Positions 1 to 40,337 of a DNA stretch of 40,337 nucleotides are shown one piece after another. Under the pieces are notes generated by a model that did no database searches, was not told the origin of the DNA, and saw nothing but the letters and a program-made list of their open reading frames with translations. Within the stretch, counting starts at the first letter, position 1, and each line of letters starts with the position of its first letter. A program made the position numbers and the translations under genes. Origin of the DNA: Thermoplasmatota archaeon (GTDB taxonomy: Archaea; Thermoplasmatota; E2; JACPAO01; JAHFTW01); contig JBFJYU010000001.1 of assembly GCA_041622435.1 (NCBI GenBank), positions 1-40,337 of the forward strand, read 5' to 3'.

Positions 1-1620
1 CGTCACCACGCCGGTTCGAGGGTCGGCGGCGTCACTAACGTAGGTCAACATATCATCGGTCGCGTAAACGATTTGACCCGGCTGAGCGCCCGCCGTCGGG
101 TACCATTCGGCCAAATCCGCCGGGGCGTCAGAGCAGGCACGAATCTCCTGGTGGGCAATCGTCCCACTGTCCGTGTAGCAGAGGCCATTCGTGCTGCGCT
201 CCAATGGCATGTCAAGACCGATGGTTCCGGCCACCCGAAGATTGTCCGAGAACGAGAAAAATGGGCCGCCAGCACTGTAGCTGATTTTGTCGGCATCTGT
301 GCCAAAGTGAATCTCGTGAACGGATCCGTCTCCCCGGACCATCAAATCAGGCGTCTTCAACGCGCCGCTGAATTCGAACTGCTCTGCCGATTCATCCCAT
401 TTTAGATACTCCGCCTGAACGCCGTCGTTGAAAAAGATGGATTCGTCACCACTAGCATCATCGGAGTCCACGGTGAGGTGCCCTTCGACACCCGCGTCGC
501 CGCCGATCAACAAGTTGTCGGTTAGCCAGAACGAATCGGACTCCGACCAGTGGAGCGCTTCCTCATTGACGCCGAAACCGAAAGCGATCCAAGACGAAGT
601 CGTTCGATGGCCTATCCTCAGATTATTATGCACAGCCAGATCGTCTGTCAATTCGAAGCGGTCCGATCCATCGTCCCACGTTAGGGCCTCGCCGGCACGG
701 TTGTCATCCTCGTAGAAAAAGATCGACTGGTCGCCGTCGCCGCCTGGCCCTGAGGGGCCATTCATGAAGATTTCCTTGCTTAGGTACAATGCCCCGCCAA
801 CTTCGACGTCCTCGCCGATGCCAACATCACCGCGAGAATCCAACGCACTACTATCAAGCAGGCCTGCGCAGGTGGTCGGGCAGAAAGTAGACGCCGGGGC
901 CACGGCGATGGTGTCATCACCTATTCTAATCGACCCTTCCACTGACAGGTCATCGCTGAACCGGAACTGTGTGCCGACCTCGTTCCATTCCAGATTCTCA
1001 CCGCCATCGCCCAGGATCAATTGGGCGGTCCGCCAGGCCCCCGATGGCTGGGTAATGGTGAGTTGATCTTGAACCTCCAGAGGAGCCGTCAGATTGAATA
1101 CACCTTTGCGATCCTGCCACGTCAGCGACTGCGGAGTGGCTAGCGAATCAAAGAAGATGGCATCGTCATCGTCCGCTTCGTCCAGGCCGATCGTAAGATT
1201 ATCGAAGATGGTCAGGTCATCAGTAATTCGGAATTCGTCAAAATTTTCTTGCCAGGAAATCGATTCGCCCATGCGGTTGTCGTCGTCGTAGAAGTAGATG
1301 TTTTGGTTGCCATCCTGACCGGCTGCTTCGTTGCCTTCCATGAAGATTCGCTTGCTGAGGTAGAGGCCGCTGCCAATTTCTGCATCGTACTCAGCGAACA
1401 CATCGCCTTTTTGGCCCATCGCGCCGCTGGATGGGGGATTGTTGGTGCACGTTTGGAAGCAGAATCGATTGTAGCCGACGGCCGCGTTGTTGACGCTGCC
1501 AACACCAATCGGGCCATCGATGGCCAATTCGTCCGTCATCTCGAAGCGGGTCCGCGCTTCCTTCCATTCCAAGCGCTCGGATTCGTCGAAGAAAATCGTA
1601 TCATCGTCGAAATTGCTGCT
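1..1620 (-). repeat. About 8 copies of a ~35-40 aa module (D-x-x-IFF-x(6-10)-L-x-W-x(5-7)-F-x-x-x-D-x-L-x-x-x-G/N), organised in a larger super-repeat
   Basis: Hand translation gives DDDTIFFDESERLEWKEARTRFEMTDELAIDGPIG, QNIYFYDDDNRMGESISWQENFDEFRITDDLTIFDNLTIG, DDDAIFFDSLATPQSLTWQDRKGVFNLTAPLEV, DQSIFFYEDDNRAGEALTWDDGSDRFELTDDLAVHNNLRIG and GDESIFFNDGVQAEYLKWDESAEQFEFSGALKTPDLMV, among others. LYLSK(R/E)IFM(E/N)G occurs twice. Confidence 0.6.
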
Positions 1621-2616
1621 GGTGCCGACCTTCAAGTCGCCGGCCAAGTCGCCATCGAAGGCGCCCCCGCCCGCCGCGACGCAGGTGACGGCGCCATCGG
1701 CATCGACAGCACCCATGACTTGGCTCGTCGTGGTACAGTCGGCGGCCTGGATTCCAGTGCCGTCCACCCCCGCCGGCCCAGCCGGACCCGTGGGCCCCGC
1801 CGGCCCAGCGGCCCCTTCGAGGCCGCGACAATCGAAAATGTCCACGGCCGTATCGCCGTTGACATCCTCGGTTAAGACATCGCCGACGCCGTTGCCATCC
1901 AGATCCCAGCAGTGCACACCATTGCTGCCAGCGGGCAGGTTGGTGAGTTGGCTGCCGTCGCCCACGAACGCCAAGGCCGTCATGGTGCCCGTTGCGTCCA
2001 TGTCGCCCGCGACGCTGAGAGCCGATGTCGGCGCGTCCGTGTTGATCCCAACGCCGCCGCCGGCCGTAATGAGGAACTGGTTGACCGCCGTCGAGGCAAA
2101 CGTAGTGACGCCGTCGTTCCATACGAACGAGCCATCGTGCAGCGCCGACGCACCGTACCCAGCCGCCAACGAGTGGGCGCCGCTGGCGGCATTGCGCTCT
2201 CCTCCAGGGATCGCTGCGGCCACGCCGTCAGCCACGTTGCGATCGCCGCCGCCGACGGCTGCGAGTCGGGCGTTGGCCTGATTGCGCTGCCCACCCGCCA
2301 CCGTTGCGTACGCCTCGGAGGCTAGGTTGTTGCGACCGCCACCGACGACCGCCGCCGTGCCGGTGGCGTCATTGGACGCACCGCCACCCACCGTCGAGGC
2401 CCGCGATGTTGCAGTGTTTTCTTGCCCGCCGACGACGGAGGCCAGTGGCCCGCTGGCCGTGTTGCCGTCGCCACCGCCGATGAAAGCATCGGTTCCGGAC
2501 GCCACGTTAGCATTGACGTGGCCTGCCATGGCAGCGGGTATGCACAGGGCGAGAACCGCCAGCGCGACCACGCTCGGGTTCAATTTCTTAGGTGAATACA
2601 ATCTGATGCGATTCAT
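1..2616 (-). CDS. Secreted fibre/adhesin-like protein. The 5' end is complete and the 3' end runs off the window start (>=872 codons). Contains a signal peptide, YadA-head-like GGxxNxAxG repeats, an FVWND...GDGSQLTNL neck-like motif, a short collagen-like run, then repeated D/F-rich modules.
   Basis: Absent from the ORF track because it has no stop in the window. I translated the reverse strand by hand in the frame of ATG 2616-2614 and found no stop down to nt 1. GGAGG (2624-2628) lies 7 nt upstream of the ATG. The N-terminus MNRIRLYSPKKLNPSVVALAVLALCIPAAMAG is signal-peptide-like. Confidence 0.75.
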   Translation of the reverse strand, partial: MNRIRLYSPKKLNPSVVALAVLALCIPAAMAGHVNANVASGTDAFIGGGDGNTASGPLASVVGGQENTATSRASTVGGGASNDATGTAAVVGGGRNNLASEAYATVAGGQRNQANARLAAVGGGDRNVADGVAAAIPGGERNAASGAHSLAAGYGASALHDGSFVWNDGVTTFASTAVNQFLITAGGGVGINTDAPTSALSVAGDMDATGTMTALAFVGDGSQLTNLPAGSNGVHCWDLDGNGVGDVLTEDVNGDTAVDIFDCRGLEGAAGPAGPTGPAGPAGVDGTGIQAADCTTTSQVMGAVDADGAVTCVAAGGGAFDGDLAGDLKVGTSSNFDDDTIFFDESERLEWKEARTRFEMTDELAIDGPIGVGSVNNAAVGYNRFCFQTCTNNPPSSGAMGQKGDVFAEYDAEIGSGLYLSKRIFMEGNEAAGQDGNQNIYFYDDDNRMGESISWQENFDEFRITDDLTIFDNLTIGLDEADDDDAIFFDSLATPQSLTWQDRKGVFNLTAPLEVQDQLTITQPSGAWRTAQLILGDGGENLEWNEVGTQFRFSDDLSVEGSIRIGDDTIAVAPASTFCPTTCAGLLDSSALDSRGDVGIGEDVEVGGALYLSKEIFMNGPSGPGGDGDQSIFFYEDDNRAGEALTWDDGSDRFELTDDLAVHNNLRIGHRTTSSWIAFGFGVNEEALHWSESDSFWLTDNLLIGGDAGVEGHLTVDSDDASGDESIFFNDGVQAEYLKWDESAEQFEFSGALKTPDLMVRGDGSVHEIHFGTDADKISYSAGGPFFSFSDNLRVAGTIGLDMPLERSTNGLCYTDSGTIAHQEIRACSDAPADLAEWYPTAGAQPGQIVYATDDMLTYVSDAADPRTGVVT
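1753..1824 (-). repeat. Collagen-like G-X-Y run, 8 triplets
   Basis: Hand translation: GLE GAA GPA GPT GPA GPA GVD GTG. Confidence 0.7.
2122..2505 (-). repeat. Coding repeats of about 14 residues (xxxVxGGxxNxAxG), similar to trimeric-autotransporter head or tail-fibre repeats
   Basis: Hand translation: GGGDGNTASGPLASVVGGQENTATSRASTVGGGASNDATGTAAVVGGGRNNLASEAYATVAGGQRNQANARLAAVGGGDRNVADGVAAAIPGGERNAASG. Confidence 0.6.
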
Positions 2617-2623
2617 GAGTCAA

Positions 2624-2628
2624 CCTCC
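2624..2628 (-). promoter_or_regulatory. Shine-Dalgarno-like GGAGG for the fibre-like gene
   Basis: The reverse strand reads GGAGGTTGACTCATG. Confidence 0.45.
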
Positions 2629-2735
2629 AATCATGTGGGGCACTACCCGGCTACCACAAAAAAGGCGCGGCGAGCCATCACGCAACATCTGGCCACGTTG
2701 CCAATGGCCTTGAGCCAAGACCCGATGGCTCGATT

Positions 2736-3509
2736 GTGCACCCGGTTACCATCCACGAACTAAAGCCGTTCAACCCCGAGGGGGCAACCGTCATCGCGGC
2801 CTTCCCCTCCGTCGGGCTGGTGGCCACCATCGCGGCCAATTTCATCATTGATTCACTCGACCTGCCGCAGGTCGGCATCCTTGACGGCGAGCGTTTCCCA
2901 ACCCTGTCGGTGGTCAACGAAGGCGAGCCCAGCCACCCGGTGCGCATCCACGCGGGAACCTGCAAGACCGCCAACGGCGGCGAGCAGACGGTCGTGGTGT
3001 TCCTGTCCGAGTTTCGGCCCCCCGCCGATCTCGTGCGGCCGGTGGCGGAGGCGATCCTGACCTGGTGCCGGGAACGCGGCGCCGGCCTCATGGTCGCCCC
3101 CGAGGGCCTGCTGACGGAGGGCGAGGCGGCCGACGACAACATCCTCGAAGTCTACACCATCGGCAGCACCCAGCAGGTGCGCGACCGACTCAACGCCGCC
3201 GGCGCTCCCCTGTTCAAGGACGGCGTCGTGGCGGGCGTCACGGGGGTTCTGCTCAACGGGGGACGCCGCGACGGTCTCGATGTAGTCGGCATCCTTGCCG
3301 AGGCGAAGCCGGAACATCCCGACGCCCGCAGCGCCGGCGCCGTCATCGAACTCGTCGCTCAACTCACCGGCGCGCCCTTGCAGGCTTCGGACCTGTACCA
3401 GGAAGCCGACCGGTTCGAAGGGCGCATGATGCGGTTCCTGCGCAGTCAGAAGGCCGCCGATTCACTGTTGGAAGGCGGCCGCAGCTCCGGCGACGCCATG
3501 TTTGGCTGA
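2736..3509 (+). CDS. PAC2 (proteasome assembly chaperone 2) family protein
   Basis: 257-aa ORF with a GTG start. The N-terminal pattern AAFPSVGLVATIAANFIIDSLDL...VGILD is typical of archaeal PAC2-family proteins. Confidence 0.8.
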   Translation: MHPVTIHELKPFNPEGATVIAAFPSVGLVATIAANFIIDSLDLPQVGILDGERFPTLSVVNEGEPSHPVRIHAGTCKTANGGEQTVVVFLSEFRPPADLVRPVAEAILTWCRERGAGLMVAPEGLLTEGEAADDNILEVYTIGSTQQVRDRLNAAGAPLFKDGVVAGVTGVLLNGGRRDGLDVVGILAEAKPEHPDARSAGAVIELVAQLTGAPLQASDLYQEADRFEGRMMRFLRSQKAADSLLEGGRSSGDAMFG

Positions 3510-3856
3510 CACGCCGGACACGCCGCACCCACGTGGCTCCGGTGGACGCCGTTGGGGTACGCGTGGGCGCTTCCAGGCATCGCGCTCCAGGCGCAGAACG
3601 GCCAGGGCTCGGACCGGGAGCCGCAGTGCCAGCACGACGTGATGCGGCGGGGCCTTGACCGGGCTCGGGCCCGCCTCCGGCCCCGCGACCTTGCCTCCCG
3701 GGCGGCAGGCGAGCAGAGCCTTGCGCCTGGCTCCCGGATTGCTGGCGGCAGGCCAGGGCGGCGCGCGCCCGGCAGCGCGTGGCGCCTCGGGCAGATGTAG
3801 AAACCACTTCGACCCGGCTGCAACCCTTTTTGCGCGGAGCCCGGCCTGCGCGGCTC

Positions 3857-5761
3857 GTGGACTACGCCGATCTGGCCGCCTTCTTCGAGCGCCTGGAGGG
3901 GACGACCAAGCGGTTGGAGCTAACCGCCATCCTGGTGGAGGCCCTTGAGGCCCTGCACGCCGACGAGGTTCGACCGGCTGTTTACCTGTTGCAGGGGAAG
4001 GTGGCGCCCGACTGGGAAGGGATCGAACTGGGACTCGCGGAGAAGCTGGTGCTACAAATCCTGGCCCGCGCGACCGGGTTGAACGTGAAGCAGGGCGGCG
4101 TGGAGAAGGCGACGAAAGTGTACCACGAGGCGGGCGACTTGGGGCTGGCGGCGCAACAACTGCTCAGCAGCAAGGGCGGCGCCGCGCAGGTGGGCTTGTT
4201 CGGCTTCGCCGAGGGGCCGGCTGCCTCGAACCTGAGCATCCAGGATGTCTTCGCCGCGCTCAGCCAGATCGCCTCGGTTTCCGGCTCCGGCAGCCAGGCG
4301 GCCAAGCAGGATATCCTGTGGAAGCTCCTCACGGACGCGAGTCCGCTTGAGGCCAAGTACGTCGTGCGCGCCGTGGCGGGACGCCTGCGCCTCGGGGTCG
4401 CCGACATGACCCTGCTGGATGCGCTGGCGGCGTTCCACCTGGGCAAAGGCGTGCGCTCGGTGCAGGACATGGACGAGGAGGACCGAGCGGCGTACACCCG
4501 CGTCCGGGCTGACCTCGAGCGCGCCTACGACTACAGCAGCGACCTGGCGCTGGTGGCCCACACGCTCGCCGCGAGCGGCATCGACGCCGTTCGGGCCCTG
4601 GATATTTGCCTGGGCACGCCCCTGCGCCCCATGGCGGCGGAGCGCCTCAAGAGCCTCGCCGAAATCCTGGAAAAACACGGCGAATCCACCGCCCTGGAGT
4701 ACAAGTACGACGGCCTACGCATCCAGGCCCACGTTCCCGCCGATCCGGCGGCGCCGGTGCGCTTGTTCAGCCGCCGCATGGAAGACCTCACCAACCAGTT
4801 TCCCGACGTGTGCCAAAATCTGCGCACGGCCTTGCGGGGCGGCGACTGCATCGTGGAGGGGGAGGCTGTCGCGCTGGACCCCGAGGGCCACATGCTGCCC
4901 TTCCAGGAGATCAGCCGCCGGCGGGGGCGCAAAACGGGGCTCGGTGAAGGCACTCGCAAGGAAACAGCCCTGGCGGGCGGCGGCGCCGCCGCGCGCTCCA
5001 TGATCGAGGAAATCCCGGTCACCATGTTCCTGTTCGACTGCATGGCCGCCGACGGCGAATCCACCATGGCCGACCCCTACGAGGCCCGGCGCAAGCGCCT
5101 GTTCGAACTGTTCGACCTCGGCGACGGCCCGGTGCGAGCGAGCACGATGCAGGTGGCGGCCGACGAGGCCGACATGGAGGCCTTCTTTCGCCAGGCGGTC
5201 GCCGACGGCGCCGAGGGGATCATGTGCAAAGACCCCGGAGCGCCGTACAAGGCGGGCAACCGGGGCTTCGACTGGATCAAGTTCAAGACCGACTACACCG
5301 AGGACCTGGTCGACACGATGGACCTCGTCGTGATCGGGGCCTTCTACGGCCGCGGCCGCCGCGCCGGCTGGTACGGGGCGCTCCTGATGGCCGCCTACGA
5401 CCCGGACCGCGACCGCTTCACGAGCCTGTGCAAGCTTGGCACCGGGTTCGACGACGAGACCCTCAAGGGCCTCAAGGACCGCTTCGCCGACTTGGTCGCC
5501 GCCGAGCGCCCACCCGGCGTCGACAGCACGATGGAACCGGACGTGTGGATCAACCCGGCAGTGGTGATGGAGGTGCAGGCGGCCGAGTTGAGCCTCAGCC
5601 CCACCCACCAGACCGCGTGGGGGACCCTCCGCGACGGCGCCGGGCTGGCAGCCCGATTCCCGCGCTTCAGCGGCCGCTGGCGCGACGACAAGGGACCCGA
5701 GCAGGCAACCAGCGTAGAGGAACTGGTCGGGATGTACCGGGAGCAGGGGAAGCAGGCGTAG
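3857..5761 (+). CDS. lig: ATP-dependent DNA ligase, Lig1/archaeal type with N-terminal DNA-binding domain
   Basis: Adenylation motif I EYKYDGLRIQAH, plus EGEAV, FLFDCM, EGIMCK, WIKFK and the OB-fold tail RFPRF. The longest ORF starts at 3779. GTG 3857 gives (M)DYADLAAFFERLEGTTKRLE, which lines up with archaeal ligase N-termini and has a T-run 28 nt upstream. Confidence 0.93.
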   Translation: MDYADLAAFFERLEGTTKRLELTAILVEALEALHADEVRPAVYLLQGKVAPDWEGIELGLAEKLVLQILARATGLNVKQGGVEKATKVYHEAGDLGLAAQQLLSSKGGAAQVGLFGFAEGPAASNLSIQDVFAALSQIASVSGSGSQAAKQDILWKLLTDASPLEAKYVVRAVAGRLRLGVADMTLLDALAAFHLGKGVRSVQDMDEEDRAAYTRVRADLERAYDYSSDLALVAHTLAASGIDAVRALDICLGTPLRPMAAERLKSLAEILEKHGESTALEYKYDGLRIQAHVPADPAAPVRLFSRRMEDLTNQFPDVCQNLRTALRGGDCIVEGEAVALDPEGHMLPFQEISRRRGRKTGLGEGTRKETALAGGGAAARSMIEEIPVTMFLFDCMAADGESTMADPYEARRKRLFELFDLGDGPVRASTMQVAADEADMEAFFRQAVADGAEGIMCKDPGAPYKAGNRGFDWIKFKTDYTEDLVDTMDLVVIGAFYGRGRRAGWYGALLMAAYDPDRDRFTSLCKLGTGFDDETLKGLKDRFADLVAAERPPGVDSTMEPDVWINPAVVMEVQAAELSLSPTHQTAWGTLRDGAGLAARFPRFSGRWRDDKGPEQATSVEELVGMYREQGKQA

Positions 5762-5816
5762 GCAGGTGCGACGCCACGGGCGCCGCGACCCAAGGGCAGC
5801 TGGGCCGCCCTGCGGA

Positions 5817-6329
5817 TTAGAAGACGACGGTCCCTTCGAACGCCCACGTCGCGTGGCGCACGTGGTCTAGGTTGTCGTCATCGTCGTAGATGTATTCGCG
5901 TACCCACCCGGAGCCAGACACGGACCCGTCGGCAGACAGGGTGATCTCGCCGTGGCACTGGTAATCGTAGGTGCTGTAGTACGCGCACTCGTAGTCCAGG
6001 CAGCGGACCTGGTCGGCGGTTCCCGAGCAGTCGGCCAGGTACATCGAGCCGATGATGTTGTACCAGCCGGGGCAGGTCGTCGTGGGCGCCGTGGCCTCCA
6101 TGTTGGCGTCATGCAGGCCAAAGCTGCCGTAGTACGTCAAATACAACGGGCTAGCGCCAGTACACCCCAGACCGTCGGTGTCAGTGCCGGAAAACGTGGC
6201 CGCGCCGGCGGCGGACACATCATCTTGAGTGAAATCGACCGCGCTGGCCGGCGTGGCCATCATTACGAGGATCAGGAGTGGAGCGATGCGAACCGATGTC
6301 AGCATGGCATATTGATAGAAACGACGCAT
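5817..6329 (-). CDS. Small secreted Cys- and aromatic-rich protein, unknown function
   Basis: Signal peptide MLTSVRIAPLLILVMMATPASA and 6 Cys in the mature part. The alternative start ATG 6305 has the TATA-like ACTAAAT (6328-6334) 26 nt upstream and is probably the true start. Confidence 0.6.
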   Translation of the reverse strand: MRRFYQYAMLTSVRIAPLLILVMMATPASAVDFTQDDVSAAGAATFSGTDTDGLGCTGASPLYLTYYGSFGLHDANMEATAPTTTCPGWYNIIGSMYLADCSGTADQVRCLDYECAYYSTYDYQCHGEITLSADGSVSGSGWVREYIYDDDDNLDHVRHATWAFEGTVVF

Positions 6330-6399
6330 TTAGTGTGCCCGGCCAATTGGCGGGGCGCGCCAGCCCGGCTGGGAGGAAAGGAGAAAGGAACCTCGCGGC

Positions 6400-6933
6400 C
6401 TAGATGTAAGGCAGATCGTTGTAGGTCTGACTCACTTCCTTGGGCAGCAAGCCAAAGCAGCCCGCGAAGACACCGTACCAGGAAGGCACGTTCAGGCCGG
6501 TCGCGTGGGCCTCCGGCGGCAGGGCACTGGCGGAGCTGCCGGCCACGTAGCAGGGGTCGTAACAGCCACCGATGCCGCGCGTGAAGCCGGCGTCGGACGA
6601 GGTGGGGCCGGCCGTGACGCCGTCAACCGTGTTCACGGTGGCATCGTAGCCGGTGGTGCGCTCGTAGCAGCGCTGGCCGTCCCAGTTGGTGCAGAACTCA
6701 TCCTGGCCGACCCACAGGGAAGCGTAGCCGGTCTCAATCATGACGCCCTGGTGGTACGTGTGGTGCCACCAGTCCCACTGGCACTCCTCCGCCGGCGCCC
6801 CATCAATGACCTGCTGGTAGCCGCAGACGTCGGCGTCGGCGTGGCCCGAGCGAATGCAATGCTCATCGGCGGTGGCGGCCGGCACACTCATCAGGGCCGC
6901 CGTGACGAGCACGACGAAACTCTTTGCATACAT
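6400..6933 (-). CDS. Small secreted Cys/Trp/Tyr-rich protein, unknown function
   Basis: Signal peptide MYAKSFVVLVTAALMSVPAATA followed by many Cys. Amino-acid composition is protein-like and GC3 is high. Confidence 0.6.
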   Translation of the reverse strand: MYAKSFVVLVTAALMSVPAATADEHCIRSGHADADVCGYQQVIDGAPAEECQWDWWHHTYHQGVMIETGYASLWVGQDEFCTNWDGQRCYERTTGYDATVNTVDGVTAGPTSSDAGFTRGIGGCYDPCYVAGSSASALPPEAHATGLNVPSWYGVFAGCFGLLPKEVSQTYNDLPYI

Positions 6934-7049
6934 ACTAAATTATCCTGGGGCGGCGGGCCGCCTTACCACATCACAGGCATCCATCAACAAAAGCGCTGCC
7001 GTTGATGTGGAATTAATTGCACTTCGTTGATCCTCGGCGGCCTGCCGGG

Positions 7050-7718
7050 CTACAGGATGTAGGCGGCCACGAGAATGAAATGCGAGGCGCTGCCAGCCAG
7101 GACGAACAGGTGCCACACCTCGTGCGCGCCCAGCGATCCAAGCACGCGGGGCCGGTCCCAGACATAGAACAGCGCCCCCAGCGTGTACGCGATGCCGCCG
7201 GCCAGCAGCCACGTGAGGCCGGCCGCCGACAGCCGAGGGATCAGCACCGGCGCGGCGATCATCGCGAGCCAACCGAGGGCGATGTAGAACGTGATCTGGA
7301 GCCATTTGGGCGCGCGGGGTAGGGTCAGCGCAAGGCAGGCGCCGACCAGGCTAAGCCCCCACACGGTGCCAAACAGACTCCAGCCCCAGCCGCCGCCCAG
7401 CAGGACGAGGCAGATGGGTGTGTAACTGCCGGCGATCAGCAGGTAGATGGCGACGTGGTCAAGGCGCTCCAGCCACATGGTCACCCGAGGGCTGGCCTTG
7501 ACGCCGTGGACGATGGCGCTGAACGTGTACATGGCCAGCAGCCCGACGCCGAAGAGGACGGCCGAGACCGTTTCGAGCGGCCCGTCAGCCAGCATGACAA
7601 GTACAACGAGGCCGATGACGGCGAGTCCACCGCCGACCATGTGACTAATGCTGTTGAACGGTTCGCGCAGCCCCATCAATCCGGGATATGGACTCGCCGG
7701 CTTTTGGAGTGACGGCAT
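7050..7718 (-). CDS. Hemolysin III / PAQR family channel protein
   Basis: 7-TM profile. Motifs: FNSISHMVGG at the N-terminus, HVAIYLLIAGSYTP, and the C-terminal HEVWHLFVLAGSASHF. The ORF-track N-terminal extension to 8024 is Gly/Arg-rich junk that overlaps the upstream gene, so I chose ATG 7718. Confidence 0.9.
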   Translation of the reverse strand: MPSLQKPASPYPGLMGLREPFNSISHMVGGGLAVIGLVVLVMLADGPLETVSAVLFGVGLLAMYTFSAIVHGVKASPRVTMWLERLDHVAIYLLIAGSYTPICLVLLGGGWGWSLFGTVWGLSLVGACLALTLPRAPKWLQITFYIALGWLAMIAAPVLIPRLSAAGLTWLLAGGIAYTLGALFYVWDRPRVLGSLGAHEVWHLFVLAGSASHFILVAAYIL

Positions 7719-7822
7719 CAGCACCAACAGCAGGTATCCCGCAGGACACCGCTGGCGCCAGGTGGATTGGAGCCCGCCGGGAAGGCCGGACGGCGCGCGC
7801 CGGTCCGACTGCGACCACCGGA

Positions 7823-9469
7823 CTAGGTCGCCCGGCGCCGACGGGCAACGGCCACCGCCGCCAACGCCAGGGGCACCAGCACGACGCCCGGGGCGGGCGA
7901 GTCCTTCTTCGGCTCCGGCGGCTCCTGGGTCGTGTTGTCCATCACCGGCGGCGGAGGCAGCACAACCGGTTCCGGCGTGTTCAGTTGCCCCCGGTCCTCG
8001 ACGGTGAAGGTCAGCTTGTAACACGGCCCGGCGGCCGCCGCCTCACAGTGGGAACTCATCCCCTCGCCCACGAAAGTGCCGTTGGCCACCGGCCCGGCGA
8101 ACGTGAGGTTGAAGATGCCCGCGTCGTCGTTGAGCCCGGCCTCGTCGGCGGAGCATTCCAGGATGAACGGCTGGTCGCATTCGCGGGCCATCCCATACAC
8201 GCGCCACGGCGCGTCGGCGCCCACGTACACATCGAACACCTCGTCGAGCTCGAACATGTCACCCGGCGCCACGGCAGCCAGCCCGGGCAGGTTCAGTTGC
8301 TGCCATTGGCCGGCAACATCCACGTAGACGTTGACCTCGTCGGGCGGCTGGCTGACCTGCGGGTCGCCCGTGCACGGCAAGGGAACGTCGCAAACGCCAG
8401 GGTGGGGGCCATCGAGTTCCGCGAGCCACTCCAGGCTCTGGAGCCGCACTTGCAGGTGCTGCACCGGGCGCGGGACGTCCCAGCCGACATGGAAGCTCTG
8501 GGCGTACACCATCCGATCGCCCGTGGTGCCCCAGCCCTCGAACGGAATCAGCACGTCGATCCCAGTGTCCGTCACGTTGACGACCGCCTCGGGTCCGTTG
8601 TCCGACCCCTGATCCACCAGCGACCAGACGATCTCGGTGGCACCCTCGGGCCGCGGCGGCGCCTGGATGCTGAACTCATAGTCCCGGTCGTTGACCGGCA
8701 CCCACTGCGGACAGTCGTCGGCCTGCGCCTCGCCGCACAACTCCGCCGCCCGATCCTGGACGCCTTTGGCGATGGTGCCCTCGCTGCTGATCAACACGTC
8801 GGTGACCGCGTCGCCGCGATCACTTGTCACCGGCAAGAACCGGTGTACGACAACCATGCGCGGCGGGTGGATTTCCGTGTGCTCGCCGGTCACGTCAGGT
8901 TCGCCGGGGACGGTTCCCGGCACGAAGTAACCGGGGTCGTCGAAGCCCTGGCCCCAGTGACCGCAGTCCCAGATCCAAGACCCCATGATCTCCACGCGGT
9001 CGCGCCAGGTGGCCCACGCAAACAGCGAGTACGCCCGCTGCTCCCACTCCACCTCCATGATTTGGCTCGGCAGGTCGAATTCCAGGTTCTCCCCCAGGTT
9101 GGCCGATCCGAGGTAGTCCCAGTATTCCGGGTCCGGACGCAGCATGATGTTCATGTCGTACGAGTCGTGGACGCGAAACAGGTCCGTGTACGTGGGGCGC
9201 GCCTCGACCGCCGTGCCAACCACCAGGCGCGGCTCCGGGTCGCGGCCCACGTACACCCACTGCGGGCTGGTACCCGCCAGCAGTTGCGCCGGGTCCCGCT
9301 CGCAGCCATCCTCCAGCGGCTGGGTCAGGCTGTCCGGGTGGCCCTGGGCCGCTCCCGGCACGGACGCCAGCAGAAGCGCCAACGCCACGGCTGCCAGGCC
9401 CCGCCGCCCACGGAGCCAGAGCCCCGAGGGCCGCGGTGAGGGGACCGAGAATGGCCTGCCCGAGGGCAT
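7823..9469 (-). CDS. Secreted protein of unknown fold, paralogue A, with a PGF-CTERM-like C-terminal anchor
   Basis: Signal peptide ...RGRRGLAAVALALLLASVPGAAQG, then HPDSLTQPLEDGCERDP. The C-terminus has a Pro/Thr linker followed by APGVVLVPLALAAVAVARRRRAT. The longest ORF starts at 9568 and ATG 9469 is preferred. Highly similar to 9586-11277. Confidence 0.85.
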   Translation of the reverse strand: MPSGRPFSVPSPRPSGLWLRGRRGLAAVALALLLASVPGAAQGHPDSLTQPLEDGCERDPAQLLAGTSPQWVYVGRDPEPRLVVGTAVEARPTYTDLFRVHDSYDMNIMLRPDPEYWDYLGSANLGENLEFDLPSQIMEVEWEQRAYSLFAWATWRDRVEIMGSWIWDCGHWGQGFDDPGYFVPGTVPGEPDVTGEHTEIHPPRMVVVHRFLPVTSDRGDAVTDVLISSEGTIAKGVQDRAAELCGEAQADDCPQWVPVNDRDYEFSIQAPPRPEGATEIVWSLVDQGSDNGPEAVVNVTDTGIDVLIPFEGWGTTGDRMVYAQSFHVGWDVPRPVQHLQVRLQSLEWLAELDGPHPGVCDVPLPCTGDPQVSQPPDEVNVYVDVAGQWQQLNLPGLAAVAPGDMFELDEVFDVYVGADAPWRVYGMARECDQPFILECSADEAGLNDDAGIFNLTFAGPVANGTFVGEGMSSHCEAAAAGPCYKLTFTVEDRGQLNTPEPVVLPPPPVMDNTTQEPPEPKKDSPAPGVVLVPLALAAVAVARRRRAT

Positions 9470-9585
9470 GGCAGTTCGCTTCGTCGGGCTCGGATGGATG
9501 CGATGGGACAACACGGGCAGCACCTGGACCGGCCGAAGAAAAACCGTCCCAGGCTTGACGTTTGCCAATCTCTCGGGCCGCCCGG

Positions 9586-11277
9586 CTAACGCACCCGGCG
9601 GCGCACGACCAAGCCGACGGCCACGAGCGCCAGGCCGAGTGCCAGGGCGGCGAGGCCCGGCGCCTCGACGCTTGCGTCGGCCAGCGGCCGGGGCCCGGCG
9701 GCGGCGTGCGGCAGGGGCAGACTGACCGGCGCGTTTGTGTTCAACTGGCCCAGGTCCTCAACCGTGAAGCTCAGGCGGTAGCACGCGTAGCCGGTGGCAG
9801 CCCGGCAGTGGTTGCTCGTGCCCTCGCCGACGTAGGAACCCGCCGCGCGGGGACCGTCCAGGGTGACGTTCATGATGCCCGCATCCTCGTTGAGGCCAAC
9901 CTCGTCGGCGGAGCACTCCAGGATATCCGGCTGGTCACATTCGCGCGCCATTGCGAAAACGCGCCAGGGGGCGTCGCTGGAGAGGTACACGTCGAACTGA
10001 TCCTCCAATTCGAACACGTCGCCCGGCGCCACGGCCATCAGGCCAGGCACCATCAGTTGGCGCCATTGGCCACCGACGTCGACGTAGACGTTGACCTCGT
10101 CAGGAGGAAGCGTGGTCTGGGGCTCGCCGGTGCACGGAATCGGGACCTCGCACACACCGGCGTTGGGCCCGTCCAGTTCGGCGAGCCATTCGAGGCGGTC
10201 GAGGGTGACGCGGAGGTGTTGCACGGGGCGGGGGGTGTCCCAGCCCACGTGGAAGCTGGCGGCGAAGATCATCGCGTCGCCGCTGTTGTCCCAGCCGTCG
10301 GCGGGAATCACCACATCGATGCCGGCCGGCGTGGGCGTGACAACGGGCGTGGGCGCTCCCTGCGAGCCACGGTCCAGGATGTTCCACGCGATCGTGGTCG
10401 CGCCCGCCGGCTTCGGCGGCGCCTGGATGCTGAAGGTGTAGTCGCGGTCATCGACTTCGAAAGACTGGGGGCAGTCGGCGACGAGAACCTCGTCGCATTG
10501 TCCTGCGGCCCGGTCCTCGATGCCCTTCGCGATGGTGCCGACGCTGCTAATGACGATGTCCGCGACGGCGTCGCCGCGGTCGCTGGTGGTCGGCAGGTAG
10601 CGGTGGGCCAGAACCATCCGGGGCGGGTGGATCTCGGTGTGTTCACCGGTCATGTCGGCCTCGCCGGGCAGCGTGCCGGGCACGAGGTAGCCGGGATCCT
10701 CGAAGGTCTGACCCCAGTGGCCGCAGTCCCAGATCCACGAACCCATGACCTCCAGGCCGTCGCGCCACGTGGCCCATGCGTGCATGGAATAGGCGCGCTG
10801 CTCCCACTCGACCTCCATGATCTGGGCCGGCGCCTCCCACTCGAGGTTTTCGGCGAGGTTGGCGGTGCCCAGGAAGTGCCAGTGGTCTGCGTCGGGGCGC
10901 AGGTAGAGGTTCATGTCGTAGGAGTCGTGCACGCGAAACAGGTCGGTGTACGTCGGCTTGGCGTCCATGACGGTGCCGACGACGCGCTGGGGTTCGGGGT
11001 CGCGGTTGACGTATACCCATTGGGGCGTGGTTCCGGCGATCAGTTGCGCGGGGTCGCGTTCGCACCCGTCGGCGAGGGGCTGCGTGAAGCTGTCGGGGTG
11101 GTCCTGGCCGACCACCGGCGCCGCCAGGGCGAGCAGGGCCACAGCCAGCGTGGCCTGGATGACTCGGGCGTCCAGGATTCGGGCGGGGCTTCGGGCCCGG
11201 GGCCGTTGGCGCGTTTGCTGGTTTTGATGGCCTTGCTGATCGCGGCGATTTCCATACGCCATGCCCGGAGACTCCAT
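9586..11277 (-). CDS. Secreted protein of unknown fold, paralogue B, with a PGF-CTERM-like C-terminal anchor
   Basis: Shares HPDSFTQPLADGCERDP, MGSWIWDCGHWGQ, GEHTEIHPPRM and ARECDQP.ILECSADE with paralogue A. The C-terminus is EAPGLAALALGLALVAVGLVVRRRVR. Candidate starts are TTG 11325, ATG 11277 and ATG 11262. Confidence 0.85.
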   Translation of the reverse strand: MESPGMAYGNRRDQQGHQNQQTRQRPRARSPARILDARVIQATLAVALLALAAPVVGQDHPDSFTQPLADGCERDPAQLIAGTTPQWVYVNRDPEPQRVVGTVMDAKPTYTDLFRVHDSYDMNLYLRPDADHWHFLGTANLAENLEWEAPAQIMEVEWEQRAYSMHAWATWRDGLEVMGSWIWDCGHWGQTFEDPGYLVPGTLPGEADMTGEHTEIHPPRMVLAHRYLPTTSDRGDAVADIVISSVGTIAKGIEDRAAGQCDEVLVADCPQSFEVDDRDYTFSIQAPPKPAGATTIAWNILDRGSQGAPTPVVTPTPAGIDVVIPADGWDNSGDAMIFAASFHVGWDTPRPVQHLRVTLDRLEWLAELDGPNAGVCEVPIPCTGEPQTTLPPDEVNVYVDVGGQWRQLMVPGLMAVAPGDVFELEDQFDVYLSSDAPWRVFAMARECDQPDILECSADEVGLNEDAGIMNVTLDGPRAAGSYVGEGTSNHCRAATGYACYRLSFTVEDLGQLNTNAPVSLPLPHAAAGPRPLADASVEAPGLAALALGLALVAVGLVVRRRVR

Positions 11278-11328
11278 TTTCAGGACGACTGGGACGTACG
11301 GTTTAGTTGTTGCTACCGATAACAAAAC

Positions 11329-11754
11329 CTACCGGTCGCGCGACTGCCGCCGCGCAACCAGCACAATGATGCCGATCCCAATGACCAGGCTCGCCAGAAT
11401 CTTGGCCGGCTTGGGCACCACATCGATCGCCAGGAACCGGATCTCGGCAACGATGCCCGTGATCAGCGCCAACAGGTACAGGACCCCCTCCGAGCGCAGC
11501 CACTGGAGCCGCGGCCCGTCGAAGAAGGGACCCCCCACGATCGTCTGGCGGATGTAGACGCCGAGGTACGCAAACGACAGCGCCAACAGGATCAGCGAGG
11601 CCAACTGGGTCCACTCGGACACGCGGGGAATGAACTCGATGGCGAAGTAGAACACCGCCAGGACGCTGATGGCGAAGCCCAGGAATGTCAGGGCGCCTTG
11701 CAGGACCCGCTCGTGTCCCTCGCCGTGCTGTCCGGCCTGCCCGGCGGCACTCAT
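11329..11754 (-). CDS. Small 4-TM membrane protein, unknown function
   Basis: Four hydrophobic segments. ATG 11754 overlaps the stop of the upstream gene (ATGA at 11751-11754), which suggests translational coupling. Confidence 0.65.
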   Translation of the reverse strand: MSAAGQAGQHGEGHERVLQGALTFLGFAISVLAVFYFAIEFIPRVSEWTQLASLILLALSFAYLGVYIRQTIVGGPFFDGPRLQWLRSEGVLYLLALITGIVAEIRFLAIDVVPKPAKILASLVIGIGIIVLVARRQSRDR

Positions 11755-12212
11755 GCGGGCTCCTCCAGGCACGTCGAGGTCCAGTGCGAGCCCGCCTGCG
11801 CGGTCACATACACATTGGACGGCGACGGCCGCGAGTCATCAGCCAAGGGCACGAACGCCTCGGCTGGCACCTCAATGGGAATGCGGACGACCTCGAAGCG
11901 ACCGAGGCTGACGGTCTCATCAGTATGGACGCGCGTGACTCCGCTACGCTCTTGGTAGGTAATGACCACGCGCACGGTTTCGCCGATGGGCTTGTTGTTG
12001 TCCAGCGTCAAGCGCAGCGGCTCCGAGGGACACGCGGGTTGGCCGGGCTCCGGGTAGTAAAACCGCGCCTTGTCGCCGCTGACGGTGACCCAGCCCCCGT
12101 TTTCCTGGACCTCCAGGCGCACCTCAAGCGAATAGGCGAGGTCCAGCCCCACCAGCGCCACGGCCGCTGCGGCCAGACAAACTGACGTGACAAGCGCCGT
12201 TCGCGGTTGCAC
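11751..12212 (-). CDS. Signal-anchored or secreted beta-rich protein, unknown function
   Basis: GTG start. The N-terminal hydrophobic segment is ALVTSVCLAAAAVALVGL. First gene of the co-directional cluster. Confidence 0.55.
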   Translation of the reverse strand: MQPRTALVTSVCLAAAAVALVGLDLAYSLEVRLEVQENGGWVTVSGDKARFYYPEPGQPACPSEPLRLTLDNNKPIGETVRVVITYQERSGVTRVHTDETVSLGRFEVVRIPIEVPAEAFVPLADDSRPSPSNVYVTAQAGSHWTSTCLEEPA

Positions 12213-12488
12213 ATTTTAGGGTCCCGCTGGAGGTTCTTCAATCTTGCGCCCCGGTGTGCATCCCGTTGCAGGGCATGGCATGGCCGCCACGTCCAGACCC
12301 GGACAACGAGCCAGCAGGCAGCCGCCTGACGAGCCACGGGCAGCGACCCGCAGGAGGCGGGAACGGCTGGCGGGGAACGGCCGGCGCACATGGGGTGGCC
12401 GCCCCCGCGACCGCACCGGCCAACGGCTGCGGACAAGGGTTGCTCCATCCCGGTCAAATAGCGACCAAGCCTTCGTCCAGCGAATCCC

Positions 12489-13370
12489 GTGAAGCTCGCC
12501 GTCAAACTCGTCGCACGCACGCTTTGGATCTACTCCTTCTTCACGCTCGCCGTCGTCTTGGCCTTGTCCGCCTGGCCGGGCGTCATGTTGGCCCATTGGG
12601 CCTGGACCACCAAGGTCCTGGGCGGCTGGACGATGCCTGAGCCCCTGTGGATCCTGTGGGGGACGTTCTTCTCGGCCCTGGCCTACTTCATTACGGGCAT
12701 GACACTCATGCTCCTGCTGCCGGTGCTCAAGGTCGTCATGCGGCTCTCGACGGGCGAGGGAACGGTCCCGATCCGATCCTTCAAGGTGTGGTCGTGGTAC
12801 AATTACAACGGCTTGATCCTGGCGTTCCAGACGATTTTCGGCAAGTTCTGGCGCTCCAGCAGCATCTACATCCTGTTCCTGCGCGCCATGGGCGCCAAGA
12901 TCGGCCGCAACGTCATCGTCAACAGCAACACCGTCTACGACCATGACATGCTGGAAATCGGATCGGGGACCGTGATCGGCGGCGACGCGGCCATCATCGG
13001 CCACATCGGCGAGAAGGGCAACCTGGTGCGCAAGAAGGTCCGCATCGGCAAGAACTGCACGATCGGCCAGTACACCACCGTGTTCCCGGGCGCCACCATC
13101 GGCGACAACTGCCACGTGGGCGCCATGAGTCTTGTGCCCAAGGATGCCAAACTGGACAGCAACGCGGTCTACGGCGGCGTTCCGGTTCGCAAGATCAAGG
13201 ACCTGAAGCCCGGCGACAAGAGCAGCGTCGCCCAGCGGGGCGATCCCGAGGCGCTGGCGGTCGAGTGGGAGAAGTCGGAGGACGACGAGGAATCCGAAGA
13301 CGCGGCCGAGGCCATCGTCCAGCCAGGCGCGGCCCGCAAGCCGGCGGCGCGCATCACCACCAAGCGCTAG
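12489..13370 (+). CDS. Membrane-anchored left-handed beta-helix (hexapeptide-repeat) transferase-like protein, paralogue 1
   Basis: N-terminal TM helices, then LFLRAMGAKIGRNVIVNS...LEIGSGTVIGGDAAIIGH...VRIGKNCTIGQYTTVFPGATIGDNCHVGAMSLVP...GGVPVRKI. Paralogous to 20945-21742. Confidence 0.85.
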   Translation: MKLAVKLVARTLWIYSFFTLAVVLALSAWPGVMLAHWAWTTKVLGGWTMPEPLWILWGTFFSALAYFITGMTLMLLLPVLKVVMRLSTGEGTVPIRSFKVWSWYNYNGLILAFQTIFGKFWRSSSIYILFLRAMGAKIGRNVIVNSNTVYDHDMLEIGSGTVIGGDAAIIGHIGEKGNLVRKKVRIGKNCTIGQYTTVFPGATIGDNCHVGAMSLVPKDAKLDSNAVYGGVPVRKIKDLKPGDKSSVAQRGDPEALAVEWEKSEDDEESEDAAEAIVQPGAARKPAARITTKR

Positions 13371-13388
13371 ACCCCGTGCTTCAGGCGC

Positions 13389-14759
13389 TCATGGCGCCGC
13401 GCCAACGTAGACCGGAAACGCGCTTGGGCGCCCCCATAGCGTTGAGGCGAAGGCCATGTGTGGCAGGCCGTCGGCGCCGTAGGCGAGCCACGGGTAGTCC
13501 AGCAGCCGCCGGTCGCCACCGCGCTCGCCGCAGGCTGGGCCCGCAACGCAGATGCCGCCTTCGTGGAGGGCACTTGTCGCCGCCATCGACGCGGCCACGG
13601 GCGCATCGGCGCTTCCAACTCCCGCCACTTCGGCGTAATGGCCGCGCCATGTGGCGTCAATCTCGCCCGTTAAGCCCGGCCGATCGGCTTCGTACCAGAC
13701 GAGGCCCAGCCTCCCGGGCCCGAGGGGCGCTGCAAACGGCATGGCCTGCGACCCCGAGCCGGCAAGCGGTTCGTGGCGGCTCCACGACGCGCCGCCGTCG
13801 TTGGATGTGGCGACGACCACGCGGCTGGTGCCGTCGACCGCCTCCGACCAGACGAAACTGAGCACGCCACCGGCATCGAGGGCGAGGCTGGTGAGCGCCG
13901 AACCCATCGTACCGCCGAGGGCGAACGCGTCCCGGCGCTGCCACGTGGCGCCGCCATCCTCGCTGGAGAGCAGGTAGAATTCGCCGTCTTCGTACGTGAA
14001 AGCGAGCGGCGCGCGCCCCTGCTCGGTGTAGCGCATGACGTAGAGCCGCTCGCCGTCGGCGGAGGTCGCCATGTTGGACTGGCCTGCGTAGTTGATCGCA
14101 TCGTCGATGCGCTGGGGGAGGCTCCACGTGTCGCCCCGGTCGCGGCTGAAGAAGTGGTAGAAGCCCCGGTTTGGCGTGGCCGGCAGCTGCTCCTGCGTGG
14201 GGCCGCCCACGAGCACCGGCGCGGCGCCGGGGTCAAGGGCTTCCAGGGTTACGTGAACGAGGCCTCCAGGGTGGGCCGTGATCCAGTGGCGATGCATCAG
14301 CAAGGGCACGCGCGGGACGTTGAGCGGGACCCAGCTCGCGCCGGCGTCGTCGGAGCGAAACACCTGGAACGTCAGCCCAAAGACATTGGCCACGTACACG
14401 GCGCCGTCGGGGCCCACGGCGAGGTAGCCGTCGTTGCTGGATTCGCGCCCCGGGCCCGGTGGCGTCACCTCCACCCAGGTCGCTCCGTCGTCGATGCTCT
14501 TCCAGACCAGGTTCATGTTGCGGGTGCCGGTGGGCGTCTGGGCCGCCCCGATTCCCTCGAAGTAGACGGTCCCATCGGGTGCCACGGCGACCACGGGTTC
14601 GGCGCCCGGGTAGCGGTCCGACACCATGACCGGAGTGCCCAGCGCCGGCAGCGCAGGCGGTTCTGCCAGCCCGGGAGCCAGGCGGTCGGCCTCGGCCGCG
14701 TCGTTCAGGCAGCCCGAGAAGGCCGGCGCCAACAGGAGTGCCACGAGAAGGGCGCGCAT
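13389..14759 (-). CDS. BNR/Asp-box repeat lipoprotein, sialidase-like beta-propeller
   Basis: Lipobox LLLAPAFSGC. Five Asp-boxes: SIDDGATW, SDDAGASW, SRDRGDTW, SEDGGATW, SNDGGASW. Confidence 0.85.
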   Translation of the reverse strand: MRALLVALLLAPAFSGCLNDAAEADRLAPGLAEPPALPALGTPVMVSDRYPGAEPVVAVAPDGTVYFEGIGAAQTPTGTRNMNLVWKSIDDGATWVEVTPPGPGRESSNDGYLAVGPDGAVYVANVFGLTFQVFRSDDAGASWVPLNVPRVPLLMHRHWITAHPGGLVHVTLEALDPGAAPVLVGGPTQEQLPATPNRGFYHFFSRDRGDTWSLPQRIDDAINYAGQSNMATSADGERLYVMRYTEQGRAPLAFTYEDGEFYLLSSEDGGATWQRRDAFALGGTMGSALTSLALDAGGVLSFVWSEAVDGTSRVVVATSNDGGASWSRHEPLAGSGSQAMPFAAPLGPGRLGLVWYEADRPGLTGEIDATWRGHYAEVAGVGSADAPVAASMAATSALHEGGICVAGPACGERGGDRRLLDYPWLAYGADGLPHMAFASTLWGRPSAFPVYVGAAP

Positions 14760-14896
14760 GGCCAGACGCAGCGGCCGAACGGATGAAGATGCTTGCCCCG
14801 CGGCCAGGGCCCAGCGCCGGCGTCACCGGGGCGCAGCCGCGGCGAATCCAAACCTTTCACCAAAACGACTATGGCCGGGCGCAGGGCGGTTGCGCC

Positions 14897-15268
14897 ATGG
14901 CGGACATTCCCCGTTCAGCCTGGGTTTTGGTTGGCTTCAGCATCGGCCTTTTCGCGGTATCCGCGGGGCTGGATGAGTTGGCCCGGACCCACGAAGAGCT
15001 GTACGACCTGGGCCTCTGCGAGGCCTACAAGACAACTGATGGGCGGCCCAACTCGTCGCTGGCCACGTGCAAGCGCACACGGCTGATGGCCGGCGCCGCC
15101 CATGTGGGAGCCACAGTGGCCCAAGTGCCGGGAGTCGGCATCCTGCTGGCGTCGCTGGGCGTCGCCGTCCTGCACAACAGGCCAGGCAGAGCGGACCCCT
15201 CTCAGCCTGGCCCCGCTGCGGACGAGCCGGCCGAGGGGCTTGCGGCTCCGGCCCCGCCACCGGCCTAG
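14897..15268 (+). CDS. Small 2-TM membrane protein with Pro/Ala-rich tail
   Basis: ATG 14897 gives MADIPRSAWVLVGFSIGLFAVSAG. The upstream part of the track ORF (from 14738) overlaps the BNR gene start. Confidence 0.5.
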   Translation: MADIPRSAWVLVGFSIGLFAVSAGLDELARTHEELYDLGLCEAYKTTDGRPNSSLATCKRTRLMAGAAHVGATVAQVPGVGILLASLGVAVLHNRPGRADPSQPGPAADEPAEGLAAPAPPPA

Positions 15269-15361
15269 CCCCCCGCCTAACATTTGCCCGAACAGACTAG
15301 ATTTCAACCGTCTATCCAATGGGCCTTTAGTCACTGCCACCCGGTTGAACGTGGTGTCCTG

Positions 15362-16036
15362 ATGACGCAGTCTGACCCTGACCCAACCCTGGACCGGTTT
15401 CGCACAGCGATGAAATTCAGCCTCTGGATGTGGGCCCTGTACTGGCCCGGCGGGGGGCTCATGCTCCTGGTCGGCGGCCTCGATCCCATCTCCATCGCGG
15501 TCACCGTCGCGTCACTCGGCTCGTTCATCGCGCTGATCGCGTTTGGCGGCCTGACCATCTCCACCAAGGGCACCAAGTTCGAGTTCTTCCTAGAGCGCCC
15601 CATGTACCTGATCGGCGCGCTCGTCGCCATCATCCTCGTCGCGCCCGCCTTCGGCTTCCTGACCAACTTCGGCTTGGCCTTGTTCTCGGCTCTCTACATG
15701 GGTTCCATCGTGTTCGCCGGGTTCCGACTCGCCGGCCACCTGGGCGCGACCGAGCAGAACGCCTTTGCCGCCCGCGCCGACCAGCCGTTCATCGTGTTCG
15801 GCATCGTCGGTGTGTGCGGCTTCCTGGTTTTCATCGACGCCTGGCTGCCCATGCTGGGATCCAGCGCCGTCGGCGGGCCCGCCATGAGCGTCGCCGTCGC
15901 CAACTGGGTCAACCTGCTGTACCCGCCGCTCCTCATGCTGACCACCCGGCCCTTCCGGGAACCGCTGCGCCGACCCCGCGCCCCCAGCGTGGATCCGGCC
16001 GCGCCCGCCCTAGCGGTCCCCGAGCCTTCCGACTAG
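15362..16036 (+). CDS. Multi-pass membrane protein, unknown function
   Basis: ATG 15362. About 6 hydrophobic segments and high GC3. Confidence 0.65.
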   Translation: MTQSDPDPTLDRFRTAMKFSLWMWALYWPGGGLMLLVGGLDPISIAVTVASLGSFIALIAFGGLTISTKGTKFEFFLERPMYLIGALVAIILVAPAFGFLTNFGLALFSALYMGSIVFAGFRLAGHLGATEQNAFAARADQPFIVFGIVGVCGFLVFIDAWLPMLGSSAVGGPAMSVAVANWVNLLYPPLLMLTTRPFREPLRRPRAPSVDPAAPALAVPEPSD

Positions 16037-16112
16037 CGGGCCGGGCGGCGCCGGCTGCGGGGTTCGGGCAACTGAACCCGGCGGCCGGCGCCGATCACGC
16101 GCGCCGAGCACG

Positions 16113-16119
16113 CTATACG
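16113..16119 (+). promoter_or_regulatory. TATA-like box (CTATACG) about 26 nt upstream of ATG 16142
   Basis: The only A/T-rich element in a GC-rich spacer. The spacing matches archaeal leaderless promoters. Confidence 0.4.
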
Positions 16120-16141
16120 GCCTGCGACCCATGGGGCCAGC

Positions 16142-19100
16142 ATGGTGGCGGTTGGTCTGTCGGGCACTGGCGCCCGCGCATTGGTTTTGGCGCTCCTGGT
16201 GGGCCTTCCCCTGGGAACCGCCCAGGCGCCCGCCGACGGCGCAGGCGCACAGTACGTCGTCGCGTTTTCCCAGGTGCCACCGACGCTGGCCATCGGCGAC
16301 GCATTTGCGGGCGCCGAGGTCGTGGCGATGGCTGATTCCCTCGGATTCATCCTGGTCCAGCCCGGCGATCCCGCCGCGTTCATGGCGCAGGTCCTGCGCC
16401 ACCCGGAGGTGCGCTACGTTGAGGAGAACCGGGTCGCGGTGCGCACGATGCTGGCGCCTGACGACCCTCGCTTCGACGACCAGTACGGACCCCAGCAGAT
16501 CCGGGCGCCGGAGGCGTGGGACACGCGTCTTGGCGGCGACGAGCGCACCGTCTGCATCGTGGACAGCGGCATTCGCTACACCCACGAGGATCTGGCCGGC
16601 TCGCGCTGGCTGGGCGGCTGGGATTTCGTCCATCGCACCGACGACCCCTGGGACGACAACGGCCACGGCACCCACGTGGCTGGCACGGCAGCGGCCGGCG
16701 TCGACAACGGCGTCGGCATCGCCGGCGTGGGCAACGTCGGATTCCTGGCGGTCAAGGCCCTTGACAGCAGGGGTTCGGGGTCGTTCTTCGACGTGGCCAG
16801 CGCGATTGCGTGGTGCGCCGACAACGGCGGCGACGTCATCAGCATGAGCCTGGGGTCGCCGTGGTTCTCGTGGACCCTGTTTGACGCCGTTCAGTACGCG
16901 TGGGGCCAGGGTGCTCTGCTGGTCGGGGCCGCCGGCAATAACGGCCCGTGCAACAACTGCATCGGCTACCCGGCTGCGCTGGACGAGGTGATCGCCGTGA
17001 CGTGCACGACGGCCACGGAGGCCCAGTGCGGTTTCTCGTCGGACGGGCCTGAGAGCGAACTGGCCGCGCCGGGGCAGTCGATCCTGTCGACCTACGTCGG
17101 CTCCGACAGTGATTACGCAGCCAAATCGGGCACCAGCATGAGCACCCCCCACGTGGCGGGCGTCGCCGCGCTCATTTGGAACCATGCGCCCGATCTGACC
17201 AATCAGCAGCTTCGCGACGTGCTGCAAAACTCGGCCAGGGACGCCGGGCCAACCGGTTGGGACGAACAGTACGGGTACGGCATCGTTGACGCCGCCGAGG
17301 CGATCGCGTCGCTGCGACCGCCGTCGCCGCCGCGCAACCTTGTGGCCACGCCGGAGGACGGGGCGATCCTGTTGACGTGGGACGAGCCGGCCGACCCGGG
17401 TGGTCTGGGCGTTGACATCTACTACGTCTACCGGGGCGCCGACGAAGCCACCATGACGCGCGTCGCCGAGACGACCCTGTTGTCCTACCGGGACTCGGGG
17501 CTTGGCGAGGGCGCGACGTTCACGTACGCCGTTTCGGCCGCCAGCGGCATGGGCGAGTCGGACCGTTCGGCATCGGTGACGGCGACATCCCTGATGGGGC
17601 CGGCCGCGGCGTTCGCGTGGACGCCCGAGCTCCCGGAGCCGGGCCAAGAGGTCCAGTTCCAGGACCAGTCGACGGATTCGGACGGCAGCGTGGCGGCCTG
17701 GTCGTGGGACTTCGGGGACGGCGAGGGCAGCGACCAACGTCACCCGAGCCACACGTTCTCTTCCGATGGCACGTTCACGGTGCGCCTGACCGTTACGGAT
17801 TCAGACGGCCTGGAAGACACGGCGAGCGCCGACATCCTGGTCAACGCGGCCCCGACGGCCTCTTTCGACCACACGCCCGAGGCGCCGGACACGCAGGACG
17901 AAATCCAGTTCACGGACACGTCAACGGACGCCGATGGCAGCGTGCAGGCGTGGCACTGGGACTTGGGCGACGGGACCATCAGCTCGGATCAGAACCCGAC
18001 GCACCGCTTCCCCGACAACGGCGACTACGTGGTGACACTGACGGTGACCGACGACGACGGCGCGAACGACACGACCAGCCGGACGGTGGCGGTCAGCAAC
18101 GTTGCTCCGGCGGCCAGCTTCACCTATGCGCCCTCCGCGCCGACCACGGCGGATACGGTGGCGTTCACCGACGGCTCGTCGGACGTCGACGGCACCGTGG
18201 TGGCTTGGAGTTGGGACTTCGGCGACGGCGCCACCAGCAGCGAGCAGCATCCGAGCCACCGTTACGCCGACGACGGCACCTACACGGTGACCCTGACGGT
18301 CAGCGACGACGACGGGGCGGACAACACGACGGTCCAGGCGATCACGGTCACGAACCTTGCCCCGACGGCCGCCTTCGCGTACAGCCCGGCGAGCCCAAGC
18401 ACCGCCGACGACGTGGCTTTCACGGACGAATCGCTCGATGCCGACGGCACCGTCGCGTCTTGGGCCTGGGACTTCGGCGACGGCGCCACCAGCAGCGAGC
18501 AGCATCCGAGCCACAGCTACGCGGATGATGGAAGCTACACGGTGACGCTGAGCGTGACGGACGACGACGGAGCCACAGCCGAGGCGTCGCAGACCGTGAG
18601 CGTGACGAACGTGGCGCCGGTGGCCGGCTTCACGACCAGCCCGGAGGACCCGACAACCCAGGTTGACATCGACTTCACCGACACGTCAACGGATTCGGAT
18701 GGCTCCGTCGTGGACTGGAACTGGGACTTTGGTGACGGCGCCAACAGCACCGAGGCCAACCCTAGCCACCGCTACGCCGACGACGGCACGTACACGGTCA
18801 CGCTCACCGTCACGGACGACGACGGCGCCACCGACGCCACCAGCCAGACGGTCACGGTGGCCAACGTGGCGCCGACGGTGGATTTCAGTTACTCGCCGGC
18901 CGAGCCGACGACGCAGGACGAGGTGCAGTTCACCGATGCTTCAGGCGACCTGGACGGCACGGTCGTGGCGTGGAACTGGGACTTCGGCGACGGCTCGGCC
19001 AGCGACGACCAGAACCCGACCCACCGCTTCCCCGACGACGGCGTCTACGCCGTCACGCTCAGCGTCACGGATGACGACGGCGCGACGGCGGCCACAACGA

Positions 19101-19666
19101 TCGACGTGACGGTCACTAACGTCGCGCCCGAGGCGAGTTTCAGCCATGACCCGATCGAGCCCCGAACCACCGACACGGTCACCTTCGCCGACGCCTCCAG
19201 CGACATCGATGGCACCGTCGTGGCCTGGAACTGGGACTTCGGCGACGGGGAGTCCAGCGACGACCAGAACCCGACTCACCAGTACGCAGCCGTCGGCACC
19301 TACACGGTGAGCCTGACGGTCACGGACAACGACGGCGCCACGGGCTTGGTAAGCGTGGACATCACGGTCGTGGACCCGCCAAGCGCGCCGCGGGACATCT
19401 CGGCCCGGCCGGGCCCGGGGCTTGGGGATATTGACGTGCGCTGGACCAGGCCCGCATCCGACGGGGGCGCGCCCCTGCTCGGGAACCTGATCTACCGCAG
19501 CGACGGCGGCGACTTCGAGTTGATCGCCGATATCGGGAATTACCGCCGCTACGTGGATGACGATCGGAAGCTGGGCACCATCTACACCTACTACGTGGTG
19601 CCGTACAACCGCGCCGGTGAGGGACCCGCATCCGACACGGCGTCGGCGGCCGGCACCGGCTTGTGA
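16142..19666 (+). CDS. Secreted subtilisin-like serine protease (S8) with the architecture Fn3 - 7x PKD - Fn3
   Basis: Signal peptide. Catalytic triad motifs VCIVDSGI, HGTHVAG and GTSMSTPHVAG. Seven WxWDFGDG PKD repeats. Fn3-like segments flank the PKD array. Confidence 0.95.
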   Translation: MVAVGLSGTGARALVLALLVGLPLGTAQAPADGAGAQYVVAFSQVPPTLAIGDAFAGAEVVAMADSLGFILVQPGDPAAFMAQVLRHPEVRYVEENRVAVRTMLAPDDPRFDDQYGPQQIRAPEAWDTRLGGDERTVCIVDSGIRYTHEDLAGSRWLGGWDFVHRTDDPWDDNGHGTHVAGTAAAGVDNGVGIAGVGNVGFLAVKALDSRGSGSFFDVASAIAWCADNGGDVISMSLGSPWFSWTLFDAVQYAWGQGALLVGAAGNNGPCNNCIGYPAALDEVIAVTCTTATEAQCGFSSDGPESELAAPGQSILSTYVGSDSDYAAKSGTSMSTPHVAGVAALIWNHAPDLTNQQLRDVLQNSARDAGPTGWDEQYGYGIVDAAEAIASLRPPSPPRNLVATPEDGAILLTWDEPADPGGLGVDIYYVYRGADEATMTRVAETTLLSYRDSGLGEGATFTYAVSAASGMGESDRSASVTATSLMGPAAAFAWTPELPEPGQEVQFQDQSTDSDGSVAAWSWDFGDGEGSDQRHPSHTFSSDGTFTVRLTVTDSDGLEDTASADILVNAAPTASFDHTPEAPDTQDEIQFTDTSTDADGSVQAWHWDLGDGTISSDQNPTHRFPDNGDYVVTLTVTDDDGANDTTSRTVAVSNVAPAASFTYAPSAPTTADTVAFTDGSSDVDGTVVAWSWDFGDGATSSEQHPSHRYADDGTYTVTLTVSDDDGADNTTVQAITVTNLAPTAAFAYSPASPSTADDVAFTDESLDADGTVASWAWDFGDGATSSEQHPSHSYADDGSYTVTLSVTDDDGATAEASQTVSVTNVAPVAGFTTSPEDPTTQVDIDFTDTSTDSDGSVVDWNWDFGDGANSTEANPSHRYADDGTYTVTLTVTDDDGATDATSQTVTVANVAPTVDFSYSPAEPTTQDEVQFTDASGDLDGTVVAWNWDFGDGSASDDQNPTHRFPDDGVYAVTLSVTDDDGATAATTIDVTVTNVAPEASFSHDPIEPRTTDTVTFADASSDIDGTVVAWNWDFGDGESSDDQNPTHQYAAVGTYTVSLTVTDNDGATGLVSVDITVVDPPSAPRDISARPGPGLGDIDVRWTRPASDGGAPLLGNLIYRSDGGDFELIADIGNYRRYVDDDRKLGTIYTYYVVPYNRAGEGPASDTASAAGTGL
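17600..19380 (+). repeat. Seven tandem PKD-domain coding repeats with a 255-nt period
   Basis: An exact 48-nt duplicate (tgggacttcggcgacggcgccaccagcagcgagcagcatccgagccac) occurs at 18212-18259 and 18467-18514, exactly 255 nt apart. Confidence 0.9.
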
Positions 19667-19764
19667 CAGCAATCACATGCGCCCTTGGGGCCCGATCGCG
19701 GCCGCCGAGCCGCAGCCCAGCGGCCAACGGCCGCCGTCAGCCACCCTAACCGCCCGCCGTCCGG

Positions 19765-20790
19765 CTAACGGTAACGGGCCGCCATCTCGTCGGTGCTCGT
19801 GGCATCCAGGGCCAGCACAAGGTTGTAGCTGGCCTCAACGATCGTGGCGAAGCCGGCCTCAAAGTTGGCGCGACCGCCGACGAAATCGTACACGTAGTCC
19901 ACCGTGTCACCCGGTCGATGGTACTCCGGGTAGTCCGCCGCGTAACGGCCGCCGGCAAACCGGTAGATGGGCACGCCGGCGTCACGGAAGCGCCGTTCGT
20001 CGGAGTTGCGGTCGTGGGTGTCCAGCACCTCCAAGCCCTCCTCCGGGTAACCCATGACACCGTTGAGCAAGTCCCGCCCGAAGGGCTGCAGGAACGGCAC
20101 CTTGTCGGCGTCGCCGGTCATCAGGTAGGCTTTCCAGTCGTGGCCGGGCCAGTTGATGCCGGTCATGTCGTAGCCGATGACGGTGTCGTAGACGTACGGC
20201 TCGTCACCCTCCAGCACCACGTCCTCCACGTAGCGTTGCGACGCGACGAGGCCCATTTCCTCGGCGTCGAAGAAGATGCACGCGATGGTCCGGCGGGTCT
20301 CGACCTGCGCCAGGGCCTCGCAGATGGCAAACTGCGCCGCGACGCCGGACCCATCGTCGTAGGCCCCCTGAATCGTGGCCGCCTGGGTGTCGTAATGGCT
20401 CACGAGGCCGATGCGGTGATCGGGCAGTTCGGTCCCGGTTCGCGTGGCCACGACGGCGTCGACCTGAAGGGGCACGGCGTCGGGCAGCCCCTGGCCGAAG
20501 CCGCCGGCCGGGTAGCTGCGAACCTCGACCTCGAAGCCGATGCGCTCCAGTTCCGACACCAGGTGCTCCCGCGCCAGGTCGTTATTGGGCAGGTGGGCGT
20601 CCCGCTTGACGTACGTGGTGACGTAGTCCTCCCACCAGTCGACGGACGTGGCGACGTTCCAGTGGAGCGCGGGCAGGCCTGCGGCGACCTCCTGGGCCAG
20701 GCTGGTAGGGGCTGCCGTCGGGGGGTTGTCGGAGATACACCCCGCCAGGGGAACCAGGGTCGCGACGACGACGGCAAGCAGGATGCGCAT
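19765..20790 (-). CDS. M28 family metallopeptidase lipoprotein
   Basis: Lipobox TLVPLAGC. Motifs IGLVSHYDT, GAYDDGSGVA and FFDAEEMGLVAS. The longest ORF starts at TTG 20841. Confidence 0.85.
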   Translation of the reverse strand: MRILLAVVVATLVPLAGCISDNPPTAAPTSLAQEVAAGLPALHWNVATSVDWWEDYVTTYVKRDAHLPNNDLAREHLVSELERIGFEVEVRSYPAGGFGQGLPDAVPLQVDAVVATRTGTELPDHRIGLVSHYDTQAATIQGAYDDGSGVAAQFAICEALAQVETRRTIACIFFDAEEMGLVASQRYVEDVVLEGDEPYVYDTVIGYDMTGINWPGHDWKAYLMTGDADKVPFLQPFGRDLLNGVMGYPEEGLEVLDTHDRNSDERRFRDAGVPIYRFAGGRYAADYPEYHRPGDTVDYVYDFVGGRANFEAGFATIVEASYNLVLALDATSTDEMAARYR

Positions 20791-20917
20791 GTGGGGGAGG
20801 CCGCGCCGGCGCACTTGAGTGTTGTCGGAGGCTCCTTTCAAGCGGAGCTGGCCGCAACGGCGGCGCGACGCGCGTGTGCGCCAACCGGCGGATGGCCGGC
20901 CCGGCCGGAGTGCCGCT

Positions 20918-20924
20918 CATATAG
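20918..20924 (+). promoter_or_regulatory. TATA-like box (CATATAG) about 24 nt upstream of ATG 20945
   Basis: An A/T island in the divergent spacer between the M28 and LbH-2 genes. Confidence 0.4.
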
Positions 20925-20944
20925 GACCCCGGTTTCGCCGCGCC

Positions 20945-21742
20945 ATGGCCGGATTCGTTCGGAACCTTCTCACCATCGTCACGGGCGTATTGTGGATCTA
21001 CAGCTACGCCACCCTCGGCGCGATGATGGCCATCGCCGCGCTGCCCGGATGGCTCATGGCGCGGTGGGCGTGGAACCTGGATCTGGCCGTCTCCGGCCCC
21101 GCGATCCTGTCGACGCTTCTGGACGGCTTGGTTGGCATCTACTTCAGCATCCTGGCGTTCTTCGTTTTCGGCGTGGTGCTGATGTTCGTGCTCCCGGCGG
21201 TGCGCATGATCTTCTGGTGGTGGAAGCCCCACGTCGGCGAAATTCCGTTGCATTCCTTCCGGGTGTGGCCGTGGTACAACGTGAACGGCATGCAGTTCAT
21301 GTTCAACACGGTGTTTGGCCGCTTTGCGCGCCCGACGACCCTGTACCCGGTGTTCTTGCGCATGATGGGCGCCAAGATTGGCAAGCGCGTCGTGTTCAAC
21401 ACGCAGCACGTCTACGACCTAGACTTGCTGACGGTCGGTGACGACGTGGTGATCGGCGCCAACGCCTCGCTGCTTGGCCACGTCGGCGAGAAGGGCAAGC
21501 TGGTGCGGGCCCCCATCAAGATCGGCAGCAAGGTGACCATCGGGCAGTACACCAACATCTTCCCGGGCGTCACGATCGGCGACAACTGCCACGTCGGCGC
21601 GATGAGCATGATTCCCAAGGGCGCCACGTTGGACTCCAACGCGATCTACGGTGGCGTGCCGGTGCGCAAGCTGCGGGACCTGGCGCCCGGCGAGAAGGTG
21701 ACCTCGGACGACACCAGCTCGACGACCGGCGGCAAGCCGTAA
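20945..21742 (+). CDS. Membrane-anchored hexapeptide-repeat (LbH) transferase-like protein, paralogue 2
   Basis: Same architecture and motifs as 12489-13370: VLWIYSYATL, SFRVWPWYNVNG, FLRMMGAKIGKRVVFNT, IGDNCHVGAMSMIP, GGVPVRKL. Confidence 0.85.
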   Translation: MAGFVRNLLTIVTGVLWIYSYATLGAMMAIAALPGWLMARWAWNLDLAVSGPAILSTLLDGLVGIYFSILAFFVFGVVLMFVLPAVRMIFWWWKPHVGEIPLHSFRVWPWYNVNGMQFMFNTVFGRFARPTTLYPVFLRMMGAKIGKRVVFNTQHVYDLDLLTVGDDVVIGANASLLGHVGEKGKLVRAPIKIGSKVTIGQYTNIFPGVTIGDNCHVGAMSMIPKGATLDSNAIYGGVPVRKLRDLAPGEKVTSDDTSSTTGGKP

Positions 21743-21842
21743 TCCCCGCGCCCGGCTCGCGGCGCGGCGCCACAGCCCCCCCGGGCCAGCGGCGAGGCCG
21801 TGGCACCGCTGCGGTTTTCAAGCCGCGGCCGCAACGGGGCCT

Positions 21843-22538
21843 GTGTCTGGTGTCAACTCGTTCCTGGTGGCCGCCGTGCTCGGCCTCGCTTCGGCCGGCG
21901 GCGTGTACGGTATTGCCGAATGGCTGGACAGTCGCCCGGCCCCGGAGGTCCACGACGACAGCCCCACGGCGCCGGCGGAGGCGCGGCTGCTGTGGCCGTT
22001 GCTTGAGGGCCACGCCGAAGCGGGCGCCCAGACGCCCTTCGTGTTCGTGGCGAGCGCGCCAGAGGCCCGCGATTTGGAACTGCCTGCCGAGGCCGAATGG
22101 CTTACCGAGGCCGTCGGGGTCGTGACGCTCGCCACCGGCGCCGCCTGCCACATCGATGGCCAGGATTGCCCGAGCGTCGCCGAGGCCGCCGATGGCCCCC
22201 GCTTCGGCAGGGATGGCTACAACGCCACGAAGGTGCAGTTCTGGGCGTTCGACACCCAGGGCCGCCTGTTTGCGACCAACGCGCCCAGGGGCGCCGCGGA
22301 CCTGTACGAATTGCATCCCCAGTACACGGCGCTGCCCCGGGACGCCTGGTACCTGGGCGCCGGCGAGGCCCCCAACGGCACGACCAACCTGCCCGCGTTC
22401 AAGGGGCAGGCTCGGGCCCTGCTCGACGGCCTGCCGGACGGCGGCATCGCGACGACCGTGACCGAGCAGTTCCGCTGGTACATGGACGACGCCCTGATCC
22501 TGACGGCGCGAGTCGAGGGCCTCGTCCACGCCCCGTAA
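21843..22538 (+). CDS. N-terminally anchored hypothetical protein
   Basis: GTG start with TTTTCAA 25 nt upstream. The TM segment is FLVAAVLGLASAGGVYGIA. Composition is more protein-like than the antisense ORF 21570-22553. Confidence 0.6.
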   Translation: MSGVNSFLVAAVLGLASAGGVYGIAEWLDSRPAPEVHDDSPTAPAEARLLWPLLEGHAEAGAQTPFVFVASAPEARDLELPAEAEWLTEAVGVVTLATGAACHIDGQDCPSVAEAADGPRFGRDGYNATKVQFWAFDTQGRLFATNAPRGAADLYELHPQYTALPRDAWYLGAGEAPNGTTNLPAFKGQARALLDGLPDGGIATTVTEQFRWYMDDALILTARVEGLVHAP

Positions 22539-22770
22539 TAGCCTGCGCAGCAAGTTGCCTGCATCGTTGCAGGGTGTGGTGCAGGCACAGCCGCGGGGCT
22601 GGTAGCCCCTTATAGGCCATCAGGGGCGGTTTGGGCTTGCCGGCACACGCAGGTGGGTTGTCAGCATGGCCCGCCGCAGCAGCCGGCACAATGGACCCAC
22701 GCCCGCCGCATCGTGCGGCGCGGCACGGGTCGCGCCTCTACCCCCACCCATCCACCCAACCAACCGCGAA

Positions 22771-22808
22771 GCGGCGGGAGGCCGACGGCTTCCCGCCGCC
22801 CTTTTCAT
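22771..22808 (+). terminator. 13-bp GC-rich hairpin (loop GAC) followed by CCTTTTCAT. This is either an intrinsic-terminator-like element or structure next to the aminotransferase promoter.
   Basis: 22771-22783 pairs with 22787-22799 (one G-U pair). The T-run at 22802-22805 also lies 26 nt upstream of ATG 22831. Confidence 0.25.
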
Positions 22809-22830
22809 CGCCACGTGGCATCGCGGCCCG

Positions 22831-24099
22831 ATGAGCACGTTGGAAGCCGTGAAGACCCCCGCGAACCCGGTTCTCGCCGGCGCCGAGCGCAGCCTGCAGG
22901 TGGAGTACGCGATCCGGGACGTGGTGCTGCCCGCCCGCGAGATCGAGGCCCAGGGTCACAAGGTCCTCAAGCTGAACATCGGCGACCCGATTGCGTACGG
23001 CTTCCAGCCGCCGGAACACATGGTTCAGGCGTTGTACGAGGCGGCCAAAGAGGGTCACAACGGGTATGCTGCCAGCGAAGGCGATCCGGCGCTGGTGTCG
23101 GCCATCGTGGAGCGGGAGAAGCGCCGCAACGGCGTGTCATACACACCCGATGACGTGGTCGTCGGCAACGGCCTCGGCGAGGTCATCCAGATGCTCTTCG
23201 GCGCCGCCATCGTGCCCGGCGACGAGGTGCTGATCCCCGGCCCGACCTACCCGCCCTACGACTCGCTGGTGAAGTACTTCGGCGGCAAGCCGGTCTACTA
23301 CCGGACCGTCGAGGAGGAGGACTGGCAGCCCGACGTGGACGACGTGCGCGCCAAGATCACGCCGAAAACCAAGGCGGTCTGCCTCATCAACCCCAACAAC
23401 CCCACGGGGGCCCTCTACTCCGAGTCGGTGGTCAAGGAGTTCACGGACATCGTGGGCGAGCACCAGAACCAGTGCTTCCTCATCAGCGACGAGATTTACG
23501 ACGAAATGACCTTTGACGGCACCCAGGTCGCCAGCGCCACGGTGGCGCCGGACGTGCCCATGGTGACCCTGAACGGCTTCAGCAAGGTGTACCTGGTTCC
23601 CGGCTGGCGCCTCGGCCACTCCCTCTGGAACGACCCGACGGGCAGCCTCGCCCAGATCAAGGAAGGCATGCTCAAGGTGGCGCGCAACCGCATCTGCGCC
23701 AGCAGCATCGCCCAAAAGGCGGCAGCAGCGGCACTGCGCGGGCCCCAGGACCACGTCAAGGCCACCAACGACATCCTGCGCCCCCGCCGCGACTTCGCCG
23801 TCAAGCGCCTCAACGAGATTGACGGCATCAGCAGCGCCAAGCCCGACGGCGCGTTCTACGCGTTTCCGCGCATCGACGCCCTGGCGGACGCCGCCCCCGG
23901 CACAGCGGCGTGGAAGAACGACAAGCAGTTCGTGCTGGACTTCCTGGCCGAGGAGAAGGTGCTCGCCGTGCATGGCAGCGGCTTCGACCCCACGTACGGC
24001 AAGGACCACTTCCGCATCGTCATCCTGCCGGACATGGAAACCCTGGGCTCCGCCTTCGATCGCCTGGAACGATTCGTCAAGCGCCACACTTCCGGCTAG
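22831..24099 (+). CDS. Class I pyridoxal-phosphate aminotransferase (alanine/aspartate aminotransferase type)
   Basis: KLNIGDP, the NPNNPTG motif, and the PLP-lysine context NGFSKVYLVPGWRLG. ATG 22831 was chosen because the track extension from 22666 is Arg/Pro-rich. Confidence 0.9.
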   Translation: MSTLEAVKTPANPVLAGAERSLQVEYAIRDVVLPAREIEAQGHKVLKLNIGDPIAYGFQPPEHMVQALYEAAKEGHNGYAASEGDPALVSAIVEREKRRNGVSYTPDDVVVGNGLGEVIQMLFGAAIVPGDEVLIPGPTYPPYDSLVKYFGGKPVYYRTVEEEDWQPDVDDVRAKITPKTKAVCLINPNNPTGALYSESVVKEFTDIVGEHQNQCFLISDEIYDEMTFDGTQVASATVAPDVPMVTLNGFSKVYLVPGWRLGHSLWNDPTGSLAQIKEGMLKVARNRICASSIAQKAAAAALRGPQDHVKATNDILRPRRDFAVKRLNEIDGISSAKPDGAFYAFPRIDALADAAPGTAAWKNDKQFVLDFLAEEKVLAVHGSGFDPTYGKDHFRIVILPDMETLGSAFDRLERFVKRHTSG

Positions 24100-24165
24100 G
24101 CGCCGCCCGCGCCGGCGGTGGGCCTGCAAACCACTTAGAAGCCGCCGGCGCTCGGCCGTTTCCAC

Positions 24166-25083
24166 ATGAAGCACCACCACCGCGGACGATTCGCCATGCT
24201 TGGCGTCGCCCTACTCACCGCCGGGTTCCTGGCCGGGTGCGCCGGCGACTCGGAGGTCCACTCCAACGATGTCACGCTCATCGTCACCCTGATGGACCCC
24301 GAGACCGGGGAGATCATCGTTGCCAACGCCACGGGCCTGCCGTTCGAGAACCGGACGGTCGTCTTGGCCCTCGGCGAGTCCTCCGGCCTTGGCGATGACT
24401 TCGACGCCCGGGCCCGCGCCGCTGCGCTGGACGATTCCATCGAGGGCCTGTTCACGCTCGCCGATTACGCGGGCCAGGAGTCGGCGGAGCGCCAGTTTGG
24501 CCCCTACCCCGCCGAGTCCACGGTCGGGCGGGAGGCGTTTGCCGAAGCCATCGGCGAGCCTGAGGTCGGAATGGTGTTCCCGTTCCCGCCCTTCTACAAC
24601 GCCACCGTTGTGGCCGTGGACGACGCCTCGGTCACGTACCGCGTCATGGCCGAGGATGGCCAGCGCAACCCGCTTGATGTCGTGGGCGCGACCCTCGTGA
24701 CCTACCTTGACGGCGACAACATGACCCAGGAGCTCGACCCCGATGTCGGGGCCACGTTCCTGATCGCGGTTACCAACGGCGCGCCGGCGCCGTTGGGGCT
24801 GCGCCAGGGGGCTTACAAGACCACGGGCGCCAACGAGACCCATATCTTGTGGGCGTTCCAGCCGCTTGCGCTGCCCGAGTGGTTCGGTCGGGAGGTGCTG
24901 GTGAAGGCAACCGTGGCGGCGATCCAGCCGCCGTTTGAGCCGGGGGCCGGCGATGCCGGCGGGCACGACCACGGGGGCGGCCACAGTCACGGCGACGACG
25001 GCCACGACCACGGGGACGGCCACGACCACGGGGACGGCGGGCACGACGACGGCCACGACCACGGCGACGGCCACGACCACTGA
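24166..25083 (+). CDS. Lipoprotein with a SlyD/FKBP-like core (tentative) and a 40-residue His/Asp/Gly-rich C-terminal tail
   Basis: Lipobox LTAGFLAGC. The pattern VTLIVTLMDPETGEIIV...VGMVFPF...ATVVAVDDASVTY...FGREVLVKATVAAI resembles an FKBP domain with an IF insert. The tail is GHDHGGGHSHGDDGHDHGDGHDHGDGGHDDGHDHGDGHDH. Confidence 0.6.
   Translation: MKHHHRGRFAMLGVALLTAGFLAGCAGDSEVHSNDVTLIVTLMDPETGEIIVANATGLPFENRTVVLALGESSGLGDDFDARARAAALDDSIEGLFTLADYAGQESAERQFGPYPAESTVGREAFAEAIGEPEVGMVFPFPPFYNATVVAVDDASVTYRVMAEDGQRNPLDVVGATLVTYLDGDNMTQELDPDVGATFLIAVTNGAPAPLGLRQGAYKTTGANETHILWAFQPLALPEWFGREVLVKATVAAIQPPFEPGAGDAGGHDHGGGHSHGDDGHDHGDGHDHGDGGHDDGHDHGDGHDH
24961..25080 (+). repeat. Low-complexity His/Asp/Gly coding repeat
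   Basis: The 18-nt unit acggccacgaccacgggg is exactly duplicated in tandem at 24998-25015 and 25016-25033. Confidence 0.85.
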
Positions 25084-25185
25084 AGCGGCCATGCACGGGC
25101 GCGGCGGGCGTGCCCGCCCACCCCGCTCGCCCGAAACGGATATCACACGAGCCCCTGTCCGCGGCCCACGGCCCATCGCGGCCGG

Positions 25186-26166
25186 GTGGTTATCGTGACC
25201 GTTTCCAAGACGCTACTCCTGTTCGCCCTGGTGGCGGCCACTGGCCTGTCCGGCTGCTTCGGCGCCGGCAACACGCTCCAGGCGACCATGACGTACACCG
25301 CGTACGACCCCGACACCGGCGCCGTGCTGGTCGACGATGCCACCGGCGCCCCCATTGCCGGCGTCTCCATCACCTTCCACCCCGGCAGCGGCGACTCCGG
25401 CTTTGGCACCGAATTCGAGCGCCAGGTCATGGCGGCGGGCGTCAACCAGACCGTCAACGTCACCACCCGGGCGGACTACGTGGAACAGGTCGGACGCGAG
25501 CGCGTGTTCCCGTCCAGTTCCGCGCTTGTCGAGGTCGGCTACGCCGAATTCGTCGGCGCCCTGGGCGAGCCCACGGTCGGCCAGACGTTCGACTACAGCC
25601 AGCTTTACCCAGCGCGCGTCGAGGTCGTGAACGAGCCGATCACCGAAGACGCGGTCGTCACGGAGACCGATCCTGATACGGGCGAGACGACCGAGCGCAC
25701 CGAAACCAGGGTCGTGCAGCCGGGAACCGTCACCTTCCGCGTCATCCCCGAACCGGGACAACGCGACCCGGTCCCCGCTGTCGGCGCCGTCCTGATCACC
25801 CTGGTCGAAGGCGACCAGATCACGCAGATGCTGGAACCCACCGTCGGCGCGAAGTTCCCCATCATGGCCAGTCCCCAGGGAACGCCCCTCGGCCTGGCGC
25901 CCGGCCAATACCGGACGGTCGGCGCCAATGAGACGGCCATTCTGTACGAGTTCAGCCCGCACCCGTCGGCCATGCTGCTGGGCCGGGATGTCCTGATCCA
26001 GGCAACCCTGACATCGGTCACCTCGGCGGCCCTCGGCGAGGCCCCACCGGCCAGTGGAGCCAACTTCGGTGCTCGGACAAGCCCCCAGCTCAACGCCCCG
26101 GCCGTCGGCCCCGCCGACGCTGGACATGACCACGGTGACGACGGCCACGGCGGCCACGATCACTGA
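25186..26166 (+). CDS. Paralogous SlyD/FKBP-like lipoprotein (tentative) with a short His/Asp-rich tail
   Basis: Lipobox ATGLSGC. TMTYTAYDPDTGAVLV...VGQTFDY...LLGRDVLIQATLTSV parallels the upstream gene. The tail is GHDHGDDGHGGHDH. The start is GTG 25186 or GTG 25195. Confidence 0.6.
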   Translation: MVIVTVSKTLLLFALVAATGLSGCFGAGNTLQATMTYTAYDPDTGAVLVDDATGAPIAGVSITFHPGSGDSGFGTEFERQVMAAGVNQTVNVTTRADYVEQVGRERVFPSSSALVEVGYAEFVGALGEPTVGQTFDYSQLYPARVEVVNEPITEDAVVTETDPDTGETTERTETRVVQPGTVTFRVIPEPGQRDPVPAVGAVLITLVEGDQITQMLEPTVGAKFPIMASPQGTPLGLAPGQYRTVGANETAILYEFSPHPSAMLLGRDVLIQATLTSVTSAALGEAPPASGANFGARTSPQLNAPAVGPADAGHDHGDDGHGGHDH

Positions 26167-26999
26167 TCGAGCAGGGCAGCGGCGACGCGAACGGCTTGCA
26201 CCGTCTCGCCAACATCGTGGACGCGCACGATGGCAGCGCCACCTAGCACGGCGGCAACGGCCACGGCCACGGAGCCACCGAGGCGGCGGGCCGGCTCGGG
26301 CTCTCCCGTCACGGCGCCGATGAAGCGCTTTCGGCTCGCGCCGACCAGGATGGGGCAGCCAAGATCGACGAGCCGTGGCAGGGCTCGTACGATGGCGAGG
26401 TTGTCAGCGGGGTCGGCGCCGGGCCGGGCGCCAAAACCAAGCCCTGGGTCAAGCACCACGGCGGCGCGGGCAATGCCTGCCTGGACAGCGCGCTCCAGGA
26501 GAGCGGCGAGCCGCGTACGGGTGTGCTCCACGATGTCGCCGTCGCCGTCGTCCCAGCGCATGAGTACCACCGCGCAGTCGGCGTCTCGCACCACCCGCGC
26601 CATATGGGGGTCGCCCAGTCCGCTGACATCATTGACGAAGTCGGCGCCGGCGACCAGGGCGGCCCGGGCGACGCTCGCCTTCGACGTGTCGATGCTGATG
26701 ACGGCATCCGGCCGCGCGGCGCGAATGGCCCCGATGGCTGGCGCGATGCGGGCTTCCTCGACGTCCGCGGGCACGGGCGCCGCTCCGGGGCGGGTCGATT
26801 CGCCACCAACGTCGAGGATGTCGGCGCCCGCGTCGAGCATGTCGATCGCGCGTGCAGCGACCGCCGCGGGACTGGTCAGTTCGCCGCCATCGCTGAAGGA
26901 GTCAGGCGTGACGTTCAGAATCCCCATGACGAGCGGGCGATCGAGCACGAGGGTGCGGCCGCCAGCCAGCGGCAGTGACCGCGGGGCCAGTGCGGTCAC
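26160..26999 (-). CDS. folP: Dihydropteroate synthase
   Basis: GILNVTPDSFSDGG, DVGGESTRPG and the SRKRFIG-type motif. The GTG start overlaps the stop of the upstream micro-ORF (GTGA). Confidence 0.92.
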   Translation of the reverse strand: MTALAPRSLPLAGGRTLVLDRPLVMGILNVTPDSFSDGGELTSPAAVAARAIDMLDAGADILDVGGESTRPGAAPVPADVEEARIAPAIGAIRAARPDAVISIDTSKASVARAALVAGADFVNDVSGLGDPHMARVVRDADCAVVLMRWDDGDGDIVEHTRTRLAALLERAVQAGIARAAVVLDPGLGFGARPGADPADNLAIVRALPRLVDLGCPILVGASRKRFIGAVTGEPEPARRLGGSVAVAVAAVLGGAAIVRVHDVGETVQAVRVAAALLDQ

Positions 27000-27121
27000 C
27001 CCAGCAGCGCGCGCCTGGCCTGGGCGAGGGACTGGGGTAACAGCAGCAAGCCGGCCAGGGCAACCATGGCGGCGGCTGCGGAGCCAAGGACCAGCACCAG
27101 GATCAGGATCAGGTCGATCAT
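26996..27121 (-). CDS. 41-codon hydrophobic micro-ORF between pabC and folP (speculative)
   Basis: Hand translation: MIDLILILVLVLGSAAAAMVALAGLLLLPQSLAQARRALLG. GC3 is high. The ATG lies one codon (GCA) after, and in frame with, the pabC stop TGA. Its own TGA overlaps the folP GTG. Confidence 0.3.
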   Translation of the reverse strand: MIDLILILVLVLGSAAAAMVALAGLLLLPQSLAQARRALLG

Positions 27122-27124
27122 TGC

Positions 27125-28066
27125 TCAGTCTCCGTTGACGCGGTCGCGGCCACCGCGAATCATGGCCTCCAGGCTGTGGGAGACCTGCATCGTGAGGTCA
27201 CCCTTCTCGCCGGGACCAAGGGGTTGATCCTGGTAGCGCGTGATCGGGAGAACGCCGCCAACGGTGTTGGTTAGCCAGGCCTCGTCGGCCTTGGCGAGGG
27301 TCGCCGGCTCCAGTTCATCGACGACCTCGAAGTCGCCCTCCGCCAGGAGTTCAAGCACTGCGGCGCGGGTGACGCCGGCTCGGGCGCCCTCCTCGGGGCC
27401 CGGCGCGTACACCGTGTCCCCGGAGCGGGCAAAGATGTTGCTCGTGGTTGCCTCGCAGACGCGTCCGTGTTCGTTGAGCAGGATCGCATCGTGGGCCATG
27501 AGCCGGAGCGCCTCGCGGCGGGCTGCGATGTGGGGCAGGAAGCTCAGGGTTTTGCAGACGGCCAGGGGGTCTCCGGTGAATTTGCGCTGCCGGGCCACGA
27601 CGACATGGACGCCGAGGCTGTGGTAGCGCATTGGGTACGGCTTGAACTTCTTGGTGAGGCCCGTGATGGCGTAACCGCGGCCGTCGCCGGTCAGGTCGTC
27701 CAGGACGCCTCCGGTGACGTTGACGCGCAGGTACAATTCGTCGCCGAATTCGTTGCGCCCGCGGTGGACCAGGGCCTCGATGGCGGCGCGGGTCTCGTCG
27801 AGAACACCCTCAACGAGCCCAATGGCGGCTGCGGACCGACCCAGTTGCTCGAGGTGGTCTTCGAGCCTGAAGAGGCGGCCGTTGGAGGTCCGCAGGGTCT
27901 CGAAGACGCCGTCGCCGAGAAGGTAGCCCCGGTCGTTCAGGGGAACCCGCGCGTCGCGCAGGTCGACCACTTCTCCACCGACGTAAGCCAGCCCTTCCGC
28001 GGGCTGGTTGGCGGTGTCTTCGACCAGGGACGACGTGATGGTGGCGGCGGGCGGCTTTGTGCTCAT
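27125..28066 (-). CDS. pabC: Class IV aminotransferase-fold protein. The operon context suggests aminodeoxychorismate lyase.
   Basis: NDRGYLLGDGVFETLR, and operon context with pabB, folC and folP. ATG 28066 overlaps the pabB/A stop (ATGA). The track extension to 28666 is Arg/Pro junk inside pabB/A. Confidence 0.75.
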   Translation of the reverse strand: MSTKPPAATITSSLVEDTANQPAEGLAYVGGEVVDLRDARVPLNDRGYLLGDGVFETLRTSNGRLFRLEDHLEQLGRSAAAIGLVEGVLDETRAAIEALVHRGRNEFGDELYLRVNVTGGVLDDLTGDGRGYAITGLTKKFKPYPMRYHSLGVHVVVARQRKFTGDPLAVCKTLSFLPHIAARREALRLMAHDAILLNEHGRVCEATTSNIFARSGDTVYAPGPEEGARAGVTRAAVLELLAEGDFEVVDELEPATLAKADEAWLTNTVGGVLPITRYQDQPLGPGEKGDLTMQVSHSLEAMIRGGRDRVNGD

Positions 28067-30156
28067 GGGGTGGTCTCCAAGAAGGCCAGGACGATCTCCA
28101 GTCCCCGGTCGGTTGAAAGGGATTCCGGGTGCACCTGCAGACCCCAGGTGGGGTGCTGGTTGTGGCGGAGGGCCATGATGCGGCCGTCGGCAAGCCGGCC
28201 GGTCACCCGCAGCGTCGCGGGGAGGTCGGTTTCTGACACGATGAGGGAGTGGTAGCGTGTGGCTGTCCATGGCGATGGCGCGGCGGCGAGCGGGCCGCGG
28301 CCGTCGTGGGTGATCGTGTCGGTCTTGCCGTGCACGGGCGGGCATTGGACGACGTTGGCGCCGAAGGCTGTCGCGATGGCTTGGTGGCCGAGGCAGACGC
28401 CGAGGATGGGGATCCGGCCGGACAGGGCCTTGACGATCTCGATGCTGCAGCCGGCGTCCTCGGGTCGGCCGGGGCCGGGGCTGATGATCAGGTGGGTGGG
28501 GTCGAAGGCCTCGACGGCGGCGCGCCAGTCGGCGTCGTTGCGCAGGACCTGGACCTCGGCGCCGAGGGCGGCGGCGTAGTCGGCGAGGTTGTGGACGAAG
28601 CTGTCCTCGTTGTCGATCACCAGGACCCGGGCCTGGACTTGTCGGGGCGGTTGCGGGGGCGACCACGACCCGTGTCGGGAGACCTCGCCGAGGCGGGCGC
28701 GGCTGCCGCCACCGGTGTCGCCGCTGGCGGCCTCAAGCAGCGCCTGGGCCTTGTTTCCAGCCTCGATCCATTCCCGCGTCGCCTCGCTGTCGGCCACGAT
28801 GCCGCTGCCGGCGGAGACGCTGGCCCGACCCCCGGCGAGAACCAGCGTGCGAATCATGATGTTCCACGCGGCGGCGCCGGAGAGGCTAAGGTAGCCCGCG
28901 CTGCCGGTGTAGGGCCCGCGCGCGACCGGCTCGGCCTCGTGGATGCGCTGCATCGCGCGCAATTTGGGGGCGCCGGTGATCGTGCCGCCGGGAAACAGGG
29001 CGGTCAGCCAGTCCACGAAGTGGGTGCCGGGGCGCACGCTGCCGGTCACCGACGAGACCAGGTGCATCACGTGGCGGTAGCGCTCGACGCTGTACGCCTC
29101 GGCGACGCGGGTGGTGCCGGGTACGCTGACGCGGGCGACGTCGTTGCGCACCAGGTCCACGAGCATCGTGTGCTCCGCCCGCTCCTTGGGGTCCGCCAGC
29201 AACTCCCGCTCCAGGGCCTCGTCGACGTTGGGTTCGGCTCCGCGCGGCCGCGTACCGGCGATCGGGCGGCTGGTGATGACGGCGCCACCCGCCGGGTCCG
29301 GCTGGACGGTGAAGAGCTGCTCCGGGCTGCCGCTCACGACGGCGTGGTCGCCGAAGTCAAGCAGCGCCATGTAGGGACTCGGATTGGCTTCCTGCAACCG
29401 CGCAAACAGCACGGCTGGGTCGGCGCGGCAGTCGGTCGTGAAGCGCGTGGAGATGTTGGCCTGGAACAGGTCGCCCTCGGCCACGTGGGCCTTCACGCGG
29501 TCGACGGCGGCCTCGAACCGCGCTTGGTCCATGCTGGGCGTCCACTCGCTTCCCGCCTCGGGCTCGATGGCAGGCGGCGGCGCCTGCCGGGCCGCTCGCG
29601 CCAGGGCCCCCACCCTGTCGCGGGGCCTGCGCAGGCCCTTGAGAACCCCCTCGGGCGCCGAGTCGGGAGGCCTGACCACGGTGGCGTGGGCGACGGCGGT
29701 TTGCTCGCGCCGGTCGAACACGATGGCGTCGAGGCAGAGGCGTAGCACCGCTTCGGGCAGCGGGTCTGCGTCCGAGCCGGCCCGGCCAGGCATACGGTCG
29801 TCCAGGTGGCGCCCGAACTCGTAACCGAAGTAGCCCACAAACCCGGCGGTGAATCCCGGCTCCATGTCCCCCCGACACCAGTCGCGGGCCAGGGCCTCAA
29901 GGTACTCGGCGGGGGCCTCGTCGCGTCGTCTCAGCACGCCGCCGCGCCAGCGCTCCACCACCGCGCCATGCTCCACGCGGACCTCCAGCAGCGGGGTCGT
30001 CGCCAGGATGGCCCGGTTCGAATCGGGGTGGTCGCCGAGGCCGTCCAGCAGGAGAACCTGGTGGCCGGCGGCCCGCAGCGCCCGGTACGCCTCAAGGGGG
30101 TCGACCCAAGGGAGTTCCTGGCTGCGCCGGCGCAGACCGCGACTACTGGGTGCCAC
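28063..30156 (-). CDS. pabB: Fused chorismate-utilising component I (PabB/TrpE-like) and C-terminal glutamine amidotransferase (PabA/TrpG-like). Probably aminodeoxychorismate synthase.
   Basis: Chorismate-binding motifs (NPSPYMALL, PGGTITGAPK). The GATase part begins at about 28630 (RVLVIDNEDSF, GVCLGHQ, HPES). The proposed GTG 30156 overlaps the folC 3' end by 14 nt. The track ORF start at 30519 lies inside folC. Confidence 0.85.
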   Translation of the reverse strand: MAPSSRGLRRRSQELPWVDPLEAYRALRAAGHQVLLLDGLGDHPDSNRAILATTPLLEVRVEHGAVVERWRGGVLRRRDEAPAEYLEALARDWCRGDMEPGFTAGFVGYFGYEFGRHLDDRMPGRAGSDADPLPEAVLRLCLDAIVFDRREQTAVAHATVVRPPDSAPEGVLKGLRRPRDRVGALARAARQAPPPAIEPEAGSEWTPSMDQARFEAAVDRVKAHVAEGDLFQANISTRFTTDCRADPAVLFARLQEANPSPYMALLDFGDHAVVSGSPEQLFTVQPDPAGGAVITSRPIAGTRPRGAEPNVDEALERELLADPKERAEHTMLVDLVRNDVARVSVPGTTRVAEAYSVERYRHVMHLVSSVTGSVRPGTHFVDWLTALFPGGTITGAPKLRAMQRIHEAEPVARGPYTGSAGYLSLSGAAAWNIMIRTLVLAGGRASVSAGSGIVADSEATREWIEAGNKAQALLEAASGDTGGGSRARLGEVSRHGSWSPPQPPRQVQARVLVIDNEDSFVHNLADYAAALGAEVQVLRNDADWRAAVEAFDPTHLIISPGPGRPEDAGCSIEIVKALSGRIPILGVCLGHQAIATAFGANVVQCPPVHGKTDTITHDGRGPLAAAPSPWTATRYHSLIVSETDLPATLRVTGRLADGRIMALRHNQHPTWGLQVHPESLSTDRGLEIVLAFLETTP

Positions 30157-31483
30157 GAATCTCCTCCACCGGTTCGCCCGTGATGGCCGCACGGGCCTCG
30201 CCGACCAGAAACAGGCTTCCGGCCACGAGGATCGTGCGTGCGCCCGCCTCGACGGCCAGCCGCAACGCCGTGGTGGCGTCCGGCGCCGCGTCGAAGGGCA
30301 TGAACTCGCCCTCCAGGTGTCGCCCGATGGGCGCCGGCGGCAGACCGCGCGGGGATCGCAGCGGCACCCCCCAGACATGGGCGGCCAGGGGAGCCCACTG
30401 GTCAAGCATGGTCTCCCAGGGCTTGTCGGCGGCGAAACCGACGATGAGATGGAATCCGGAAAGGTGGCGCTTGGCCAGGTGGCGGCGCAGGGCCACGGCG
30501 CCGGCCTCGTTGTGGGCACCGTCCAGGATGACTTCGACGAGCGCGTCGCCGGCGGCGGGACCGGCCAGCATGGACCCCTGCACGTGGACGCTCTCCATCC
30601 GGCCAGGCATCACCGTCTCCCGCAGCGCCGTATGCAGCGCCAGGTCGGGCACGCTGACCCCGAGCCCCCGCAGCGCGTCCACGGCCGCGACGGCCAGGGC
30701 CGCGTTGTCCAATTGGTGCTCGCCCGCCGGCCCCACGTCGTAATGCGCGTCGCCCCGCGGCGTGGCCAACCGCATGCCGTTGACATCGGGCACGATGTGG
30801 TAATCCTCGCCGAGAATGCTCATCGGCACCCGCAAGCCGTGGCTCGCGACCTTCAGTACAGACAGCGCGTCGCCGCTGACGCCGGTGACGCACGGCACGC
30901 CCGGCTTCATGATGCCCGCCTTCTCGGCCGCAATCAACCCGATGTGGTCCCCCAGGTAGCCCGCGTGGTCCAGGGAAACGTTGGTGATCACCGTCAGCAC
31001 GGGGTCAAGGACATTGGTGGCGTCCAGCCGGCCACCCATGCCGGTTTCGACCACGGCCCAGGTGACACCCTCGTCGCGAAACAGCACAAACGCAAGCGCC
31101 GTCACGATTTCGAAGAACGTGGGGGGCTGATCGTCGCCATCGAGCGCCTCGACGTGTGGCCGAATGGCCGCCAGCCCCTCGGCGACCGCCGAAGGCAACA
31201 CCTGGCGACCGTTGATTTCGATGCGTTCGGTGAAGCGAACCAGGTGCGGGCTCGTCGTCAAGCCCACCTTGTAACCGGCCGCCCGCAGGGCCCCCGCCAT
31301 GAAGCGCGCCACGCTGCCCTTGCCGTTGGTGCCCGCGATGTGGATCGAGCGAAACGCATCCTGCGGGTTGTCGAGCGCGGCCAGCAACCGACGCACCTTG
31401 TCCAGTCCGAGCTTGATGCCCAACGCCTGCCGGCCGTACAGCCACGCCAGCGCCTCCTCGTACGGCCACTCCAGATCGTCCAT
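30143..31483 (-). CDS. folC: Folylpolyglutamate synthase / dihydrofolate synthase
   Basis: P-loop HIAGTNGKGS and Mur-ligase-like domains. The ATG overlaps the purN stop by 1 nt (TGATG). Confidence 0.92.
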   Translation of the reverse strand: MDDLEWPYEEALAWLYGRQALGIKLGLDKVRRLLAALDNPQDAFRSIHIAGTNGKGSVARFMAGALRAAGYKVGLTTSPHLVRFTERIEINGRQVLPSAVAEGLAAIRPHVEALDGDDQPPTFFEIVTALAFVLFRDEGVTWAVVETGMGGRLDATNVLDPVLTVITNVSLDHAGYLGDHIGLIAAEKAGIMKPGVPCVTGVSGDALSVLKVASHGLRVPMSILGEDYHIVPDVNGMRLATPRGDAHYDVGPAGEHQLDNAALAVAAVDALRGLGVSVPDLALHTALRETVMPGRMESVHVQGSMLAGPAAGDALVEVILDGAHNEAGAVALRRHLAKRHLSGFHLIVGFAADKPWETMLDQWAPLAAHVWGVPLRSPRGLPPAPIGRHLEGEFMPFDAAPDATTALRLAVEAGARTILVAGSLFLVGEARAAITGEPVEEIRGTQ

Positions 31484-32157
31484 CAGAAACCGTCCGGGTA
31501 GAGGGCGCCAGGCAGCGGCCGCACGTCAGCGTCAAACCACGACGAACCGGCCTCGACGACCACGCCATCCGCTGCCGTGCGCACCTGGCCCCGCGCAATC
31601 AGGTCCACGGTGCGGGGCAGGATCTGGTGCTCCAGCGCCAGCACCCGCGCCGCCAGGCTCTCCATGGTATCGTCGCGAAGAATCGGCACCGCCGCCTGCA
31701 AGATGATCGGGCCGCCATCCAGGTCGGCCGTGACGAAATGGGTCGTGCAGCCTGCCACCCGCGCGCCGGCGGCCAGCGTGTCGCGCACGCCGTGGGCGCC
31801 CTTGAAACTGGGCAGCAGCGCCGGATGGATGTTGATGATGCGACCCGCAAACGCCTCGCAAAACGCCGTACCCAGGATGCGCATGAAGCCCGCCAGCACG
31901 ATCAGGTCAGGCCTCTCGGCCCGCAGCACCTCGATCAGGCGCGCGTCGTACGCCGCCGCCGACTCGCCGGTCTCGCGGGGCAATTCAACGAGCGCGGGAA
32001 CGCCGGCGGCCCGCGCTTTGTCCAGGCACGCGGCACCCGGCTTGTCCGTCAGGACCAGTCCCACGCGGGCGTCCACGCGCCCGGCGTCGATCTGACGCAG
32101 CAGGGCCTCCAGGTTGGAGCCGCGGCCGGAAGCGAGGACAGCGACCTTCAGGGTCAC
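31483..32157 (-). CDS. purN: Phosphoribosylglycinamide formyltransferase
   Basis: VAVLASGRGSNLEAL, INIHPALLP, and FVTADLDGGPII. Confidence 0.93.
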   Translation of the reverse strand: MTLKVAVLASGRGSNLEALLRQIDAGRVDARVGLVLTDKPGAACLDKARAAGVPALVELPRETGESAAAYDARLIEVLRAERPDLIVLAGFMRILGTAFCEAFAGRIINIHPALLPSFKGAHGVRDTLAAGARVAGCTTHFVTADLDGGPIILQAAVPILRDDTMESLAARVLALEHQILPRTVDLIARGQVRTAADGVVVEAGSSWFDADVRPLPGALYPDGF

Positions 32158-32229
32158 GCGGCCGGGCAGGCCCGGTGGATTTCAAGGGTTTGGGGACCGG
32201 TCTCGGCCCGGGGGCCGGCATCCGCCAGC

Positions 32230-32448
32230 CTACGCCCTGCACACCGGAGGTCGGCCATGGTCCACGGCTTGCGCTGACTGCCGCATGCAAACGGCCCGCC
32301 GTTCGAGTTCGCACAGCGCGCCTGGCACCGGGTCAAGGGGGTTGACGTAGCACGCGATGGCCGACGCCGTGTCGACGGCAGCCGGGCCCGGCGCGGCCAT
32401 CGACGCGATTGCAAACAGGGCGACGAACAGCATGATGCGGGGGAACAT
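32230..32448 (-). CDS. Small secreted 4-Cys peptide (72 aa precursor), hypothetical
   Basis: ATG 32448 gives the signal-like MFPRIMLFVALFAIASMAAPGPAAV, followed by a mature part with 4 Cys. GC3 is high. The track ORF starts at TTG 32472. Confidence 0.4.
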   Translation of the reverse strand: MFPRIMLFVALFAIASMAAPGPAAVDTASAIACYVNPLDPVPGALCELERRAVCMRQSAQAVDHGRPPVCRA

Positions 32449-32525
32449 GGCTGGGCACTCCCACGACGCCAAGCGGACTGCCCCGGTTTAGGCTTGGTGC
32501 CCGTGCAGGTGACGTTGCCCACCCG

Positions 32526-33902
32526 CTAAATTTCGGGCCGAGTCGCGACGTGTAGCATGCTGGCATGCACCGTGTGTTGATTGCCGGCCGCATCGACGGC
32601 GGTCACCTGCACGACCTGCTCCAGGGGCGCCAGGAGGGGTGGGTCAAAGAACCACTTGTACGGAGGGGCCGCAGCGGTGTGACCCGTGCCATCCTGTGCC
32701 TCGAAGCTGACGCTTGCAATCCCACACACGTCGGTGGCGTTAGCGACAATGGTCACGCCGCCGACCACCACCGGAATCCCCAGGGGGCTCTGAAGGGGCC
32801 CCGGTTGATCGAGGATATAAATGGTGTGCTTGGCGGGGCGCGTGATCGTGGTGGAAGGGGCCACCGTGTCCTCGATGACCACGGTGGTCGCAGCCCTCAC
32901 GGTTGCATGGCCATCCTCCACGGTCAATGACACCTCGGTGGCACCCAGGGGGAACGTCCCTGTTGGCGTGGGAGATGTGGGATCGTCGAAAGTCACGCCC
33001 GGCGCGTCCCAGTGCAACTGGATCGGATCACCATTGGGGTGATGGCTTCCCGAGCCGTCCAGCGTGACGGCAGCACCGTCGGGCCCCGTGCACTCCTGCC
33101 TCGGGACCGGCGCAATCGCGGCGATCGGGGCGAGCCGTCGTATGAATTCGCTGTACTGAACCTCAGGCTGTGAAAAGTTGTAGAAACCGACGCGTCCGTC
33201 CTGGAATTGACCCGTAACATCGAAGACGACCAATCCGTCCGCGAATGGGCCTTGGCCGCCCGTAATGGTGATCCGGATGTTCGTCGCCGTGTGGAGGAGT
33301 TTGATTTCGTATTCGGTGAACTCCCTCCATCCAAGATCCGTGCCAAGGTTTCGCCCCAGAACGTCAATCATGGGGCACTTATCCTCGTCTTTGCTCCACA
33401 TGCAATTACCAATCACCTGGCCGCCGGCATAGTGGCTGAAACTGCCCGTGATTTCGCCCTCTATGTGGTACAACGTGAGGCCCGCACGGGCTTGGTGTCC
33501 GCGGTGGCTTTGGTCCCCCTTCTTCCAATCCAGGATGTAGGTGTTCACGGAGGTTGGCTCGTGGCCTAATTCGGCCAGAGGCGACTGGAAGCCGAAAACG
33601 AATCCGATGAAATCGTCGTCGTCGCTTGTCTGTACGCTAATCGTGCCGCGTGTCAAAGTGCCGCGCGTGTTTTCGGGATCGACAAAGTACGTGGGATCCC
33701 CGTTGATGTGTTGCATGACGCTCTGGCCGTCAGGGGCCAGGCGCCAGTCGCCGTAGGCGGATGTTCCTTGCTGGAGCCAACCGCTGAGGTCGACGACTTC
33801 GTCTTGGCCGTTGCTTGGCAGGGCCGTCGCGAGGAGGGCCATGACAGTGACGGCGCTTGCAATGGTAAGGCGCCTTCGGCGTTGTAGCGTTTTTTCGATC
33901 AT
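32526..33902 (-). CDS. Secreted LamG/TSPN-like (concanavalin-like) domain protein with C-terminal Ig/HYR-like domains
   Basis: ATG 33902 gives a signal anchor (RRRRLTIASAVTVMALLATALP). GDWRLAPDGQSVMQHINGDPTYFV...DDDDFIGFVFGFQ is a LamG/TSPN hallmark. The track extension to 34154 is junk. Confidence 0.8.
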   Translation of the reverse strand: MIEKTLQRRRRLTIASAVTVMALLATALPSNGQDEVVDLSGWLQQGTSAYGDWRLAPDGQSVMQHINGDPTYFVDPENTRGTLTRGTISVQTSDDDDFIGFVFGFQSPLAELGHEPTSVNTYILDWKKGDQSHRGHQARAGLTLYHIEGEITGSFSHYAGGQVIGNCMWSKDEDKCPMIDVLGRNLGTDLGWREFTEYEIKLLHTATNIRITITGGQGPFADGLVVFDVTGQFQDGRVGFYNFSQPEVQYSEFIRRLAPIAAIAPVPRQECTGPDGAAVTLDGSGSHHPNGDPIQLHWDAPGVTFDDPTSPTPTGTFPLGATEVSLTVEDGHATVRAATTVVIEDTVAPSTTITRPAKHTIYILDQPGPLQSPLGIPVVVGGVTIVANATDVCGIASVSFEAQDGTGHTAAAPPYKWFFDPPLLAPLEQVVQVTAVDAAGNQHTVHASMLHVATRPEI

Positions 33903-33920
33903 CGTGCCAGCCGCGCCGTC

Positions 33921-33929
33921 ATTTGTATA
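33921..33929 (-). promoter_or_regulatory. TATA-like box (TATACAAAT) about 23 nt upstream of ATG 33902
   Basis: The reverse strand reads CTATACAAATGACGGCGCGGCTGGCACGATG. Confidence 0.4.
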
Positions 33930-34056
33930 GCAGACTAAGTATCCTTGCTTTGGCCCTGGATTGTCGGGGTAGCAACATGGCCGCCGCGCAGGGGGTGGAA
34001 CAGGGCGCGGGCGGGACCGGTGTTCATGTTGTGGCCCTGCTGCTGCACGCATGAAT

Positions 34057-34097
34057 TGTTGGGTGGTTCGCGTCCTTGCGTGCCGGCCCACCCAACA
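34057..34097. other. 10-bp stem / 21-nt loop hairpin inside an unassigned 340-nt spacer
   Basis: TGTTGGGTGG (34057-34066) pairs with CCACCCAACA (34088-34097). Confidence 0.2.
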
Positions 34098-34271
34098 CGA
34101 ATCCGCCGCCGACTCCGTGGCCAAGCCGGATCGACACGTAGGTGGGATCGGCACATGGCGGGGCCGCGTCGCGACCCCCCGGCGTCAGCGGTCATGCGCA
34201 GCCGGGATCGACGTGGTACGGGCACCCGCCCCAGCCGCCAGCCTTGCTATGCCGGTCGGGGGCAACGGGGT

Positions 34272-35864
34272 TCAGTGGCGGAAGCTGCGCTGCCCCGAGA
34301 ACATCATGGCGATGCCGTGCTCGTCGGCCGCCTGGATGACCTCGTCGTCGCGGATCGATCCACCCGGTTGGACGATGGCTACGACGCCGTTGGCGGCGGC
34401 GCCATCGATGCCGTCGCGGAACGGGAAGAAGGCATCGCTGGCCATGACGCTGCCCTTGATCTTGTCGCCGCCCTTGTGGGTCGCGATGGTCACGGAGTCC
34501 ACGCGGGCGGTTTGGCCGCCACCGATGCCGACCGTGCGCGTGCCTTGCACGAACACCACGGCGTTGGATCGGATGGCCTTCACGCAGCGCGCGGCGAAGA
34601 CCATGGACTCCAGTTGCTCGTCGGTCGGCGCGGTCTTCGTAACGGTCTTCCAGGACTCCGCCTCGTACGGCTTGAGGTCCCGGTCCTGCACCAGCAGGCC
34701 GCCGGTGATGGAACGGATCTGGGTGCCACTGCGCCGGTACGGGCCGTCGAGGCCGGGCACTTCGAGGATGCGCAGGTTCTTCTTTTTCTTGAGCAACGCG
34801 AGGGCAGCGGCGTCGAAGCCGGGCGCGATGACGATCTCAAGAAACAGCTTGGAGAGTGCCTCGGCCGTCGCGGTGTCGAGGCGGCGATTGAACGCGACGA
34901 TGCCACCGAAGGGACTGTAGGGGTCGCAGGCGAGGGCGTCGTTCCAGGCGTCGTGGATGGTGTCGGCCGTCGCGATGCCGCAGGGCGTGGCATGCTTGAC
35001 GATCACGCAAGCAGGCTCTTCCGGGAACTCCTTGACCGCCTCCAGGCAGATGTCGGCGTCGAGGAGGTTGTTGTAACTGAGTTGCTTGCCGTGCAGTTGC
35101 TTGGCGCGCACGATGCTGGGCTCGACGACGTTGCGGGGCCCGGCCTTCTCGTAGAACGCGGCGCGCTGGTGGCTGTTCTCACCGTACCTCAGAACCTCGC
35201 GGCGGTCGTAGGCGAACACCAGGTGTTCCGGGTAGTCCGTCAGGCCGAAGCGCTTGGAGAGCACGCGGGCGATGACGGCGTCGTAGCGCGCGGTGACCTG
35301 GAAGGCGCGCAGGGCGAGTTCCTGGCGCAGGGCGAGGCCAACGTCGCCGGCCTTCAGCGCCGTGGCCACGCGGTCGTATTGCTCCGGGTGGGTCACGACC
35401 AGCACGTCGCGGTGGTTTTTCGCCGCGGCCCGGATGAGGCTGGGGCCACCGATGTCGATTTGTTCGATGAGGTCCGCGAGTGCGGCATCGTCCGCCGCCG
35501 TCTGCTCGAACGGGTACAGGTTGACGCAGACCAGGTCGATGCCGGCGAGGCCGTGGTCGTCCATGGCCTGGGCGTGGTCGGGGTTTTCCCGCACGCCGAG
35601 GATGCCGCCGAAGACCTTCGGGTGGAGGGTCTTGAGCCGACCACCCATCATTTCGGGGAATCCGGTCACGTCGCTGACGTCTTCGACGCGAAGGCCGTGT
35701 TCGCGCAGCAAACCTGCCGTTCCGCCGGTTGAAACCAGTTCGACGCCGCTGGCGGCGAGCCGCTTGGCGAAGTCGACGACACCGGTCTTGTCACTGACGC
35801 TCACGAGCGCTCGCCGAATCTTCGGCTGGGCCTGCCCCGTCACGGCGCGGCCATGGAGGGGCAT
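34272..35864 (-). CDS. purH: Bifunctional AICAR transformylase / IMP cyclohydrolase
   Basis: ALVSVSDKTG, GGTAGLL, GRLKTLHP, and the C-terminal IVQPGGSIRD. The candidate starts are ATG 35864 and GTG 35843. GTG 35843 is the more likely leaderless start because TTTTTAA (35864-35870) lies 24 nt upstream of it. Confidence 0.95.
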   Translation of the reverse strand: MPLHGRAVTGQAQPKIRRALVSVSDKTGVVDFAKRLAASGVELVSTGGTAGLLREHGLRVEDVSDVTGFPEMMGGRLKTLHPKVFGGILGVRENPDHAQAMDDHGLAGIDLVCVNLYPFEQTAADDAALADLIEQIDIGGPSLIRAAAKNHRDVLVVTHPEQYDRVATALKAGDVGLALRQELALRAFQVTARYDAVIARVLSKRFGLTDYPEHLVFAYDRREVLRYGENSHQRAAFYEKAGPRNVVEPSIVRAKQLHGKQLSYNNLLDADICLEAVKEFPEEPACVIVKHATPCGIATADTIHDAWNDALACDPYSPFGGIVAFNRRLDTATAEALSKLFLEIVIAPGFDAAALALLKKKKNLRILEVPGLDGPYRRSGTQIRSITGGLLVQDRDLKPYEAESWKTVTKTAPTDEQLESMVFAARCVKAIRSNAVVFVQGTRTVGIGGGQTARVDSVTIATHKGGDKIKGSVMASDAFFPFRDGIDGAAANGVVAIVQPGGSIRDDEVIQAADEHGIAMMFSGQRSFRH

Positions 35865-35870
35865 TAAAAA
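35864..35870 (-). promoter_or_regulatory. TATA-like box (TTTTTAA) for purH
   Basis: The reverse strand reads CTCTTTTTAATGCCCCTCCATGGCCGCGCCGTGACG. Confidence 0.4.
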
Positions 35871-36038
35871 GAGTGTGGGAGCCAGTGGTGCCGGCGTATG
35901 GGGCCGCCCCAGAACCGGAAGACCAGCCTGCGGACCGCCCGCGCGCGGCAGCGCCTGGCCCGCAGCCAGCCCGGCTGCCCGGCGTGAGGCGGGCGGTTGT
36001 GCCCCCAAGTGGTTTGCCGCGGCGCCAAGACCACAAGC

Positions 36039-36090
36039 ATCTAGTAATTACAAGGCCCAATCGCTTACTAGATCAAATGAGCGCTCTAGA
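36039..36090. promoter_or_regulatory. Cluster of palindromes: a 9-bp inverted repeat ATCTAGTAA/TTACTAGAT with a 17-nt spacer, then GAGCGCTC and TCTAGA. Candidate operator.
   Basis: The elements lie at 36039-36047 and 36065-36073, 36079-36086, and 36085-36090. This is about 150 nt upstream of the RHH gene, in a locally low-GC segment. Confidence 0.3.
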
Positions 36091-36234
36091 TAGCTTGGAA
36101 GACGGGAATGCACTGCCTTCGCCACCACAAGCAAGGCTCGCAGGCCGCCATGCCGGCATTTTACAGGATGGATCCCAGGTACCACCGTGTAATAGAATAC
36201 AGCCTGTTAAGCGATTAACCGGGATGGCCTGAAC

Positions 36235-36468
36235 ATGGGCCGATCCCGCGTGCCCGCATCCGGCCGCAAAAAGAGCATCAGCATCACACCCGACCCGCGG
36301 TTCCTCGCCTGGGTTGAGGAGCGCTCCGGCCCCGGCAAGCGGTTTGCCACGATCACGCACGCCTTCGAATCCGCCATCAACGAACTGATGGAACAGGAAG
36401 AGGAGCAAGAGGCGATGCGGGCCGAACTGCGCTCCCGCCGCGCCGCCGCCCACGAAGCCCTCCAGTAG
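36235..36468 (+). CDS. Ribbon-helix-helix (CopG-like) DNA-binding protein, tentative
   Basis: KKSISITPD (beta strand), then RFLAWVEERSG and ITHAFESAINELM (two helices). The C-terminal tail is charged. Confidence 0.5.
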   Translation: MGRSRVPASGRKKSISITPDPRFLAWVEERSGPGKRFATITHAFESAINELMEQEEEQEAMRAELRSRRAAAHEALQ

Positions 36469-36501
36469 GCCACCCGGGCCGTCGGCGCCAGCGAACCGCC
36501 T

Positions 36502-38088
36502 CTACCAGCGGACATCCACGACGCCCGCGACGAGGCACTGGAACGCCGGGTCCTGGCTGATGGGACCCAGATCCGGCTCGTAGGCCGCCTCGTGCTGCAA
36601 TGCCGGATCGTGATGCAACGCGATGCGCAACCAATGGACCGCCTCGCGCGACCGATGCAGGTTGGACGCCACGCACGACGCCTCGAAAGCATTGCGCGCG
36701 ACGGTGGCCGAATCAGCCTTTTGCGCCTGGTAGATCCAATGGGCCATCTTGTGGTGCTCCAAGGCGCGGGCGTACTGGCGCAGGTTCGCCGACGCCAGCG
36801 CCCGAGTCGTGTAGTGGCGGCCATCAACGGGGTCGTTGCGAATCGCGCGCTGCGCGTACCACGAGGCCAGTCGGTAGCGACTCCTGCCGGAAGCCTGGTT
36901 GGCCAGTTCGCTCCAGCCAAGCGCGCGGCGCCCCGCGCCAGCCGCGCCACGCCCGTCGGCGTCCGGACCAGCCGAACGCGCGGCGGCCAGCGGCCTGGAC
37001 CACGCAGCGCCCGCTGCGGCGGCCACGAGCGCGGTGCCGAAGGCGACACCCAACAGAGGCAACGCAACCCACCCGGCACCCACGACGGCCGCGTCGCCGC
37101 GAACGCCACTGGTCGAGACGACCGCCACGCGCAGGCCTTCGGGCAGGGCTCGCCAATTGAGCGAGGCGCCCGCCAGAGTCACGTTTCCGGCCACTCGGTA
37201 GATGCGTTCGTCGGCGACCGCGACGGTGCCCGCGGCCCCCTCAAGGGCCACCTCGCCGTCCGTCGCCGCCAGGCCTGCGTCCGCGTAAAGGGCCGACGGC
37301 GCGGACCGGTACTGGATCGACAGCGACCCGCCGTGGACCGTCAGGAAACTGTAGACGTAGCGTTCCTGTGTAACGACGCCCGCGTGGTTGGCCATTTGCT
37401 GGTGGCCCGTGCGCGTCACCGCCGAACTGCCAGAGCCTGACAATTCGTACGAGACCCCCCACAGGTAGAGGAGGAAATCGCCGGTAACACTTTGGAATCC
37501 CGAGCCGTCGGCGCTAAGCCGGGCCGTATTGCGAGCCACGAACTCGAAGTCCTCGGGCACGGTGCCGGGCGTCCGCTGGCCGTCGCCGGGAACGGTTTGA
37601 GTGCGCTCGATGACCTCCTCCGCCACCGTCGTGATCCGGACAGGCCCTTGCACGTCAGTGCGCACCACGGTGAGGGGCGAGAGGGGCATCACCATGATCA
37701 CCGCCGAATCGTGGATTTCGGCCAGCGTTGCGCGCGCGGGGCCCCCCGCGTGGCGGCCCTCGGGCTCGTAGGGTTGGGTGATGGCCATCGTATGCGGCGT
37801 GTGGACGCGGGTGGTTTCCATGCCGACGATGCGTTCGGTCAGTTGTTCGGCGTCAAGCGCGAGCACCAGTCCGCTGACCGGCGCGGGGCGCACAACGAGG
37901 AACTGCGCCTGCGTGCCTTCGGGGCTGGCGGCCGCGACGGACCCGTGCGCCTCGACGGCCTCTGCGTACAGCGCTGCGGCGGGGGCACTTGCCAGGACCA
38001 GAACGCTGAGGACGGCCCAAACCGGCCGCGCCGTCAGCTTCCCCCCTGGACAGCGTTGTGGGTGCCGGTGACGGGAACAGGACCCCAT
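36502..38088 (-). CDS. Single-pass membrane protein with an extracellular domain, a TM helix, and a cytoplasmic TPR-like helical repeat domain
   Basis: ATG 38088 gives a signal-like MGSCSRHRHPQRCPGGKLTARPVWAVLSVLVLASAPAAALYA. The TM segment is GWVALPLLGVAFGTALVAAAAGAAW. The C-terminal helical repeats are TPR-like. The gene overlaps the upstream gene by 55 nt. Confidence 0.7.
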   Translation of the reverse strand: MGSCSRHRHPQRCPGGKLTARPVWAVLSVLVLASAPAAALYAEAVEAHGSVAAASPEGTQAQFLVVRPAPVSGLVLALDAEQLTERIVGMETTRVHTPHTMAITQPYEPEGRHAGGPARATLAEIHDSAVIMVMPLSPLTVVRTDVQGPVRITTVAEEVIERTQTVPGDGQRTPGTVPEDFEFVARNTARLSADGSGFQSVTGDFLLYLWGVSYELSGSGSSAVTRTGHQQMANHAGVVTQERYVYSFLTVHGGSLSIQYRSAPSALYADAGLAATDGEVALEGAAGTVAVADERIYRVAGNVTLAGASLNWRALPEGLRVAVVSTSGVRGDAAVVGAGWVALPLLGVAFGTALVAAAAGAAWSRPLAAARSAGPDADGRGAAGAGRRALGWSELANQASGRSRYRLASWYAQRAIRNDPVDGRHYTTRALASANLRQYARALEHHKMAHWIYQAQKADSATVARNAFEASCVASNLHRSREAVHWLRIALHHDPALQHEAAYEPDLGPISQDPAFQCLVAGVVDVRW

Positions 38089-38666
38089 CCGATGGCGCGC
38101 ACGTCGTTGCGCGCTTCGTCGAGAAGCTCCCGGACCTGCGCGGGCATCGCGATCGTGAATTGGGAGACAACCTGGCGGTACAAGGCCCAGGTTTGCTCGA
38201 TGCAGGTCGCCGGAACCACGTAGACGGGCGGCAGGGCGCCGACGTGGATGTTGATGCAGTCGTAGTTTTCGGCTACCGCCGGGTTGGATGGCCGGCCTTC
38301 GCCGCTGTCTTTGCGCGAGCTGATGGTGTACGCGCTCAGGAACGCGCCGTCCGGATCGGTGTGGTTGAGACCCAAACTGGTTGCAATGACGATGCCGTCG
38401 CGCCGAATGACGTAGTTGTCGACGAGGTCGGCGGACTTTTCCCATCGCACCTCGACCCCGTGGGGGCGGACCACGGCCGAGACGTGTTCGGGCGGCAAGG
38501 GGCCCGAGTAGCCCTCCTTGGCACCTCCGTCCATGCGGATCGAGGTCGTGTACTCGATGTCGCCGATCTTCAGGGCCGGAGCCTCTGTGTCAGCGGCGTG
38601 GGCAGGCGTCAGCATCAGGAGTGCCGCAGCGAGCACCCCCACAATCCAGGTTCGGATCATCTCCAT
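38034..38666 (-). CDS. Secreted protein with an Fn3-like domain, unknown function
   Basis: Signal peptide MEMIRTWIVGVLAAALLMLTPAHA. The Fn3-like segment is PPEHVSAVVRPHGVEVRWEKSADLVDNYVIRRDG. Confidence 0.7.
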   Translation of the reverse strand: MEMIRTWIVGVLAAALLMLTPAHAADTEAPALKIGDIEYTTSIRMDGGAKEGYSGPLPPEHVSAVVRPHGVEVRWEKSADLVDNYVIRRDGIVIATSLGLNHTDPDGAFLSAYTISSRKDSGEGRPSNPAVAENYDCINIHVGALPPVYVVPATCIEQTWALYRQVVSQFTIAMPAQVRELLDEARNDVRAIGWGPVPVTGTHNAVQGGS

Positions 38667-38724
38667 ACCCAGCCGCCATTAATTGTGTTACCGCTTATCA
38701 CGCTTTGGATGGGTTGGCCCCGCA

Positions 38725-38748
38725 GCGCGCAACCTTCGGGTTTCGCGC
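38725..38748 (-). other. Stem-loop in the spacer downstream of the DOHH-like gene (10 stem positions with 1 mismatch, and a tetraloop)
   Basis: GCGCGCAACC TTCG GGTTTCGCGC on the plus strand. The loop reads CGAA on the transcribed minus strand. Confidence 0.2.
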
Positions 38749-38797
38749 CGGGACCAGAGGGGCCGTTCTCCGGCGCAGGGTCGGGGCTGGCGGCTCA

Positions 38798-39322
38798 CTA
38801 CTCGACGTATTCCAAATTATCCGAGTTGATCCATGCAATAAGGTCGAGGGCAACCTCGCAGCTCTCCGCCACCTCGGGATTGGGGTCCTCCAGGTACCGG
38901 CGCAGGACATCCACTGACTCGGGCAGACCAATGGCGCCCAGCGCCTCGGCCGCCTCGTGGCGCACCATCACGTGCTCGTCCTCCGCCTCCAGCACCCGCG
39001 TCAGGGCCGGCACGGCATGGGTATCCTGCATCTGGCCGAGAACGTAGGCGAGCTCGTGGCGCAGCAACGCGGACGGGTCGGCGAACGCTGCGGCCAGCGC
39101 ATCGACAGCGTCGGCGCCGCCGAGGTTGCGCAGGGCGAAGACGGCGCGCATGCGCTGAAACATCGGCAACGACCCGTCGAGCAACTGGGCGCGCATGCGC
39201 GCGACCTCAGACGATGCCGCCGGGTTGTCCGGGGTGGCCGGGGCCAACTGGGGCGGCGCCGGGTCGACGCTGGCATAACCGCTCTCGTCGCGCCACGCCT
39301 CAAGTTGCTCCCTGCGATCCAC
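38798..39322 (-). CDS. Half-size deoxyhypusine hydroxylase (DOHH)-like HEAT-repeat protein with two His-Glu motifs
   Basis: YASVDPAPP, MFQRMRAVFALRNLGG, SALLRHELAYVLGQMQD, VMVRHEAAEALGAIG and EVAESCEVALDL match my recollection of the linker and C-terminal half of eukaryotic DOHH. GTG start, with an in-frame TAA 9 codons upstream. An alternative ATG lies at 39196. Confidence 0.8.
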   Translation of the reverse strand: MDRREQLEAWRDESGYASVDPAPPQLAPATPDNPAASSEVARMRAQLLDGSLPMFQRMRAVFALRNLGGADAVDALAAAFADPSALLRHELAYVLGQMQDTHAVPALTRVLEAEDEHVMVRHEAAEALGAIGLPESVDVLRRYLEDPNPEVAESCEVALDLIAWINSDNLEYVE

Positions 39323-39475
39323 GCGACGGCCGACTCCGGCGGCGATTTATCGCTTGCGGCGGCCGGCTACGCCCGGCCCGCACCCCAGCCGTCCACGAAC
39401 CCCACACGCCGGCGCACCCGCCGAGGCACGGACCGGGGCCCGGACGCCACACAGGCCAACACGTGTTCGAGCCTC

Positions 39476-39482
39476 TTTTTAT
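39476..39482 (+). promoter_or_regulatory. TATA-like box (TTTTTAT) 26 nt upstream of ATG 39505
   Basis: CCTCTTTTTATGCCATCAAGGCAATCGACGGCCATG. Confidence 0.45.
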
Positions 39483-39504
39483 GCCATCAAGGCAATCGAC
39501 GGCC

Positions 39505-40337
39505 ATGAAGGTCCTCGCGCCCTTTGCGGTCGCACTACTGCTTGCCGGCTGCGCCGACAGCCCAGCCAACCCCGACAGCCTCGCCGCCGACATCGAGCCC
39601 ATCAGGTCCGACTGGTGGCAAGCCACGACGAACCTTGAGGGACGGGGCGCCGTCCGGCTCCAGATGCTCCTGCCAGAGGCCATGACCTGCACCATCCTCA
39701 TGGCCGCGCACCACGGCACAGGATCCAGCGACGAGACCCGCCCATGGTTCGAGTTGCGAGTCGATGGCGAAACCATCTACAACAGCGGCGGCCCCGCCAC
39801 CGCGGTCTACGAGATCGGCGTCGAACAGGGGCCGGTCGATACCGTGGCCGCCACCAAGCAGGCATGGAACACGGTTTTCGGGACCTATGCTCAAGCCATC
39901 GCCGGGGCGAGCACCTTCACCTCGTGGCTTGGCCTGCCGGATTGGCCCGTGGGCCCCGGAGTCGCCGATGTGTTCGTGATGATGGATGCCGGCCTCGTCC
40001 CCGACGGCGACGGCGAGACTGACGGCGCCAGCGCCCTTGTGCGAGCCTCGTGCGACGAGCCTGTGCAGGCCCGCGCCCAGGTTGACCCGGAAGCGCGTGT
40101 GGTGGACGCCCGGATGTTCCGAGGCGGATCGTACGTCGAGACCGTGTTTGGCCCATCCCTCCATCAGGGCACCCAGGACGTGACCACCATCGGTCCAAAG
40201 ACGGAACTTGAGTTTACCACGCGCAACGTGGACGGCCACATCGGCGTGTCCGGTGCGTTCGAAGACAAGATCACGTTTGCCAGCGACCCTGCCAACCCGC
40301 TTGGTGGCGGCGCCGAGTTCCATCGCCTGGAGGGCCC
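39505..40337 (+). CDS. Lipoprotein of unknown function; the 3' end runs off the window
   Basis: Absent from the ORF track because it has no stop. My hand translation found no stop to nt 40337. Lipobox MKVLAPFAVALLLAGCADS. Composition is protein-like. Confidence 0.7.
   Translation, partial: MKVLAPFAVALLLAGCADSPANPDSLAADIEPIRSDWWQATTNLEGRGAVRLQMLLPEAMTCTILMAAHHGTGSSDETRPWFELRVDGETIYNSGGPATAVYEIGVEQGPVDTVAATKQAWNTVFGTYAQAIAGASTFTSWLGLPDWPVGPGVADVFVMMDAGLVPDGDGETDGASALVRASCDEPVQARAQVDPEARVVDARMFRGGSYVETVFGPSLHQGTQDVTTIGPKTELEFTTRNVDGHIGVSGAFEDKITFASDPANPLGGGAEFHRLEG

Follow-up and report, generated by a model that had tools for sequence, protein, structure and literature searches.

The 40,337-nucleotide stretch of DNA analyzed in this work (contig JBFJYU010000001.1 of the Thermoplasmatota archaeon assembly GCA_041622435.1, hereafter referred to as the window) carries on its minus strand a gene for a 19-kDa protein that is homologous to eukaryotic deoxyhypusine hydroxylase (DOHH) and is half its size; the gene stands alone and is of archaeal origin. 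The explanation that best accounts for these observations, and which we regard as likely, is that the product is a stand-alone four-HEAT half-DOHH orthologue that acts as a homodimeric di-iron hydroxylase of aIF5A and lies near the form of the enzyme that preceded its duplication, with the dimer, the iron and the substrate all being inferred.

The coding sequence occupies positions 38798..39322 of the minus strand, with a GTG start codon at 39322-39320 and a TAG stop codon at 38800-38798, and its translation in the list of open reading frames has 174 residues. Position, strand, length and start codon are exactly those of the original prediction made from the sequence of the window, and every peptide block quoted there is found in the product. 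An in-frame TAA that had been placed 9 codons before the GTG is indeed present at 39347-39349 (...RKR, stop, IAAGVGRR-V-DRREQ), which means that the half-size reading frame cannot be any longer. The product of the gene caller (P0045) has only 132 residues, starting at Met42 and skipping the first 41, and an exact look-up of this shorter product matched no contig. The skipped N-terminus is kept at the protein level in orthologues (MDRREQL.aWR..SGY.SVDPAPP), which are 78-81% identical over their full length with the N-terminal MDRREQL..W included. Reading the sequence upstream of the gene also gives a candidate archaeal BRE/TATA element (CGCAAGCG-ATAAAT, 39345..39358, minus strand) approximately 24-36 nt 5' of the start codon, within which the upstream TAA falls, and a similar cRCAAsc.ATAAat box lies at the same distance from the start in 7 related loci. 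The spacing of this box is that of an archaeal BRE/TATA promoter serving a leaderless mRNA, a reading that rests on what is generally known of archaeal promoters, and its promoter function is inferred. The half-size gene is thus a stand-alone unit with a well supported start.

The window has a G+C content of 67.7% and encodes a PAC2 proteasome-assembly protein, an ATP-dependent DNA ligase, an M28 peptidase, an S8 protease with 7 PKD domains, and a folate/purine block (folP-like, pabAB-like and folC-like genes, purN and purH), while Rfam and tRNA scans of it returned no rRNA, tRNA or Rfam family. Over 12 kb on the downstream side of the half-DOHH gene, the window is collinear with contigs of several MAGs labelled Thermoplasmatota archaeon, and this synteny together with the archaeal-type genes bears out the archaeal origin that had been suspected from the letters alone. 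It had also been claimed that the N-terminal half of DOHH is missing here. When the protein and chicken DOHH were searched by tblastn against all six frames of the whole window, a single locus was recovered, onto which both chicken halves map with 52.7% and 49.7% identity, so no second DOHH half is encoded in the window.

The relationship to DOHH is most easily seen in a phmmer search of the PDB sequences, where the best match is human DOHH (4d4z; structures 4D4Z/4D50) with an E-value of 4.9e-69. The protein aligns to it twice without gaps, residues 38-167 with DOHH 10-139 in the N half (120.9 bits) and residues 23-162 with DOHH 146-285 in the linker and C half (117.0 bits), which corresponds to approximately 50% identity to each human half over 130-140 residues. 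As judged from these alignment scores, the likeness to DOHH is far beyond chance. The original prediction had matched the protein specifically to the C half, and this holds for the leader YxSVDPAPP, which is specific to the linker before the C half, but not for the HEAT repeats, which fit the N half equally. Among 5.8 billion clustered proteins the top matches are half-size orthologues of 169-172 residues from NCBI Thermoplasmatota MAGs (78-81% identical), followed by full-length eukaryotic DOHHs at 45-58% identity, with two-domain eukaryotic proteins predominating in the top 120-150 matches listed for each protein search.

It is important to consider whether these scores could reflect nothing more than a generic repeat consensus, such that the protein would be an ordinary, non-catalytic PBS-lyase/HEAT scaffold. 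Pfam and NCBIfam by themselves return generic HEAT matches only (in Pfam, HEAT_2 with 81 bits and HEAT_PBS with 65 bits) and none specific to DOHH, which we take to be uninformative and do not count against DOHH, and designed consensus alpha-Rep proteins also reach good summed scores. Per aligned stretch, however, the alpha-Rep proteins stay at or below 45 bits, and the best natural generic HEAT protein in the PDB, CpcE (5n3u, E = 2e-6), reaches 31 bits, against 117-121 bits for DOHH, both halves of which align without a gap. The equivalog cut-offs of the PBS-lyase and NblB families are likewise missed by a wide measure (NblB 34.3 bits with a cut-off of 300, CpcE 26.8 with 330, CpeY 15.4 with 600), and the archaeal HEAT-like protein MTH187 (1TE4) appears in the PDB search with an E-value of only 0.015. 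CpcE/CpcF phycocyanobilin lyase, NblB and MTH187 therefore have the same type of repeat in common with our protein and score very low relative to DOHH; HEAT proteins of these types are not known to carry paired His-Glu (HE) metal motifs, which in the archaeal family are invariant in 81 of 81 sequences. The original prediction had named a lack of preference for DOHH over generic HEAT/PBS proteins as an outcome that would refute the identification, and this preference is present in the PDB, database-wide and structural comparisons alike. We consider the scaffold explanation effectively refuted.

The AlphaFold2 monomer (overall pLDDT 86.8) has eight helices at residues 34-48, 54-67, 69-81, 85-98, 101-112, 118-131, 135-141 and 149-165, with pLDDT values of 94-98, which form four HEAT repeats (residues ~34-165, 38828..39223, minus strand) in agreement with Foldseek and with the Pfam HEAT_2 and HEAT_PBS matches. 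Foldseek superposes this model on one half of 4D4Z (4d4z_A) with an rmsd of 0.8 A over 131 columns. Preceding the repeats is the leader motif S18-V-D-P-A-P-P24 (39251..39271, minus strand), the counterpart in the second ungapped stretch of the SVDPAPP found in the linker between the two domains of eukaryotic DOHH; its pLDDT in the monomer is low, and S18, D20, P21, A22 and P23 are invariant in the 81 archaeal sequences. The one-chain architecture of DOHH, with 8 HEAT repeats and 4 HE motifs, is absent, as the 174 residues provide for 4 repeats and 2 HE motifs.

Since the alignments are free of gaps, residues can be mapped directly between the archaeal protein and human DOHH. The first HE motif, H89-E90 in SALLRHELAYVLGQM (39053..39058, minus strand), aligns with human H56-E57 and H207-E208, and the second, H122-E123 in EHVMVRHEAAEALGAIG (38954..38959, minus strand), with human H89-E90 and H240-E241; a lack of conservation here had been named beforehand as refuting the interpretation, and both motifs are invariant in the 81 sequences. 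G96 (39035..39037, minus strand), also invariant in 81/81, aligns with human Gly63/Gly214. The di-iron center of the human enzyme is anchored by H56, H89, E90, H207, H240 and E241, and its deoxyhypusine side chain is bound by E57, E90, E208 and E241 together with a glycine pair (PMC9117371). This pair is printed as G65/G214 in that paper (PMC9117371), and we read G63 in place of G65 because the two DOHH halves are offset by 151 residues. The deoxyhypusine-binding residues are thus kept, with E90, E123 and G96 mapping onto the human counterparts and all three invariant in the 81 sequences. Invariance in these sequences extends further to M54, F55, R57-R59, S84, L86-L87, A92-Y93-V94, G96-Q97-M98, E116-H117, M119-V120-R121, A125-E126-A127, G129-A130-I131-G132, E153-S154-C155, V157-A158 and D160-L161, with A85 (80/81) and L159 (79/81) nearly so.

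To place the gene in a wider context, we make use of a prokaryotic survey with one genome per species, in which 154 loci were detected and the best 80 of the 154 examined. These 80 loci belong to Thermoplasmatota MAGs (64-80% identity) and to Poseidoniales, i.e., Marine Group II (MGII), at 52-61% identity. Three MAGs among the best 80 of 154 are labelled otherwise ("bacterium", "Halobacteriales" and "Yoonia sp."). Each of the 80 distinct loci, all from different species, holds one half-size copy, and the reading frames are 153-205 residues long apart from a few over-extended ones in high-GC genomes. Most of the loci have an in-frame stop 10-90 nt upstream, and independent gene calls with exactly the same sequences give 160-169 residues on contigs of up to 1.1 Mb. 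The alternative that the short gene is an assembly truncation, which the original prediction had kept in reserve, is excluded by the single half-size copy in 80/80 loci, the upstream stops and the independent gene calls. None of the three outcomes that had been named as refuting the original interpretation is therefore seen, and that interpretation is supported. From the pattern of conservation, the half-size gene is under purifying conservation in at least 80 archaeal species, many of them MGII from the ocean surface, and no half-DOHH copy was found in the viral contigs scanned.

With only two HE motifs per chain, the archaeal protein must oligomerize for a di-iron site to form. A homodimer is the simplest working model since one chain has two of the four motifs and each locus one copy. 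In this model two identical chains would pack concave face to concave face in the manner of the two halves of the eukaryotic enzyme, so that the two HE motifs from each chain would rebuild a di-iron center of four, which would then activate O2 and complete hypusine on aIF5A by hydroxylating its deoxyhypusine side chain. That aIF5A is the substrate is an inference, drawn from the lack of variation in the residues for deoxyhypusine binding and from the approximately 50% identity to eukaryotic DOHH. As a rough check, a head-to-tail fusion of two copies, modelled by AlphaFold2 from a single sequence, gave a pLDDT of 79.4 and a pTM of 0.77, and its best PDB match is the whole of 4D4Z with a target-normalized TM of 0.86 over 312 columns, as compared to a TM of approximately 0.4 for continuous alpha-Rep solenoids. 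The fusion is artificial and the network was trained on 4D4Z, so that the model is consistent with a dyad of 4+4 repeats and remains weak evidence for it, and it does not show that the His and Glu residues converge. The electron transport chain encoded by Poseidoniales points to aerobic respiration (PMC6461757), as would suit an enzyme that depends on O2, and homologues of DHS have been reported from every archaeal genome sequenced (PMC5178350). Taken as a mechanism, a homodimeric di-iron hydroxylase with deoxyhypusinated aIF5A as its substrate is the best-supported possibility and in our view quite likely, although it is inferred and no biochemical data exist for it.

The genomic neighborhood is where a different substrate might suggest itself. 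In approximately 60 MGII loci the gene order is a P-type ATPase, a CofH/MqnC-like radical SAM gene, a VitK2_biosynth gene, a WD40 gene on the other strand, a second VitK2_biosynth gene, half-DOHH and the primase small subunit, and the start of half-DOHH overlaps the end of the second VitK2_biosynth gene (MqnA/MqnD-like, of the menaquinone pathway) by 4 nt. No linkage to translation genes was seen at any locus examined, and genes for aIF5A and DHS were found neither among the window ORFs examined nor adjoining the half-DOHH gene in any locus. The protein could accordingly be a DOHH-like metal-dependent hydroxylase whose substrate is not aIF5A, serving a step of the futalosine pathway to menaquinone in MGII or modifying some other polyamine-modified molecule. 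Against this stand the residues that bind deoxyhypusine in the human enzyme (E57/E208, E90/E241 and G63/G214), whose counterparts never vary in the archaeal family, and a cross-domain identity to eukaryotic DOHH that would be unusual after a change of substrate. The mqn arrangement is also not conserved outside MGII; in the clade of the window the neighbors are instead uncharacterized or secreted proteins, one of which has a lipoprotein-like signal at its start (MKVLAPFAVALLLAGC), and after them come purH, purN and folate genes. The futalosine pathway is not known to need an O2-dependent hydroxylation. A substrate other than aIF5A thus seems improbable to us.

To relate the archaeal protein to the two halves of eukaryotic DOHH, 90 full-length DOHH-like representatives were split into N and C halves and compared over 125 core columns. 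The representatives are presumed to be eukaryotic; of 7 cluster names that were looked up, 2 can be recognized as eukaryotic (one from cucumber, the other from a marine picoeukaryote, with ubiquitin and START domains among its neighbors) and 2 more have DOHH or eukaryotic-collection labels. The mean core identity of the archaeal sequences is 0.43-0.46 to N halves and 0.465-0.48 to C halves, while N and C halves are identical to each other at 0.38 of the columns (0.39 within the same protein), N halves among themselves at 0.42 and C halves at 0.485. By this measure, the archaeal family stands at approximately equal distances from the two kinds of half, and either kind is nearer to it than to the other. 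The consensus states tell much the same story, with 66 of the 125 columns agreeing in all three groups, 16 in which the archaeal state agrees with N only, 13 with C only, and 9 in which N and C agree with each other only. These counts make the branch from the archaeal family to the node joining N and C the shortest of the three, and they give the family a mosaic of N-like and C-like states.

Phylogenetic inference adds little to this. A neighbor-joining (NJ) tree of 81 archaeal sequences, 90 N halves and 90 C halves (125 columns, 200 bootstraps) recovers the archaeal clade with 86% bootstrap and attaches it among basal C halves via near-zero branches, while monophyly is supported at only 23% for N and 18% for C, so the tree is indecisive on the place of the archaeal clade. 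Strict signature columns (3 C-like, 2 N-like, 1 neither) are too few to decide, and the only feature exclusive to the archaeal family and the C half is the SVDPAPP leader. An attempt to read a donor lineage from the closest eukaryotic C halves was dropped, as these include the unrelated cucumber and picoeukaryote.

Two histories of the same enzyme can be set against these values. In the first, a gene of this archaeal type would have given rise to eukaryotic DOHH via tandem duplication and fusion, whereby the tail of copy 1 would have joined the SVDPAPP leader of copy 2 to form the linker, with copy 1 losing its own leader. In the second, the linker and C half of a fused DOHH would have passed in ancient times from a eukaryote or stem eukaryote to these archaea and then been inherited vertically in Thermoplasmatota, which would make the gene a secondary fission product. 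The leader, common only to the segment that precedes the eukaryotic C half, is what such a transfer would leave behind, but tandem duplication accounts for it equally well. The archaeal profile does score C halves above N halves (with the leader included), core identity to C exceeds that to N by 2.5-3 points, the best NJ tree places the archaeal clade among basal C halves, and no other archaeal phylum is seen among the best 80 of the 154 loci. On the other hand, the exclusive consensus states are as many with N as with C, the log-likelihood ratio of N versus C frequencies is about zero (-2.3 nats), and the family is nearer to both halves than these are to each other. The nearest C halves, moreover, come from unrelated eukaryotes with no donor lineage evident, and the archaeal clade is itself deep, with MGII and the clade of the window only 62% identical. 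Overall, we hold a half-gene transfer to be rather unlikely. A family at or near the node where the eukaryotic halves diverged is plausible, with the chances of pre-duplication status standing close to even or slightly below and the tree leaving the matter unresolved. The consensus comparisons lean towards an ancestral-like place for it, and we give this pre-duplication-like reading slightly more weight than the ancient passage of half a gene from eukaryote to archaeon.

Comparison to characterized systems helps to define what is particular to the archaeal protein. With eukaryotic DOHH (human 4D4Z/4D50, yeast Lia1, EC 1.14.99.29) it has in common both HE motifs of a half, the Gly of HELAYxLGQM, the ESCxVALD helix, SVDPAPP and a four-HEAT fold superposable to within 0.8 A, and the model of an artificial two-copy fusion resembles the 4+4 dyad at a TM of 0.86. 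It differs in being of half length, with 4 HEAT repeats and 2 HE motifs per chain, in having SVDPAPP as an N-terminal leader where the eukaryotic enzyme has it in an internal linker, and in being encoded in archaea (Thermoplasmatota/MGII), with activity and metal content inferred only. Bacterial EpmC (YfcM), which as the last step hydroxylates the modified lysine (Lys34) of EF-P, the homologous factor of bacteria (PMC6105217), is a functional analogue, although an unrelated protein with different chemistry, and no sequence similarity between the two appeared in any search run. A hypusine route without canonical full-length DOHH has also been proposed for the bifunctional DHS of Trichomonas vaginalis (TvDHS) (PMC6105217); in that case DHS itself is credited with the hydroxylation, whereas the archaeal family is a dedicated DOHH-type protein.

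In the papers on aIF5A, archaeal genomes are stated to hold no DOHH orthologue at all, and the route by which archaea make hypusine is described as unsolved (PMC5178350, PMC6105217). Reviews from 2026 hold nothing on an archaeal DOHH, and in the searchable papers we found none linking DOHH or hypusine with Thermoplasmatota or Poseidoniales, or DOHH with Asgard. The automatic JGI/IMG label of many 162-residue MGII proteins is nonetheless "deoxyhypusine monooxygenase", as is that of the NCBI MAG record MEA3190336.1, with other NCBI names being "HEAT repeat domain-containing protein" and "hypothetical protein", and database annotation is thus ahead of the literature on half-size archaeal DOHH. 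Among archaea, hypusine has been detected in Crenarchaeota, while Euryarchaeota including Thermoplasmatales had mainly deoxyhypusine in early amino-acid analyses (PMC5178350), among which the lineages that carry the half-DOHH gene were not represented. For Sulfolobus and other Crenarchaeota no DOHH homologue is reported in the literature covered. Since hypusine is known from Crenarchaeota and not from Thermoplasmatota, the half-DOHH gene does not settle how it is made in Sulfolobus or its relatives.

What the gene does provide is a clear homologue of DOHH in archaea, in the previously undescribed form of a single four-HEAT half. If the protein is active, fully hydroxylated hypusine is to be expected in uncultured aerobic Thermoplasmatota, including archaea that rank with the most abundant in the surface ocean, and the protein would constitute a minimal symmetric model of how a HEAT-repeat scaffold can build a di-iron oxygenase site. 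The strongest form of this interpretation, in which a DOHH surviving from before the duplication is a peroxo-diiron HEAT enzyme, forms a homodimer with C2 symmetry, supplies Marine Group II and related Thermoplasmatota with true hypusine and represents the ancestor type of eukaryotic DOHH, is possible and is offered here only tentatively. An active enzyme would further be a concrete candidate ancestor for the duplication-fusion origin of eukaryotic DOHH, which bears on the question of which archaeal lineages gave genes to early eukaryotes, and if the pre-duplication reading is true, deoxyhypusine hydroxylation would not have been an invention of eukaryotes.

The gene caller's 132-aa product of the half-DOHH gene on this 40,337-bp contig (P0045) begins at the ATG of Met42, and as a result residues 1–41 (39197–39322, minus strand), a conserved stretch that includes the invariant S-x-D-P-A-P leader motif, are omitted from it. 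The orthologues and a conserved TATA-like box upstream support the GTG at 39322 as the start of the half-DOHH gene. Within the 60 nt that precede the start codon, a cRCAAsc.(A/T-rich hexamer) element is conserved 24–36 nt 5' of the start in loci of the window clade (L003, L005, L009, L011, L014, L016, and L019), and in the window itself the in-frame TAA stop falls within the ATAAAT of this type of element. This suggests that transcripts in the window clade are leaderless.

The substrate-binding glycines of DOHH are given as "G65 and G214" in a review (PMC9117371). The two DOHH halves are offset by 151 residues, and both this offset and the present alignment point to Gly63 rather than the printed G65. 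The term "deoxyhypusine monooxygenase" occurs in a Snodgrassella genomics paper (PMC9239279).

In about 55–60 loci of the Poseidoniales (Marine Group II, MGII; among L022–L082, e.g., L022 4429–12020), the last 4 nt of a VitK2_biosynth (MqnA/MqnD-like) gene overlap the half-DOHH gene; another VitK2_biosynth gene and a radical SAM gene of the CofH/MqnC type lie upstream, and the DNA primase small subunit gene follows. This arrangement is operon-like, and its functional meaning is unknown. Thermoplasmatota- or MGII-type copies are also present in MAGs named "bacterium" (L008), "uncultured Halobacteriales archaeon" (L015), and "Yoonia sp." (L026); most likely these contigs were mislabelled or mis-binned and do not point to a wider distribution.

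Elsewhere in the window, a collinear folate/purine block on the minus strand (26160–36008; Pterin_bind/folP-like, chorismate-binding plus GATase pabAB-like, Mur_ligase folC-like, purN, and purH) keeps its gene order in the Thermoplasmatota MAG contigs L001, L004, L006, L011, and others, a synteny common to L015 as well. Two adjacent paralogous ORFs of ~580 aa each (7823–9568 and 9586–11325, both minus strand), are rich in cysteine and tryptophan and share 69% identity over 483 aa; neither has a Pfam match, nor was a counterpart found among the ~80 half-DOHH loci compared. An S8 subtilase of 1174 aa with seven PKD domains and an fn3 domain (16142–19666, plus strand) adjoins an M28 peptidase (19765–20841, minus strand), which fits the description of related planktonic archaea as proteolytic.
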